Origin: Eledone cirrhosa
Taxonomy: Eukaryota
NCBI GenBank assembly: GCA_964016885.1
Contig: OZ024741.1
Location: forward strand, 156,240,001 to 156,304,000
Reading direction: 5' to 3'
Length of the DNA: 64,000 nt
In this document: positions 1-64,000 of the stretch, piece after piece
Layout: the number at the start of each line of letters is the position of its first letter
Numbering within the stretch: position 1 is the stretch's first letter
Notes under the pieces: generated by a model
Database searches by the model: none
What the model was told of the DNA's origin: nothing
Seen by the model: the letters and a program-made list of their open reading frames with translations, nothing else
Translations under genes and position numbers: made by a program

Positions 1-704
1 ATCATTATTATTATTAGTATTATTATTGTTGTTGTTTGCTATTTTTAACCCTTTACGTGGTGATGCAGATCCAGAAAATCACCAGCGCTTAGTAATATTT
101 ACATCTCATTTGCTAATGTATCTTTGATTCTTTTATTAAGTATGTTTCAAACCCTACCTATCCTATCCCCACCATAGCATCACGTCACACTAATCCAATC
201 ATTTCATTGTTCACTCCCTCCCGCCACCATTCACTCAAATGATTACAACAAATTATAGCTTTATATTTTGACGTCATTGATCCCTTCATAGTTGTGTCTC
301 TTATTTACTTATTTATTTATTCTATTTAGTTAACCTGTTTTTGTTTCTTGTTTCTTTATTTTACTTCATGAGGAGTTTCAGATATTTCATCTCACTAAGC
401 CATCTCACTTAACTTAAATAGTTCTGCAAGAGTGATTAGTTTCATCCGTTCTTTATTAGAGTTAAAAACTCTTATTAATGGTTCGACTTGCTAAAGCATT
501 TAGTTGGAAAATATTTATTTCGCTCTTCTTATTATTCTTTTAGAAAAATAGAAAATAACTGTATAAATGATCCAACCATTTCATTCTACTTCTGAAAGTA
601 CTACGAATTTACAAAAAAGTTATCATCTATATATTTCTTTTTTAATAATTAATATTTTTCAGCATATTCACTTCAAATTAAAATTAAGCACATACATGAT
701 TGTA

Positions 705-870
705 TATGTGTGTAGTTAAGAAGTTCGCTTCGCAAACGAAATGTAGTTTCGGGTTCAGTTACATTGCGTGGTGCTTTGAGTGAGTGTCTTCTATTATTGT
801 CAATCACAAGTTGACCAACCATTGTGAGTGGAATTTAGTTGACGGGAAGTTTGTAGAAACCCTTTGTGCA
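705..870 (+). mobile_element. Degenerate tRNA-derived SINE
   Basis: A-box-like GTGTAGTTAAGAAG and B-box-like GGGTTCAGTT, followed by SINE body and a tatg-type tail. Confidence 0.5.
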
Positions 871-1434
871 TATAATACGTATGTAAGTGAGCTTCCCCTA
901 AGATAGCTGTTCAACAAAACGAGTTCAAAACATTACGTACCAGCCATATACTACTGGTGTTGATATAATCAACTATTTGAGCACACACCTAAACCAAAAT
1001 CAATAGGGGTAATCACCAAGGGGGCAAGTAACTGACCTCATTAAACTACATTATGAGTGAGTATCAGTTCCTGCCTCTCGCTTTTCATTGAACACTTAGT
1101 TACAACAGGTCTGCATGCAATATTGGATCACATGCCGTGACATAAGTATACTTTCTGGCTAGGCTAATGTTTACTAGGACCTCCTCCACCGTCTTCAATC
1201 AGGCCTGGAGCAATTAGTGCTCTCCACCGAACATAGGGTTGCATATCCTATCATAAACCTGCTACCAGGCCAGGGGACAATGTTTACTAGATCCTCTACC
1301 ACAGGCCTCAATGAAATCTTTAGAAGTCTGCGTCGGCTCCTATGGCTCCTCCACTATAACTTCAAACGAGGAGATAGGTGTAAATTATAAACATTATGAA
1401 AGAAAGGAAGTGAGATGATCATCAAATTGAGCAA

Positions 1435-2312
1435 AGGAAGCAATGTTTCCATTGGTCTTTACATTGTTGATACTATCAGCAGATCACCAGATCGGACCAA
1501 GGAAGCAATGTTTCCATTGGTCTTTACATTGTTGATACTATCAGCAGATCACCAGATCGGACCAAGGAAGCAATGTTTCCGTTGGTCTTTACATTGTTGA
1601 TACTATCAGCAGATCACCAGATCGGACCAAGGAAGCAATGTTTCCGTTGGTCTTTACATTGTTGATACTATCAGCAGATCACCAGATCGGACCAAGGAAG
1701 TAATGTTTCCATTGGTCTTTACATTGTTGATACTAGCAGCAGATCACCAGATCGGACCAAGGAAGCAATGTTTCCATTGGTCTTTACATTGTTGATACTA
1801 GCAGCAGATCACCAGATCGGACCAAGGAAGTAATGTTTCCATTGGTCTTTACATTGTTGATACTATCAGCAGATCACCAGATCGGACCAAGGAAGCAATG
1901 TTTCCGTTGGTCTTTACATTGTTGATACTATCAGCAGATCACCAGATCGGACCAAGGAAGCAATGTTTCCGTTGGTCTTTAGATTGTTGATACTATCAGC
2001 AGATCACCAGATCGGACCAAGGAAGCAATGTTTCCGTTGGTCTTTACATTGTTGATACTATCAGCAGATCACCAGATCTGACCAAGGAAACAATGTTTCC
2101 ATTAGACTTTTACAATGTTGATACTATCAGCAGATCACCAGATCGGACCAAGGAAACAATGTTTCCATTGGTCTTTCCATTGTTGATACTGCCGGCAGAT
2201 CACCAGATCGGACCAAGGAAACAATGTTTCCATTGATCTTTCCATTGTTGATACTATCTGCAGATCACCAAATCGGACCAAGGAAACAATGTTTCAATTG
2301 GTCTTTCCATTA
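1435..2312. repeat. 65-bp minisatellite, about 13.5 copies
   Basis: Unit GGAAGCAATGTTTCCATTGGTCTTTACATTGTTGATACTATCAGCAGATCACCAGATCGGACCAA recurs at 1501, 1566, 1631 and onward; the last copies diverge. Confidence 0.97.
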
Positions 2313-2954
2313 TTTATACTGTCTGTTGGCCACAACTACAGTCAGTAGGAGCTCTGTGAAAACGGTGGATCAGGAGGTAGGGCAAATTGATAAAGTTTTT
2401 ACTACGAGAACAGCTAAGGCTGATACAGCTAAGCAACAGTGTTGTAGCAAATGAAATCACTAGGTATTCTTTCAGAGGCTCTAACAATTCCGACAGCCCA
2501 TTACACATATTTTTATTAACTTCATATCGAAGAATAGCAAAGTTAACTTCGGTGGATTTCAATAGGAAGAGCCGAAAAAATAACAGAAGTAATATATATA
2601 TATATATAAAATATTGGATGATACAAATGTAACAATCAATTGCTAATCTTCAGCCATTCGTTTCATGCGTGAAAATACAAGGATATCATAGATATCAGGA
2701 TAAATTTGAGTTTTCGATATTTTAGCATGGTAAATGCACACGCTCACAATATATCCCAGCCACTGGGAAAATTATCACAGCAGCTGTTCAGAATCAGACA
2801 GGACAAAATAGATTAACGCGACAAAATAGACTGATCACAGCATATGTTTGTTTGTGTGTATGAGTGTGTGTTTGTGTGTGGGCGCGCGCGTGTGTGTGCT
2901 GTGGATGTGCATGTGAAAGGATGCATGTGCACTTTGAGCATATATATATATATA

Positions 2955-3880
2955 TAAATGTAATCTGAGTTTTTCGAATATTAATAACTAGCAGTGGTAC
3001 CCGACGTTGCACGGGATAAAGAATTTTGGAACGCGGGCCGCCAAAAGACCTAATCGTGGAAAAACTGCATGCCTGGACAATATCTAAAGAAAATAAACCG
3101 AATACTCTGATGGTTGGATAATCTTTAAGATTTTCCTCGTTGAAGTAGGAATATTGAAGGTTTTCACCTAATGCGGGCCGTAGGGGATCAAGAAAATGAT
3201 TTTTTTTATATGCCTTGACATTTCTGGAAAATCGGCTTGACGTAACGTCTCAAAAAGCTCTAAAAAGTTGAAAAAATGAAGTTTTTCACCTGATGCGGTC
3301 CCTAAGCCATAAAAAAGTTGGATTTTCATTGCTCATAGTATGAAGAAGAGACTGACTAATACATAGTTACAATTTCAAGGAAATCAGTCTGATGTAACGC
3401 CTCAAAAAAACCCTAAAATGCTGAAAAAATTCAGTTTTTCACCTACTGCGGGCCCTAGAGGATCAACAAGTTGAATTTTATATGTATAACACTCGCTGAA
3501 ACATAAGTAATACACATGTAAAGTTTGAAAACAATCGGTCGGGTACTTCTCGAGTTTTAGGGATTCAAACTCACAGACACACAGATAGACATCCTCAGTT
3601 AGATATATATAGATAACATTCGATTCGTTTGCAATTTTGCAAACAAGCCTCAATTTTATAGCCATGTCAGTAGAAGGAACACTTCATTCTTGGTATTGTC
3701 TTGGCATGCGAACAGAACTGCATGCCAACACAACAGCAAGAATGAAGGGTTCATTCTACTGACATGGCTATAAAATTGAGGCTTGTTTGCAAAATTGCAA
3801 ACGAATCGAATGTTATTATTCATATTCGAAAAACTCAGATTACATTTATTGTATTCAGCCATGTAGAGCGAAATGTTCTT
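2955..3880. repeat. (TA)n-flanked fold-back palindrome with tail, left arm split by a Helitron
   Basis: 3614-3708 is the reverse complement of about 3719-3816; 2955-2987 is the reverse complement of about 3817-3848; unpaired tail to about 3880. Confidence 0.85.
2988..3613 (-). mobile_element. Non-autonomous Helitron
   Basis: 5' TC (3613-3612), 3' CTAG (2988-2991), subterminal hairpin CCCG-ACGTTGCA-CGGG (3000-3015), inserted between A and T with no TSD; 5' end similar to 51033-51120. Confidence 0.9.
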
Positions 3881-3892
3881 ATATATATATAT

Positions 3893-6380
3893 ATGTAAAA
3901 GAAATCAAAGAACGCCTACATACTCATACAATTTTTATTTGCTGACAATGTTTCATCTCATCCATACCATTGGGCAGGAATCATGAGAGCTTTATAAACA
4001 AAAATACAGTGCTGAGTATAAGCTCTACCAAGCTTAGTCACATGAACATTAGAAATAAAATAGAGGGTAACAAGAGGAAGATCGGAAATGGCAAGTATGG
4101 AGAGAGTGCATAGTGGGGTTGTTATTCAACACTACAGCTATATGCTAGGGTACAGGCAGATATTTTCACAAGATGCGGTAGCACGTGAACGCACACAAAA
4201 GCAAAAAGTATAAACAATAGTTAAAACATATAATAGTAAAGTAAAAGGAAAATAATAATATAAAGAGATTGTGGTCCCTGATCGTTAGCATAACGTCCTA
4301 AGTATTGTCACCCCATTGATGGCGAATGATACTGCAGCCCATTGCTATTACGAGGAAGGTAATTCAAATACTGGCCCCATCTGGCTTAGTCCCACAGACC
4401 CATATGGGCATATCTAGTTCAATTGTTAGATTCTCCCTACTACGGGACATGCGTACACTGCCCGACCCCCATAATTGGTAATAGATACGGCTCGTACCGG
4501 GTTTGGGGACACCGTGCTTGCACTTTAGGATTATTAGAGTTCCCTTTACCGTAGAACCTATATTTTATACTATCTGTTTGAACCCGACCCGTTTGAACAC
4601 TCCCCCATAATAGAATTAGTAAAGCTATCCTTGGGCTTATCGACATATCATAAGGTAACCGCGATTCAATAGTCTTTAGTATGACACACTTGACTATTCT
4701 GGAGGTCCAATAATAATTAATAGTAATATAGTTTTTATTTGTACGAATCTTGTTGAATTAGTATGATTATTCTGTTGGTGATTACATTGTTGGTGGTCGT
4801 TCGAATTAAATAGCGTTATAGTTGACACGTTAGAGTAGTCCCCCTTTCTCTACCACTGTAACGTCATTACTTGGTGACTGAAGGAAGTAACACCCTGTAT
4901 GTACCTTCTACGTTATGAATTGATGTGTATATACCCATAGCGGTGACGAACGAAGTAGCGTGTGTTTGTTTTTTATGGAGCCAAATTCCTAAATTTCCGC
5001 GGGGTAAGTAAGCTGTCTTATATAATTTGTGTATGCCTGTTTAGGTATGACCCCACCTAATAGACATATTGGGTACCTGGTGGATTTACTGATTTGAGCA
5101 CTTTGTGTTATTTTCTGTTTTGTATAGATTGTTAATCCACGTGCTGTACGAGTTTGGAGAACTACTGCTGTACTTAACCTGGAATTATTTTGACGTATTC
5201 GGGGCTGGATTAGATATGACGAATTTGGTTGTACAGAATCTGGAGCTCCAACTTGGACACATTGTACTTCACGGTCTGGGATTTTAAACATGTGGAGATT
5301 TTTTGATGTGTAAATTCAGCCTGTAATACATGTTACTATATGTGATGATATGTTTTTCGTAAGCGTATGAATCCGACTGGATTGCATTTTACGGACTATC
5401 TACATATGTTATAAACTCTGGACCAAATTACTATCTACGGACAATCCACTATCTTTATAACTCATAGACAATCGGGACATATGAAACCGATTGGACTAAC
5501 CTCTACGGTAGATACACATATGTAGTGACTCCTCGCCAGATGTGTGTTTTTTACAGGAACTAAACCATTTTTGTTATGTATTTTTCCTTCAGCCTGATCA
5601 TGCAATAACCCCGCTTTGCTTGTGTTTGACTTGTATTGATGTGGTACCTGTCTATATACAGATTTAGCACCCATGGTCCACGTAATTCCGTAACCTACTA
5701 GTATACCTTGATTATGTATACTATGGGGAGGAATAAAATCCCATTTGGGCTTTCTGAAGGTACCTTGGGAGCTTCTTAGTATTTATATAACTCTAAGTTA
5801 TGGAGAACTAAATCACCTGTTATATATAGTGACCAACGCATACTTTCCTCTGGTTTTTTGTGTGCTTTAAATTAAATTTTTTCTTTTTCTTTTTAAATTT
5901 TCTTTATCTCTTTATATTATTACTTTCCTTTTACTTTATTATTATATGTTTTAACTATTGTTTATACTTTTTGCTTTTGTGTGGCCTCACGTGCTTCCGC
6001 ATCTTGTGAAAATATCTGTGCCTGTACCTTAGCATATAGCTGTAGTGCTGAATAACAACCCCACTATGCACTCTCTCCATACTCGCCATTTCCGATCTCC
6101 CTCTTGTTACTCTCTATTGTATTTCTAATGTTCATGTGACTAAGCTTGGTAGAGCTTATACTCAGCACTGTATTTTTGTTTATAAAGCTCTGATGATTCT
6201 TGCCCCATGGTACGGATGAAACATTGTCAGCAAGTAAAAATTGTATAAGTATGTAGGCGTTCTTTGATTTCTTTTACATATAACGGCTCTGTTCTCGTAC
6301 ATTGAGCTTATACAATACTGTCACGAATACGACACGGTTCAGGTGCGTTTATGCACATACGCTCCGTGGTCTACGTAAAT
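3893..6380 (+). mobile_element. Penelope-like element with about 375-bp inverted arms, HHR and 3' tail
   Basis: 3893-4268 is the reverse complement of about 5907-6281; unpaired tail 6282-6380; (TA)n on both sides; HHR in the arm. Confidence 0.75.
6187..6231 (+). ncRNA. Type I hammerhead ribozyme motif
   Basis: gct-CTGATGA-stem II-GAAA-catt-GTC-agc; the inverted copy at about 3941-3990 has CTCATGA. Confidence 0.75.
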
Positions 6381-6642
6381 ATATATATATATATACATAC
6401 AAGTGGAAGCTTAGTAAAATCGAAGCTTTGGCTGTTGGCAAGCAAAGTCGACCTACAATATGAATGAGTTAGCAAAGCACTCAATAGGGGTAGGTCCTTA
6501 GAGTAATAACATACGTTTAAATAGCTTGACAAATTGAACATTGTGATAGGCAAAACCTAACATACAATACCAAATTAACGAAAAAACTAACAGGTTAAAA
6601 AGGTATATATATATATATAAAGAAGTATAAAATAGAAATGGC

Positions 6643-6687
6643 TTCTACAGGACTAGAGTTGTTTCATTCAAATGAAATCATCAGGAA
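6643..6687 (-). ncRNA. Type I hammerhead motif (family of 24298/24966)
   Basis: Reverse complement reads ttc-CTGATGA-tttcatttgaat-GAAA-caactctagtcctg-TA-gaa. Confidence 0.7.
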
Positions 6688-6697
6688 ATCCCTTAAA

Positions 6698-6797
<100 letters not shown>

Positions 6798-6822
6798 GTA
6801 TATATATATATATATATATATA

Positions 6823-7341
6823 TGACAATGAAGGTGTAGTAAGGAACCAGATGAACCATAACGCACCAGAGTACTCGATACTTAGGGTAGTAGAGTGGGT
6901 AATAGAAAAAGAGTCAGGACCTCGACGGTTGAGTTCTGGCCGTTTCGACAACTAGATCCGAACTAATCCACCAGTATTAGAACTCTACTACTCTACGTAT
7001 TGAGCCCTCTGGTGTACCATGGTCCACTTGGTATCTTACCACACCTTGGTGTGAGGCGAGCACTGTGAAATCTCGCATGCACTAATTCCAGCTCTTATTA
7101 ATAACTGCATCTGTATTGTATACACACCCATACGCCCACACACACTCATACAGACATGCACGTATACATATTCATATACATATTTATATATATAACAACG
7201 ATGGTGTGATAAGATATCAGGTGGACCATGGTGCAGCAGAGGGCTCAATACTTAGGGTAGTAGAGTTCTAATACTGGTGGCTTAGTTCGGATCTAGCTGT
7301 CGAAACGGCCGGAGCTCAGCCATCGGGGCCCTGACTCTTTT

Positions 7342-7345
<4 letters not shown>
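6823..7345. mobile_element. (TA)n-embedded nested inverted-repeat element (family also at 32296-32340 and 62536-62735)
   Basis: About 6832-6897 is inverted to about 6982-7045; 7200-7345 is inverted to about 6903-7045. Confidence 0.7.
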
Positions 7346-7393
<48 letters not shown>

Positions 7394-7415
7394 TATATAT
7401 ATATATGTGTGTGTG

Positions 7416-7800
<385 letters not shown>

Positions 7801-8171
7801 TATGTATGTTTATGTGTGTCTCTGCTTTAATGTTTTCTGTTTATGCCTAGTGGTTCTACAAAAATAGATCGATAACATAAGTACCAGACCTGAAAGAATA
7901 AGTATTGGGTTCATATGATTGATTAAGTACCTTGAAAACAGTACACCAGCATGGCCGCAACTGATAGAAGTAAAGAGTATGAGTGAAAAAGAGAATTTGT
8001 ATAGGAGTGTTTGAAAACCCGCATATATGTTCCGACTGCCTGTTCTGAACAAGCTTTTTAAATTTTTAATAAGATTGACATCTCAATCGACACCGGATAT
8101 ATTTGACATAATTCATATTATAAAACTAGCCATTCTGTGGGATTACAAAAAAAACCTGTACATACATACAT

Positions 8172-8560
8172 ATATGGTGGCTGCAAACTCTGCTAAGAGT
8201 TTTGCAATCACTCAGATTACAGAAAATGGTCCACCTTTAGGCTGCAGCTAGCCACACAAACCTGTAACATATCCTGAACAAGCATTGCCTGTTCTTTGAA
8301 GGTTTTTTTAAGTGGCCTTGCACTCGACCAATCCTACTCTCTGAGCATCGAAAACACTACCAGAAAAGAAGAACTTGTCAACATCATCGGATGCTTCCGA
8401 CGCCGCTGTTTTTTGGGGGAGGGGGGTTTCAGAGTTTCCATCTCCTAGAAAGGTTTTGTGACAACAACTGGGGGCCTTTCACTCCCAGGTGAAAAAAAAA
8501 GTACTATTTGGATAGCCATTGACTCTGTTAGTTCCTTCGACCTTTGCCGGGTTTGTATTA
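8172..8560 (-). mobile_element. RTE-related non-autonomous element
   Basis: Reverse strand has the CTAGGAGATGGAAACTCTGA motif shared with 47475 and 57340; ends GCAGCCACCAT into (TATG)n as at 56990 and 59436. Confidence 0.55.
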
Positions 8561-8582
8561 CATACATACTTACATACATACA

Positions 8583-8880
8583 TAGGAAATTACAAGTACA
8601 ATCCATTAATGGAACAGTAAAAATATGTAAAACATTCCAAAAGTTTTGCATCTAATAACTGCATATAAACATGTACAGATACAAAGCATATACACATGCA
8701 CACATACAACTCAAAACATCCACATCCACACATACAATAACATCCATTTCTACACATGCATACATCCATACATATCTACCTAGTTGATGTTGTTTAAATT
8801 CCAATGAGAGAGCATTGTATCTATGTTAGAAACCGACTCTCACCCTATTGGCAAAAATTTATAAAACTATAAAAGCAGAA
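8583..8880 (+). mobile_element. 3' end of R4/Dong-like LINE
   Basis: Close match to 59115-59420 (RKLQVQSINGTVKICKTF + 3' UTR). Confidence 0.8.
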
Positions 8881-9044
8881 GAGCATATATATAAATATAT
8901 ACACAAGCACAATAACAACAAACACCTATAAACACACGCTTGTAATCTAAGATAAAATACAATAACCAAAACACAGTCACCCAAACGCACATTTTTCCAA
9001 TTCCACCCCGCCCGTCCCTTCAATCTATCTATTTTTTCATTCTT

Positions 9045-9080
9045 TCTTCTGATGAAGGACTTGCGTCCGAAACGTTAAGA
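9045..9080 (+). ncRNA. Minimal type I hammerhead motif
   Basis: tctt-CTGATGA-a-ggac-ttgc-gtcc-GAAA-cg-TTA-aga with palindromic AACGTT stem III. Confidence 0.75.
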
Positions 9081-9211
9081 CCCGCTTCCTGCCATGTCAA
9101 GCGTTAAGCTAATATATTCCTTCCACCATATACTGCACCGATTGTGTTGTTATTTCTGTTTACCCTTTACATACGTATATTCATACATGCAATCATATAT
9201 GCATACATATA

Positions 9212-9266
<55 letters not shown>

Positions 9267-9274
9267 GTGTATAT

Positions 9275-9965
9275 AAGGGATAACAAAATATCGTTATAGA
9301 CAATCCAGTTAGAGGTTGTGAATACTTCTTATTATGGATAGTTTTAGCGTACGTAGATGACGAGTTTATGATTTCACTTGTATTCCTATGTAAGTTTATC
9401 TTGGAGTAATAAAATTAAATAAGTGGAGAATAACATGCTCACCAGTACAAAAAAGGGGATTTATTTACAGTATAACAATTGTTTCACTGATAAAGATGTC
9501 TAAAAATTGCTGAACACTAGAAGCAGTGCCACTCAATTTTAAATACGATGTTAGCTCGATCAGATGTTCGCAAAAGACAAAATATATATAACCGGCAAAT
9601 TTACAAATTCAAATTACATCATCAATAATGATATTAATAATAAAGATAGAGAGAGAAAAGAAGGAGGAAGAAAAGTAGATAAATACTTTTTCCTTTCCTT
9701 TCTTTCTTTACTGTATCTATCTCCCTTTCTTCCTCCTTCTTTTCTCTCTCTATCTTTATTATTAATATTATTATTGATGATGTAATTTGAATTTGTTAAT
9801 TTGCCGGTTATATATATTTTATATTTTGTATAACAGTTTCCGAAGATCTGATCGATTAACATCGTATTTAAAATTGAGTGGCACTGCTTCTAGTGTTCAG
9901 CAATTTTTAGACATCTTTATCAGTGAAACAATTGTTAGACTGTAAATAAATTCCCTTTTTTGTAC
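9275..9965. repeat. Fold-back palindrome (arms 9445-9685 / 9713-9965) with left tail
   Basis: Arms are reverse complements; (TA)n flanks; HHR-like motif in the arm. Confidence 0.9.
9833..9943 (+). ncRNA. Hammerhead variant (CCGAAGA core, long stem II insert)
   Basis: acagtt-t-CCGAAGA-tctgat..about 70 nt..atcagt-GAAA-caattg-TTA-gactgt. Confidence 0.55.
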
Positions 9966-9993
9966 CGTTGACCATTTTATTCTGCACTTTTTC

Positions 9994-10111
<118 letters not shown>

Positions 10112-10164
10112 ATGAGTGTGTGTGTGCGACTGTTACGAAGCATCAGGAGATTTGAAATTTGAAA

Positions 10165-10360
10165 CTGTAGTTGCCATAATGTAGAAAACTATAAATAACA
10201 GTTTAATACATCGAGTAAACTACCCCTGGAGATGGAAAAAAGTGGACAGCGGCGGAAATAGTGGCAGGCGGCTCTGTTCACTTGTTTATGTCTCCAGGCA
10301 TAATTTACCCGATTTATTCAACTATTATTTATAGTTCTGTGCATTGTGGTATCTATATTT
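10165..10360. repeat. Diverged palindrome (MITE-like)
   Basis: AACTATAAATAA / TTATTTATAGTT, CCTGGAGA / TCTCCAGG and AAGTGGACAG / CTGTTCACTT pair symmetrically. Confidence 0.6.
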
Positions 10361-10544
10361 ACATAGCGACAGTAAAAGAGAAATATAAGGTAATGGGTCC
10401 TTAATTCCAGGTGGAGTCGTTAGGGCGCTGTCCTACATACGACGCATCTTTGGCATTTCACATCTAACGGAGTTCCTCACTCTCCAGGTGGAATGAATCT
10501 AACTTATTCCACAAAAGGAAAAGAAAAATCCATCCCAGTATTGG

Positions 10545-10685
10545 ACTGGCACTATTTATTAATCAATAAAGGGTGAAACTGAAGTTAACATCGGCGAAAT
10601 TTGAACTCGAACGCAGTGAGCTAAAGCTAATACCAAGGCAATTTTAATCCGAAACCCTAACCAGTCTGCCAAATCTCCCCATAAA
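10545..10685 (-). mobile_element. Degenerate tRNA/Deu-domain SINE
   Basis: Reverse strand has GTTCAAATTTCGCCGATGTTAACTT, similar to the 22444 family. Confidence 0.55.
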
Positions 10686-11781
10686 AGGAGAATGAGAATG
10701 AGAGACAAACATAGATAAAGAGTGTGTAGGTAAATGTAACTCATAAGACTTCTCATTTCTATCGTTATAATATAACACCTACATGTTCAAATATATCATC
10801 TTACATTGACAGTAAGGTGATATATATGTATTTTTTTATTTAGTCCCACGATGGGATATGTGTCTGATTACGTTTGAATATTGAATTATTAGAATATTGA
10901 GTTAATGAGAATCCCATTTTTTCTGTAACCTTTTGCGTTTCTTGACGTGTTCTTGACGTTTGGTTTTGAAATGAAACCTCCCCAGGAACTAACTTCAATA
11001 TTATAGTTTCCGACGTTGAGTAACCCATCCATTACGATAATTCTAATGAAAAATTATGATTATTTTTATTAAATGTTTTTGAATCTTTGTCCTTATTAAG
11101 CTGATATTTGGAATATAATTTGACAAAGGTTCTTACATGAAATTATGATGGAAGATTTTTATCTAATTTATTGCTATATTTCTAATAAGACATAGGGCAT
11201 GTTTCTCACACAGAGTTGAAAATAATCAGGAATTTTGGAGAGATTTAGTAATATACTTTCTCATGATTTATCTGATGTTTGGAATATGATTTAACAAGGG
11301 TTCTTACATAAAATTATTCTGGAATGCTGTTAGATAAATATGAATATTTTAAAACAAATTTTATATTTTGTCATAGAACCATTATGTTTTCCCTCTTCTG
11401 TTTTTACCACAAATCAAGTTCTGAACTTGTTATAATTAAAGGTTCTTTCATTTCGGCACATCTACCCTACCCTCTGTTAAAAGTTGAATCTTTGTTTGAA
11501 ATCAATCATTGAAAACACAGGAATACTTGGAAATGGTTTCCCTCTGGGAAGTTGTTCAATAACTAAATTGATAGATGTTTGAACTATATTCCACGATATA
11601 TTTAGCGATTGTCTTTTGTGTTATAAGTTCAATCCCCGCCGAGACAAGCCACATTTTCCCTGAAGCTAAGCTCTTTTTGCTTAATGTTCTCAACCCTAGC
11701 TTCATGAATTAAACATGAGACGTATTTGAGGCCGAAGTACATTCGATTTACTCACATCATTCTACTCCGAATGTTATGGCT

Positions 11782-11859
<78 letters not shown>

Positions 11860-12752
11860 AGGCAGTGGTGGTGGTGTTAGTAATGATAGTATGTTAGTAG
11901 TATTAGTAATAGTGGTAGTGGTGGTAGTAGGCGAGTTGGCGTAGTCATTAGATCCTTGGTTTAGAACCTTGCTATTTTCCGGCTATCTGCGCTTCGCGTT
12001 TACATTGAGTTGTGGTAAACTTTGCACTTCGTCCTTTCAGAGGTCGATAAGTAATGTATCTGTCTAGAAGGAGTGAGACATTAATGGACTTGATAAAAAT
12101 CGGGAGATTCTTTACGTTATCTGTTTCGGCTCAGTGGTTTCTAGTATTTTTCATTCGATTTGTTATTCTTTTGTTTGCTAATACGTATTTTGTCGTCTGC
12201 AAATATATATCATTCATAAGAATTGATTATCTAAAATATCGAAATACGATTTAGGTGTTAGAAATACACATTCATATAAAATATATCATTGACTAAAAAA
12301 AGAATAACAATAAACTTTTCCTGTGATGGAGGCAAAATATAAAGTATTCAACAAAATGAGTGACACGAGAAGGATGGAACAAAAAACGAAAGACATGACA
12401 AAAATGTAGAAGAGCAGCTGACAATAATAAATAACCGACGGACAAGAGAAGATAATATCATTATAATTGTTGTTGGTGTTTTTTCTTTTTTTTTGTTGGA
12501 CCGTTATTTATTTATCAGACGTCATACTTCTAATTACCATCTCATCTTATTTAAACAGACATTAAATAATTCTTTAATAAAGAGAAATATTGAGAATAAA
12601 TAAAAAATATATATACAAACTATATAAGTTCATTCATTTTAGATGTTTACTGGAAAGGCCGCACCATGTCGCTATAAATCAAGCACACACAAACACGCAC
12701 GCGCTTTCACACAGACAAACACACACATACACACACACATACACACACACAT

Positions 12753-12824
<72 letters not shown>

Positions 12825-13484
12825 GACGTAAACTAAGAAAATTATAAAAATTAACTTACTTACTAAATTTTCTCTCCAACTAATTAGTTTCTGAAAGGGA
12901 ATAAACATGGTTTCCGAATGGAACCCATGGAGAAAGCCTTTCGTCATCAGGAAGTCTATTCTCAGCTAATTTCCCATATATATATATACACACAAGAAGT
13001 GTAGGTCAACAGGTTAAATTTAACTTCGTTTATACATATTCGCTGTTATATATATTTTGGTGATTACCATTATTCAACAGGTATGACCTTATCAGAAAGC
13101 TAAAACATGATCAGAAAAAAAACAGAAAAACATAATGATGGAACAAAATTGACCTCTGTTCTTTCGATCTTTTGGTATGCCCAATCCTTAAGTATCACTG
13201 AAGGGTTGTCTAAAATTAGTTTGTTGATTTAAATGATCGTTAGAACCAGATATTGTCTTTGCTTCTGGAAAGAAACGTCAGTTATCTGATATTTCTACAT
13301 AAGGTAATGGATATTTACAGGATCTATTCTAAGTAAACTTAACGGTCAGTCTACATAATACACCAATATACAATAGAATATAGTAACCTAAGTAAACATG
13401 ACAGAACAGCCGAACTGCCACTGCCATCGTCTCCATTCCATCTTTCTCGCCCTCCCCACCTCTCCGTATGGAGAGTAAATAGGG

Positions 13485-13670
13485 TCCCACGCGCTGGCCT
13501 CTCCACAGTTTCCCCGGAGGATAGTAAGGGAGATGCGCTGGAAGAGCCATTCCATCTCGCGAGGCTCACACCTGCGGCTGACCATCTCAGCGCCTATGGT
13601 GGCGAGTAGGGAGGTAGCCCTAGGGCCAAGGACACCAGAAGCCACCACTGCCAGTATAGTCTTGTTTACC
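13485..13670 (-). pseudogene. C-terminal restriction-like endonuclease fragment of a CRE-like non-LTR element
   Basis: AVVASGVLGP..EMEWLFQRISLTILRGN resembles the ETLG..LFQRLS..IQRGN motif; homologous to 61420-61560. Confidence 0.7.
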
Positions 13671-14161
13671 CAAAAAGCTGGTGGCATATGATTTAGAATG
13701 AATGAATTCAAGCATCAGTCGAATATTCCTCCCGCTCATTGGTCAGATTCTCACCATTCTAATACTAAATCTATTGAATTGTTAGGTCAGTTGTCCTGGA
13801 ATCAGATCAATTGGCTAGGATTGTTTTTAGCAGCCAACTATAATAACTGTATACACCTAGAAAATAGGGCCGAGTTTTGCCCTAATTGACCTACCTGTAT
13901 TAGTGGCAGTAATGTTAATATGCTCCTACCTCTCCTCGTGTGGGGAGTGGTAGTATTGGAGTTGGTAGTGATTATTTCACGTAGTAAGCGGATATGGCTT
14001 CATTTGGGAATGTGTATGCTTATCAATATTAAGAATCCTGATTGTAAGAGATGTTAAAATTATAATTGTAGGAGTTAAAAATTATAATTCATATTTTAAA
14101 CATATAATACACACCCGCACACACATATCTACATACACGCATACGCACACACAGACAGACA

Positions 14162-14255
<94 letters not shown>

Positions 14256-14264
14256 CATACACTT

Positions 14265-14800
14265 CCAACCTACCAAATCAAAAACAAGAGGTTAAATCCT
14301 ATGTAGGTATGGCGGAAGGTCGGTTTAAGGAACGCTTCTTAAACTATCAGTCGACCTTTGGATACTCGGAAAAACGATCGTCCACGAAACTCGCGAGCTA
14401 CGTATGGTACCTCAAAGACTCAGGCGTAGACTACTCCATCCAATGGAAATCTATCAGTAAGTCAAAGCCATACGCAAGGTGTAATCCATATTGTGGACTG
14501 TGCATTGAAGAAAGGATCAATATCCTGAGGCAATAGGGATTGCCTAAATTCAAGAAATGAGCTATTTTCACGTTGTCCACACGTCTGGAAACACCTCTTA
14601 ATTACAAATATCCAGAGTGAATAACATCAACATTCTAATATTCTGATCAACTGGAATAATTTATTCCGGACATTCGCAGTTATCTCCCTTACATCTTTCG
14701 ACCGTGGGATTATATTTACTCAGACCGAGATGATGATCCGCATAAGGTGAAACATTTGTTCTCGGTATAGTGAACTAACTCTTGTGGAACTACTTCTATA
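14265..14800 (+). mobile_element. 3' fragment of Neptune-type Penelope-like element (GIY-YIG C-terminus + 3' UTR)
   Basis: YVGMAEGRFKERF..STKLASYVWYLK..WKSI..CGLCIEER, then LNSRNELFSRCPH; HHR in the UTR. Confidence 0.85.
14724..14766 (+). ncRNA. Hammerhead motif in PLE 3' UTR (C3 mutated to A)
   Basis: accgag-ATGATGA-t-cc-gcataa-gg-t-GAAA-cattt-GTT-ctcggt; 6-bp stem I. Confidence 0.65.
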
Positions 14801-15649
14801 CACACACATACATATATATCTATATACATATCTCTATACACAGATATATATACACACACACAAACATATTCGCTCATACGCGCACATCCGCATGTATATA
14901 CACCCATGTAGACACATATGTACCCTTTAGAAGGGTGAAAATAGAAATAACAGGTACGTATTATTTACTTATCTCAGTTTGTATTGCCTTTTATGTGCGA
15001 AAGGTATTAGGTTGGAGGTAGTTTGTCATTAGGAAAACCGGATTATAGACCGTCTGAGGAGTTGCTATCCATATAGATTGAGGAAAGTTCCTGTCCTTAG
15101 GTGTCGACATACACCAAAGAAATCTGCCCTGCGGTTGCTTAAATTTATTCCGCAACTGAGTATCTCGAGGGTCTCACTCAGACAGAGGCTGCAAATGCCA
15201 GACCCGCCTCCGTCTGAGGGTACCTCCCTAAACTTTGACTAACCTAAAGAGTACGGGGTCTTGCCTAGCTTGAGCTTCCAGATCAGTTCAGACAAAGGCC
15301 GTACTTTTCCTTTTGTCGACACTATTAAAGGAGTGGCACAGATTATACCACCTGTCCTTGAAGCTCGTTGATGTTGCTCCTATGTATATATGCTCCGTGT
15401 TGCGGTTTGTAACCCTGCATCGGTAAACTAAGTTCTTCACCAGGCATTCATTTCTAAGGGGGCATAAGACGGGGTTTCTGCAGTTGCATCAAGAAGTCAT
15501 CCTCTGTACGTTTACTACCCCAATGGGTAGATTGGAGTGGTGCATCCCTATAACTTGCTCAGGATTTCTGGGCGGGTTTGTGTGACTCAAGTCAGTCCTG
15601 GGTCTACTGTTTACCCTGTGATGGCTCTGCTGGATGTCTCTAGGATCAA

Positions 15650-17070
15650 CTGTTGCCTGTCTAAATGCTCTAAGTCTATTTCTATTGATACTAGCTATTG
15701 ATACTTCCCTAGCACATAGCTAGTCTCCCGCAAAACGTATCTTTCTTAGACGAACAATATCTGACACAGAAGAAATATCCAGATAGAGTTCTTCGTTTGT
15801 GACTCTCTATTGCCAAGATATGTTGAAAGCGTGTCTCAGGAGTTTCGTGTAACATCCATTTAGTCTTTTTTCGAGGGTTTTATTAAGCGTCCATGCTTCC
15901 GACCCGTAGAGTAAAGCACTTTCAACTGTGGCTTTGAAGAACATAAGCTTTAGTCGTCCCAAGAGAGATGATGGCCATATTTTGTTAAGTTTGTTTTTGG
16001 CTGACCATGTTAAGGCTTTTCTGATGTTGATTTGTTTCTCTGTTGACGAGATCCATGCTCCGAGATATTTGAAATCAGAAACTTCTTTAATAGTTTCACC
16101 ATTTGAAGCACACAGCTGACCATGTCTATTAAATATCATAAATTAGGTATTGGTCTCATTTATTTTCAACCTTACGTTTATCGTTGCCTCTACCAGCCGA
16201 ATGAAAAGAGTTTGAGTATCTGCTATATTATTTGAAGTTAGACAGATGTCACCTGCGTAATTCGTGTCAGTGTTAATATTCTCGGGATTAAGTTGTTTCC
16301 GAGCAGTGGTTTGGTTTATAGTAAAACCTTGAACAGTACATCTCATAACGTAATATATCACTATAGTAAAAAATGTATTGAGACAGAGTATCACCCTGAA
16401 GTACTCCATTCTTAATTTCAAAGAAATCTATCTCGCCATCATCAGACATGACATTCGCCAGGTACATAAAACCAATGGCTAGAACAATTCTGTGAATTTT
16501 CAGCATCTTCTCTCGATTTATTGAATCGAAGGCCTTTTTAGAATCTATAAATGTTAAAACTGCTTAATCTATAAATGTTAAAACTGCTGGAAGGTTCTTT
16601 GACTTGACGCCCTCAACAATTCGTCTAAGCCTCAAATTTTGAGAGATTTTAGAACAACCTTCTTTGACTCGTTTTGATTAATTCTCAAGAGAAGTTCGAC
16701 ATCAAGTAGTATCCTAAGGAGCAGCTCGTCCCTGAGTGAACTAACCTTCCACATTCTCCCGGAATTTCCATTGATTCCAGTAGCCTTACCATTCGGCAGC
16801 TCCCACAAACATTCTTTGAGATCGTTTACACTAAAGTCGCCGGTATGTATGGGTAGATGTGTACTGCTGCCAACTTCGGGGTTTAACAATTCATTGTCGT
16901 CATTACCATGGGTTGCTGGAGAAAGAGGTCCCTCGAAATGCCTTCTCTAAAGACGAAGACGATCTTCAGTCGAATCATCCCCTACTATGACACGACATTT
17001 GTTTTTCCTGCCAGTCACTTCATTGCACATTTTCCAGACTTCGCCACATTTCTGGTCTTCCTGTGCAGCA
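15650..17070 (-). pseudogene. Degenerate RTE-clade LINE reverse transcriptase
   Basis: GVLQGDTLS, YAGDICL (YADD motif), FKYLGAWI and ESALLYGSEAWTL across frameshifted ORFs. Confidence 0.9.
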
Positions 17071-17186
17071 TTTTTTAAACTTAGAATATATGTATGTATA
17101 TATATATATATATATCTACAAAGTAAACTGTCTCTAATACAGTTTATTCATATACATACATTTTGTTCCCCATATGCATATAAATA

Positions 17187-17247
<61 letters not shown>

Positions 17248-18118
17248 CTTAATTTACATCTTTATAAAGTAAGTTTCTTTTAACACGTAGGCATCTCCAT
17301 GAAAGGATTAGATATATCAATAAATTAATAACCAATAATCCACTCAGAGTAGTATTAAACATATTAAATTTGGGGCAATATATAAGTCAGAATTGGTTAC
17401 TTTTAGCCAAGTTGACTTATATCCCACCCAATGTAGGATTTGAGCTTAAATTTAATATTTAATATATTTATGTATATATAAATATTTATGTATGTATGCA
17501 TGTATGTATGTATGTATGCGTGTGTATGTATGTATGTGTGTGTGTATGTATCTATGTATGCATGTATGAATGTATGTATGCATGTATGTGTCAGGTCACC
17601 ATTGGGGATTTCGATTGTTAAATTTGTTTGTTTTAATAATATTTTTACACGACTGTATGTAAAATCCCCGGCATGTGTCTTTGTATTGTCCCCTTTTCTT
17701 GTACGCCCTTCCGGCAAATAAGGAAATATATCTATCTATCTTTCTATCTATTTATGTATCTATCTATCTATCTATCTATCTATCTGTCTGTCTATCTATA
17801 GATAGTCGATCGTCGATCGGCAAGATCCCAGTGGGGTGGAACTCGTCAAATCCTACCGAGGAAACAATTGCTAATACTATCTGTTATTTGCACCTCCAGG
17901 AAGAAGGAAAAACGTGAAATTAAGTGTCTTGCTCAAGGACATAACGCATCGTCTCGTCTGTGATTTGAAATCCCAACCTCACGATTACGAAACCAATTTT
18001 CTAACCACACAGCCATCACTATCTCTCCCTCTCTCTCCTTCTCTCTCTCTCTATATATATATATATTTAAGCTCTATCCACCCCTATCTCTCTCCTCTCT
18101 CTCTCTCGCTCTCGCTCT

Positions 18119-18230
<112 letters not shown>

Positions 18231-18404
18231 GAGTTTCGCGGTAGTCTTTGGAAACATTGTGGCTATAACAATTTCAATTGTCCAAATGATGCGCAATAAA
18301 GTATTAAACGTAGTAATTTATTCAGAAATTTTACAATCTAAAATACTGTCATCAGATTTTATATTCACTAATGAGTCTGATATATATATAGTTATATATA
18401 TCTA

Positions 18405-18495
<91 letters not shown>

Positions 18496-18629
18496 AAAGT
18501 CTTATTTAAAATTGTTGGGTTACAACGAGTAAATATTTTATAACTGATATAAAGCACTCAACAAGTTTTGGAGTAGATATACGATATTAAACAAATGGAA
18601 ACTATATTTATAAAATCATATTTATTTCA

Positions 18630-18684
18630 TTATACATATTTCAGGGATACCATATTAAAAATATGGCATGCCTTCTTCAGATAA
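18630..18684 (-). ncRNA. Type I hammerhead motif (family of 25561/25741)
   Basis: Reverse complement reads ttat-CTGAAGA-aggcatgccatatt-ttt-aatatggtatccct-GAAA-tat-GTA-taa. Confidence 0.7.
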
Positions 18685-18897
18685 AATACAATATATAAAT
18701 ATTAGGTATAGGATTACCCAAGATGTAGTAATGGTTAATTACTACACTGGATATGGTTGACGTACGGTGAGAGGTTACTCTACGAGTTATGGAAGAATTG
18801 TTGAAGAAACTTAGTTCCTGATCCTTCTGTATTCCGGAGTGTATATAAAGAATGAATAATAACAGGTAGACATCATAAAAAGGTAATTTATTCCGTG

Positions 18898-19009
18898 TGC
18901 TTACAAATGTTTCCACGGTGGTACTACAGCCTAGTTATGCTACGTGCAAATTTACAAGTATTTGCAGAACTCAAATATCCAATGCTGTGACCATTGTATC
19001 CTCAGCGCA
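18898..19009 (-). ncRNA. Hammerhead with about 85-nt stem II domain
   Basis: Reverse complement reads tgcg-CTGAGGA-tacaatggt...accaccgtg-GAAA-cattt-GTA-agca. Confidence 0.55.
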
Positions 19010-19539
19010 GAATGGTAAAATGTACAATGTAAATACCCTTAAGTGGGGTTGTTGGGGAAGATAGAGTAGAAAAGGAAGAGAGAAAAGTAGGGGAGAGGGA
19101 GAGAGAGAGAATGATATGCAGGGGTTGGAGAAGTAGGAGAGAGTGGTTTGTAGATATCTTAATCAAAATGTTATGGTAGGGGTTTTATTATACTGGTTAC
19201 TTTTGGAGAGATGCGTTGATGGGTAAGGTCGGAATTATTTATTGCCCCAGAGGGCAGGTTCATAGATGTGGAGAAGGGAGGTAGGCCAAAGGCGAGAGAG
19301 AGAGAGTGTAATGGATGTAGAGAGAGAGGTAGAGAGGGGACAGACGAAGTTTATGTGGTGAGTGAACTTTGGGTTTGTAGTAGTAATCTGTGAATTGCAC
19401 TGAGTTACCCTTTATAGTGATAAGCAGTGTATTGTCTTGTAGTGTGGGGGAAGAGAAGGTGGTTAGCTAGAAAGCGATGTTATAGTTACGGGTTCGAATG
19501 TTAAGTTATTTTATAGTGGGAGAATTTAGCTTTTAGTTT

Positions 19540-20594
19540 GTGGTTGCAGTATAATGATCGTTCAATTCTATCGTTAAGTAGTTTGTTTTTGGATTTTAAT
19601 ATGTAAAAGAGTTCAAAGTTACATAACCTGCAGTACTTCAATCCACTCCGATATGCACTTGCGCTGGAAAGTATATCCCATTTTAGGTGAACTGTTGGTT
19701 GCGTTCACGGAGTTGCCAGGTCTTGTTGGCGAGCGTGGTCACAAAACGGTGATTAGGATGTTTGATTGAGAATCGATGACGGTACCAGCGAGATTTAAAC
19801 GAGGTGGTGGTAGATCCGATATAATACCATTTCTGGTCGTTCGATTCAACCGTGCATTGGTAAACAATGTTGGACTTCAGGCATTCATTCTTCAATGGAC
19901 ATCTTTCGGGTAGATGGCAGTTACATTCTTTGTTGTGGGTAGCGGGTATACCATGGATAGGTTGTGATAGCGGTACAGGTGGATTGTGTAATACCCATCT
20001 CCCATTTAGTGGTTGGGAGGCAGATATTACGTTCTGCCCATCTGTTACTAAAATGTTTTGTTTTGTAGAGTTGTTTAATTGCCTTAAGTTAAGTTTTTTT
20101 ATGTATGCTTCAAGGTTTGGTGCCGTGGAGTATGATAGTCTAATAGTTTTAGAGTTCAGAATTTTGCTGTATTTATGGGAACTAGGGAAATGTTTGTTGA
20201 TTAACTTAAAGAATGAAAGAGATAGTTTTGTACTAATCGAGGCATTAAATATAGGATTGTACCAGATATACTTTCTCCAACGTGATTTATTTTTTCTGTT
20301 ATTAGTATGTCTGGTAGTACTGTGTGTGCGCGCTTGTATTTTAATCCTCCGGTTACGTATTCCTTGATTTCGTGTAGAGCTATGTGAGTTATGGAAATTC
20401 CTATCAATGTATTCTATTGTATCCCGGTGGTCGGCCTTTCTTAATGCATTATTGTAGTATTCAGCGTGTTCACTAAAAATATCAGAGTTAGACGATAGGC
20501 GAGAGATTCTAAGAGAAATACTCCGGGGAACTGATTTGATCATGGAGAGTGGGTGGTTTGAGTTAAAGTTAATATACGTAAGGTTCCCATTCAT
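19540..20594 (-). pseudogene. PLE RT thumb + Cys linker + GIY-YIG endonuclease (truncated, stop at 19683)
   Basis: YINFNSNHP..ISRLSSN, WYNPIFN, CNC..CPL..CLKSNIVYQCTV..YIGSTTTSFKSRWYRH; continues past the stop as WDIL..CRLCNFE..LLNDRIE. Confidence 0.9.
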
Positions 20595-20650
20595 CTTGTA
20601 AGCACACGGAATAAATTACCTTTTATGATGTCTACCTGTTATTATTCATT

Positions 20651-20688
<38 letters not shown>

Positions 20689-20691
20689 CAC

Positions 20692-20787
<96 letters not shown>

Positions 20788-21020
20788 CACATTTATATAT
20801 ATATACCCACCTTTCCCTCTCCGTTGTACACTCTTGCGCAATGTGCTATGTGGAAGGTCTGCAGTCACCCGCACACGAACACACACGAACACCACACCTC
20901 TGATATTGCCTAGGGAAAAACCGCCTCTTAACAAGAATGTCGTTGCATCTCGTATATGATATATATATATACCGCATATGGATGCATCCAAGCAACCTTA
21001 CTACATATATATATATATAT

Positions 21021-21207
21021 TTATCCCGGTTTCAATTGGGGGTAACCACAGTAAGTAAGGTACTCAATACATAGCAGAGTATAAATAGTTATCATACAAA
21101 TGGCTTCTACAGGACTAGAACTGTTTCATTAGGGAGAAATCATCATCGGCGCTTTCCTCATAATTTCTCCCAAATGAAACAGTTCTAGTCATGTAGAAGT
21201 CATTTCT
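21021..21207. repeat. Short fold-back with tail, HHR family of 24213
   Basis: Tail GGTAACCACAGTAAGTAAGGTACTCAATACATAGCAGAGTATAAA is shared with 24236-24280; two inverted degenerate HHR halves. Confidence 0.85.
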
Positions 21208-21704
21208 ATATATATATATAAATATAATTTCAGCGAGATCGTATTTGTGGTCAAAAACAAAGCGAAACGCAATTTTCGAGATATGCGGCAAGCGCTCAAT
21301 GGACTAAAAGAAGACCAGAGCAATTAACATACGTTATAGAGGCAAAACAAACTGAAAACGGCGGTCATGAAGCTATCAGCCACCGAAGCCCAAAAAACGA
21401 AGCAAGCTAAGCAGGTTACACAAAAGAATTTTGTGTGTGTGTGTATGTATATATATATATATATAGAGAGAGATTATACATTGGGAAAAAGCAAATGCTG
21501 ATGATGCTTGAAGCCAGTGGTCTCCCAAGCCACATTTTGATTTAAGTGTGTGTGTATGTGTGTGTATGTGCGCGTGTGTGTGTGTGTGTGTGTTTGTCTC
21601 TGTGTGTGTCTGTAAGTGTGTGTGTATGAGTGTGTGTGTGTGTTTAAGGGTGTGTGGGGGGTTAGATTGAGCGACAGAGAGAGAGAGTGTGTGTGTGAGT
21701 GAGG

Positions 21705-21782
<78 letters not shown>

Positions 21783-22429
21783 AAGAGAGAGAGATTAGCA
21801 GATATATAATCTTAAATCATTCTTTTCAAATCACTCACTTTGTTTTGTATTCACATTCAACATCATCTCTTCCTAATTTTCCCATTGAATAAATCTATTG
21901 ATATTTATCTAATATCTTGTTCAAATTTCGAGATCATAAGTCTTTCCTGGTTATATTATCAGCACCTCTCTTACAGCTTTCAATATAAGAATTTGATTAT
22001 ATATTATAGCTCTTTACTTATTCACACAAAACCTTTATCTTCCTTGTCGCCATCTTCCGATAGAACAGTTTCCACAGTAGATTTTAGTGAAATTTATTAA
22101 TACTACTTCTAAATAATTCATGATGTTATTTTTCATTTGCTAGTGTATTATAAACCTCGGTTTCAATATCTTTGAAATTATTTCGATTTGAATTATTACT
22201 ATTGTTATTCCAAGAGAAATGAGAAAAGTTTATAACAAAAAAAAAAAAAAAATTAAAGAAAGAAACAACTCAAATGATTTATTGTTAAAGTCTTTATTCC
22301 GAGATAACAATGTTTTGAATACCTGTAATTAAATAAACCATTGTATGTAGTAAAATATATTTATCTTAGTGTGTGTCACTTTGTTATCATATTTCTAACA
22401 AAAGACACTGTCTATGCTTTTCAATTATT

Positions 22430-22845
22430 ATTATTAATAATAAAGGGCGGTGGATTGTCAGTATCGGTAGAGGGTTGGACGCCATGCTTTCCAGCATAGT
22501 TATGTCCCTTTACGATCTGAGTTCAAATCCCGCCGAGGTTGACTTTGCCTTTCATCCTTACGGGGTCGATAAAATAAAGAACCAGTAATGCACTGAGTAA
22601 TTGCTGGCCTTGTGCCTAAAGTAGAAACAATTATTAATAATAAAGGGCGGTGGATTGGCAGTATCGGTAGAGAGTCGGACACCGTGCTTTGAAGCATAGA
22701 GTTACGTCCCTTTATGATCTGAGTTCACATCCCGCCGAGGTTAACTTTGCCTTTCATCCTTACGGTGTCGATAAAATAAAGTACCAGTAATGTACTCGGT
22801 AATTTCTGGCCTTGTGCCAATAGTAGAAACAATTATTAGATAATA
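22430..22845 (+). mobile_element. Tandem pair of tRNA-head/Deu(Nin)-domain SINEs, about 199-bp period
   Basis: GAGTTCAAATCCCGCCGAGGTTGACTTTGCCTTTCATCCTTACGGGGTCGATAAAATAAAG occurs twice with minor changes. Confidence 0.85.
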
Positions 22846-23131
22846 AAGCCTTTCTAGAGCTTTTGTAATATAACATTCACATTTACAAGTTGGTGGTTGG
22901 AACGTGCCTTATCAAAGCTTCGTATATAAAATCATGATAAAAGGGTTTTAATAAATATAGACAATGTAATCCATTCGACACCGTACTAAGAATAAAGACA
23001 CTCTCTATGATTTTCAAATAATTTTGAAACATAATCAAGAATTTGGAGTAATATAATGAAATACTCTAAACATTTATTCTCTATGAATTCTTCACAAATG
23101 ATTTAAAATGAGATGTTCGATACACACGTAA

Positions 23132-23183
<52 letters not shown>

Positions 23184-24166
23184 AATGATTCGGTGGGTCA
23201 AACTGGTTATTCTCCGAGGCAAAGATGTACAGCCCAGCCAAGGGTGTAAGATTTGCTCCCTCGCTTTTCCATCTTCCTTTTTTCCCACCTCCTTATTTCC
23301 TTTTTATTCTTTTACTTGTTTGTTATTTAAGTTCATCTAAATACTTTCATCAGTATAGTTGTTCAGATAAAGTGATATAAGATGGTATTAGCAATATTTT
23401 ACAACCGGATGCCCTTCATGACGCTAATCCTTTAAGTCTCCTTTTATGACACTCGGGAATACGGTGTATCTATTCCAAATTGGATCAACACAGTGTTCAA
23501 TCATAGGAATACATTATTGATACATTCGGCATAGGAGACAGTACCGAACCCTTCCCCTACAGGTAGTATATCTTGTGAAAGATAGATAGATTACTTATAT
23601 ATGGAAGAAGATGGCATGAGCAACAATGAATACTAGTTAATATTGCAGCCTTCTATATAGGATAATAAGACACCCGAAGTACTGATATGGTTAAGAACCG
23701 CCCACGGTGGAGCTTGACAGAATTCAGACGCTCTATTACTGCATTTGGACAATAAGCTAAAATTTCAGATTCAGAATGGAAATTAAACGTTGTGTAATAC
23801 GTATTATGATAGAATCGGAATATATCAACACTCTGCTGAACTTTTGTCGGTTCCGAAGAGGAGTGTTCCAGCTGTTCGAACAACAGAGTAGCCTGTTCAT
23901 AACTACATGTGGTTTAAAGTTAGCTGACACGTTTACCATCACCGTAGTTCTCGGAGAGAGGCAGCGAGATAATGCGTATGACAAGACAGGCTCTTATAAT
24001 TATCGGTGCATCTGTTCGCTACTTGGCTGCGCTGGAACAAGCTGAAATAATGGACATTGCTCGAACATTCGGGAATTGGACTCACGACTTTACATCGCCA
24101 GCCGCAGACCCCCTACCACTAAACTACGTGTTTACTCAAATAACAGTATTAAAACTATATATATAC

Positions 24167-24214
<48 letters not shown>

Positions 24215-24297
24215 GTTATTCCGGGTTGAATCGGAGGTAACCACAGTAAGTAAGGTACTCAATACATAGCAGAGTATAAAAGTTTTAATATAGATGA

Positions 24298-24346
24298 GAT
24301 TCTACAGGACTAGAACTGTTTCATTCGTTAGAAATCATCAGGAATC
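24298..24346 (-). ncRNA. Canonical type I hammerhead ribozyme
   Basis: Reverse complement reads gattc-CTGATGA-tttctaacgaat-GAAA-cag-ttctagtc-ctg-TA-gaatc. Confidence 0.85.
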
Positions 24347-24965
24347 TGGGTATCAAAAAATAAAAATGGTATTTATAGGTCTCTACAAGTGGTAGGAGAG
24401 GGTGGGGAGTGGGATGGGTGCAGGCCATTGGTTGATTGAAAAGGGAATTCATTAAAAGCTAATTCTACAAAGCTATAGTTTATTTTTATTTATTTATGTT
24501 TTTAGAGTAACAAGGGCAGACAGAGTTCTATAAACAGGTTCCGGATGGCATACCATTCCTTGTCATTAAGTTTCTCTTAAGCTAACAGATGTCTATAAAA
24601 TCAGTGGGGGTCAGTCATGGTCGATAGAATTAAAGAAAAGGGAGATTCTTTAAAAGCTAAAAGAATCTCCCCTTTCTTTAATTCTATCGACCATGACTGA
24701 CCCCCCACTGATTTTATAGACATCTGTTAGCTTAAGAGAAACTTAATGACAAGGAATGGTATGCCATCCGGAACCTGTTTATAGAACTCTGTCTGCCCTT
24801 GTTACTCTAAAAACATAAATAAATAAAAATAAACTATAGCTTTGTAGAATTAGCTTTTAATGAATTCCCTTTTCTATCAACCAATGACCTGCACCCATCC
24901 CACTCCCCACCCTCTCCTACCACTTGTAGAGACCTATAAATACCATTTTTATTTTTTGATACCCA

Positions 24966-25014
24966 GATTCCTGATGATTTCTAATGAATGAAACAGTTCT
25001 AGTCCTGTAGAATC
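24966..25014 (+). ncRNA. Canonical type I hammerhead ribozyme
   Basis: gattc-CTGATGA-tttctaatgaat-GAAA-cag-ttctagtc-ctg-TA-gaatc; GUA cleavage triplet. Confidence 0.85.
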
Positions 25015-25371
25015 TCATCTATATTAAAACTTATATATATATATATATATATTTAATACAATAACAGAGATAGTTTAAAGCTAAACTCTGACTGGTAACC
25101 ATCTCACTCAACAAACATTAGGTTATATTAAAATATAAACCCAATTTAAGTTTTTGGGGTGCTAACAATATGTATAATGTGGAAAAACCAGTTGTATTAT
25201 TTTATGAGATATAATTAAAGTTAAAGTATATCTCTCTTTCCAAACAATTGTTTCATTATAAGTTTTCTACAAGTTTGGGAGAATGTTTCCAGTTTATGTA
25301 GAAGCCTAATATATATCCATGTAAGAATATATTTAGATGGGCACTTATAAATCTTCAGTGGAAGCCCATTA

Positions 25372-25429
<58 letters not shown>

Positions 25430-25430
<1 letters not shown>

Positions 25431-25843
25431 AAAGTTATATTTAAATTGTTGGGTTACACCTAGTAAATATTTATAACTGATATAAAAGCACTCAACAAGT
25501 ATTTGGAGTATATTTACGATATTAAATAAATGGAAACTATATTTATAAAACCATATCTATTTCATTATATATATTTCAGGGATATCATATTAACAATATG
25601 TTATGCCTTCTTCAGATAAAATACAATATAGACAGTTTTATAGATAAATAGATTTGACTGCCAAATCAACTTTTTCAAATACAAGTCGATGTTGAACGGT
25701 ATGTCAAATCTATTTATCTATAAAACTGTCTATATTGTATTTTGTCTGAAGAAAGCATAACATATTGTTAATATGATATCCCTGAAATATATATAATGAA
25801 ATAGATATGGTTTTATAAATATAGTTTCCATTTATTTAATATC

Positions 25844-25846
<3 letters not shown>
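25430..25846. repeat. Fold-back with left tail; HHRs at 25561-25620 (-) and 25741-25800 (+)
   Basis: Arms about 25516-25658 / 25703-25846; CTGAAGA..GAAA cores; same family as 18495-18700. Confidence 0.88.
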
Positions 25847-25904
<58 letters not shown>

Positions 25905-25907
<3 letters not shown>

Positions 25908-26746
25908 ATAAACGGAAAAAATGAAACGAAATTTCATTTCCCACTCTTAGTACGGCTGTTACTTAAATATAAGTATGTACACGTACATACATATATGTAT
26001 ACAGACGTACAGTAGTATGTATATATATATACATACATGCACACATATATATATGTACGTATAGATTCACCGAACATTTATTATAATGCTCGGTGTGTTT
26101 GTCAACAAACATCCCGTATTAAGCCGTAGTGTCTAGCAACCATCGTTGCTCGTTTGTTCAACACTGAGAAAGGAACGCTGTACTAGTTTCAAGCTTATTA
26201 GCTATCGTCAACAATGTATACCTTCCTGCCAGATTGTTGAACATATATACTTACCTTATGCATATTAACGGCTGAGTAGCCCTATTTGCATATCGAGTGG
26301 GTTAATCGGCCGGGTGCACTGTTACTTATATTTAAGTAACAGCCGTACTAAGAGTGGGAAATGAAATTTCGTTTCATTTTTTCAGTTTATCGTTTTCGGT
26401 GCACCCGGCCGATTAACCCACTCGATATGCAAATTGGGCTACTCAGCCGTTAATATGCATAAGGTAAGCATATACGTTCAACAATCTGGCAGGAAGGTAT
26501 ACGTTGCTGACGATAGCTAATAAGCTTGAAGCTAGTACAGCGTTCCTTTGTCAGTGTTGAACAAACGAGCAACGATGGTTGCTAGACACTACGGCTTAAT
26601 ACGGGATGTTTGTTTACAAACACACCGAGCATTATAATAAATGTTCGGTGATTCCATATGTACATGTATATATGTGTGTATGTATGTATATATATATATA
26701 CATACTACTGAACGTCTGTATACATATATGTATGTACGTGTACATA

Positions 26747-26750
<4 letters not shown>
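25905..26750. mobile_element. Two inverted, circularly permuted copies of an about 422-bp HHR monomer
   Basis: TACTTATA at 26323 and 26745 bound the + copy; the - copy starts in a different register; HHRs at about 26177-26215 (-) and 26503-26541 (+). Confidence 0.8.
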
Positions 26751-26839
<89 letters not shown>

Positions 26840-26915
26840 TATAATAATATATATATATTTACAGGTCAATATTATATACATTGTTTCATAAATGTGTGAA
26901 TATGAGATACAGAAG

Positions 26916-26958
<43 letters not shown>

Positions 26959-26960
<2 letters not shown>

Positions 26961-27315
26961 AAAGAGATGAAATCGAAAATGCAACTGGAGTCTTATTTTT
27001 TTTTTAAATATATATATTTATTTGGTTCCTTTACCGGTTTCGTAGTTCTTCTGCTTTTCAAAAGGTGAGTTGAGATGGAGGGTCTGTGGTTTTTCTCACA
27101 TCAGATGTGAGAAAAATTACAGACCCTCCATCTCAACTCACCTTTTGAAAAGCAGAAGAACTACGAAACCGGTAAAGGAACCAAATAAATATATATATTT
27201 TTAAAAAAAATAAGACTCCAGTTGCATTTTCGATTTCATCTCTTTTTTTTTATACTTTCACTCGTGTAGGACACCTCGGTTATTTTTTATTTTGTAAAAA
27301 AAACCTCACTTTCTA
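26959..27315. repeat. Fold-back (centre 27103) with right tail
   Basis: 26959-27102 is the reverse complement of 27104-27247; tail to 27315; (TA)n flanks. Confidence 0.92.
27141..27178 (+). ncRNA. Hammerhead with U3-A8 covariant core (mirror copy 27028-27065 on -)
   Basis: cctt-TTGAAAA-gcag-aagaa-ctac-GAAA-ccg-GTA-aagg. Confidence 0.7.
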
Positions 27316-27403
27316 ATATATATATATAACGTAAACTGGAGATAGCGTGAGAGCCAAAAGCGAACAACACATTAAAACACGCACACTCACACACGCATGC
27401 ACT

Positions 27404-27606
<203 letters not shown>

Positions 27607-28039
27607 ACACACTCACATATTCTCCCTCACTTACAGGCAAGAGAAAATACAAGATATTGTAAAACAAAGTTTGATTGCTCCCCCGGGAAGGTTTCCGAAA
27701 TAATACATTCTTGACAGCACACAGCAAGAGAAACACTTAATAAATACATCAACGGCACAATAACAACAACTAAAATAACAACAATCCCCAACACCAACAG
27801 AGACAGAGCTACGATATCGAACTACAACATACAGCGACAACTACAGTAACAACAACGATAAAGTCAAATCCATAATAAGAAGAAAATTATTAAACTAAAA
27901 CAACAACATACAACACACAACTAGAACTACAATAAGCACGACAACAAAAACGATCTCAACAATAACAAAAACATACATTATAGATAAAATAACAAGCACG
28001 ATCTCAACACGCACACATAACAAACAACACAAACACAAC

Positions 28040-31000
28040 GACAACACACATACAGCAACAGCACACAACTCCAATAACACCACAAACAGCAACAGCCAAC
28101 ACAACAACACACAACTCCAATAATACCACAAACGAACAACAGCCATCACAACAACAACACAACACCAATAACACCACAAACAAACAACACCCAACACAAC
28201 AACACACAACTCCAATAACAGCACAAACAAACAACAGCCAACACAACAACAACATAACCCCAATAACACCACAAACAAACAACAGCCGACACAACAACAC
28301 ACAACTCCAATAACACCACAAACAACAACAGCCAACACAACAACAGCCAACACAACAACAACACAACTCCAATGACACCACAAATAAACAACAGCCAACA
28401 CAACAACACACAACTCGAATAACACCGCAAACAAAAACAGCCAACACAACAACAACACAACTCCAATAACACCACAAACAAACAACAGCCGACACAAGAG
28501 CACACAACTCCAATAATATCACAAACAACAACAGCCAACACAACAACAACACAACCCCAATAACACCACAAACAAACAACAGCCAACACAAGAACACACA
28601 ACTCCGTTAATATCACAAACAAGAACAGCCAACACAACAACAAAACAACTCCAAGAACATCACAAACAACAACATTCAACACGACAACAACACACAACTC
28701 CAATAACACCACAAACAAACAACAGCCAACACAACAACACAACTCCAATAACACGACAAACAGCCAACAGCCAACACAAGAACACACAACTCCAATAATA
28801 TCACAAACAACAACACAACTCCAATAACATCACAAACAACAACAGCCAACACAACAACAACACAACTCCAATAACATCACAAACAACAACAGCCAACAAC
28901 AACACAACTCCAAGAACATCACAAACCACAACAGCCAACACAACAACAACACAACTCCAATAACACCACAAACAAACAACAGCCAACACAAGAACACACA
29001 ACTCCAATAACGTCGCAAACAACAACAGCCAACACAACAACAACACAACTCCAATAACACGACAAACAAACAACAGCCAAGACAAGAACAACACAACACC
29101 AATAAAACCACAAACAAACAACAGCCAACACAAGAACACACAACTCCAATAATATCACAAACAACAACAGCCAACACAACAACAACACAACTCCAATAAC
29201 ACCACAAATAAACAACAGTCAACACAAAAACACACAACTCGAATAACACCGTTAACAACAACAGCCAACACAACAAAAACACAACTCCAATAACACTACA
29301 AACAAACAACAGCCAACACAACAACAACACAACTCCAATAACACCACAAACAAACATCAGCCAACACAACAACAACACAACTCCAATAACATCACAAACA
29401 ACAACAGCCAACACAACAACACAACTCCAATAACACAAACAACAACAGCCAACACAACAACAACACAAGTCCAATAACATCACAAACAAACAACAGCCAA
29501 CACAACTACAACACAACTCCAATAACACCACAAACAAACAACAGCCAACACAAGAACACACAACTCCAATAATATCACAAACAACAACAGCCAACACAAC
29601 AACAACACAACTCCAATAACACCACAAACAAACATCAGCCAACACAACAACACACAACTCCAATAACATCACAAACAACAACAGCCAACACAACAACAGC
29701 ACAACTCCAATAACACAAACAACAACAGCCAACACAACAACAACACAAGTCCAATAACATCACAAACAAACAACAGCCAACACAACTACAATAACACTAC
29801 AAACAAACAACAGCCAACACAACAACAACACAACTCCAATAACACGACAAACAAACAACAGCCAACACAAGAACACAACACTCCAATAATATCACAAACA
29901 ACAACAGCCAAAATAACAACACAACTCCAATAACATCACAAACAACAACAACAGCACAACTCCAATAACATCACAAATAACAACAGCCAACACAACAACA
30001 ACAGAAATTCAAATAACATCACAAACAACAACAGCCAACAACAACACAACTCCAAGAACATCACAAACAACAACAGCCAACACAACAACAACACAACTCC
30101 AATAACATCACAAACAAACAACAGCCAACACAACAACATAACTCCAATAACATCACAAACCACAACAGCCAACACAACAACAACACAACTCCAATAACAT
30201 CACAAACAAACAACAGCCAACACAACAACAACACAACTCCAATAACACCACAAACAAACATCAGCCAACACAGCAACGCACAACTCCAATAATATCACAA
30301 ACAACAACAGCCAACACAACAACAACACAACTCCAATAACATCACAAACAACAACAGCCAACACAACAACAGCACAACTCCAATAACACAAACAACAACA
30401 GCCAACACAACAACAACACAAGTCCAATAACATCACAAACAACAACAGCCAACACAACTACAATAACACTTCAAACAAACAACAGCCAACACAACAACAA
30501 CACAACTCCAATAACACGACAAACAAACAACAGCCAACACAAGAACACACAACTCCAATAATATCACAAACAACAACAGCCAAAACAACAACACAACTCC
30601 AATAACATCACAAACAACAACAACACAACTCCAATAACATCACAAATAACAACAGCCAACACAACAACAACAGAAATTCAAATAACATCACAAACAACAA
30701 CAGCCAACAACAACACAACTCCAAGAACATCACAAACAACAACAGCCAACACAACAACAACACAACTCCAATAACATCACAAACAAACAACAGCCAACAC
30801 AACAACACAACTCCAATAACATCACAAACCACAACAGCCAACACAACAACATAACTCCAATAACATCACAAACAAACAACAGCCAACACAACAACATAAC
30901 TCCAATAACATCACAAACCACAACAGCCAACACAACAACAACACAACTCCAATAATATCACAAACAAACAACAGCCAACACAACAACACAACTCCAATAA

Positions 31001-31160
31001 CATCACAAACAACAACAGCCAACACAACAACAACACAACTCCAATAACATCACAAACAACAACAGCCAACACAACAACACAACTCCAATAACATCACAAA
31101 CCACAACAGCCAACACAACAACAACACAACTCCAATAACACAAACAAACAACAACAAAAA
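28040..31160. repeat. AC-rich satellite, about 42-48-bp unit
   Basis: ACAACTCCAATAACA(T/C)CACAAACAACAACAGCCAACACAACAACAAC repeated over about 3.1 kb. Confidence 0.95.
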
Positions 31161-31304
31161 TAGCAAAATAAAATTAATATCACTAATTTTCAGTCATCAA
31201 CAATTCTACCGCCTCCCGGCAAAACTAAATACGATGATTTCAGAATTTTAAGCATAATCATTATTGTATAATTTAAAATGGTACAACCATTGTTATTTAT
31301 CAGC

Positions 31305-31650
31305 ATTTCTTCTTCGTCGTCGTCTTCTTCTTCTTCTTCTTCTTCTTCTTCTTCTTCTTCTTCTTCTTCTTCTTCTTCTTCTTCTTCTTTTTCTTTTCTT
31401 TTTTCTTTTTCTTTTTCTTTTTCTTCTTCTTCTTCTTCTTCTTTTTCTTTTTCTCTTTCTTTTCTTTTTTCTTTTTCTTTTTCTTCATCTTCTTCTTTTT
31501 CTTCTTCTTCTCTTTCTTTTTCTTGTTTTTCTTTTTCTTTTTCTTCTTCATCATATTTTTCTTGTACTTTTTCTTCTTCTCATCTTCCCCCTCTTGTTCT
31601 TCTTCTTCTTCTTCTTCTTCTTCTTCTTCTTCTTCTTCTTCTTCTTCTTC
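31305..31650. repeat. (TTC)n / (TTTTTC)n polypyrimidine tract
   Basis: Directly visible. Confidence 0.95.
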
Positions 31651-31693
31651 TACCCTTTAGGCAAATAAATGACATCATTATTGTTATTATTAT

Positions 31694-31875
31694 AGGGCGG
31701 TGGATTGGCAGTATCGTTAGAGGGTCGGACGCCATGCGTTGACGCATAGAGTTATGGCCCTTGCCATTCTGAGTTAAAATCCCGCCGAGGTTAACTTTGC
31801 CTTTCATCCTTACGGGGTCGATAAAATAAAGTACCAGTAATGCACTGGTAATTGCTGCCCAAATGTAGAAACAAT
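31694..31875 (+). mobile_element. tRNA/Deu-domain SINE
   Basis: Close match to 22643-22835. Confidence 0.85.
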
Positions 31876-32337
31876 TATTGTTATTATTATAGAATTCATA
31901 AATAAAGAAAGCATTATTATAGAATTCATGATTGTCGAAATTATTGTTATTCGTTATACGTTTATTCATGGGTTTTTGTTATTATTGTTATTAACATCTA
32001 TATGAATACTCATTATTTTGGATAATTGCTGGCCTTGTGCCAAACGTAGAAACAATTATTTTGCTATTAGTTTTTTTTTATTTAGCTTGGTTTCGTCATG
32101 GCTTGCTTGTATGCAGCATCTCACAGACAGAGAAATAACAACATATATATATATATATACATACATGCACACAAGTATACACACATGCAGGCACACACAC
32201 ACACACATATATACACACGCACGCATACACACACACGCACGCACCCACACACGCGCGCGCGCGTGCGCGCATGTATATGTATGTATATCTGAAAAGATTC
32301 AGGACCCCAAAGGCTGAGCTCGTGCCGTTTCAACAGC

Positions 32338-34027
<1,690 letters not shown>

Positions 34028-34030
34028 GTT

Positions 34031-34142
<112 letters not shown>

Positions 34143-34223
34143 TGTGTGTGTGTGTGTGTGTGAATTCCTTCCAAATACTGTACCGATTGTGTTGTTATAT
34201 CTGTTTACTTTATAAATACATAC

Positions 34224-34281
<58 letters not shown>

Positions 34282-34305
34282 GAAAAAAAAAATATATATA
34301 TATAC

Positions 34306-34367
<62 letters not shown>

Positions 34368-34391
34368 AATATATATAATATATAAATATCA

Positions 34392-34428
<37 letters not shown>

Positions 34429-34749
34429 TACACAGAGAGGGAGGGAGAGAGAGAGAGAGAAAGGGGAGGGAGGGAGAGTGAGAGACCAGGAAAGTGGTAG
34501 AAAAAGATGGGTGGAGAGAGAATGATAGCATTTTAGCAATTACTTTGAAAATCACATTTGAGTATGTCTCCTCTATACTACATCTTACGCATACTATCGT
34601 ATACACACACACATCCACGCGCGCGCACACACGCACACACACAAACACACACATCTCTATATATATACATACGTACATACATACTTACATACATATATAA
34701 ATGTATATATGTATAGATAATGTTATATATATATATATATATATAAGAT

Positions 34750-34878
<129 letters not shown>

Positions 34879-35764
34879 CTAAGAGATAGGATATCTAGGA
34901 CCACATGAAACACCTAAGGCACGTCACAATTCGTCTACCGTAGGCATTTATTCTCTGATAGCTCTTCACAACTAATTGAAAGTTAGATGTGTACTATATA
35001 TATATATACGAAAATAATATGTATCTGTTTCCATGTGTGTGCTTATAAGTGCATTTGTGGATATATCATCGTAATTATCGTATAAAGTTTTAAAACGCCT
35101 TATTTGTAAGACACTGTATATGTCTGCTAAAGAAGGCGTTCTTAAGTATATATACATTTTGAGGACCCTTATGTATAGACACTTGTGTATAGACCCTTAT
35201 GTATAGACACTTGTGGTTGTGCGTGTATTCGTGAGTGTGCAGGGACGCCTTTGTAACTGCTTGACTCTATTGACGAATATATGAATGTGAATTCATATTT
35301 TCTTAAAGTAACCCTTTCATTACTCTATTTATAATGAAAAGACTTTGCAAATGGTTTTCAAATCGGATTACAATTAATCAAGTATTTGTAGGGATTCAGC
35401 AATATAGCTGACTTTCACATTATTTAGTTTGTTTTCGGAGCATAATATAACAAGAGCTCTTACGTAAGATTGTGACGGAAGGATTTGAGATGAATATAAT
35501 AACAACTTTAAATCTTTCGTTACTAAATCTCTAATGAAATATACTGCTTATTAATTTCAGTAATGTTTTCAAATGATTTAACAATATGATATAAACGTAT
35601 GGTAGGTTAAATATAACCTCTTTAAAACATGTATGCTAGTATCATAAATCAGGGGCGGGCCCAGGTGGGGGTTGTAGTAAAAGTGTTATAAAAATTACAG
35701 CCGTGATTTGTATGTATTTATGTATGTTCCTCTGGTTTTATAATTTATGTATGTTCCCCTGGTT

Positions 35765-36075
35765 TTACAAATGTTTCCAATAGAGAGAGAGTCGGTTTCT
35801 AACATAGATACAATACTCTCTCATTGGAATTTACACAACATCAACTAGGTAGATATCTATGCAAGTCTGCATGCATGTGAGTGCAAGTATGGATGTTATT
35901 GTATGCGTGGATGTGTATGTTTTGAATTATATGCGTGCATGTGCATATGGTTTGTATATGTACATGTGTATGTGCAGTTATTAGATGCAGAATTTTTGGA
36001 ACGTTTTACATATTTTTACTGTTCCATTAATGGATTGTACTTGTAATTTCCTAACTAGTTTTGCTTTTCTGTTTC
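35765..36075 (-). mobile_element. 3' end of R4/Dong-like LINE
   Basis: Reverse complement of about 59100-59400. Confidence 0.8.
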
Positions 36076-36912
36076 GTAGGTATACTGAGCATTTTATATC
36101 TGACGGAGACCACCCTATTTCAAGTCAGAACACAGCTGATCTCTTCCGTATACATATATATATATATACACAGAGCGAGAGAGGGGGGGGGGGGGGGCAG
36201 AATTGGCCCCAGTCCTGGGCTTGTATTTTATTTGTTGGCCTTGAAAGAAGGAAACGCAAAGTTAACCAGGGTGGTTAACATTTCATAAGATATTTTACCA
36301 ACACCATATGTTCGTTGCTTTATACTGAGTTACGTGACTTACTGAATTATATATGTTGCTGGAATAGAAATAATGGGGTGATATCCTCACGTATGGAATG
36401 ACTTTCATGATCGATCAGGAGAGACCTGGCACAAAATAATAACAAAAACATCGCAGTAAAAAGAACAACAGCAAACACAACGATAACACTATATTTATAT
36501 CTCCAGTAACATCAGTAAAAGCAGACGTGATTAGTGACGATATCATCTGATTAGCATGATAATCAAGATTTTAGTGATCAATGTTTATATTTGACTTAAT
36601 TGACAGTTTTATTACATTAACTATAGCTTTATTAACAACTATGTCTGGCCATATTCTCTATAAATAAGCTGAGAAATATTATGCTATTTATATATGAGCG
36701 TGTATATTTAATTTTATGTAAGCATAATTTACAAAATCATTAGTGTCAGATAGAATGCTTTTTAATTTGTGTTCAATTCCTGCCGGGGTCAGCTTTGCCA
36801 TTCGTCTTTTCAAGGTCGATAGAGTACCAATTCAATACTGTGGTATGTTTTCTTTCCCTATTTCTTCGTTTCTTTCTCACTATCTCTCTTTTTTCTCTCT
36901 CTCTTTCTCTTA

Positions 36913-36981
<69 letters not shown>

Positions 36982-37860
36982 ACTCTCCGTCTTCGTTTCT
37001 TTCTCACTCTCTTTCTCTCTTCATTTCTTCCCCCCCCCCTCTCTCTCTCTCTCACTCTCTCTCTCACTCGCCACAAACACACACATGTATTTACCTATAC
37101 ATATGTATATATGAATAAATACACATATACATCTACATATTTAAATATATTTTTAGTTTAACAACTAAACAATCATCCGGTTATTAAACTAACGGACAGG
37201 GACATTAGAATGATAAATCGTTGACAGCATGACCCTCGCAAGGTATAACAATATATGTTTCAACAGAGTTTTCAGTCAAAGACTCTTGTCAAAGCAAATA
37301 CAAAAACGAAATATTTATATATAAACTAAACCACCTGTGACCTGTTGGGTCAGGTTCACTTAAAAATAATTATTTAAAATCATGTTTACTTAAAAATAAT
37401 TTTTAATGATAAAATACTACTACCAACACCAACTCACCTCCACAACCCACTACCACTACATATTTTAGACTCCATACAACTCAACAAAAACACAAATCAA
37501 TAAAAAGGTTCTCCACCATCCCCCAGTGGTTCAGAGGGGAGGTGGAGGACTTTGTTATTTAAAGATGAAAAAATTTGATGTTTCAAAATAAAAGCTATTG
37601 TGGGATATAAAGAGGAAGAGAGAATTTGGTAGTCTAGTGAGAGGGAATTGTGAGAGAGGGGTATGTGAAAGCGATAGAGAAAGAAGCATGTAGAGCAATA
37701 TAGTGCGGCAGAGAGAGTTTGGTAGGCTTGTGAGGGAGTGGGAATAACGAGAGCGATATAGAGTGACGTACACACATCATATATATCATATATATGCATA
37801 TATATATGATATATATGATATGCATATTTATATATATAAATACACACACATATATATATA

Positions 37861-37894
<34 letters not shown>

Positions 37895-38046
37895 AATACA
37901 CACACACATATATATATACATATATATATATGTGTGTGTGTGTGTGTATGAATTGGCAGTGACATTAAGACAGCGTCTAAGCATAACAGAGGTGTATAAA
38001 AAACATTTATAAGCATACGCACACACACACACATATATCATATATA

Positions 38047-38140
<94 letters not shown>

Positions 38141-38145
<5 letters not shown>

Positions 38146-38565
38146 GAAATGAATACAAGGAGTTTAAAACCATTGGAACATGTTTATATAACAGTGCGCC
38201 TACGTACGTTTCGCCCGGAATGGGATTATCAAGGGCATGGAAAACAAAACAATTTAACCGTGAAATCCCTCCTGGATCCTATATTGATCATTGTTTTGTT
38301 TTCCATGCCCTTGATAGCACCATTCCGGGTGAAGCGTACGTAGGCGCACTGTTATATAAACATGTTCTAACGGTTTTAAACTCCTTGTATTCATTTCCTT
38401 TATAATCGCTCTGGTTATTTTTTCTCGCCCACTAAATATTGACGCCTCTAATATTTAACCCTGTAGGCACGTATTGAGCACATATGCATAAACTATTGGC
38501 AACTAAATATATGTAACGCCCATCTTTCCATTTTTTTTCTCTCTCTCGATACTTAATCATTCTAC
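38141..38565. repeat. Fold-back (arms 38141-38253 / 38290-38402) with right tail
   Basis: Reverse-complement arms, (TA)n flanks. Confidence 0.9.
38198..38236 (-). ncRNA. Hammerhead with U3-A8 covariant core
   Basis: Reverse complement reads gccc-TTGATAA-t-ccc-attcc-ggg-c-GAAA-cgtac-GTA-ggc. Confidence 0.7.
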
Positions 38566-38610
<45 letters not shown>

Positions 38611-40818
38611 CAACGTAAACTCCGTTCCACTTATTCTAGTAGGCTTTTATATTTATATGTGAGCTGATAGAGTACTGTCTAAGGATTTACAGAAACCCAT
38701 GAAGCTAGATTTAACACCTTTCTAGTGGGTCCGGGTATGATTTTACATTCATTTAAATTATTGACGTATTGTTTTATTGATATTTTTTATCTGTTTGGCC
38801 CGAATCTTCCTTTATCGATTTTAAATCGTATGGTTGATTGTAGACTTGTTCTATATGTGACGGTATTTTAACGATAGTTATAGCTCTGATTCATCTGAAT
38901 TATTGAGCCCTCTGCCGCTCATATCGAATTTCGTTTTTCGTGAACTCGTGCGCCGATTTTTCGATACTCGATCTTTCTAATATATTTAGCTCTGGACATA
39001 GCTATCCACCAGTTAATTTTATTGCTCATTTTTTGTCGATTCTATTGAGTGATGAATAGCTTTTGTTTTATTTTAACATGTCTATTGAGCACTCTAATTC
39101 GATATGTGTATTTCCACATTCACTCGAATTGTTTTCGCGGATATAGGGGTCATCTCCCTTGTCTAATGCCATGTGCGTTTTTCACCGCTAGTTGACTCCT
39201 TTGCCGCCAGGATAAAACTCGTTGACAACGTAAACTCCGTTCCACTTATTCTAGTAGGCTTTTATATTTATATGTGAGCTGATAGAGTACTGTCTAAGGA
39301 TTTACAGAAACCCATGAAGCTAGATTTAACACCTTTCTAGTGGGTCCGGGTATGATTTTACATTCATTTAAATTATTGACGTATTGTTTTATTGATATTT
39401 TTTATCTGTTTGGCCCGAATCTTCCTTTATCGATTTTAAATCGTATGGTTGATTGTAGACTTGTTCTATATGTGACGGTATTTTAACGATAGTTATAGCT
39501 CTGATTCATCTGAATTATTGAGCCCTCTGCCGCTCATATCGAATTTCGTTTTTCGTGAACTCGTGCGCCGATTTTTCGATACTCGATCTTTCTAATATAT
39601 TTAGCTCTGGACATAGCTATCCACCAGTTAATTTTATTGCTCATTTTTTGTCGATTCTATTGAGTGATGAATAGCTTTTGTTTTATTTTAACATGTCTAT
39701 TGAGCACTCTAATTCGATATGTGTATTTCCACATTCACTCGAATTGTTTTCGCGGATATAGGGGTCATCTCCCTTGTCTAATGCCATGTGCGTTTTTCAC
39801 CGCTAGTTGACTCCTTTGCCGCCAGGATAAAACTCGTTGACAACGTAAACTCCGTTCCACTTATTCTAGTAGGCTTTTATATTTATATGTGAGCTGATAG
39901 AGTACTGTCTAAGGATTTACAGAAACCCATGAAGCTAGATTTAACACCTTTCTAGTGGGTCCGGGTATGATTTTACATTCATTTAAATTATTGACGTATT
40001 GTTTTATTGATATTTTTTATCTGTTTGGCCCGAATCTTCCTTTATCGATTTTAAATCGTATGGTTGATTGTAGACTTGTTCTATATGTGACGGTATTTTA
40101 ACGATAGTTATAGCTCTGATTCATCTGAATTATTGAGCCCTCTGCCGCTCATATCGAATTTCGTTTTTCGTGAACTCGTGCGCCGATTTTTCGATACTCG
40201 ATCTTTCTAATATATTTAGCTCTGGACATAGCTATCCACCAGTTAATTTTATTGCTCATTTTTTGTCGATTCTATTGAGTGATGAATAGCTTTTGTTTTA
40301 TTTTAACATGTCTATTGAGCACTCTAATTCGATATGTGTATTTCCACATTCACTCGAATTGTTTTCGCGGATATAGGGGTCATCTCCCTTGTCTAATGCC
40401 ATGTGCGTTTTTCACCGCTAGTTGACTCCTTTGCCGCCAGGATAAAACTCGTTGACAACGTAAACTCCGTTCCACTTATTCTAGTAGGCTTTTATATTTA
40501 TATGTGAGCTGATAGAGTACTGTCTAAGGATTTACAGAAACCCATGAAGCTAGATTTAACACCTTTCTAGTGGGTCCGGGTATGATTTTACATTCATTTA
40601 AATTATTGACGTATTGTTTTATTGATATTTTTTATCTGTTTGGCCCGAATCTTCCTTTATCGATTTTAAATCGTATGGTTGATTGTAGACTTGTTCTATA
40701 TGTGACGGTATTTTAACGATAGTTATAGCTCTGATTCATCTGAATTATTGAGCCCTCTGCCGCTCATATCGAATTTCGTTTTTCGTGAACTCGTGCGCCG
40801 ATTTTTCGATACTCGATC

Positions 40819-40826
<8 letters not shown>
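38611..40826. repeat. 615-bp tandem repeat, about 3.6 apparently identical copies
   Basis: CAACGTAAACTCCG at 38611, 39226, 39841 and 40456; (TA)n at both ends. Confidence 0.97.
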
Positions 40827-40857
<31 letters not shown>

Positions 40858-40858
<1 letters not shown>

Positions 40859-43800
40859 TAGCATTAAAGACCGGTGTTGCTCGGGGTCAGTAAGTTACCA
40901 AAGTTAAGTTGCACCACCCATTTTATGGCAGCATTTTTTTGTCTGCCAGGCACTGGTTGAATGAATTGCAAACCTGCACTGGCGAACAGGAGCTGCGCCA
41001 GCAGTGACAATTGTAGTTTCGCCTATTGATATTATCTCTGTGCAAAGAAGTGCTCAAATTTATTGTTTCACAGTACTTGCGCAACACGCGCGTAGACGAT
41101 GCCAGCCGAACAACAGAGCTGCGATGGAGTTGTTCTGCATGACATGTTTTAACGGGAGAGGGGCGGATTGAGGGAACCGCAAACTGGGGCCTGAAAACAT
41201 TGTCGAATTATGACAACCAAAAAAGAGGAAGAGGGATCATTGTATGGTTGGTGCATCATGTACGTCGGACGTAGAAGATGAGCCTGCGGCTGTGCCGACG
41301 GAGGGAGGGAAATAGAGCTGGGTGGAGGCCAGGTGTTGGTGAAGTGTGAAGTAATTGCAGGGAACCGCGTAAAAATCTAAATCCCGTCATTAAAGCATTG
41401 TTGACCCTTTGAGAGTCGTACGGAGGTGAAATACTAACCTGTCCACCGTCCTCCGAGGCCCACCAAACGGGGGTTGGTGAGGAGCAACAGCTGATATTTG
41501 AGTAGGGTCGGAGTTGCAATGAAGTTTTGTAACGCCGCGAGAATCAGCCTTTGTACGGCAGATGGTGGGTAGTGTCCAGTGCACTGCAGTGAAGGTTAAC
41601 CTACTTAGAAAGTACTCACGAAAAGGCAAAAAATAAAAAAATAAAAAATGTTATAAAATTAGGAATCAAGGTAATCCTATAAAACCTCCTTGTACATAAA
41701 GTTTTTTTTGTTTTTCCTTGCGGAACGAACGCGAAATCATCACTCTTGCTGCCGACACGCGAGCAGCCATTAAAGCTGACCATGAGAGAAACACGGCTCC
41801 CCCAAATGTATTCCCGCGACAGACAGTGTTTGTCCCTGCGCTTTGTTAATTGACATTGCGAAGCATGGCTTGACCGGGAACTGGGACCTCCGAAATGTGA
41901 GAGGTAGGTCTGTTCCTGATGGGAAAAGATGCATCCTCGGTATGAGCACAAACTTGCCCCGACCACACCCTGTGATTATCGTGGCCTCAATCAGATTGGG
42001 AGCTAAGGACTTAACGACCAAACGTGTGCCATTGCATTGTTTCGGCGGAACCAAATTTCGAATGAGCATTATAGGGGCACCAACTTTAAGTTTCAAAATG
42101 TGTGGGGGTAATCCGAGGGGCTCAAAGGAATTTAGTACCTCTATTGGATAGTTGATGACGCCCTCGGGGTCAGGAGTTCTATCGATAGACTTATATACGT
42201 AGCCATCCCCAGGAATGAGTTTTAGCATTTGATCATTAATATGGTTAACAGTTTTATTCCTCGGGGCCAGAATAGCCCTTTGGCCAAGCCAATCCATATT
42301 CTGATAATTTGCTTGGAGATCTGGGAACACTGCATCCCTGAGATCAGAAGGCGTACTAACAACGGTACAAAGTGATTCGATGGCAATATTACCCTTTTCA
42401 TCCCCGGGCGTTTTGCCTTCGCCAAGTGCAAGGATGGTGTGAGAAAATGCTGCTGATGTGATATCACCTCGCATATGAGCACGCATGTTAGTGTGAAGTT
42501 TCAGAGTCTTCACCAGGGGCCACAATGCAGATGACTTAAGACACGCACGTACTGCATCAGCTATAGTCCCCTTGGGAATAACGGGAAGCGTTTGCCTGAA
42601 TTCCTCTGAAAGAAGAAGTGTTATGCCTCCCATTGGAGCCGTAGAGTCTTTGATATCTCTCAGAGTTCTATCGAACGCCTCAAGAGCACCTCTGTGGGCC
42701 ATCGTGCATTCGTCCTTCTGTTCGCCTAATCTTAGCTAATATTAATTTGGTGACAAAAGTCTTCCCAGTCCCCCCAGGAGCGTCCAGGAAAAAATCCCCC
42801 CAGCTTTTCCCCGGACAGAATTAACAACGGAGTTGTAAGCGAATTTCTGTTCTGAAAGGAGCTTTGGCTCATTCTCTGCTATGTACTGGGAAAGCTCGTC
42901 AACATTATAAAATGTCTCACGCAGCAAATCCGAAGACAGAGTGTTTGCACATTCCCGGTTTGTTGAAGGTAGGCCATACACAGCTAACGCACTACCGCCC
43001 ATATCGAGAACAGTATCTTCGATTTCAAGCAGCGCCCTGTTGTAAATGAGGTAAAATGGGTTTAGCAACTGAGCGTGACGCAGGAAATCTTCAGACATGT
43101 AATCTTTGTAGCTAAACCATAAAGAGGCCGGATCACCCAAGTCACACCATAGGAGTAGAATAGCGAAAAGCGATCTAGTCTTTTAGGAGATTTCAATAAA
43201 ACGCCCTCTGCCATAGTGGCGCCCCATTGTGAATCATCCTCCAAAAGGTCACGTCTAAAGCAGGCTTCCCGGAAAGTATCACATAATTCACCGTCAACAG
43301 TTCTTATGTCTCGAAAGCTTTGTGGACCAAAAACCTCATGGAGAAGAAGGCGCAGGTGAAAACACTCATGCTGGTTGGGAGGTGTAGTGTACACTCTTCC
43401 TAGACAACTGTCAAACTTGACACCAGGATGTCCTTCAACATCCTGACCTGACTTCCTACGCACCCAAGTGTTGTTGGACCACACGTAGTAGGACGGGACC
43501 TGAGGATATGAAAGTGTTTTTGCAAATGTGTCAAGTTGGCAAAGCGTAAAACAAACAGTCAAATTTGTTTCTTTTGGATTGGCCGCCAAATGAGCAGCAG
43601 TCTGTTCAGTAAAGTAAGCCCGCTGGCCGTTTTCCAAATGAACCGCTAGTTGTATGATGGCGGGGTGCCTTTGGTGAACTGGAAACCCAAATATCCGCCA
43701 AAAAGCTTCACCCCTGCTGATATATCGATCTGCCAAGTACTCCGAGACCTCGTCCCTGCTATTGTCGTTTTGAAGGCCGAACATGGCAGCGTCGGAACCC

Positions 43801-46800
43801 TTGTTAACATATTTACATATGTACTTTATCGACTTCACTGAATGACAGAACTCCACATTTATATGAGCGTTGAAGGTTTTCATCAGAAATGGACAGTACG
43901 GGACCACCCACCTATTATCAATTTGATGACCCCGTAACGTCATAGTGAATCCACCGTTCTCAGGCCGCCTTCGTCTGTACAGTGGGTATCCGTCGCCGCC
44001 GGTCTGGGTCTCCTCAACAAACCTCTTTGGGTATCGTTTAGTGCACACATGGTCCTTGTGGCATGAGGAGAACTCTTGAAAACCGGGTCCGCACGGACCG
44101 TGCACCATGTGTGCCTTCACAATGTCGTACAGCTGCCGGTCAACAACGGGGTCCGGGATTTCCGCTGCGATGACGTCATCTATAACTGTAGGGTCTATTT
44201 TGGTGACCAACCAAACCAAAATGTGCGCGTGTGGCAACCCTCTCTTCTGCCACTCAACAGTATACATGTGGCACCTTAGAGGCCCGAAAACCTTCCCTTT
44301 TTTTATTAGATCAATTAGGTTAGCCAGCTTCTGCCTGAAACCCCTGGCAATAATATCATGCTGATGGCAGTACCTCTGCCCTGGGATAAGTTCCCGCGTA
44401 ACCTCAACCCACTTGGGCTTACACGTAAACGTGATGAATAACTCGGGGCGCCCATAATGCCGAACGAACGTCATAGCGTCCTGTGTTCGCTCGTGCATGT
44501 ACCGCGCCCCCTCCCCGTATAGGTTGAGGGGAGAATGCACATTTTGCCGATGTTCGCGGGGTCAGTGTCATTCCTGATGCCGTCACGCAAATGGATGTAG
44601 GAGTCTGAGCGCAGCTGCTTCTGATTCAATTTTATGAAGCACAGTCTCTCCGACTCCATCTTTGCAGCCATGTCAATTGCAAACTGGTGAAACAGTTCTC
44701 GTGACCTGTGCAGGGTGCTGAAATCGTTAGGCCTCGTCATGAAGCGGTATGAGTATAAAGCCATGCATGAAACAGCTTTAGATGTTGCAGCAGTGGGCTC
44801 GTTTGGTTTGCGCTGAGGAATGCCGAAATGGTACCCGTCTATTCCGTATGCAAAGAGAACGGGATACTGCAGGGCGTCGTATGAACGATGCGTCTCATTA
44901 ATACGTCGAAGACCACTGTCACGACTTTGAAGAACTATGTCTTGCTTATTGTGCTGTTCATCATGGATAACTACGGCCACTTCATTGCACGAAGGAGCGT
45001 TATAACAGCGTGCGTGCTCCCCAGAAAGTCTTTTGTCAGCATCGATGACAATGGTGAAGTTTGGTGAAGGATGTGTTTCGAATGCGTATTTGAAACTGCG
45101 AATATAACTGTTGTGCTCATGAAGCATGTTTTGAAGATCGAGCAGCACGTCCCTTTCAAAAGTGTCAGCGTCAGTGTTTGCATGTGTTGGAATAACGCCG
45201 AACCACGCATCAACTTGCCTACTGTAGTTAGAAATGAAGTAAATTTGAAGGAACGAAGGCTTGCAAGATGGTACACCTGCCCCTGGACCTTGAAAGTAGG
45301 CATCCAACCACTTTCTCTGACAACGTTAGCCCCGAAAGAAGTTATTTGAAACGCACAATTGTACTTCCTGATGAGTTGAAGGAATTTGGATGACCTTGAG
45401 GTAGAACCAGTAAGTAGTTCCTTCAAAGGCTCTGGTGGTTCCCCAAGAGGGGGCAAGCTAACCTTACCGTTTAAGCAGCACATTGCAGGTGGTTCCGAAC
45501 CCACTTTTTAGCATTGCAGAATTTGCAATTGAAGCGCATTTCCCGTATATTTATGTCGGCACGCATCGAGTAGTTAACGTTGGGCTCATACTTGAAAGCC
45601 CGTAGGTGCCAGTATGGGCTGTCGGAGCTCGTCACACCGTGGGCAGCTTCTTGTCGTCGACTGGTCCGCTCCAACGTAGAATGTTGCTCCTGTGGGTCGT
45701 GGGAAGCTCTCGCAGCAGTAGCAGAAGTCACCCTTGCAATCCTAGTGGAGCGCCCGTCTGCATCTTCAGAAGCCATGGAATCAGTCATAGCCGCAGCGTT
45801 CCTAGCAAGGCGATTCATCCGCCGTTCCAAACCTTCCAAAGCCCTGGAAGCAGCAGTAGCCGCACTGTTTCTATTCAGGCGAGTCGACCTTTGTTCCGGG
45901 CTCTCTGAAGCCCTGGAAGTAGCAGTAGAAGCGTTTTTGGGGGAATGACGTATCCCCCGCTCCGAATCGCACATCGCAGCACGTCTCGAGGCGTCGTATG
46001 AAGCCATCTTGACTAGGCGTGCGGTGCGGTGTTGAAAACTTTCAGCAGCTCTGCATTCCGCTGAACGGAAGGCGCTCTGTGAAAGTCTTAAAGCAGTTTC
46101 CTCGGGGGGTTCGTTTGCTGTAATCGCCCTCTGCGCCGCCGCTGACGCAGTATGGCGACCGAGGCGACTTCTCTTTTTATGTGGCATTGTATGTGAAAAA
46201 GAAAGGGTGAAAGTTACTTCTACAGCAAAATTGCCTTTGAAAGTGTAAGGGTGAAAACTGTCTGCGTTCCGCAGGTGAAAAAATGGGAGAACGAACGGTT
46301 AATAAATAACTCACAGTTTGTTGAAAGCGCGCTTCTGTCAGCAATTTGAAGTTGTTTGGCCAAAAATCTCTATTTGTTTGTTTTTTTCACTCAATAAACG
46401 TGTAAATATGTTATAAACAAAATGTAATTGTGTGTGAGCATGTATTTTTTTTTTTTTGAATAGAGAGAGGAAATTATTTCCGTAATTGTGAGTGATTTTG
46501 AAATAAATAAATAGTCGTTGATCTAAGTTAGACCATTTACAACATTCTTACAGAGGCAAATAAATAACTCACAGTTTGTTTAAAGCGCGCTTCTGTCAGC
46601 AATGTGAAGTTGTTTGGCCAAAAATCCCTATGTGGTTTTTTTTTCACTCAATAAACGTGTAAATATGTTATACACAAAATGTAATTGTGTGAAATTATTA
46701 AGGAGTGGGTTTATAAACGTATATAAGAGATGTAAGCGTCATGTATTTAACGTTTGTCTCTGTCTCTGACTCTCTGGCTACCTCCTTTATTTTCTCTCTC

Positions 46801-47105
46801 TCTCTAAAGGAAATTATTAAGGAGTGGGTTTATAAGCGTATATAAGAGAAGGTTGCAGTATGTATGGAAGGTAGGTAAAGTAACTCAGATTGTATTAGGG
46901 GGGGGGGGGGTAAAGCGTCATGTATTTAGTTTTATCGATTATTTTCGTAATTGTGGGTGAGCTTGAAATAAATAAATAGTCGTTGACCTAAGTTAGGCCA
47001 TTTGCTATATTCCTACACACTTTGAGTCGAATCGGTTTGGAATTGTGCAAATGTATAAACATGGAACATGTGCACACACGACAATCTGCCTTTTATAGAT
47101 AATGA
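40858..47105 (-). mobile_element. Degenerate autonomous-type Helitron
   Basis: 3' CTAG at 40858-40861 with hairpin CCG-GTGTTGCT-CGG, probable 5' TC at 47105-47104, A|T insertion, Rep-Hel ORF pieces. Confidence 0.92.
41700..46187 (-). pseudogene. Helitron Rep(HUH)-PIF1 helicase, frameshifted
   Basis: PELFITFTC, EWQKRGLPHAHIL (HUH), KYICKYVNKG, DAPGGTGKT, DECTM, RQTLPV, CNGTRL, FAMSINKAQGQT, FSHGQL. Confidence 0.95.
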
Positions 47106-47548
47106 TGTCGGGTCACTCTTGAGAGCTACTGGTAACATGTAACCCAGTACAACCTGTCGCAAGGTCGGATTGTCGGCGATTAAACCGGCGACCTCACCAA
47201 GTTACTTGGTGAGGAGGGTGATTTTGGACACCCTGCAAGACAAAAAGCAAAACCTGACAAAGGGCGGAAGAACTCATAACAGTCAACGGCCATCCAAAAG
47301 TGTGTAAATATGTATATACACATGGACATATGTATGTATATGTATATGTGTATATACATGGCTGCATGTGTGTGTATATGCGCAGGGGCATAGAAATAGT
47401 CGGGCTGGACACCCGATCGCGCGGTTAGACCACTGGGAGTGAAGGACCCCTAGCCTTTGTCGGGGCATTCTTCTAGGAGAAGGCAACTCAGGAAACTGGA
47501 ATAACTCCGATATAAAACCTGCGGGTCAATAGTTACCGATGATGTTGA
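47106..47548 (+). mobile_element. RTE-type 5' region fragment interrupted by a microsatellite
   Basis: TGTCGGGTCAC..GCTACTGGTAACATGT..CCCAGTACAACCTGTC and CTAGGAGAAGG match the reverse strand of 57300-57600. Confidence 0.65.
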
Positions 47549-47562
47549 TATATATATATATA

Positions 47563-48057
47563 TAAATGTAAGTATGTATGTATACGTACATACATGTATG
47601 TATACAGACGTACAGTTGTATGTATATATATACATACATGCACACATATATATATGCACGTATCGGTTTACCGAACATTTATTATAATGCTCGGTTTGTT
47701 TGTTTGTAAACAAACAAACAGCCCGAACGCCGTACAGTGTTTAGGCAACCACGTCACCTTTTTGTTCAACACTGACACAGGAACGATGTACTAGTTTCAA
47801 GCTTATTAGCTATCGTCAGTATCGTATACCTTTCTGCCAGATGGTTGAACGTCTGAAAGTATATACTTTCCTTATGCATATTAACGGCTGAGCAAGCTAA
47901 TTTGCATATCGAGTGAGTTAGTCGGCCGGGCGCACCGAAACGATAAATGGAAAAGAATGAAACGAAATTTCATTTCTCACTCTTAGTACGGCTGGTACTT
48001 AAATGTAAGTATGTATGTATGTTTGTAAACAAACAAACAGCCCGAATTACGCCGTAC
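47563..48057 (-). mobile_element. About 437-bp HHR monomer with terminal redundancy (family of 25905)
   Basis: TAAATGTAAGTATGTATG at 47563 and 48000. Confidence 0.8.
47784..47824 (-). ncRNA. Type I hammerhead, intact core
   Basis: Reverse complement reads cgata-CTGACGA-t-agct-aata-agct-t-GAAA-cta-GTA-catcg. Confidence 0.8.
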
Positions 48058-48437
48058 ATTTATTGGTCGGTGACGCGCGTTTCGCCACTGATCAGCTCAA
48101 TGTTCGATCTGTATCTATCTTACCCGACTCTATAATCGGCAGCTCGACGGACCCTATGCTAGTAGATAATGAATATTCATTTTCTACTAGCATTTTAAAG
48201 GGTACGTCGAGCTGCCGATTATAGAGTCGGGTAAGATAGATACAGATCGAACCTTGAGCTGATCAGTGGCGAAACGCGCGTCACCTACCAATAAATGTAA
48301 TGAAGGAGTAACCAATCGTCCTTGTTATCCTTTCAATATATTACACTCTGTATAGCTCTACACCTCAACACAGAAGTGAATCTAAACACCGAGTGCTCAC
48401 CCGGGTGAACCTGCAGTAACTCCAAGTTACACTGCCT
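48055..48437. repeat. Fold-back (48055-48155 / 48199-48299) with internal hairpin and right tail
   Basis: Reverse-complement arms; central ATGCTAGTAGA..TCTACTAGCAT; contains GAAACGCGCGTC. Confidence 0.88.
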
Positions 48438-49008
48438 ATATATATATATACATATATATATGTATGTATATGAATTGGCAGTTACACTAAGATAGCGTTT
48501 AAGCATAACAAGGTGTAAAAAAAACATTTATAAACATATATTATACTTTGTATATAAGATGTCCCCCAAAATATACGCACTCTTTAAAATATTATATACT
48601 CTTTAATTTACAATGAATGCATTGTTTATTGAGCAAAAAACAATTCGATGAGAGAACAGTTTTGGGGAACGTCCTTTATAATAAGTATATGGGCAAAACC
48701 GCTATCAAAGATCAGTATTTTTTCGCTACGAAAAATATATTTGTCTCTATATTCCTCTGTGAATATGTCATAACGTTGCCAATATGCCTGAGAAAGTTTT
48801 TTATCTTTTATCAGTGACACTCACCCAACTTGTACTCGCATAGACATAGACGAGTCCATACAGAATTTGGAGTGATGAACATTTGCTGGAAATGGTCATT
48901 TGCATACAGTGCGTGGTTGGCTGGTAATAATTAGTTGGTGGCAGAACTAAGACAGTGTTTAAGTATAACAGAGGTGTATATGAAAACATATATAAACATA
49001 AATTATAC

Positions 49009-49044
<36 letters not shown>

Positions 49045-49146
49045 ATAATAATAAATTTGAAGACTAAAATCCAAAGAGTGCTCGAAGGGTGAAAGCAGCG
49101 ATTCTTTGCTTAAACTTTAATCTGTTATTTTAATAAATATATATAT

Positions 49147-49232
<86 letters not shown>

Positions 49233-50690
49233 GTGTGTGTGTGTGATTGTGTGAGTGAGTGTGTGTGTGCGTGCCAGCGAGTGTGTGTTTCTATGAGTGT
49301 GTGCCTGTGTGTTTGTGTGCATGTGCACGTGTGTGCATCCATTCTAGAATGTTTGCACCATTCCCAACCATGAAATTTGTTAACAACTTCAAACTAGCAT
49401 ATATATTAGAGAAAGTGAGAATCTTTGAGAGTTAAAATCAATATTTGCACCTTCCCTTTATATTTCTTCCAGTAAAACCTGTCGGTGATTGACCTGTTAG
49501 TTCGCGTATCGATAACTATATCTGATTAGTCAATAATAGATTGCAAGTCGCAAAAATACAAGAAACTCGTTAGTAATGATATTTCCAATTTTATCGATTT
49601 CACCTAACATGTAATTCAATATAATAACATCACGTTATGTCCTAATTTATCAAACTATCTGCAATATGGAAATCAATCAAAGCAGCTAACTCTGTCAAAC
49701 CTAGAACTTCTGAAATGATAATCAAAGAAGTTTTACTTTGTGAATCCATCACCTGAAGACACGTAGTCAAGTGGTTAAGGTGTTAGATTCACACTCATCA
49801 TGTTGTAGGTTCAATTCCTGAACCATGCGATGTGTTCTCTTATGGTGCAAGAAGCTTCATTTCACGTTGCTTTTCGTGATTGGAGTTGGATTCCTATCCT
49901 TCAATCACCCTATAAATATTTAACGATATACTTTCTCGTAGGTGTCCAGCTAAACCTACCAACGTCTGAGCAGTAACGACAACATTATAGGACTACGACC
50001 CATCATTAAAACACACCAGAAACTTCCGATGCAATGTTGGCTCGTAGGACGCTAGTTAAACTTGCATAGGTGTGAGCTGTAAATTTCTTCTCCCCTCATC
50101 TACATTATGCGTGGTTAAGAGGTTTGCTTCACAGCGAGGTTCATAAAAGAAGTAGAAGTATTACGTTCAGTGTATGTGAGAAACGCTCGCTTGGTAATCT
50201 CGCCTGCAGGCACAGCTGAGGTTAAGAAATTCCCTTTGTAATCACTTAAGAAACTGATTGAGTACCTGTTACTATAAATTCTTGTTTACCCAGGCGATGT
50301 GAGCGAAATTCGGTATAAGAAAAGTGTTTGGAATACGTCGGATGAACTGTACACCATGCCATGCTAAGTGTCTCGAGAGAATTTCGTCAATTGTAAGCAT
50401 TTTTTTAGCAATATTCAGTCACTTGTACGTTAATTTCATAAACAGATTATTCTATTGCTTCGAATAAATGGAACATTTCATTTTATGTTGCTTTTGACTA
50501 CTTGTCTAATATCGCTGGCTGCCAATAGCAGCCATGTATGATGAATGCAGTCACGTTGAAGTCTCGTAATCTGTTACTTAATGCTACTGAAACCGTCATA
50601 AGCTCTGATCCACTGACCCTCTGGGCTTGGAAGATGCTTTAACTTAACTTGAAATAATATAGTACCCCGACAACCCCACACGACTCACTG

Positions 50691-50744
<54 letters not shown>

Positions 50745-50959
50745 ATACTACTATTACTACTACTACCAGTACCAATACCAGTATATATCGTCACATAACT
50801 AGTAATAACATAGCACCATCACCACCACCACTTCCACCTCCACCACCATCTCTAATGCTATTGCCTATACTGCTACTACTGCTATGAACGCTACTACTAG
50901 TATGTATCTTCACATAACTAGTAACAATATAGTACCATCCCCACTACCACCACCACCAT

Positions 50960-51006
<47 letters not shown>

Positions 51007-51201
51007 GTAGTAGTAGTAGTATATATCATACATCTATATATCTAAAACAGAGAATGTCTGTCTGTCTGACTCCCTAAAACTCGAGAACCACCCAACCGAT
51101 TGTTTTCTAACTTTACACATGTAATACTTGTGGCCCTGTGAGTGTTTTGAGCAAAGATTTCAAGTTTTCAATGCCCTAGGGACCGCATAAGGCGATTTAG
51201 C

Positions 51202-51243
<42 letters not shown>

Positions 51244-51489
51244 TCTGTCTCTTTTTAGATAGATACATAGATATAACGTTGCGCCCTTATAATATCTGTC
51301 TGCATGTCTGGCTGTCTGCATTACCACATTATGACGCGGTGTGTGTGTGTATATTTGTATATATATATATATATATAGTGTGTAACGTTTTTCGAAATAT
51401 TTACTTCTGCGTTCACAGATTGATTTTTTTAGTTTCAGAAGATCCCATTAAGGGTGTAAGCAGCGATTCTTTGCTTAAACTTTAATCTG

Positions 51490-51540
<51 letters not shown>

Positions 51541-51547
<7 letters not shown>

Positions 51548-52409
51548 GAAAGGTATAGAAAACACTGCAGCGAAAAGCCAAGACCATTCCATAATATATA
51601 AGTGACTATAGCGTCTAAATGGGAAAAATAGTTAACGTAAGATGTGGGAAAAATAATTCAAACTCATCTCAAAGAGAATCAGGATATAAATTCATCCACA
51701 GAATTTAGTGAAATCCAGGGAAAAATCATAGAGCCTTAACTCATGATAAAATAAAGTTTAAAATACTTATCCTTCAATTTGGAAAAACTTTAAATGCTCT
51801 GTATAGTCTTAAAGACTATTTCATGAAAACTTTCAGTGGAGATGGTCACGGTTGGAATTCAATCCTCAGCAGAGCTCAACTCGATAACCAGGATTCTCAC
51901 AGATTTATATGCCAAAAGGGAATTTTAAAACAGGTTAGTTTACCATCATGCGTGATTATGAAAAACGCACATGAGGAAAGACATGGCTAGTGACGTCAGA
52001 ATGAGATGAATGATTGTTTACAAGAAACAACAGTCAAAAACATTCCGAAAATTACTCTACAAAAGGAGTTCAGCAAAAAGCAATATTATCGCAGTTTTTT
52101 ATTAAAAAAACCGGGATTAGTCACAAATAATTTAAGCACTCTAGGAAAAAAATCCGAGTATAAATATATAAATGAAAGGTATAGAAAACACTGCAGCGAA
52201 AAGCCAACAGCATTCCATAACATATAAGTGACTATAGCGTCAAAATGGGAAAAATAATTAACGTAAGATGTGGGAAAAATAATTCAAACTCATCTCAAAG
52301 AGAATCAGGATATAAATTCATCCACAGAATTTAGTGAAATCCAGGGAAAAATCAATAGAGCCTTAGCTCATGATAAAATAAAGTTTAAAATACTCATCCT
52401 TCAATTTGG

Positions 52410-52412
<3 letters not shown>
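51541..52412 (-). mobile_element. 626-bp HHR monomer, about 1.4 tandem copies
   Basis: AATGAAAGGTATAGAAAACACTGCAGCG at 51545 and 52171; (TA)n flanks. Confidence 0.85.
51796..51875 (-). ncRNA. Type I hammerhead with full stems
   Basis: Reverse complement reads gctctg-CTGAGGA-ttga...tcat-GAAA-tagtct-tta-agacta-TA-cagagc. Confidence 0.8.
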
Positions 52413-52486
<74 letters not shown>

Positions 52487-52660
52487 GGTACAGATCATTT
52501 TGCATACACAATAACAAAATATAAACAAAAGTATTTATTTCGCGATAAAGTATTGATTTGCTTCGCACGGAAAAAACCCTGGTAATCTACGACGAATTTT
52601 TTTATAAGCACAAATTGTAGACACCACCCCGAGGCCGTGGTATTCCGTACTTCTCTGTAG

Positions 52661-52750
<90 letters not shown>

Positions 52751-52754
<4 letters not shown>

Positions 52755-53696
52755 AGATAAGCAGAACAAGTAAAATTCAACCAATTTTTCAAAATAAATC
52801 AAAATTAATATACAATTAAAATTAATCAAAATTAAAAAATATAATATAAATATTTACCTATTCAAATGGCCCTAACTGTACAGTTTCACGGTGCAAAACA
52901 TTAAATATCACGAGGATATTAATGGAAAAGCAACGATCATCAGAGAAGCATTTTCCTGTCCTAGGGTTAAAAACCCCAGGAACCACAAAATATATGACCT
53001 CACTCCAACTAATACAGGTCTAAAAGGTCGTGAAAGTGACCCGTAAATACATTGGTGTATAGTGAAGGCGGGAAATCGTAGACTCGCCGTCTATAATCGC
53101 CACTAAAAAAAAAATTTTTAGTAACTAAATAGAACGACAAATTTTTATCTCTACATACTGGAGATTATTGAATAAGGTTAATATATATCTGAGGGTACAA
53201 TGTACCCCCGGAAATATATAGTGTGTCTATGATTTAAGGTGGTTCTATGGTAATAATTTGATATACCAGAACTTAATATCAAGATAAGCAGAACAAGTAA
53301 AATTCAACCAATTTTTCAAAATAAATCAAAATTAATATACAATTAAAATTAATCAAAATTAAAAAATATAATATAAATATTTACCTATTCAAATGGCCCT
53401 AACTGTACAGTTTCACGGTGCAAAACATTAAATATCACGAGGATATTAATGGAAAAGCAACGATCATCAGAGAAGCATTTTCCTGTCCTAGGGTTAAAAA
53501 CCCCAGGAACGACAAAATATATGACCTCACTCCAACTAATACAGGTTTAAAAGGTCGTGAAAGTGACCCGTAAATACATTGGTGTATAGTGAAGGCGGGA
53601 AATCGTAGACTCGCCGTCTATAATCGCCACTAAAAAAAAAAATTTTTAGTAACTAAATAGAACGACAAATTTTTATCTCTACATACTGGAGATTAT

Positions 53697-53699
<3 letters not shown>
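52751..53699 (-). mobile_element. 527-bp HHR monomer, about 1.8 tandem copies (HHRs 52869-52949, 53396-53476)
   Basis: ATCAAGATAAGCAGAACAAG at 52751 and 53278; CTGATGA..GAAACTGTACAGTTA on -. Confidence 0.88.
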
Positions 53700-53732
<33 letters not shown>

Positions 53733-53793
53733 ATAATAATAAAATTGATGACTACGCCGGGCCATTCTGCTTAAACTTTAATCTGTTATTTTA

Positions 53794-53836
<43 letters not shown>

Positions 53837-54669
53837 TATATTCGTGTACATATATTTTTGCATACACAATAACAAAATATATACAAACGTATTTATTTCA
53901 CGAGGCTCGATAAGGATAAATATATATCAAATATATAAGAACCCTAGAGCAAATCCCGAGCAACGCCGGGCCATTCTGCTAGTCATCACTACATTGTAAG
54001 GCAATAACTCTTGAGAGAAAATCTAAGCGGCTGATCTCAGAACTGATCAGTCACATTACTCATAGTAACTTTCCTATCAACTCAATTGAAAGTGTCGTCA
54101 CAGATTATACCATTTTGTACTTTCTGTCCTTAAATATATATACGCCCCGATGACTGTGTTAAAATCTGATCACCTCCTTAAAGGTTTTTAACATCATTAG
54201 TACAGTACCAACATAACTTACTGACAAATTGGAGCTGATGTTTTATCGTTTTGTTTTTATCTTTAATTTTTTTTTTTGCTATTATAGTTTATGAAGACCA
54301 AGAAAGAAAACAAAATATAAGAAAATAGGAAAGAAAAAGATTAGAAAAAAAAGGGAAAGAAAACTTTTAACTACTTCCTTTTTCAGTAAGCACTTATCTT
54401 GTAAAAGATTTTCGAAAGCCATTTACGATTTCCGCTGTAGGTATTCCAGACCCACTAAATAAGTATATATGAAGTAAATTGACTATTATTCTTGAAATTC
54501 AGTGCATAAGGACTTTATTTTTAGTAATAATTATATATACGAGCTTTATAGACAGACAGTTTAAAAAATAAACTGCTTAACGGGTTTTTCGCATATTCTG
54601 ATAACTTTCTATATAAATATGGTATTCTATGACGCTACATACATACATACATATACACGCGCACACACA

Positions 54670-54761
<92 letters not shown>

Positions 54762-54762
<1 letters not shown>

Positions 54763-55350
54763 GTGTAAGGTTAATATATCTGAGGGTACAATGTGCCCCC
54801 AGAAATACATGGTTGTCTATGATTCAAGGTGGTTCTATGGTAATAATTTGATATACCAGAACTTAATATGAAGATAAGCAGAACAAGTAAAATTCAACCA
54901 ATTTTTCAAAATAAATCAAATTAATTTACAATTAAAATTAATCAAAATTAAAAAATATAATATAAATATTTACCTATTCGGGTTGCTCTTACTGTACAGT
55001 TTCACTTTGCAAAACATTAGATATCACATGGATATTAATGGAAAAGCAAAGATCATCAGAGAAGCATTTTCCTTTCCTAGGGGTAAAAACCCCAGGAACG
55101 ATAAAATATATGACCTGACTCCAACTAATACAGGTCTGAAAGGTCGTGAAAGTGACCCATAAATACGTTGGTGTATAGTGAAGGCGGGAAATCGTAGACT
55201 TGTTGTCTATGTTTGCCACCCAAAAAATAAATTTTTAGCAGCTAGATAGAACGACAGAGTTTTTTCTCTACATAATCGGAGAATAAAGTGTAAGGTTAAT
55301 ATATCTGAGGGTACAATGTACCCCCAGAAATACATGGTTGTCTATGATTC

Positions 55351-55354
<4 letters not shown>
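54762..55354 (-). mobile_element. 525-bp monomer of the same family, about 1.1 copies, different start register
   Basis: AGTGTAAGGTTAATATATCTGAGGG at 54762 and 55287. Confidence 0.88.
54984..55066 (-). ncRNA. Type I hammerhead, extended stem II
   Basis: Reverse complement reads tgcttct-CTGATGA-t-ctttgc..hairpin..gcaaag-t-GAAA-ctgtaca-GTA-agagca. Confidence 0.82.
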
Positions 55355-55391
<37 letters not shown>

Positions 55392-55515
55392 TTATCCAGA
55401 TGTGGGTTCGACTCCCATGTACGTCAATACTCATCTTTTTCCATTTCTCAGAGGGTTGTTAACCCCACTATCAAGCTAAATAATTTCTTTAGTCAAAATA
55501 CGGCGATAGCTTATA

Positions 55516-55574
<59 letters not shown>

Positions 55575-55677
55575 CACGCGCACACGCATACACACACACA
55601 TTATATATATATATACATGATGGCTGCTCCCTCGTTATCGATTATGGCCATTGCACGAGGAAAAAAAACATAATAAT

Positions 55678-55865
55678 AATTGTTTCTACGTTTGGCACAA
55701 GGCCAGCAATTACCCAGTGCATTACTGATACTTTATTTTATCGACCCCGTAAGGATGAAAGGCAAAGTTAACCTCGGCGAGATTTGAATTCAAATGGCAA
55801 GGGCCGTAACTCTATGCGTCAAAGCATGGTGTCCGACCCTCTACCGATACGGCCAATCCACAACA
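55678..55865 (-). mobile_element. tRNA/Deu-domain SINE
   Basis: Reverse complement of the 31694 family. Confidence 0.85.
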
Positions 55866-55989
55866 ATAATAATATACGTATATATATATACACACACGCG
55901 CACACACAATAGCATATACACACACACACACACACACACAATTAACAGCACTGCGATCGAATGTGGCTTTTTGGCCCAGCCAATAATCT

Positions 55990-56970
55990 AAAATGTCTTG
56001 CACAGAGTTGGCAACCAAAATATTAACTGGGAATAGCCGGCTGTGGTTGGAGTTCATGTACTTTTGCATGTTGTTTGAGCCCTCCTGCTGATTTACATTC
56101 TATACCACATGCTTGGCAAGCATGATGAGTAGCATCTCCAACAGCAGCCTGGTAGTCAACCACTGGTCTTACTTTATGACTGCGAAGATGACTTTCGAGT
56201 CCAGCTTTGCTTGGCAGAGTCTCGCACAGACGCTGCATGTCAGCACCATAGGAGGACCTTCGCCCTCTGGAAATGCAACAGCAATGCCCTTCCTCACATG
56301 CCGCTTTACTTTCTCGTATGCGATTCGAGATGCCTCAAAGGCAACTTTCCCCTCATATACAGTCTTTCTCCATTTATTACGATCAGCAGCAACATTTTCC
56401 CATGTATCAGCAGAGATGTTAGAGTCTTTCAAAGAGGTTTTCAATGAATCCTTATGCCTTTTTTTTTGGTTTATGTGGCGGTCGTTTTCCTTTAAATAAC
56501 TCTCCATAAAATAGTTGTTTTGGTATTCTAGAATCCTTCATCCTGGCAAGGTGACCACTGCAATGGAGTCGTTGTTTAAGCACAAGAGCTTCTATACTGT
56601 CACACAGAGCTTTCCAAAATCTCGACATCACTGATGTGGTCCCTCCAGTGAACGCCATGGATCCGTCTGAGACACATCTGATGGTAACGCTCCAATTGCT
56701 TAAGGTGGTGTCGATATGTGACTCACGTTTCGCAGGCATAAAGAAGAGAGCACACATGCCTTGTACACCTTTACCTTTGTCTTCTTGCTTATGTCTCGCC
56801 GAACCCAGAGTCGCCTTCTAGCTTTCCGAAAGCATCACTTGCTTTCCTAATCCTCAGTGAGATTACATTATCAAGGTTGCTGTATCGATTGACAGTGCTT
56901 CCCAGGTAGACAAACTGATCAACCACTCCAAGTCGTTTACCATACACATAGATATTTGGTTCACTGTACT
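55990..56970 (-). pseudogene. RTE LINE 3' ORF fragment with C2H2 fingers
   Basis: VVDQFVYLGSTV, GHLARMKDSRIPKQLFYGEL, WENVAADRNKWR, CSVC..LESHLRSH, CQAC..GLKQHAKVH. Confidence 0.88.
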
Positions 56971-56989
56971 GCTTACATACATACATACA

Positions 56990-57600
56990 TGGTGGCTGCC
57001 AACTCGTTTTCGAGTACGGCCACTACTTTATATCCATGTAGGAGAACCCCTACCGATGCGCTGAACGAGTGTGACTTTTTAGTCCAGCCAGCGACTTGAA
57101 AACTCTGGTACAAACACTACACTTGTGACAATTATTGACACATAGTGCTGGGCCTATAGTACCATGTAACGACAAGTGCAGAGAGATCTCCAGATATAAA
57201 GCAATGCCTGTGCCGTGAAGCTTTTATAGTTAGCAAAGGCACTGCACAAAGCCAGTCCCACTCTCTTAACCAAGATGATATTTATCAAAAAGAATAACAA
57301 ATCAACATCATTGGATACCATCAGAGTTGCAGGTGTTATATCAGAGTTTTCCTTCTCCTAGAATTCTGCCTTGACAAAGGCTAAGGGGTCATCTCTCCCG
57401 GTGATTTTGGATGGCCATTGACTCTTAAGAGCTCCTTTGCCCTTTGACAGGTTTTGTTTTTAGTCCTGCAGGATGTCCAAAGTCACCCTCCTCACCAAGA
57501 AACCTTGGTGGAGTTGCCAGTTTAGTCGCCAACGACCCGACCATGAGACAGGTTGTACTGGGATACATGTTACCAGTAGCACCAACTGGTGACCTGACAT
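56990..57600 (-). mobile_element. RTE-related non-autonomous element (3' part duplicated at 59435-59752)
   Basis: RTE-like 5' region; (CATA)n on both sides; near-identical copy at 59435. Confidence 0.7.
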
Positions 57601-57672
57601 AACATACATACATACATACATACATACATACATACATACATACATACATACATACATACATACATACATACA

Positions 57673-58455
57673 TTAAGATTGCAGCGTCTTCACAGACGAT
57701 TGCTGTCTCTTGTTGATTCTTCGTTGTCATCCCATCCGCGTCCATGACTTTGTAGATGACTTTGTAGGCCAGCTGTAGATCTGCATGGTTTACGACACAG
57801 GTGACAGGAAATAGATGTGCTTTCCACAGGACCAGAGGTGTCACCCTGTGGCACACAATCTTTATGTATCACCGCGTGTTTTTGTTTTTAGTCCGGAACT
57901 AGTTCAACACACTTTTTTACATATCACGCACGTTGTTTCGCCAGGTCTTTGTTGAGTGGTGTTGCAGGTGGTTATCCTTTCATGTGACTTCAGGTGATTA
58001 ACATAACCAGCCTTTGAGAGAAGTACACGCTGACAGAAATTGCATGTCTGACTACTGATGACTTCAGTTATATATGTTCTAGAAGACATTCCACAAAACT
58101 TTTGCAACTGCCCTTTATGCGCTTTCTCCACTCAGCCCTATTTAGAGCTATCTCCTTCCAGTTGTTTATATCAAATGCCAGCTCTTTGAGGTTGTTCTTG
58201 ATGCTGTCCTTGTACCTCATTTTCGGTTTGTGTTGAGGCCTTTTCCAAGATGGAGCTCACCGTAAAACAGTTGTTTTGATATCCTGCTTTCTTTCATGTG
58301 GAGGGTATGTCCTGTCCAGCGCATTTGAGAAGATGTTACTTGAGACTCAATGCTTGGACATTCTGCTTTAATAAGGACATGCATGTCAAGAGTTCTGTCT
58401 TGCCACTTTGATGTTGAATATGAACCATAAACATTTCTGCTGAAAGCGCTCATAT
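57673..58455 (-). pseudogene. Second RTE 3' fragment with three C2H2-like fingers
   Basis: QMRWTGH..SRISKQLFYGEL; CNFC..YVNHLKSH, CVICKKVC, CHLC..LQSHLQSH. Confidence 0.85.
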
Positions 58456-58531
58456 ACCTGTATGTATATACATACATATATGCATATATACATACAAACA
58501 GACATACATATATATATATATATACATACAC

Positions 58532-59420
58532 GAAATACCTGAGTCACAAAAGAGATAAGGATGCAGGCAAAACACCTAGATGAGACAACAAGTGCAGATT
58601 TTGCAGAATTTACATCGAAGATGTCCCCCATATCATAAGCAGTTGTCCAAAGATGTCATCGCTGTACTATCTACGTATGAGGCATGATGTAGTGGCCAAA
58701 ACACTGTACAATGCAGTTCGTAAAAAAGATAGCCCCGATAATAAACATATTAAAAGCTACAGCAGTGTGGAAGATATACATATACATAATATGAAAGAGT
58801 ACAGGTGGAATGTTCCAGTAAAAATCCCAATAAAATGCTGGCATAACAGACCAGATATAATGATATGAGACAGGGAAAAGAAGGCATGCACAGTAGTGGA
58901 AGTTAGATGTCCAGCAGATGCCAATGTAATATCAAAGATTGGCGAAAAGGAGAATATTTATGCAGAACTAATGAGAAATCTGCAGATACTCCACCCTGAT
59001 TATACCTTCAGATTTATACCTGTGATTATTGGGGCACTGGGATATGTTAGTAACTGCCTCAATACAAATCTTGAGCACCTGTGCTTCAAAGAAACATAAA
59101 GAACACAACTAGTTAGGAAATTACAAGTACAATCCATTAATGGAACAGTAAAAATATGTAAAACATTCCAAATATTCTGCATCTAATAACAGCATATACA
59201 CATGTACAGATACAAAACATATACACATGCACACATACAACTCAAAACATACACATCCACACATACAATAACATCCATATCTACACATGCATGCATGCAG
59301 ACATACATACATATCTCCCCAGTTGATGTTGTGTAAATTCCAATGAGAGAGTCTTGTGTCTATGTTAGAAACCGACTCTCTCTATTGGCAAAAATTTGTG
59401 AAATTATAAAATCAGAAGAT
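58532..59420 (+). pseudogene. R4/Dong-like LINE 3' end (CCHC knuckle + restriction-like endonuclease)
   Basis: CRFC..HIISSC, RHDVVAK, HNRPDIMI*D..VVEVRCP, PVIIGALG; internal stops. Confidence 0.85.
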
Positions 59421-61089
59421 ACATACATACACACATGGTGGCTGCTAACTCGTTTTCGAGTACGGCCACTACTTTATATACATGTAGGAGAACGCCTACC
59501 GATGCACTGAACGAGTGTGACTTTTTAGTCCAGCCAGCGACTTGAAAACTCTGGTACAAACACTACACTTGTGACAATTATTGACACATAGTGCTGGACC
59601 CATGGTACCATGTGATGACAAGTGCAGAGAGATCTCCAGATATAAAGCAATGCCTGTGCCGTGAAGCTTTTATAGTGAGCAAAGGCACTGCACAAAGCCA
59701 GTCCCACTCTCTTAACCAAGATGATATTTACCAAAAAGAAGAACAAGTCAACATACATACATACATACATACATACATACATACATACATACATACATAC
59801 ATACATACATACATAAAACTAAGACCGTACATGCCTCAACTAGAAAATTGACAAATCTAACCCTAATCCATGCTATCCATAAGCCAAATTAACGTCATAT
59901 TCCTACATTGAAACACGTCCTTCAAAAGCATACGCAGCCCAACAAAAACAACCATGCTCCAATTACTGGCATTGGGATGACGGTCCCCGCAGGTTGCAGC
60001 CGTTGTATTTCGTAGAGTCTATATACGTACAGCTTGCACTGCAGGATATTCCGTTAATTATCAGTCAAATGGAGATTTGAACAATTTCAGTACTTCTCGA
60101 TTATATCGCTCCCTCCAGCGGTGCTAAGCAGTATTGATGCTACCAGGGAAAGTCTAGGTTTTATTGGTCACACTGTAGCAAACATGTCCTTGGAATCTAG
60201 AACCATGATACTGGTGTAACCATTCCCATCATTCATGCATTAGGATATTTAGTCCTCGCTGATAATATTCACTGTTCTCAGCAATTGACTTTTCCTTCAA
60301 TGTTTTGCCATATTCACCATAATATAATGGCCTTCACGAAAGTTGTTGGTGACAGACCGCCTTAATTGGCGCCAATGTTTGGAAAGATTGGGGAAGAACG
60401 GGGCGAAATAGAAAATGTACTCCCCGTCACTGGATCGGTCGGAATCCAAAGCCCACTCGATTGAAGAATCGAGGACATCGATTACACCAACACCCAAGTT
60501 GCTTTTGGGATTTTCCGATGTCACCCGAGCCAACTGATGTTGGCTAGCGGAGCATGAGAATCAGGCAGTGCTGCTGTCTGGTTTGATGTTGTGGTGGACG
60601 GCTGCGGCTGCTCGGATGAGAGAAAGAGGGAGCTGTTGCATCTCTACTTTGAGAGCACATTGAACAGTTTCGACCTTTCTTTCACCTTTTTTCTAGACGG
60701 TGGCTCATGTGCTGCAGGTGTGAAAGTAAAGAGCTAGGCGGAGGATCAGCAATTGAAGCACTATCGAGCAACATGAATGTAGCTGACATTTTGGTGGGGG
60801 AATAGGCAAGTGGAGCATTGTTTAGCATCTTAAATGTAAATGGAGGATGAGATTGCGATGTTGAATCAGTAGTGGTCGCGATATTTGTTGTGGTAGTAAG
60901 TGGATGTCATCCTTAACTACCTAATAGGTTTTGAAAAGAAGAGATGTAAATATTTTGTTATCGTTTCTTGCGGAATTATTCTTCTGGTGCAAGCAGTTTA
61001 TGTGTAAAGAACATTTTAAAAAAGCCAAATTTAATTATTATGGAATCAATAATTATAGTTGATACAATAACAGATTTGGTCTAGGCCAA

Positions 61090-61600
61090 TGTTTCGAACT
61101 AGTGTGCCCTACCACGATACAATAAGTTCATATACGCATGCTCCCAACGACATGTCTTGGACACCTCAGGCTTCCTTTCGTAGCTTGAGCCAGCAGTCTT
61201 AGACCTAGGGGGCAGCAGAAGGCTAGTTACCATTAAGATCTTCCCGTTCCTCGGTGGTAAGCTCCTTATCTGGGATGCTACATCGATTGACACTTTCTCT
61301 AACGGTAACCTGGTGCCATCAGTGATAGATGTAGGCGTCGTGGCCTGGCAAGCCGAATATCACAAGCTGTTGAAGTATTAGCCGTTCTCCGATAGGTGTG
61401 TCATTGAACATGTAGCGGTGGAAACCTTCGGTGTTCTTAGTTTCCGAACCATTCTCTGACTCACCACTATCAGGACGGAGTTGGTCACTCACATGAGAGG
61501 AACCCGTGAGTTGGAATATATATTTCAACTCGTCTCCCTCACCATCTTCCGATGCAACGCTTACTCCATTTTGTCCACTGCGACCTCGTGGAGGCATGGA
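61090..61600 (+). pseudogene. CRE-like LINE endonuclease fragment
   Basis: LEPAVLD..FPFLGGKLLIWDATSIDTF, VAVETFGVL, IFQLVSLTIFRCNA. Confidence 0.75.
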
Positions 61601-62031
61601 CCTGGTATTCTAACACCAGATAGCGTACTCCCGCATCATACGCGCAATTATCATTGGGATAGGGATGTTTTAGGTAGTCTTTCTCATATTTTCATAGTAA
61701 CGCTAATGTTTCAGTTGTATCCCTCCTTTGACTGGATCCGTAGATTTATACAATTACATCATTTATATTTAAACCTTTCATCTGAGATGCCCGAACCAGG
61801 CAGCTATATAATATTATCGCTTACTGCTGCTGCTGCTCTTGGGAAATGGTGGCTGCCTTTCCACCAAGTTTTTTTCCCACAATTCTCCTGTAGTAAAACT
61901 GATACACACCTTCACAGGTGATTAAAATAAATTTTTTTAAAGAAAGTGAGAGAGGAGAGAAAGATACATTATTCTGAAATATTGTGTAAGCATATGTATA
62001 TATATATATATAGATGTGTGTGTGTGTGTAC

Positions 62032-62071
<40 letters not shown>

Positions 62072-62313
62072 ATACTTGGGGAGGGTCATATTTGTGTAAT
62101 AATATTGCCAGAATTAATAACAGAACATACAATACAACGGGAGGAAACATAATAGCACCACTGACGATGTTGCAGATGTGCAACGAAAGAACTTTGTTAG
62201 ACTATATATATGTGTTTGTGTCTATATTGTATCTGTATTTTTGACCGTTGGTCAGTCAATGGTAACATTGAGGACCGAATAAATGTGTGTGTGTGTGTGT
62301 ATACATATATATG

Positions 62314-62393
<80 letters not shown>

Positions 62394-62472
62394 TATGTAT
62401 ATATGTACATATATATACATATATATGTATATATATACATATATATGTATATATATATACATATATATGTAT

Positions 62473-62533
<61 letters not shown>

Positions 62534-62537
<4 letters not shown>

Positions 62538-62735
62538 AACCAGTAAGACCCCGACAGCTGAGCTCAAGCCGTTTCGACGGCTAATTCTGGACTGCGTCCA
62601 GAATTAGCCGTCGAAACGGCTTGAGCTCAGCTGTCGGGGTCTTACTGGTTCCTATTACCCACTCTACTACCTCAAGTATTGAGTACTTTGGTGCGTTATG
62701 GTCCACCTGGTTCCTTACCACATTTCCTTCGTTAT
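62534..62735. repeat. Perfect about 120-bp palindrome (62534-62654) with right tail; family of 6823
   Basis: Centre CTGGAC-TGC-GTCCAG; tail matches the reverse complement of 6825-6903. Confidence 0.9.
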
Positions 62736-62753
62736 ATATATATATATAGAGAG

Positions 62754-62964
62754 AGAGAAAAGTGAGGTTGGTAATGGCACATGGAATATATATACTTTTT
62801 TGTGAAAAAACATAATTTTATAAGGTAAGGAAATAATAAAGGGTATATATACCTTATAAAATTATGTTTTTTCACAAAAAAGTATTCTGTCTCTTATATA
62901 TTCCATGTGCCATTACCAACCTCAATTTTCTCTATAACCTTCGTTTTGTGTAGAAAATTACACT

Positions 62965-62970
<6 letters not shown>
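62754..62970. repeat. Fold-back with right tail
   Basis: 62754-62826 is inverted to 62850-62932 (10-nt indel). Confidence 0.85.
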
Positions 62971-62995
<25 letters not shown>

Positions 62996-63007
62996 CGTGT
63001 CAGACCT

Positions 63008-63133
63008 AGAAATACTTATCGTGATTTTGCAACATTAAAAGAATATTTGGAATCAGGTCTTCCTTCTTCATTGATGTATAAGGCAGGTTTCCAAATATTC
63101 TTTCAATGTTGTAAAATCACGATACGTATTTCT
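63008..63133. repeat. Short fold-back
   Basis: AGAAATACTTATCGTGATTTT..TTTGGAA / TTCCAAA..AAAATCACGATACGTATTTCT. Confidence 0.8.
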
Positions 63134-63193
63134 TTGGCCGACACACACACACACGCACACATATATATATATCTTACACATATATTTATATAC

Positions 63194-63229
<36 letters not shown>

Positions 63230-63584
63230 ATGTATGTGTGTGTGTGTGTGTGCGCGTGTGTGTGTGTATGTGTGTGTGTGTGTGTATACATATATTAATT
63301 GTACGCATTAAAAGTTCCATCAATGAATTTCTGCTTTCTCCCTAAGCGTCATCATCTGAAATCAGAGAAAAATCGATGTGTAGACGCATAAGAAGATAGA
63401 AACAAAAAACAAAAAAAAACGACCAAATATTGCTTTACCTTTCACTCTTTCTCTCACACCCTCTCTTTTATATATCTATAAATACATATATATATATATG
63501 CATGTATATACGTATGTATGTACGTATATATATATATACATGCATTTATATATGTATGTATATATGTGTGTGTGCGTGTGAGAA

Positions 63585-63627
<43 letters not shown>

Positions 63628-64000
63628 GCGTGTGTGTATATGTGCGTGTATAATCCAGTAAACTAAATTTGATACAGGAATTAATGTTCTCTATTCTGCA
63701 ACAAATTCTCTTGTAATGATATAAAATATGACTAAATTGAGTGCATTTAATATGGAGCCCATCAACAGATATCAATTTAACTATCAATAGCGGTGCATTT
63801 AAATAAATGTTTCGACGTTCAGTAGATTTAAGCCAGTACGAACTCTGTTGTTGTTATTGTTATTACTACTGCTGTCGTTGGCGTTGTTATACCTCCCCTA
63901 GTCGGTCTTCTCTTTATTGTTATTGTTACTACTGCCACTGATATTAGTAATGCTACTCATGCGGTGGATTGGTAGTATCGGTAGAGATCCGGACAACATG

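Follow-up and report, generated by a model that had tools for sequence, protein, structure and literature searches.

Penelope-like elements (PLEs) of the Hydra clade are defined, according to section 11 of PMC8557442, by a CxCX5C linker, loss of the CCHH motif, C-terminal CxxC and CxH motifs, an RWK motif, replacement of DKG by DKT, insertion into (TA)n and canonical hammerhead ribozymes (HHRs). In the supplement of that paper, 26 of 27 Hydra families are listed as preferring (TA)n, and the legend of its Fig. 2 describes 5' truncation, an inverted copy and a one-sided tail for PLEs. For the Poseidon element PAc of the green anole, the HHR was reported to be dispensable for insertion in vitro (PMC11167929). 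Non-coding repeats with type I HHRs, termed non-LTR retrozymes, have been proposed to be derived from PLEs and mobilised by them (PMC7229834; bioRxiv 10.64898/2026.07.22.740005). In the available text of these sources, the truncation, the inverted copy, the tail, the bias to (TA)n and the HHR at the 3' end are all described already, and retrozymes have been proposed there as non-autonomous PLE derivatives. The formation of the inverted repeats and tails of PLEs, and the pick-up of retrozyme RNA, are named as open questions (PMC8557442; bioRxiv 10.64898/2026.07.22.740005).

The present locus lies in a 64,000-nt stretch of DNA from Eledone cirrhosa (hereafter, the window), which is microsatellite-rich and of eukaryotic type, with 25-50% GC and 155 TA runs. 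Hammerhead core residues are designated below by the conventional numbering, as in C3. The element and its immediate neighbours are as follows.

19501..20597, minus strand: 5'-truncated Hydra-clade PLE ORF, comprising RT thumb, linker and GIY-YIG endonuclease (exhaustive protein search, profile and motifs)
19899..19925, minus strand: CxCX5C linker (CNCHLPERC), diagnostic of the Hydra clade (motif test)
19815..19868, minus strand: GIY-YIG motif, IVY...YIG, with no CxxC between the halves (motif test)
19006..19500, minus strand: 3' untranslated region of the PLE, with pyrimidine-rich tracts (sequence)
18898..19009, minus strand: predicted type I HHR of the PLE (descriptor search and shuffles)
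18842..18847, minus strand: internal TATATA at which inverted arm and main copy diverge, some 60 nt past the predicted cut
18697..18841, minus strand: 144-nt PLE tail, in the main copy only, opening with ACTCC
20592..20659, plus strand: inverted tail-less arm; the exact match runs from 20596, and 20592-20597 form an ambiguous junction
20654..20784, strand not applicable: (TA)n target tract beside the tail-less arm
18494..18695, minus strand: separate non-coding HHR repeat ('family B') adjoining the PLE tail, 91% identical to 25431-25630
14265..14800, plus strand: second PLE remnant, with the endonuclease end, C-terminal CxxC and CxH, and a 3' HHR with C3A
15059..15692, minus strand: third PLE remnant, with a Hydra-type CxCX5C linker, stops and a frameshift

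The ORF remnant occupies the minus strand between 20597 and about 19501, and its endonuclease part is frameshifted near 19690-19700. Word-index protein searches returned no match, at near or longer lengths, but the family was recovered by exhaustive search, with 4596 protein relatives at E<=0.001 (best, 8e-38) and identities of 30-44% among the 150 relatives listed. A profile of 711 positions was derived from 20 full-length relatives, and the remnant aligns to its positions 409-708. The break falls at the RT thumb and the RT catalytic core (positions 1-408) is gone, in agreement with the first-pass annotation of this DNA, in which the GIY-YIG ORF was described as 5'-truncated. The same annotation offered the element as a candidate autonomous partner, a role that this copy does not fill: with its RT core missing and its endonuclease frameshifted, it is dead and non-autonomous. 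The relatives carry YRDDG plus the same C-terminal domain as the remnant.

The window protein possesses the CNCHLPERC linker, lacks a CxxC inside the GIY-YIG domain and bears a C-terminal CxxC..E..N..CxH motif, which sits in the shifted frame (19698-19504). Among 116 endonuclease-bearing relatives, the strict CxCX5C linker was observed in 79 and the C-terminal motif in 80; RW[KR] and DKT, which belong to a region missing from the window copy, were present in 15 and 17 of the 20 full-length relatives, respectively. Pfam gave nothing significant for the window ORF and a single weak GIY-YIG match (E 0.012) for nine long relatives, and comparison of the profile with solved structures gave one weak match, to a retron RT (E 0.012). 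The AlphaFold model of the remnant (mean pLDDT 73, pTM 0.32) had no Foldseek match at E<=0.001; the GIY-YIG enzymes I-TevI, T4 EndoII and Hpy188I ranked among the top structures, at non-significant E values of 1.3-4.3. In the nearest Atlas clusters GIY-YIG is found in 17-27% of members, and no relative was found among prokaryotic genome contigs. On the basis of its motifs, the element is an EN+ PLE with a predicted GIY-YIG endonuclease C-terminal to the RT, and, since the Hydra motifs are found and those of Neptune are not, it is assigned, by motifs rather than by a tree, to the Hydra clade and not to Neptune.

Like Hydra-1_Obim, Hydra-2_Amil and Penelope-13_HM, as documented in the available part of PMC8557442, the element combines the CxCX5C linker, the lack of CCHH and the C-terminal CxxC and CxH with a (TA)n target, a type I HHR near its 3' end and an inverted, 5'-truncated copy; its full-length relatives share with them RWK, DKT and an ORF of about 720 aa. 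In contrast to these elements, its stem II insert measures 85 nt (in the HHR table of PMC8557442 none of the 26 Hydra rows exceeds 26 nt, by our own count), its 3' untranslated region is about 800 nt long, and the window copy is truncated and frameshifted. The 144-nt tail compares with the 30-40 bp quoted for PLEs in the same literature. The layout also resembles that of Poseidon PAc, in which, according to the accessible text of PMC11167929, two internal start sites bound a tail, the HHR lies upstream of the start sites and an AT-rich target is cut on both strands. The start sites of PAc, however, are not homologous to the target and lie inside the ORF start, whereas the inner site of the window PLE is a TATA that matches (TA)n. 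Unlike that of PAc, its tail encodes no ORF N-terminus; the search for one, as in Poseidon, gave a best E value of 14, and this possibility was rejected.

The inverted arm (20596-20659) copies 18906-18842, with 64 of 65 columns identical, so that the earlier description of a 63-bp inverted copy of the element's own 3' end was essentially right, at 64 bp. Its far end is likewise as described: the arm diverges at the internal TATATA (18847-18842), there entering a TA run of 32 nt, and the main copy goes on into the 144-nt tail. The start that had been given for the element, 18690, falls inside the separate repeat at 18494-18695. No target-site duplication is readable in the (TA)n. The right flank (20654-20799) contains a 47-nt direct repeat, made up of (TA)n and a short unique stretch, the copies 99 nt apart, which possibly reflects a duplication from insertion or slippage.

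At its near end the sequence of the arm is TTGTA|AGC; if one inserted base is allowed, the arm reaches CATCTTGTA. Relative to the predicted scissile bond, the arm start is 5 nt upstream by exact match, 3 nt if TT is given to the ORF, and 8 template nt upstream with one inserted base; whichever alignment is chosen, the arm carries the GUA of the 5' cleavage product. For this GUA to originate from the ORF, a Tyr would be needed at -8 before the conserved Y..SxHP motif, and it occurs in none of 106 relatives. The relatives have Lys at -7 in 103 of 106 cases and Met at -6 in none, from which it follows that 2-6 bases at the junction are common to ORF and arm or of ambiguous origin, as in a microhomology join. 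The microhomology is between the cDNA end CAT(C)TT and AAATG at 18905-18909, inside stem III of the HHR. Only one copy of this PLE family is present within the window.

The reading that we favour, at a probability of about 0.72, is that of a dead, 5'-truncated Hydra-clade PLE inserted in (TA)n, with an inverted 5' copy and a one-sided tail of the kind known from PLEs. The clade motifs, truncation, arm, asymmetry, microhomology and HHR motif are observed at the locus; all enzymatic steps, including nicking, the order of priming, the uncut template and pausing, are inferred. The GIY-YIG endonuclease of the PLE would nick the (TA)n, and one target end would act as primer for reverse transcription, starting from the tail end of an RNA left uncut by its hammerhead; the RT would then copy through the ribozyme and stop in the thumb-coding region. 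Some 60 nt downstream of the ribozyme, at the internal UAUA, the other target end would be joined. The arm of 64-68 nt could result either from a second priming at this UAUA or from the first cDNA folding back on itself, and by either route the junction would be fixed by 2-6 nt of microhomology, located by chance in stem III; RT pausing at the ribozyme core would perhaps help the join. As for the two routes, near-equal arm lengths in most fold-backs (12 of the 17 inverted structures of the window have spacers between -19 and 44 nt) favour cDNA fold-back, whereas the longer tail-less arm of one structure (D25972), which a simple fold-back does not explain, favours two priming events.

The ribozyme motif of the PLE, and the other type I HHRs of the window with long stems II, are positioned as follows.

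19005-18999, minus strand: CUGAGGA of the PLE HHR
18998-18914, minus strand: stem II, 85 nt
18913-18909, minus strand: GAAAC
18904-18902, minus strand: GUA; predicted cut between 18902 and 18901
9840-9936, plus strand: HHR with a stem II of 78 nt
25358-25243, minus strand: HHR with a stem II of 97 nt
12950-12878, minus strand: HHR with a stem II of 52 nt
52943-52874, minus strand: HHR with a stem II of 49 nt
51869-51802, minus strand: HHR with a stem II of 40 nt

In the PLE HHR the core is intact, stem I has 3 bp after a G.A mismatch, stem II is closed and stem III has 2-3 bp. The motif (19005-18902) was recovered by two descriptors, both tuned with it in view, which gave a match in 0 and 1 of 5000 dinucleotide shuffles of the 805-nt 3' region; the looser descriptor found 14 motifs in the window versus a mean of 0.17 in 30 shuffles. 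The 85-nt insert closes end to end in register, with basal pair probabilities of 0.69-0.98 and an equal score in 13 of 1000 shuffles, at an ordinary folding energy (z -0.75). The forced hammerhead fold lies 8.0 kcal/mol above the best fold, the second worst of nine window HHRs tested (range, 1.0-8.6). Rfam produced no match at gathering thresholds across the window, and no HHR family was among its 41 weak matches in 13500-21500. A degenerate HHR core that lies closer, near 18929, was dropped by eye, being without stem II. The predicted cut precedes the inner TA by 60 nt, the distance being 17-80 nt in eight of nine other structures and about 210 nt in the ninth. By its core and stems the motif is a type I hammerhead, beyond what chance would provide, with a predicted cleavage site at the GUA, although the short stem I after a mismatch and the cost of the fold speak against activity in this copy; the earlier assignment of a long-stem-II HHR to 18898-19009 is confirmed as to the motif. 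A U.U at the base of stem II appears in 14 of the 26 published Hydra rows (own count; PMC8557442) and in five of nine window HHRs tested, the PLE HHR having U.G. Two window HHRs (9840 and 33724) show a CCGAAGA core variant. A minimal hammerhead of a type unlike the Hydra-like ones, with a G-C-rich stem II and a palindromic loop III, is located at 9049-9076 on the plus strand, with no coding remnant match nearby. Hammerheads with stems II as long as 78, 85 and 97 nt would escape short-spacer descriptors, such as the 7-17 nt allowed in one published search.

The distance between arm start and predicted cut was scored in the 10 of 17 inverted structures that have a readable HHR 3' half. The PLE alone has an arm start within 10 nt of the cut, and none of seven single or tandem copies does; the tail-less or un-tailed arms of the other nine structures start 36-350 nt upstream of the cut and the seven copies 52-496 nt upstream. 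A single match within 10 nt among 10 has a chance of about 25% under a uniform 0-350 nt model. The clustering of arm starts at cut sites that had been anticipated is therefore replaced by scatter. No scored arm starts downstream of its cut, a figure to be read with the difficulty of detecting very short arms in mind. As all 10 arms reach the cut, that of the PLE barely, the ribozyme fold may play a role as a stop. In its stronger form, in which the uncut ribozyme fold is an RT pause site and the position of the arm start is not due to chance, this idea must be rated unlikely. The arm does end in stem III, the point of first contact with the core for an RT travelling 3' to 5', and in two further structures the start is 36 and 53 nt upstream of the cut, close to or at the HHR's 5' side. 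Most arms, however, read 72-350 nt through their own HHR, the single near match is of the frequency that chance allows, and microhomology alone explains the join.

A somewhat less probable proposal concerns the abutting family B copy, whose HHR (18680-18631) and complete tail hairpin (18574-18556) have the same orientation as the PLE. The two might have been inserted as one chimeric cDNA, in line with their common orientation, their direct contact through ATATATA and the flanking of the pair by a single (TA)n tract at either end. Yet the tail-less arm ends at the TATA of the PLE rather than at that of family B, insertions stack side by side in (TA)n elsewhere (25431-26748), and ATATA would be a natural microhomology for an independent 5' join, all of which speak against the proposal. 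If true, the chimera would be direct evidence that the RT of this PLE family copies non-coding RNA. Of the other neighbouring remnants, the second PLE remnant (14265-14800) carries a 3' HHR, as had been noted earlier, at 14730-14760, with a 6-bp stem I. It is probably inactive, since its core C3 is changed to A and C3G abolished cleavage in the anole element, according to the accessible text of PMC11167929. No HHR was found for the third remnant (15059-15692) in the descriptor search of the window.

The model put forward in the first-pass annotation, which explains the arm as a run-off copy of the 3' product released when the HHR cleaved the RNA, is very improbable. It is right that the arm starts near the predicted cut (3-8 nt) and that the HHR motif exceeds chance; the start, however, lies upstream of the cut, includes the GUA and forms a microhomology join. 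Because the GUA remains on the 5' product, cut RNA cannot template it, and with Tyr at -8 absent from all 106 relatives the ORF is no likely substitute source. A re-ligated circular RNA, as proposed in PMC4209133, would restore the GUA, but the hammerhead fold carries its cost of 8.0 kcal/mol, no second copy lies nearby to provide the dimer that HHRs with short stems III need, and proximity to the cut is confined to one of 10 inverted structures and none of the seven other copies. The published elements point the same way: the inverted 5' copy of Penelope-13_HM (966 nt) includes the whole HHR (PMC8557442 supplement), and, in the accessible text of PMC11167929, HHR-dead RNA of the anole PLE inserts normally in vitro, uncut RNA is the main insertion substrate of the one PLE tested in vitro, and no RNA-seq reads of the anole PLE begin or end at the cut. 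The link to the cleavage site is not supported, and the ribozyme of the PLE did not make the inverted end.

The label 'Neptune' given to the element at first can be dismissed, for although a C-terminal GIY-YIG, a cysteine linker, (TA)n targeting and a bias to microsatellites are also Neptune traits, the window protein has a CxCX5C linker, no CCHH and C-terminal CxxC/CxH, all Hydra features, and lacks the CX2-5CxxC linker of Neptune, which is found in 1 of 116 endonuclease-bearing relatives, with CxxC inside GIY-YIG (CCHH) in 0 of 116 and DKG in 0 of 20 full-length relatives.

The asymmetry of the preferred reading, that of a PLE inserted in (TA)n with an inverted copy and a one-sided tail, recurs in the non-coding fold-backs of the window. 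In 12 of 17 inverted structures, one arm enters a TA run of at least 14 nt at a TA that is kept internally by the other arm before the tail, and the expected clustering of insertions in (TA)n is thereby borne out; as a background, 5.7% of all bases in the window are no farther than 12 nt from the edge of a TA run. The rule is weaker or absent in the structures F3603, F10160, F48055, F62754 and F63008. The shared (TA)n asymmetry and the tail motif described below implicate PLE-type machinery, which most likely produced the non-coding fold-backs as well. At the DNA level, an nhmmer comparison of the PLE 3' region with other window elements had a best non-self E value of 0.32, and local alignments exceeded all 200 shuffles for three of 19 elements (P3894, F9412 and F38142). 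The alignment with P3894, the sole one inspected, was gappy and pyrimidine-driven with the HHRs out of register, and was not counted as homology. The PLE 3' region and the 3' end of the 15059 remnant are not homologous (score 70, shuffle mean 68). The tie between fold-backs and PLE machinery claimed earlier thus holds for the insertion architecture, but not through the cleavage site or any convincing DNA homology to this family.

The tails of about nine unrelated non-coding repeats open with a covarying hairpin, RCTC-stem-TT-GAGY, right after the internal TA. The hairpins are located as follows.

Plus strand: 6286-6307, 33806-33839, 62661-62684 and 38883-38908
Minus strand: 6873-6896, 24257-24275, 21062-21080 and 25490-25509
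Minus strand: 18556-18574, 21294-21321, 52138-52159 and 6476-6507

Tails were scored for 14 of the 17 structures, leaving aside three that have no clear tail side. RCTCY within 9 nt of the TA was found in 10 of the 14 tails (eight of 12 families; background, 102 of 4697), and RCTC-stem-TT/TC-GAGY at 7-8 of 8 points in seven of 14 (background, 31 of 698), although small p-values from these counts overstate the enrichment, the motif having been spotted in the same tails as were scored. The hairpin-forming tails represent five of 12 families, two of them possibly related. In a nine-row alignment, whose rows were chosen for pairing, four of seven base pairs vary at both positions, and pairing is kept in all 63 cells. 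Less circular is the finding that the model also matched two sites on which it was not trained, both immediately past a TA: 52135-52162, with an E value of 0.049, and 6476-6507, with one of 0.069. The TA before the former is the very one at which the tandem sister copy runs out into (TA)n, at 51545. Further untrained matches, at 7240-7269 and 6979-7008, are antisense copies inside a training family. Among six published Hydra consensus sequences in the supplement of PMC8557442, the full hairpin is seen by eye in two (Hydra-2_Amil and Hydra-2_Ajap), where it follows an internal TATA, and in part in Hydra-1_Crog; the three others end at a TA without a tail.

The PLE's own tail presents ACTCC, the 5' half of the hairpin, at the right spacing, with a hairpin score of 5 of 8, which equals the background mode, and the tail-hairpin model had no match in it at E<=5. 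With only half of the hairpin in this tail, and no convincing DNA homology to the fold-backs, this PLE family is not implicated as their partner.

Several further repeats show variations on this architecture. In the HHR family at 25908-26748 and 47573-48015 the centre of the fold-back holds a copy of its own tail and the tail-less arm is longer; the family looks as if it were copied through tandem or circular RNA. The 5' part of the fold-back family at 6825-7346 and 62533-62733 is the reverse complement of its own tail, and its RNA could close into a rod. Two tandem families fit the form of the non-LTR retrozymes. One is a 615-nt repeat (38610-40824; 3.6 units, 100% identical) with (TA)n on both flanks, a tail hairpin in each full unit and, by eye, a degenerate hammerhead, which is either a recent retrozyme-like array or an assembly artefact. 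The other is a retrozyme-like 527-nt tandem HHR repeat between (TA)n tracts (52751-53698 and 54762-55354), which has no clear tail hairpin and weak model matches only (E about 3). Retrozymes are defined as head-to-tail tandems in PMC7229834, in the available text of which the word 'inverted' does not occur, whereas most of the window elements are asymmetric inverted pairs.

Other sequences of the window include a Helitron remnant (41770-46298) with Pfam matches to Helitron_like_N and PIF1 helicase in broken frames, a 65-nt tandem repeat of about 14 units (1417-2325), and broken frames at 15560-17070 and 56092-56817 that by eye resemble other RT-type (LINE-like) remnants. A 1.6-kb spacer between inverted HHR arms (4270-5905) contains short minus-strand stretches that also resemble decayed RT by eye; six-frame comparison of this spacer gave neither a Pfam nor a Hydra-profile match.

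The observations on arms, tails and ribozymes can be combined in one joint reading, which we hold tentatively, at slightly less than even odds. Proteins of Hydra-clade PLEs would recognise an internal UA(UA) and, directly 3' of it where the tail begins, a hairpin RCUC-[3-6 bp stem]-UU-GAGY, and many unrelated non-coding HHR RNAs of this genome that bear this signal would be mobilised by them in trans. One target end would join the tail end and the other the internal UA, giving insertion into (TA)n as asymmetric inverted pairs, and stem II inserts of up to about 100 nt would be tolerated. In the literature covered, which does not extend to older Penelope-tail papers, Repbase notes and preprint supplements, neither the tail hairpin, nor the asymmetry rule, nor stem II inserts of such length were found. 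The words 'hairpin' and 'stem-loop' have no occurrences in the available text of the PMC8557442 supplement, and no cis recognition signal is given in the portions consulted of the retrozyme papers (PMC7229834; bioRxiv 10.64898/2026.07.22.740005).

Taken alone, the element is unremarkable, a dead member of a clade already described, with an unusually long-armed HHR, and the shared tail signal is a lead worth following. The tail hairpin beside the internal TA provides a specific sequence to mutate in the existing in vitro assay for one PLE (PMC11167929). If the joint reading is true, the hairpin and its adjacent TA would constitute a cis signal for trans-mobilisation by PLEs, and would supply a concrete rule behind the unexplained structure of inverted pLTR plus tail.

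Follow-up and report, generated by a model that had tools for sequence, protein, structure and literature searches.

Metazoan non-LTR retrozymes, as described in the available parts of Cervera and de la Pena (2020, PMC7229834) and of a 2026 preprint by Li, Clavereau and Pollet (bioRxiv 10.64898/2026.07.22.740005), are non-coding units of 150-450 bp with a GC content below 45%. They carry a type I hammerhead ribozyme with a 6-bp stem I and a weak palindromic helix III, have a strongly self-paired fold and a high copy number, and co-exist with Penelope-like elements (PLEs). They are defined by tandem repeats of at least 2 units, and solo monomers have been described and, in the preprint, counted. 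In coral, mussel, and axolotl, retrozyme RNA is reported to be largely circular in vivo (PMC7229834). A circular template for copies longer than one unit was proposed for PLEs in 2014 (PMC4209133) and for retrozymes in 2020 (PMC7229834), again in the parts available to us. The preprint argues that animal retrozymes are non-autonomous and derive from PLEs, and leaves the mechanism open. PLE mobilization of animal retrozymes has so far been argued from co-occurrence and pLTR similarity, and the available sections of the two retrozyme papers describe no inverted arms, tails, or fixed start sites.

PLE insertions have an anatomy of their own. In the accessible sections of Craig et al. (PMC8557442), PLEs are found as partial tandems with an inverted truncated copy and a bias toward (TA)n, and have a tail of 30-40 bp, often at one end only. 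Arkhipova et al. (PMC3846280, also available in part) identify the tail on one of two inverted pLTRs as the start of the next unit and report palindromes at the PLE junction. The part of Frangieh et al. (PMC11167929) available to us equates the tail, in vitro, with the stretch between two internal start sites, describes both strands as cut and extended, and gives uncut multi-copy RNA as the main substrate of the anole PLE.

The window analyzed here is a stretch of 64,000 nucleotides of animal-type DNA that is AT-rich and has numerous (TA)n tracts, and it contains three copies of a repeat family of about 430 bp. We number the family on the 422-nt unit of copy B, with position 1 at 26329 and the ribozyme strand as the plus strand. 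Copy A (25908-26319, minus strand) is an inverted arm that covers unit 71-422 followed by 1-62, or 414 of the 422 nt, and its 3' end lies at what we call the second start site. Copy B (26323-26753, plus strand) is the main arm and reads unit 417-422, 1-422, and 1-3(6), which is one unit plus 9 nt. Copy C (47563-48020, minus strand) consists of a 437-bp unit and a 21-bp terminal repeat (47563-47583 and 48000-48020); on the unit it runs from about 402/413-422 through 1-422 to 1-6, with the 3' register of B. Identity to the B unit is 397/412 aligned letters for A and 386/429 letters for C, and BLAST E-values are 2e-101 between B and C and 4e-66 between A and C. These alignments bear out what the initial annotation had read from the sequence, namely three homologous copies of a 422-437-bp monomer (422 in B, 437 in C), 2 of them inverted and circularly permuted relative to each other, with a shared sequence block at the 3' end of A and the 5' end of B.

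Copy C had also been described as terminally redundant, which is correct for the 21-bp repeat; the last 37-40 bp of the stretch then assigned to it (to 48058) are instead an extra piece 5' of the copy. This piece (48017-48058, minus strand) corresponds to unit 262-297, duplicates 47694-47736 with 3 additional nt, and is joined across a long TA-rich hairpin. The 3-nt difference was considered as a test of one circle versus 2 units and dropped, since a later deletion may account for it. A 245-bp fold-back of another family (48055-48299) abuts copy C, and its outer 8 letters are the end of C.

After simple-repeat masking, the region 25900-26760 matched only itself and 47667-48011 in a self-search of the window, and probing the window with the doubled unit at higher sensitivity brought up no additional fragments of the family. 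The window holds no tandem or dimer of the 430-bp family, a point on which the reading of the initial annotation is not supported.

The ends of the copies follow a simple pattern. In the copies the unit end runs into the unit start. All 3 pass through the ribozyme cut site (unit 209/210), and their lengths fall between 8 nt short of one turn and 21 nt past it. The 3' ends of B and C are at most 3 nt apart, at (TA)n, while the 3' end of A is 56-59 nt further on, and each of these 2 registers abuts (TA)n: 25845-25907 to the left of A, a tract common to a neighboring fold-back of another family; 26749-26830 to the right of B; and (AT)8 at 47547-47562 at the 3' end of C. Both 3' ends show TA microhomology. 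The final 2 letters of the left (TA)n flank are a private change, TA standing there in most other records. Since B and C share a register, there are 2 registers and not the 3 that had been proposed. The stretch of A past the 3' ends of B and C, its "tail" (25908-25966, minus strand; unit 4-62), is identical in sequence to the start of B. At the inversion junction (26319-26342, plus strand) a hairpin with 10-bp arms includes 3 letters (26320-26322) that do not belong to the unit and by which its 6-bp hairpin is lengthened.

Arms A and B differ at 15 sites and by one 2-nt gap. Among the best 36 variable places inside A, 6 are private to A (at least 99% of the depth in public run X1 has the letter of B), and at the remaining 30 places A and B agree at 29, even where their letter is the minority one. 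Eight further A/B differences look private to B, with A agreeing with C, and the private changes are split about evenly (6-7 in A, 8 in B). The shared letters indicate that the two arms hardly differed when they were inserted and that they do not go back to independent nested insertions, the alternative that the initial annotation had set against its own reading. The idea that one arm was copied from the other by snap-back was rejected: B has unit 63-70, which is absent in A, and A has the run from 422 to 62, which is absent in B. Neither arm is thus a snap-back copy of the other, and 2 cDNAs were made. The 3-letter extension of the junction hairpin is of the kind that a self-primed fill-in would leave, although 3 letters are weak evidence for it. 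Only the shortness of the unit, which lets one arm extend as far as its own start, makes the permutation visible.

In copy B a type I hammerhead occupies 26494-26549 on the plus strand (core 26507-26537; predicted cut after 26537, unit 209), with stem I, a UAU/U internal loop, and an outer helix. Each of the copies in the window has one defect: A15.1G in B, a private C3U in A (core 26181-26211, minus strand), where a stem I pair is broken, and an A.C pair that adjoins the core and closes stem I in C (core 47789-47819, minus strand). The core of C had been called intact, which is true of its core letters and not of this pair. None of the 3 window ribozymes is fully intact. Core and closing-pair changes of this kind reduce hammerhead activity.

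Membership of type I was judged by the core CUGANGA...GAAA...UH together with 3 helices. With a structure descriptor, 8 type I cores were detected in the window, among them those of B and C, against 0 in every one of 10 block shuffles; A was missed, its C3 being restored by the read majority (C3 is present in 99.9% of X1 depth). Stem I has 6 bp, stem II is short and opens with U.U, as at the stem II base of axolotl HHR_Amex2 (PMC7229834, in the part available), and helix III, whose loop is palindromic, is a single pair. Independent support comes from a metagenome contig, L001: when it is compared with A, B, and C, each of the 6 stem I pairs is altered on both of its sides, and 53 of 56 cells are paired, compared with 25-50% in slid controls; the comparison has four sequences only, and L001 contributes most of its signal. 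In 4 of the 4 aligned sequences the UAU/U internal loop and the loop 2 of six letters (NAAUAA) are kept while stem I changes; these loops would be the partners in the loop 1-loop 2 tertiary contact of canonical type I ribozymes. Among the best 40 of 144 differences in the reads, those in the ribozyme fall at N7, in loop 2, and in stem I (one pair) and its outer helix, and other core changes are possible beyond those 40. Among the rows listed (35 low-scoring rows of one search lay beyond the listing), Rfam gave no hammerhead match by gathering score or E-value at any threshold tried, nor one on L001, and its output contained only low miRNA-type matches to TA-rich hairpins. The missing Rfam match weighs against a routine hammerhead label. 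Judged by core and helices, the family is predicted to carry a canonical-type I hammerhead.

The exact 29-nt ribozyme motif had 0 occurrences in metagenome contigs and 0 in viral contigs, and a looser pattern found one metagenome contig, L001. Its likeness to the family is limited to the 31-nt core, of which 29 letters are identical; its stem I, which lay outside the search pattern, has a different sequence and is fully paired. L001 (1-1153) is non-coding, with a 78-nt terminal direct repeat (92%, period 1075), a type I hammerhead at 753-783, and TAACCC-type repeats at about 846-860, after the hammerhead. It is possibly a larger retrozyme-like unit of another organism.

The 422-437-bp unit is non-coding. 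Its longest stop-free frame is 53 codons in the doubled unit, and the ORF with reverse transcriptase (RT) and GIY-YIG endonuclease of an autonomous PLE is absent. With 422-437 bp and a GC content of 0.37-0.38 it falls within the retrozyme range (about 150-450 bp, GC below 45-50%, non-coding), and it is like the metazoan retrozymes in its type I hammerhead with a 6-bp stem I, weak palindromic helix III, and U.U pair, in its strongly self-paired fold and high copy number, and in its co-existence with PLEs. We do not file it as a proven retrozyme, which would take tandem units and a circRNA, and call it putative and retrozyme-type: the element behaves like a retrozyme and inserts like a PLE. What is new here is the PLE insertion footprint on a retrozyme-type unit; the kind of element is already known. 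The family itself may already be catalogued, for instance in Repbase. A full-text literature search that covered few subscription papers returned no paper on retrozyme insertions with tails or inverted arms, and the available parts of PMC13282606, PMC6962438, and PMC8490949 likewise add nothing on this point.

The 430-bp family is very abundant in public reads. Some words of copy B occur in 20 of the 24 listed runs and half or more of them in 3 runs, and the runs with a word share of at least 0.22 span 7 coded organisms; the 6 RNA or guessed-RNA runs (X15-X20) hold only 0.04 of the words and carry no evidential weight. Four runs were aligned to copy A with 18 nt of flank, yielding 10,592 contigs in X1, 142 contigs in X9, 6 contigs in X4, and 76,061 of 12.47 million raw RAD reads in X23. 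By its size X9 might be an RNA run, and it was treated as one of unrecorded kind. Piles of read ends at 25933 and 26284-26286 coincide with a 4-letter restriction-type site and were ignored.

At position 25906, in the TA flank, plain TA stands in 827 of 1005 X23 reads (151 starts) and in 96 X1 contigs, so the joint between (TA)n and unit 62 recurs. The end of A is also found in 4 X9 contigs, and 3 X4 pieces at this end cover only 25890-25934; all counts at this end are upper bounds, as unrelated AT-rich records can align there. The recurrence of this end indicates a fixed site. The B/C end is represented by 194 reads from 7 starts and by one X9 contig. Both junctions are also read through: unit 71 continues to unit 62 in 1153 reads from 118 starts, 938 of them with the 8 letters of B in between, and 24,183 reads of a variant subfamily continue across the B/C-end junction. 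One X4 contig spans both junctions, which implies that copies longer than one unit exist unless the contig is a merged path; the presence of arrays is beyond short-read resolution. Among the best 15 of 68 joints (alongside the best 24 of 536 loose ends), 5 other inversion joints have one arm that ends at unit 125-195, beyond the cut site, and meets unit 14-17 in 4 cases and unit 63-71 in one, with 1-5 read starts each. Unit length is therefore no rule for the arms.

The A+B insertion has the features of a PLE-type insertion, with an inverted 5'-truncated copy, a one-sided tail, a junction palindrome, and a microsatellite target, and this anatomy fits the PLE insertion scheme point by point. 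It is like that of endonuclease-bearing PLEs (Penelope/Poseidon, Neptune) in its (TA)n targets, in the head-to-head inverted copy with a junction palindrome, in a tail on one side only that has the sequence of the next unit's start, in the 2 internal start sites beside stem-loops, and in the hammerhead within the repeat. It differs from them in having no ORF, a unit of 0.43 kb where PLEs have 3-4 kb, a tail of 56-59 nt where 30-40 have been published, and a canonical-type hammerhead where that of PLEs is minimal. The same asymmetry is seen in other fold-backs of the window, 8 of the 10 examined having one arm at most 2 nt from (TA)n and the other 67-166 nt away. In 4 of those fold-backs the extra is family sequence found elsewhere, and 2 of these families have ribozyme cores. 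This lopsided back-to-back form in TA repeats suggests, by analogy, that the element borrows PLE enzymes. An abundant short unit with a PLE tail and inverted arms provides insertion-level evidence on the mobilization of animal retrozymes.

The explanation that we consider probable is that of a non-autonomous, retrozyme-type unit of about 430 nt, copied by a PLE endonuclease and reverse transcriptase from 2 fixed start sites. A PLE enzyme would nick (TA)n, and cDNA synthesis would start at one of 2 RNA sites, either the loop of a small hairpin (unit 3-6) or unit 62. If both cut ends served as primers, 2 cDNAs would result head to head, one of them with the 56-59-nt tail (A and B); if one cut end did, copy C would result. 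The template RNA would continue from the unit end into the unit start, through the ribozyme cut site. An autonomous partner with the family's ribozyme, and likewise a link to the pLTR of an autonomous PLE, were looked for in the window, viral contigs, and metagenome contigs, and none was found.

Since all copies cross the cut site, the template should be either a religated circle or an uncut tandem transcript. We put the chances of a ribozyme-cut, religated circle, as judged from sequence, at about even, and an uncut tandem transcript is a serious possibility of slightly less than even probability. The circle is favored by the closeness of all 3 copies to one turn and by the mostly circular RNAs of comparable retrozymes, and disfavored by the role of uncut RNA as main substrate of the anole PLE. 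The inferred circular template that the initial annotation had put forward keeps part of its force: the family has no ordinary fixed left or right end, both junctions are crossed by many reads, A and B stem from one template variant, and the cut site is crossed by every copy. The registers are not free, however, as the 2 3' ends recur 56-59 nt apart, and this geometry is the known PLE tail, expected equally from a linear tandem transcript on the available part of PMC11167929. The circular-template model predicts more-than-unit copies across the cut site, as seen here, but was offered, in the accessible parts of PMC4209133 and PMC7229834, for head-to-tail tandems, whereas these copies cluster near one turn and have 2 fixed starts. 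The 5 read joints bear on the question from both sides. Their positions at unit 14-17 (four) and 63-71 (one) are just short of a turn from a start site if the arms are long, which lies beyond short-read reach, and count for a circle; the inverted arms are often much shorter than the unit, which counts against it, and hairpins located at the joints might halt the enzyme whatever the template. Fold energies are about equal for linear (-140.7 kcal/mol) and circular (-136.7 kcal/mol) RNA, and the opposite strand folds well too (z -6.3 and -5.1), so fold energy was rejected as evidence for a circle.

A more specific proposal, which we regard as doubtful, is that the family is the genome footprint of a retrozyme circRNA that was copied by a PLE enzyme from 2 fixed starts and on which the enzyme stalled after one turn, just before or past its own primer. 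If true, it would account for A (start at 62 and stop at 63-71), B and C (start at 3-6 and stop at 402-417), the 4 joints at 14-17, and the one at 63-71, and it would settle both the mover of animal retrozymes and the circle as template. With a unit of only about 430 nt, thousands of whole insertions should be mappable, and a circle versus an uncut multimer is therefore computationally testable.

A reading of the copies as truncated pLTR pieces from an autonomous PLE, with no separate mini-element, is improbable. Such pieces would show the same insertion geometry, and most PLE hammerheads are solo truncated copies (PMC4209133, in the part available). However, the unit closes on itself in 422 nt, as seen in the 1153 reads that join 71 to 62 with about 8 letters between, there is no coding frame, and the 6-bp stem I and short stem II are unlike the minimal PLE ribozyme. 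We give still less credence to the strict form of the earlier reading, in which a circular RNA is primed at arbitrary TA-like places and yields many registers. It would account for 3 copies near one turn and across the cut site and for the TA microhomology at both 3' ends, but B and C share a register, the end of A recurs in many records, and the TA-richest part of the unit (324-412) contains none of the three ends. An origin at the DNA level, in which parts of a tandem satellite were cut out as DNA circles or transferred during repair at fragile (TA)n, is just as improbable: permuted near-unit copies would also be expected from DNA circles and the TA microhomology is compatible with it, yet it leaves the 2 fixed ends of one strand polarity, the one-sided tail, and the conserved ribozyme unexplained, and the window has no array. 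An assembly or chimera artefact at the fold-back is scarcely credible, for although inverted repeats beside long (TA)n assemble poorly and no listed contig spans the stretch, the arms carry 15 differences and a 2-nt gap with private changes on both sides, and copy C, at a distance of 21 kb, has diverged by 10%.

Other PLE-related remains are present in the window. A decayed PLE-like insertion between (TA)n tracts (18493-20653) has an endonuclease-type frame at 19683-20615 (minus strand), a terminal repeat with a hammerhead at 18680-18631 that belongs to the family of the fold-back 25429-25842, and a 59-bp inverted piece at 20596-20653. By Atlas features (0.96; 27% of members with GIY-YIG and 55% with HTH_animal) the frame is a PLE-type endonuclease remnant, and Pfam gave no match for it. 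A short frame at 14108-14536 resembles, by eye, a remnant of a GIY-YIG endonuclease, also with no Pfam match. Fold-backs of 3 other families lie at 25429-25842, 24214-25031, 6824-7343, and 62533-62733, each with one arm at (TA)n and an extra of 67-90 nt on the other; the first 2 have hammerhead cores, and 25429-25842 uses the same (TA)n tract as copy A.

A second family with a unit of 525-527 bp is found at 52752-53698 and 54763-55354 (1.8 and 1.13 units, (TA)n on both sides). It has a hammerhead-like core with a long stem II on the minus strand. On the unit, the starting points of its two insertions are some 108 nt apart, and where one insertion has its far end the other has its near end. Two further repeats have (TA)n on both sides: a 615-bp unit in 3.6 copies that are 100% identical (38613-40824), with no hammerhead core by the patterns used, which is either a very young insertion or a collapsed assembly, and a 626-bp unit in 1.38 copies (51545-52411), with only a weak core-like match at 51869. 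The window also contains a Helitron remnant in several frames at 41770-46298 on the minus strand (Helitron_like_N, E 1.8e-33; PIF1 helicase, E 6.2e-23), a 65-bp tandem array at 1434-2320 (13.6 copies, 95%), and a 3-kb AAC-rich array of a 47-bp repeat with strong strand skew at 28020-31157. A dispersed 200-bp repeat, SINE-like by eye, occurs at 22430-22848, 31674-31884, and 55660-55861, once as a head-to-tail pair.

Follow-up and report, generated by a model that had tools for sequence, protein, structure and literature searches.

What kind of element is the 867-bp sequence that lies between two microsatellites in the genome of Eledone cirrhosa, and how did it come to be there? The window analyzed (64,000 nucleotides of contig OZ024741.1, assembly GCA_964016885.1, within which all positions are counted) is AT-rich animal DNA with dense microsatellites and with debris of a Helitron and of Penelope-like elements (PLEs). 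The insertion is bounded by a (TA)27 tract (51491-51544) and an (AT)36 tract (52412-52483), features with no strand, and its first 241 bp are repeated 626 bp further on. This corresponds to 1.39 units of period 626, in agreement with the first-pass annotation, which had described 1.4 tandem units between (TA)n. The full monomer (51545-52170, minus strand) has a GC content of 33%, is U-rich on the strand that carries a ribozyme, and holds no PLE coding remnant. The partial second unit (241 bp, 52171 to about 52411, minus strand) is 96.7% identical to 51545-51785, from which it is set apart by 7 substitutions and 1 insertion. Seen from the strand of the ribozyme, this partial unit is the 5' part of the insertion and adjoins the (AT)36 tract, while the 3' end adjoins the (TA)27 tract, the likely target site. 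The 626-bp unit occurs a single time in the window. Our preferred reading, to which we assign a probability of roughly 0.7, is that it is a non-LTR retrozyme without an open reading frame (ORF), copied in trans by a PLE of the Hydra clade into (TA)n from circular or multimeric RNA.

When both strands were scanned with descriptors, a type I hammerhead emerged at 51875-51796 of the minus strand, exactly where a hammerhead with a 6-bp stem I had been annotated, at that time with its strand unstated. It comprises stem I (6 bp, 51875-51870 with 51801-51796), the core CUGAGGA (51869-51863), a 40-nt stem-loop II (51862-51823) with a U·U base, 4 bp and a 30-nt loop, GAAA (51822-51819), and stem III (51818-51804), a near-palindrome of 6 bp with a 3-nt loop, to which the pair A15.1-U16.1 is added, all on the minus strand. 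The predicted cut falls between 51802 and 51801 of the same strand, at the triplet AUA. The combination CUGAGGA/GAAA/AUA fits CUGANGA/GAAA/NUH in type I order. In stem II, the U·U mismatch at 10.1/11.1 is followed by four pairs, three of which are A-U.

No Rfam hammerhead family reached its gathering score in the window, and none was among the 44 matches at E<=10 in 50000-56500; since Rfam also misses the other hammerhead-like motifs of the window, this reflects the coverage of its models. The lack of an Rfam match would also be expected if a single local duplication had happened to contain a hammerhead-like match, and relaxed descriptors do find weak chance hits elsewhere in the window, for instance within the Helitron. 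We consider this explanation very improbable: a stem I of at least 6 bp together with a stem III of at least 6 bp did not appear in any of 3000 dinucleotide-shuffled versions of the unit (27 of 3000 for the weakest class, with 4 and 2 bp), 1957 related contigs were found in one sequencing run, and the base of stem II is the commonest one among Hydra-type hammerheads, as described below.

The ends of the insertion are informative about its template. Its 5' end lies 16 nt before the next equivalent cleavage site, and its 3' end, which coincides with an AU tract within the monomer, 257 nt beyond the cut site. Since copying continued past the cut site, the template would have been a circle or an incompletely cut multimer, and not a cut linear monomer. 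A 7-nt internal ATATATA (52164-52170, no strand) is in the register where the 3' end of the insertion meets (TA)n, and is possibly a priming microhomology. Among the differences between the two repeats, those at 51582, 51584 and 51616 are private to one copy, and those at 51727 and 51768 are common family variation; the differences are thus consistent both with one circle followed by later mutation and with template switching. The palindrome TGACGTCA at 51991-51998, about 115 nt upstream of the ribozyme, is presumably CRE-like and a possible part of an internal promoter. The 1.39-mer includes one complete ribozyme only, instead of the two consecutive ribozymes by which Li et al. recognize active copies; two are not required of offspring copies, and the single ribozyme indicates that this locus is an offspring copy, which cannot itself release a monomer.

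The unit appears to encode no protein of a PLE. A tblastn search with 150 queries, all relatives of a PLE fragment of the window, gave no credible PLE protein in it (best E 0.006, over 17 residues), and its PLE profile score was -2, compared to 266 and 83 for the PLE fragments of the window. Its only ORF of at least 90 codons (92 codons, on the opposite strand) had no Pfam match, and the reverse transcriptase (RT), CxCx5C linker and C-terminal GIY-YIG ORF that identify an autonomous Hydra-clade PLE are absent from it. Such an element does exist in the same window: a 5'-truncated PLE at 19423-20645 (minus strand), with (TA)n at its start, contains an RT thumb, the CxCx5C linker and a GIY-YIG end, and is a candidate for the helper type. 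Three homologues of this fragment carry YRDD or a close variant, together with DKT and RW motifs. Pfam gave a weak RVT_1 match in one of eight related PLE proteins; since it hardly recognizes these proteins, the Hydra-clade call rests on the motifs. A word-index protein search of the fragment against longer proteins returned 0 of 1251 candidates, and the search for loci of close relatives 0 of 85. The larger PLE sequence enclosing it (18842-20659, minus strand) has a frameshift near the end of the ORF, and its 5' end recurs as an inverted copy of 65 bp; about 500 nt downstream lies a degenerate hammerhead with the core CUGAGGA, whose stem II is very long.

A second Hydra-type PLE 3' end (14264-14767, plus strand, of which 14264-14621 precedes the hammerhead) carries a hammerhead in its 3' UTR, at about 14724-14767, whose stem II begins with U·U as in the 626-bp unit; its stem III is minimal, and its core has a C3>A change. 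We also observed a third protein fragment of a Hydra-type PLE (15059-15692, minus strand). Hydra-clade PLEs are present in molluscs, carry canonical hammerheads, and nearly all their families insert into (TA)n (PMC8557442).

To place the hammerhead of the unit, we surveyed 90 Hydra-type PLE loci (77 from metagenome and 13 from genome contigs), of which 75 had a 3' flank of at least 150 nt and were kept for the analysis of flanks, with 15 dropped. A sense hammerhead was present in 51 of the 75 flanks and an antisense one in 3, compared to 1 in 750 shuffled flanks. Among the 45 distinct motifs, 20 had a U·U stem II base. The commonest base was UUG/CAU (12/45), the allele of the copy studied here, and UCG/CGU (6/45) is the other allele of the 626 family, found also in two of three 527-bp copies described below; altogether, the alleles of the family account for the stem II base of 18 of the 45 motifs. 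The best reading of the motif, judged by its stem II base, is therefore that of a Hydra-clade PLE hammerhead with a different stem III. The first-pass annotation had called this stem long and non-minimal, and the survey bears this out: stem III was of 2-3 bp in 51 of 51 Hydra-type hammerheads, never of 6 bp, and the triplet was GUA in 33 of 45 and AUA in 1, so that the long stem III of the unit is unusual.

The unit resembles Hydra-clade PLEs (PMC8557442) in its (TA)n target, in its sense type I hammerhead upstream of the 3' end, in its U·U mismatch followed by UG/CA or CG/CG, in its partial tandems, and in a 3' end that lies downstream of the cut site instead of at it. It differs from them in lacking an RT/endonuclease ORF, in the length of stem III, in the triplet, and in the distance from the cut site to (TA)n: 257 nt here, whereas the distance was 32-117 nt in 13 of 14 Hydra-type cases ((TA)5+ was present in 19 of the 75 flanks). 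We found no DNA similarity between the unit and the 90 distant Hydra-type loci, nor between the unit and the two PLE 3' UTRs of the window; the assignment of a Hydra-clade partner thus rests on ribozyme style, target and co-occurrence.

The same survey raises an alternative, namely that the insertion is pseudo-LTR (pLTR) debris of an autonomous PLE, consisting of 5'-truncated 3'-UTR copies of 241 and 626 bp, head to tail, with a fixed 3' end. Partial tandems are the normal insertion pattern of PLEs (PMC8557442), and 43 of the 90 Hydra-type loci had direct repeats, mostly pLTR-like, with hammerheads 79-524 nt behind the ORF. The 6-bp stem III, however, fits poorly with such debris, and further evidence comes from the other copies of the unit. 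Parts of it were found in six of the nine listed sequencing runs, from four studies and with four organism labels; the nine included no RNA run. Four of the nine runs (X1, X4, X5 and X7) were aligned to the unit at 80% likeness; X7 consists of raw reduced-representation DNA reads, from a separate study with the organism label of X1, and X1 may represent the same sample as the window. Run X1 contributed 1957 contigs (421, 543, 722 and 271 with identities of at least 99%, 95-99%, 90-95% and below 90%, respectively), X4 62 contigs, X5 2 contigs that were of no further use, and X7 3953 raw DNA reads, most of which were 90-95% or less than 90% alike. All 30 bins of the unit were covered in X1, X4 and X7. 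The summed X1 depth on the unit was up to 139,000, compared to 7-337 for single listed contigs, a depth which is not a copy number. From these data we infer that copies of the family number in the hundreds to thousands.

The tandem junction (52170>51545) was found in 36 X7 reads with 9 different starts and in X1 contigs. The same junction was also present in a divergent X4 contig of 487 nt, in which a segment of 40 nt at the junction differs clearly; the parts of this contig (54, 215, 73, 40 and 103 nt) account for its length as an unbroken unit of the same length. The presence of the junction in all three sources indicates that the period of 626 is a trait of the family. A "411-bp short variant" suggested by the joint in X4 was rejected, as the length of the contig is explained by an unaligned middle and not by a deletion. 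The unit is thus not a single-copy local duplication, the outcome that the first-pass annotation had considered fatal to its proposal, but a member of a multi-copy family with its tandem junction conserved in a divergent subfamily.

If the insertion were pLTR debris, the truncation junction should be private to its locus, and yet it recurs in the divergent subfamily, under another organism label, and in reads with nine starts. The X1 depth does peak from the ribozyme to the 3' end, as debris with a fixed 3' end would predict; against it, the X7 depth at 51986-52090 ranges from about half of that of the 3' half to equal to it, and only 1% of the X1 pieces continue into unlike sequence. We regard derivation from debris as unlikely, and retain the reading of a retrozyme moved in trans.

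TA-rich sequence also borders other copies of the family. One X1 contig ends at 51799, at a distance of 2 nt from the cut site, and both X1 and X4 have copies that end at 51888; these are among the 20 of 340 loose ends listed, and no alternative 3' end was seen among the same 20. The X7 read pile-ups that end at 51658, 51702, 51776/79, 51859 and 51924 were rejected as ribozyme ends, since they fall at AATT sites and represent cuts made for the library. DNA patterns taken from the unit had no matches in metagenome contigs, in genome contigs or in a second viral scan, and one match in a viral contig was a 20-nt chance match.

Variants within the ribozyme were common in X7. N7 was changed from G to U in 334 of 560 reads, 10.2 from U to C in 282 of 539, and 11.2 from A to G in 436 of 928; the last two changes combined convert U-A to C-G, and would keep the pair if they are on one molecule. 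An added A-U pair extending stem II was present in 235 of 494 reads, and insertions in loop 3 in 319 and 101 of 1127. These ribozyme variants were 4 among the 40 of 155 substitution rows listed and 2 among the 12 of 37 indel rows listed, and none of the rows listed affected the invariant core or stems I and III. By pairing rules alone, the common alleles would strengthen stem II and weaken a rival hairpin.

This pattern bears on a further possibility, that a PLE-derived minisatellite spread at the DNA level, by unequal crossover or carried with microsatellites, and that the ribozyme is a relic. Such a route has been proposed for the amplification of local retrozyme arrays (bioRxiv 2026.07.22.740005), and it would agree with the absence of an Rfam score and with the predicted unfolded state of stem II in this copy. 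A relic would not be expected to keep variants out of the core and stems I and III, as the listed ones are, and the various ends in TA-rich tracts (the 51785-equivalent, 51799 and 51888) are those expected of dispersed insertions; moreover, the target is common to three unrelated families. We therefore consider DNA-level spread improbable.

Whether this copy could cleave as a monomer, as the first-pass annotation expected of it, is a separate question. In the isolated 80-mer, stems I and III formed with pair probabilities of 0.81-1.0. Stem II had a pair probability of about 0.002 and formed in 12 of 5000 sampled folds, and the core was fully unpaired in 32 of 5000 sampled structures; the hammerhead-constrained fold (-15.9 kcal/mol) is 3.6 kcal/mol above the minimum free energy (-19.5 kcal/mol). 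According to the predicted folds, the core is partly trapped by a rival hairpin. The hammerhead had been described as well-paired, which holds for stems I and III, of 6 bp each, and does not hold for stem II with its U·U base. When the flanks are included, upstream sequence competes for stem I, whose probability in the circular monomer is 0.42. Compared to 30 shuffles, the circular monomer folds only modestly better (z of -2.6), with 58% of it paired. Stem III, palindromic at 14/15 positions, has an intermolecular duplex at -15.2 compared to -3.7 for the hairpin.

The long stem III and the near-certain formation of stems I and III in isolation speak for monomer cleavage, while the weak stem II, the rival hairpin and the preference of the palindromic stem III for intermolecular pairing speak against it. 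We judge efficient monomer cleavage of this copy to be possible, with the chances somewhat below even. Published cases point both ways: HHR_Amex2 of the axolotl, with a U·U stem II base, reached 22% cleavage in 1 h as a monomer, and its dimer worked far more efficiently (PMC7229834); a fungal PLE ribozyme whose helix III is large cleaved as a monomer at 0.16/min in 1 mM Mg; metazoan motifs with a lengthened helix III cleaved mostly at non-physiological Mg (both PMC4209133); and eight of nine predicted Xenopus retrozymes gave no cleavage in vitro (bioRxiv 2026.07.22.740005).

The (TA)n tracts of the window contain three mutually distinct hammerhead monomers, of 626, 615 and 527 bp. The 615-bp family (38611-40833, plus strand) consists of 3.6 units at 99.9% identity, flanked by (TA)n, and three of its type I hammerheads are complete. 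These have a UUGACAA core (at 39222), a C·A stem II base, a 5-bp stem III and the triplet GUC; a core of the UUGACAA type corresponds to the U3-A8 covariant (PMC4209133). The sequence CUGAUAGA was discarded as the core of this unit in favor of the better UUGACAA motif. The 615-bp copy has consecutive ribozymes in the sense of Li et al. and looks very recent, and it is the best candidate for a source copy in the window. An exact 15-mer is common to the 626-bp and 615-bp units (51959-51973, minus strand; also at 39170, 39785 and 40400, in the same sense), with 4 matches where 0.14 are expected by chance, and is possibly a common cis element. Homology of the two units beyond the 15-mer was rejected, with a global score of -37 compared to a shuffle maximum of -25.

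The 527-bp family is represented by two insertions within (TA)n (52751-53699 and 54763-55354, minus strand), with two consecutive complete ribozymes. They are 90.6% alike and circularly permuted, with 3' ends located 123 nt and 227 nt beyond the cut site. Their hammerhead has a U·U base and a palindromic 8-nt stem-loop III, and the circle folds with a z of -5.9. As the first-pass annotation had stated, the 626-bp unit is unrelated to this family (no similarity at E<0.05) and has the same architecture, which extends also to the 615-bp family. Permuted relatives, which it had also sought, are another matter: the 626-bp unit has many relatives, but permuted 3' ends were found only for the two 527-bp copies. 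The 3' end of the insertion is at an internal ATATAT in two of four cases, the 626-bp and 615-bp insertions, and not clearly so in the two 527-bp ones.

Hammerheads with a U·U base also occur in a fourth family (24275-25037, 6642-6688 and about 21100-21150), twice in a 336-bp inverted repeat of 99% identity plus solo copies; it looks like inverted PLE ends. A solo hammerhead at 12874-12954 (minus strand), with a C·A base, a 6-bp stem II and a palindromic stem-loop III, adjoins (AT)n.

Under the reading of a retrozyme moved in trans, tandem 626-bp copies elsewhere in the genome would be transcribed on the U-rich strand, and the hammerhead would cut at AUA, alone or as a dimer through its near-palindromic stem III, freeing monomers (as in PMC7229834). 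A host ligase would close these into circles; ligation to circles by RtcB is described for axolotl and mussel RNAs (PMC7229834). The RT/GIY-YIG protein of a Hydra-clade PLE would then nick (TA)n, and reverse transcription would be primed at the internal AU-rich stretch, with more than one round of the template copied. A bolder version, which we put forward tentatively and hold to be doubtful as a whole, is that the unrelated ORF-less circular-RNA elements of 626, 615 and 527 bp all parasitize Hydra-clade PLEs, and that the first two lengthened stem III independently for monomer cleavage. AU tracts within the circle would serve for priming at nicked (TA)n, and a stem III beyond the 2-3 bp of the helpers would represent a switch from dimer-dependent to monomer cleavage. 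If true, this would name the helper clade of an invertebrate retrozyme and reveal the adaptation of a ribozyme to a parasitic cycle.

The features of the unit are those of animal non-LTR retrozymes (PMC7229834; bioRxiv 10.64898/2026.07.22.740005): a tandem, non-coding unit with one type I hammerhead, low GC content (below 50%), many copies, PLEs in the same genome, and a U·U base as in HHR_Amex2. Measured on DNA, its length is within the range of 51-972 bp reported for retrozymes (bioRxiv 10.64898/2026.07.22.740005), and exceeds the 170-400 nt of invertebrate circles (PMC7229834). It differs from animal retrozymes in its stem III of 6 bp instead of 1-2, in its 40-nt stem-loop II, and in that this copy is a dispersed partial tandem in (TA)n with one ribozyme. 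Like the hammerheads of PLE pLTRs (Cervera & de la Pena 2014, PMC4209133), it has a palindromic stem III able to support a dimer, and for those elements, as for the 626-bp unit, a circular template and insertions of more than one unit have been proposed. The metazoan minimal motifs of that study are unlike it, in that they have a G10.1-C11.1 pair and a stem III that is small or absent; its own large stem III is reminiscent of the monomer-cleaving PLE motifs of fungi and protists. It also resembles Chlamys PLEs such as MRC1 (PMC8557442), which are ORF-less, form pLTRs or head-to-tail copies, and are biased to microsatellites. Chlamys PLEs are, however, algal and mostly without canonical hammerheads, and they have 3' sequence in common with autonomous partners (PMC8557442), whereas no such partner was found for the 626-bp unit among the loci compared.

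A PLE origin of retrozymes, with lengths up to 972 bp, has already been argued (bioRxiv 10.64898/2026.07.22.740005); since the class is published, our finding extends it and overturns nothing. A repeat annotation of octopus described 31 recently active Penelope-like families (PMC13282606), with no occurrence of the word "ribozyme" in its main text, and a search of titles and abstracts, in which subscription journals are little covered, returned no such cephalopod elements and no tie between retrozymes and the Hydra clade. Arguments on what moves animal retrozymes still draw on co-occurrence and pLTR trees. In the present case, one 64-kb window brings together three unrelated hammerhead monomers and fragments of Hydra-clade PLEs, with (TA)n as their common target; the 626-bp and 527-bp monomers and a PLE 3' UTR of the window also agree in having U·U at the base of stem II, and a concrete candidate pair of helper and parasite can be offered. 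The lengths of stem III, 2-3 bp in the helpers and 5-6 bp in two of the parasites, form a natural series in which to ask when monomer cleavage arises. Repeats of this class were missed here both by Rfam and by a tandem search with a period of 500 bp.

Some further observations concern the surveyed loci and the rest of the window. At two loci (L008 and L054), whole Hydra-type elements are repeated head to tail in exact units, of 2405 bp and 2427 bp respectively, with about 300 bp of non-coding sequence per unit; they could be either real tandems or the assembly of circular units. Hydra-type animal PLEs were also present in 13 bacterial-genome contigs from GTDB (L079-L091), including a 491-kb contig labelled Denitrobaculum (L087), most likely reflecting contamination with host DNA. 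Within the window, the Helitron (41770-46298, minus strand) is broken, with Pfam matches to PIF1 helicase and Helitron_like_N. A 65-bp minisatellite is repeated 13.6 times at 1434-2320, and a (CAA)-rich array based on a 47-bp unit extends over 3 kb at 28020-31153.

Follow-up and report, generated by a model that had tools for sequence, protein, structure and literature searches.

A hammerhead-bearing tandem repeat family with two fixed 3' ends in the Eledone cirrhosa genome: a probable non-autonomous, PLE-type retrozyme

The two inserts and their hammerhead motif

The window, that is, the whole 64,000-nt stretch of Eledone cirrhosa DNA analysed here, contains two inserts of one tandem repeat, each unit of which carries a hammerhead ribozyme (HHR) motif (Table 1). 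Unit positions u1-u527 follow the minus strand and correspond to the reverse complement of 52751-53277. Insert 1 is laid out as u107-u527 followed by u1-u527, and its redundant 421 bp show 3 differences between the copies. Insert 2 is about 90% identical to insert 1, is truncated on its 5' side at u39 and has a redundancy of 68 bp with 1 difference. The earlier note had described the inserts as partial multimers of a 527-bp HHR unit with one minus-strand HHR per unit, no credible ORF and (TA)n at the bounds, and all of this was confirmed. The inserts comprise 1.80 and 1.12 units (527 and 525 bp), and stop-to-stop frames within them do not exceed 60 aa in insert 1 and 94 aa in insert 2. (TA)n adjoins all four insert ends. 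Two complete HHRs are found in insert 1 and one in insert 2, and the motif search gave no HHR on the plus strand of the insert region. The same note had considered the unit longer than known animal retrozymes; this is not so, since consensus lengths of 51-972 bp are reported (bioRxiv 10.64898/2026.07.22.740005). The unit is of low GC and highly self-paired, as non-LTR retrozymes are, and folds better than shuffled sequences (z = -6.4; 0 of 100 shuffles as good).

Table 1. Coordinates of the inserts, their hammerhead motifs, ends and flanks (window positions)
Feature	Position	Strand	Remarks
Insert 1	52751..53699	(-)	949 bp, 1.80 units of 527 bp, 3' end = site A, 5'-truncated
HHR copy 1 of insert 1	53395..53477	(-)	core 53464-53470, GUU, predicted cut between 53401 and 53400
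HHR copy 2 of insert 1	52868..52950	(-)	core 52937-52943, predicted cut between 52874 and 52873
Site A, main fixed 3' end	52751..52760	(-)	123 nt downstream of predicted HHR cut
A-to-B tail, u1-u112	53166..53277	(-)	two predicted hairpins, conserved in sister family
Predicted cut-to-cut 527-nt monomer	52874..53400	(-)	candidate linear or circular RNA, from HHR coordinates
(TA)n target, 3' flank of insert 1	52664..52749	.
(TA)n target, 5' flank of insert 1	53699..53729	.
Insert 2	54762..55354	(-)	1.12 units of 525 bp, second subfamily, 3' end = site B (54762)
Sole HHR of insert 2	54984..55066	(-)	core 55053-55059, perfect stem II, GUA, H17 at 54990
(TA)n target, 3' flank of insert 2	54673..54762	.
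(TA)n target, 5' flank of insert 2	55356..55387	.

The sequence of site A also occurs internally, at 53277/53278 in insert 1 and near 54868 in insert 2. The tail between sites A and B is a candidate RT-binding element. Release of a 527-nt monomer would be possible from insert 1 only, because insert 2 has one HHR.

Within the unit the HHR occupies u328-u410, with the core at u335-341 and the predicted cut after u404. It is of type I. Stem II has six pairs and closes a long inner hairpin, stem III is palindromic, and stem I is short and bulged. The core CUGANGA...GAAA...UH is present together with stems I-III, H17 being U or A. In place of the canonical G10.1-C11.1 pair, U·U stands at 10.1/11.1 in this and in the two related families described below. 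The U10.1-U11.1 arrangement is a natural HHR variant for which the highest activity among mispairs is reported (Perreault et al. 2011, PMC3088659). A long stem II, a short stem I and a palindromic stem III are described as traits of the hammerheads of Penelope-like elements (PLEs), for which dimers are thought to be needed (PMC4209133). A plant LTR retrozyme, with a type III HHR in each of two LTRs, is ruled out by the type I topology and the tandem units.

Cleavage at GUA, as the earlier note had it, applies to insert 2 only; the triplet of insert 1 is GUU. Among 149 HHR copies the triplet is GUU in 109, GUA in 38 and another in 2. The noted difference in stem II between the copies is real, with one compensatory pair in CGTTGC/GCACCG of insert 1. 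It is not cleanly compensatory, because the same stem II holds one U·C mismatch. The youngest and most numerous subfamily has the poorer-looking HHR (GUU, stem II mismatch), which counts against the cleavage model. Rfam returned no HHR at the gathering score or at E up to 10, only microsatellite noise, and in single HHR regions the full hammerhead is not the minimum-energy structure. Identification as an HHR is based on the motif and on stem covariation between three families, the covariation being the main support for what would be a real ribozyme.

Several other repeats lie in the window. A broken Helitron at 41770-46298 (-) has Helitron_like_N, PIF1 and STPRs Pfam matches in four frames. 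A CA-rich tandem array of 3.1 kb at 28020-31157 is strongly strand-skewed, with periods of 47 and 92 bp, and a 65-bp minisatellite at 1434-2320 has 13.6 copies with 95% matches. By eye, a segment of about 250 bp occurs twice, at about 51545-51800 and 52170-52411, each time adjoining (TA)n. Hammerhead-like motifs of other repeat families are located at 6190, 9049, 15054, 24971 and 62161 (+) and at 6684, 24341 and 47819 (-); several of them open with U10.1·U11.1. ARAGORN found no tRNA in the 64-kb window.

Fixed 3' ends and inverted pairs across the genome

An exact 23-mer from the unit occurs 598 times in the 3.0-Gb assembly, which corresponds to about 600 units. The best copies are 97-99% identical, and the family is young, its top copies reaching 98-99%. 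End frequencies were taken from three short internal queries, which gave 80 distinct register-neutral segments at an identity of at least 84%; full-unit queries are register-biased and were left out. All segments sampled amount to about 31% of an estimated 670 genome-wide.

The 3' ends of the register-neutral segments fall at site A in 61 cases, at site B in 15 and elsewhere in 4. The A ends are exact to the base (59 at u2 and 2 at u527). Site B covers u97-u116, mostly u106, u109 and u112, and lies about 105-110 nt downstream of site A. The 5' ends are scattered, with 72 distinct positions among the 80 segments. Nearly every end is followed by (AT)n: 145 of 153 at A and 44 of 46 at B. Genome-wide, 388 exact site-A ends into (AT)n were counted, together with 252 exact read-throughs at A into the next unit. 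Because it detects a single sub-register, the B-end pattern (32 matches, control 5) does not enter the counts. At least two complete HHRs are present in 31 of 207 segments.

Thus, the apparent circular permutation consists of two fixed 3' ends combined with ragged 5' truncation. Fixed internal priming is compatible with a circular template, yet it is not evidence for one. The earlier note had named two findings that would speak against its reading, namely fixed ends and constant joining to a PLE ORF. The first is found on the 3' side (A 61/80, B 15/80); the second is not found. A pile of 5' ends at u416-419 is seen in two subfamilies and may arise from trimming that runs from the cut as far as the next AT microhomology, from RT stalling or from plain microhomology.

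Head-to-head inversions number 40 among the 208 segments of all samples. Their ends are A+B in 34, A+other in 4, B+B in 1 and B+other in 1, and A+A was not observed. Thirty-six inverted pairs have 40 or more positions in common. Their two pieces differ by 1.7%, and 9 pair-private alleles over 7006 sites are found in both; the inverted pieces therefore come mostly from one source, L144 being an exception. Partial tandems, 5' truncation, an inverted 5'-truncated copy and a tail at one end only are all found in the family. The same layout of partial tandems, inverted truncated copy and one-end tail is described for PLEs (PMC8557442, PMC3846280). The PLE protein of the anole is reported to nick and extend both strands of AT-rich DNA, and its RT to use two internal start sites that bound the tail downstream of the HHR (PMC11167929). 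Mobilisation by PLEs with two fixed start sites is very likely.

A sister family of 468 bp (1,897 search candidates; L182:5501-6418 and L257-L286) is 59% identical to the unit and has homologous A and B ends, with A+B in 11 of 12 inversions (30 loci, B-register query). In its HHR, stems I, II and III are changed in sequence and still paired, and the U·U is kept; this HHR is better paired and has GUA. A third family (L143:400-1000), 52% identical, has its own covarying HHR with U·U and also possesses the hairpin downstream of site A.

Some composite loci were also observed. In L128 and L210, a head-to-head junction links the unit to a fragment from another HHR family, and the fragment's own 3' end abuts (TA)n on the far side; each locus looks like one insertion made from two different RNAs. 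L032, L034 and L249 have a common inversion junction (u417 joined to inverted u93-96), which may reflect duplication or re-copying of a composite locus.

Ribozyme cleavage, the template of the multimers and the helper elements

For the analysis of 5' junctions, three duplicate loci (L034, L026 and L127) and intervals of more than 8 nt were removed. The first position after the predicted cut, u405, was set beforehand as the prediction. It lies within 7 of 200 5' breakpoint intervals, where 0.83 would be expected, and within 6 of 74 inversion junctions (0.37 expected), in which it is the highest position. A genome-wide search with the cut-site pattern gave 6 matches, 5 of them independent, all inversions and one new (L291). 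The expectation is 1.26 overall (P ~0.01) and 0.56 for inversions (P ~3e-4). A control window 10 nt upstream of the cut gave 0 where 1.6 would be expected. In the sister family, one junction includes the cut and another is 2 nt off.

The cut-site excess is small in number, and in the full set the AT-microhomology sites u3, u417 and u419 also reach 7, equal to u405. RT stalling at the folded HHR is an alternative reading of this excess. Of the seven cut-site segments, four additionally span one intact junction; a linear multimer cut only in part would be a sufficient source for them, with no need for a circle. The junction positions give moderate evidence that cleaved linear RNA is sometimes the template. 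A step in contig depth had suggested a large class of 125-nt copies starting at the cut; only 3 were found among 56 A-ended loci, two of them duplicates. Contig depth was accordingly left out of the analysis. For the anole PLE, cleavage is reported as dispensable in vitro, with uncut RNA as the main substrate (PMC11167929). Cleavage of the Eledone transcripts by the HHR in vivo is likely.

The origin of the multimers was approached through variants shared by the units of one array. In 85 arrays, 16 array-private alleles in 18,156 site pairs are common to units, and these fall in 13 arrays. Comparison between arrays (pairs within 3%) gave 26 shared private alleles in 958,959 sites, so that private mutations are common to units within an array about 30 times more often than between related arrays. 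At 66 common polymorphic sites, within-array discordance is 18/2266 (0.8%), compared with 4.4% for arrays within 2%. Units of one array diverge by 1.06% on average, no less than an array does from the nearest other array (0.67%); overall identity therefore does not discriminate between the models, and only private and polymorphic sites do. The sharing of array-private alleles may also stem from unsampled homogeneous parent arrays, from gene conversion or from local duplication.

The longest array, L293 (G000:C3 near 352.31 Mb), has 7.8 units, an A end and an inverted B piece, and no ORF. Of its changes, 57 are private to one unit and 10 are present in every unit; in a further 7 columns a change is shared by a subset of the units, and these columns conflict in pattern. 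The pattern is star-like, as expected of one insertion copied from one unit. Its units differ by 3-4%, above the usual within-array value of 0.9%, which may be due to age, sequencing error or RT error.

These arrays are most simply explained if one unit was read repeatedly, the RT either going round a circle or jumping between the two cut ends, from 5' to 3'; this account is reasonably probable. That the main template is a covalent circle is somewhat less than an even chance. Circular RNA templates made by the HHRs of PLEs and retrozymes were proposed before (PMC4209133; PMC7229834).

The strongest competitor is a purely linear route, in which uncut or partly cut read-through transcripts are copied from A and B, and the multimers are inherited or lengthened at the DNA level. 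It agrees with the predominance of uncut RNA as PLE substrate in the anole (PMC11167929). Copies that start at the cut need a linear 5' end, and the intact HHR further on in four of the seven fits this route too. Twin priming on one linear RNA would place the 5' ends of B pieces close to site A, and 11 of 36 do fall there within 64 nt (P 0.003). Most A and B pieces overlap and together exceed the length of one unit, so priming of both on one circle would need strand displacement. In L002 and L062, variants shared by two of three units point to local duplication. Against the linear route, of the 56 loci picked by the A end alone, 15 exceed one unit, 1 exceeds two units and 3 have two HHRs. With so few loci above two units, arrays passed on solely as linear multimers would shrink through truncation unless they were regenerated. 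Furthermore, arrays are internally uniform across subfamilies 10% apart, recurrent position-specific variants are absent from them, and the 7.8-unit array is mostly star-like with the ends of a single insertion. A linear route as the whole explanation is unlikely, and repeated reading of one unit is preferred.

The helper of the family was sought among the PLEs of this genome. Autonomous PLEs co-occur with the unit, as in genomes with non-LTR retrozymes, and GIY-YIG matches are abundant (10,597 candidates, 150 scored). An RT domain was checked for in L182 and L200 only. In L182, a 5'-truncated ORF has an RVT_1 match (E 1e-6) slightly short of the curated cut-off, together with GIY-YIG matches and a CX4CxxC linker; these features point to Neptune or Nematis as the two groups are described (PMC8557442). 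A match of L182 to the unit turned out to be a separate sister-family insertion behind the (TA)n of the PLE. L200 is an inverted structure in which one end alone carries a tail, of 28 nt. An HHR-like motif was found in 12 of 20 long-ORF GIY-YIG loci and is of the U10.1·U11.1 type in 5. In L184, L185, L190, L194 and L196 this is a short U10.1·U11.1 HHR with U at the cleavage position, 350-400 nt behind the ORF. The GIY-YIG loci L181, L182, L189, L192, L197, L198 and L200 have an HHR-like motif with a U3 core variant, and in such loci the distance from the cut to (TA)n is mostly 117-203 nt.

The helper PLE is thus proposed by kind, with no homologous partner of the unit among 50 GIY-YIG loci. 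The copies could alternatively be 5'-truncated pLTRs of an autonomous PLE. Their end geometry and HHR type match the ORF-bearing PLEs of this genome, and most PLE insertions are reported to be truncated (bioRxiv 10.64898/2026.07.22.740005). This explanation is improbable. Units join head to tail, in arrays of up to 7.8 units and with the 252 exact read-throughs at A, and no ORF with RT and GIY-YIG lies between the repeats. A tblastn search of the unit-bearing loci with one PLE protein (5 loci with matches) found no PLE ORF directly joined to a unit, and a terminal repeat similar to the unit was present in 0 of the 50 GIY-YIG loci examined out of the 150 scored.

It is very improbable that the repeat is a DNA-level satellite or a DNA-transposon by-product with an accidental or dead HHR-like motif. 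The absence of an Rfam match and the folding of single HHR regions would agree with such an origin; the core and three paired stems are nevertheless kept across families 52-59% identical, and fixed 3' ends with ragged 5' ends, inversions and cut-site junctions are marks of retrotransposition. The least probable explanation is the one closest to the earlier note, by which reverse transcription starting at arbitrary points of a circular RNA gives circularly permuted copies, since 76 of the 80 register-neutral segments end at A or B and the different start registers of the terminally redundant window inserts, once taken as evidence of a circle, are one A end and one B end.

Proposed cycle and relation to known systems

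The unit is probably a non-autonomous PLE parasite, a non-LTR retrozyme with two fixed 3' sites in (TA)n, whose RNA is likely self-cut to 527-nt units and re-read. The cycle would begin with transcription of a two-HHR locus, such as insert 1, on the minus strand. A weak and probably dimer-dependent HHR would then cut at least some of the transcripts after u404, as the junction positions suggest. By analogy with the PLE literature and with the PLEs present here, a PLE protein, probably of the Neptune or Nematis type, would nick (TA)n and prime internally at A; priming on the other strand would be at B, about 105-110 nt beyond. The resulting insertions are 5'-truncated, and the use of both strands gives head-to-head A+B pairs from one source. 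Copies longer than one unit would arise by repeated reading, either round a ligated circle or with a jump that takes the RT from the 5' to the 3' cut end, and copies that start exactly at the cut would derive from linear RNA. The most complete version of this cycle is tentative and, taken as a whole, somewhat unlikely. In it, a PLE-type HHR that cuts in the germ line would give a 527-nt circle, which the PLE RT would enter at two structure-defined sites, one per target strand. The circle would be rolled up to 8 times per insertion, sometimes with the RNA of another HHR family used on the other strand.

These results bear on two questions. One is what machinery mobilises animal retrozymes; the other is whether PLE hammerheads cleave in vivo and supply circular templates. 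Cleavage and circular templates have been proposed for PLE hammerheads (PMC4209133, PMC7229834), while cleavage was dispensable in vitro (PMC11167929). The junctions provide predictions exact to the base: starts at A and B, a cut at u404, and A on one strand with B on the other. A young ORF-less family and PLEs with the same HHR type in one genome form a compact test system for rolling versus linear reverse transcription. If a circle is indeed rolled by a PLE RT, this would be the first direct genomic demonstration of a PLE RT acting on ribozyme-made circles, and the tandems, tails and inversions of PLEs would be explained in one model.

The retrozyme class, its PLE origin and unit lengths of up to 972 bp are already in print (bioRxiv 10.64898/2026.07.22.740005), and mobilisation of animal non-LTR retrozymes by PLEs was proposed in two studies (Cervera & de la Pena 2020, PMC7229834; Li, Clavereau & Pollet 2026, bioRxiv 10.64898/2026.07.22.740005). 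In the retrozyme and PLE literature searched, no mapping of ends to two fixed start sites was found. Genomic junctions at the cut of a PLE-type HHR were likewise not found there; supplements may hold such data.

The family shares the genomic features of non-LTR retrozymes: tandem non-coding units with a type I HHR in each, no long frame and, with fixed 3' and ragged 5' ends, no LTR layout. Like the animal members, it has low-GC units dispersed as monomers to multimers in a genome that also contains PLEs. Unlike them, it has an HHR of the PLE kind with the U10.1·U11.1 mismatch and mostly GUU, nearly all of its ends lie in (TA)n, and most copies are shorter than one unit; its circle is a candidate. 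The animal retrozyme papers, in the sections consulted, have no maps of the 3' and 5' ends of copies (PMC7229834, bioRxiv 10.64898/2026.07.22.740005), whereas this family has been mapped.

With EN+ PLEs the family has in common partial tandems, 5' truncation, a head-to-head inverted copy and a one-end tail (PMC8557442, PMC3846280, PMC11167929, PMC4209133), as well as the two start sites downstream of the HHR and the microsatellite targeting described for them. It differs from EN+ PLEs in that the unit has no RT-EN ORF and in the length of the tail, about 105-110 nt against a reported 30-40. Its 5' junctions at the HHR cut also contrast with the anole PLE, for which no RNA reads ending at the cut are described (PMC11167929). 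The non-autonomous Chlamys elements, for example MRC1, are similar in being non-coding PLE dependants with multicopy head-to-tail insertions in microsatellites (PMC8557442). These elements are described from green algae, have (CA)n or (C)n targets and mostly no HHR, and resemble a known autonomous family (PMC8557442); the unit has no such match in 50 GIY-YIG loci.

The natural U10.1-U11.1 hammerheads (PMC3088659) have the same opening of stem II with a U·U mismatch. In the genome studied here, the U·U HHR is common to several repeat families and to an ORF-linked PLE family within one animal. The unit family can be placed as an HHR-bearing, non-autonomous repeat of the PLE type and as a further non-LTR retrozyme, for which a circular intermediate is plausible.
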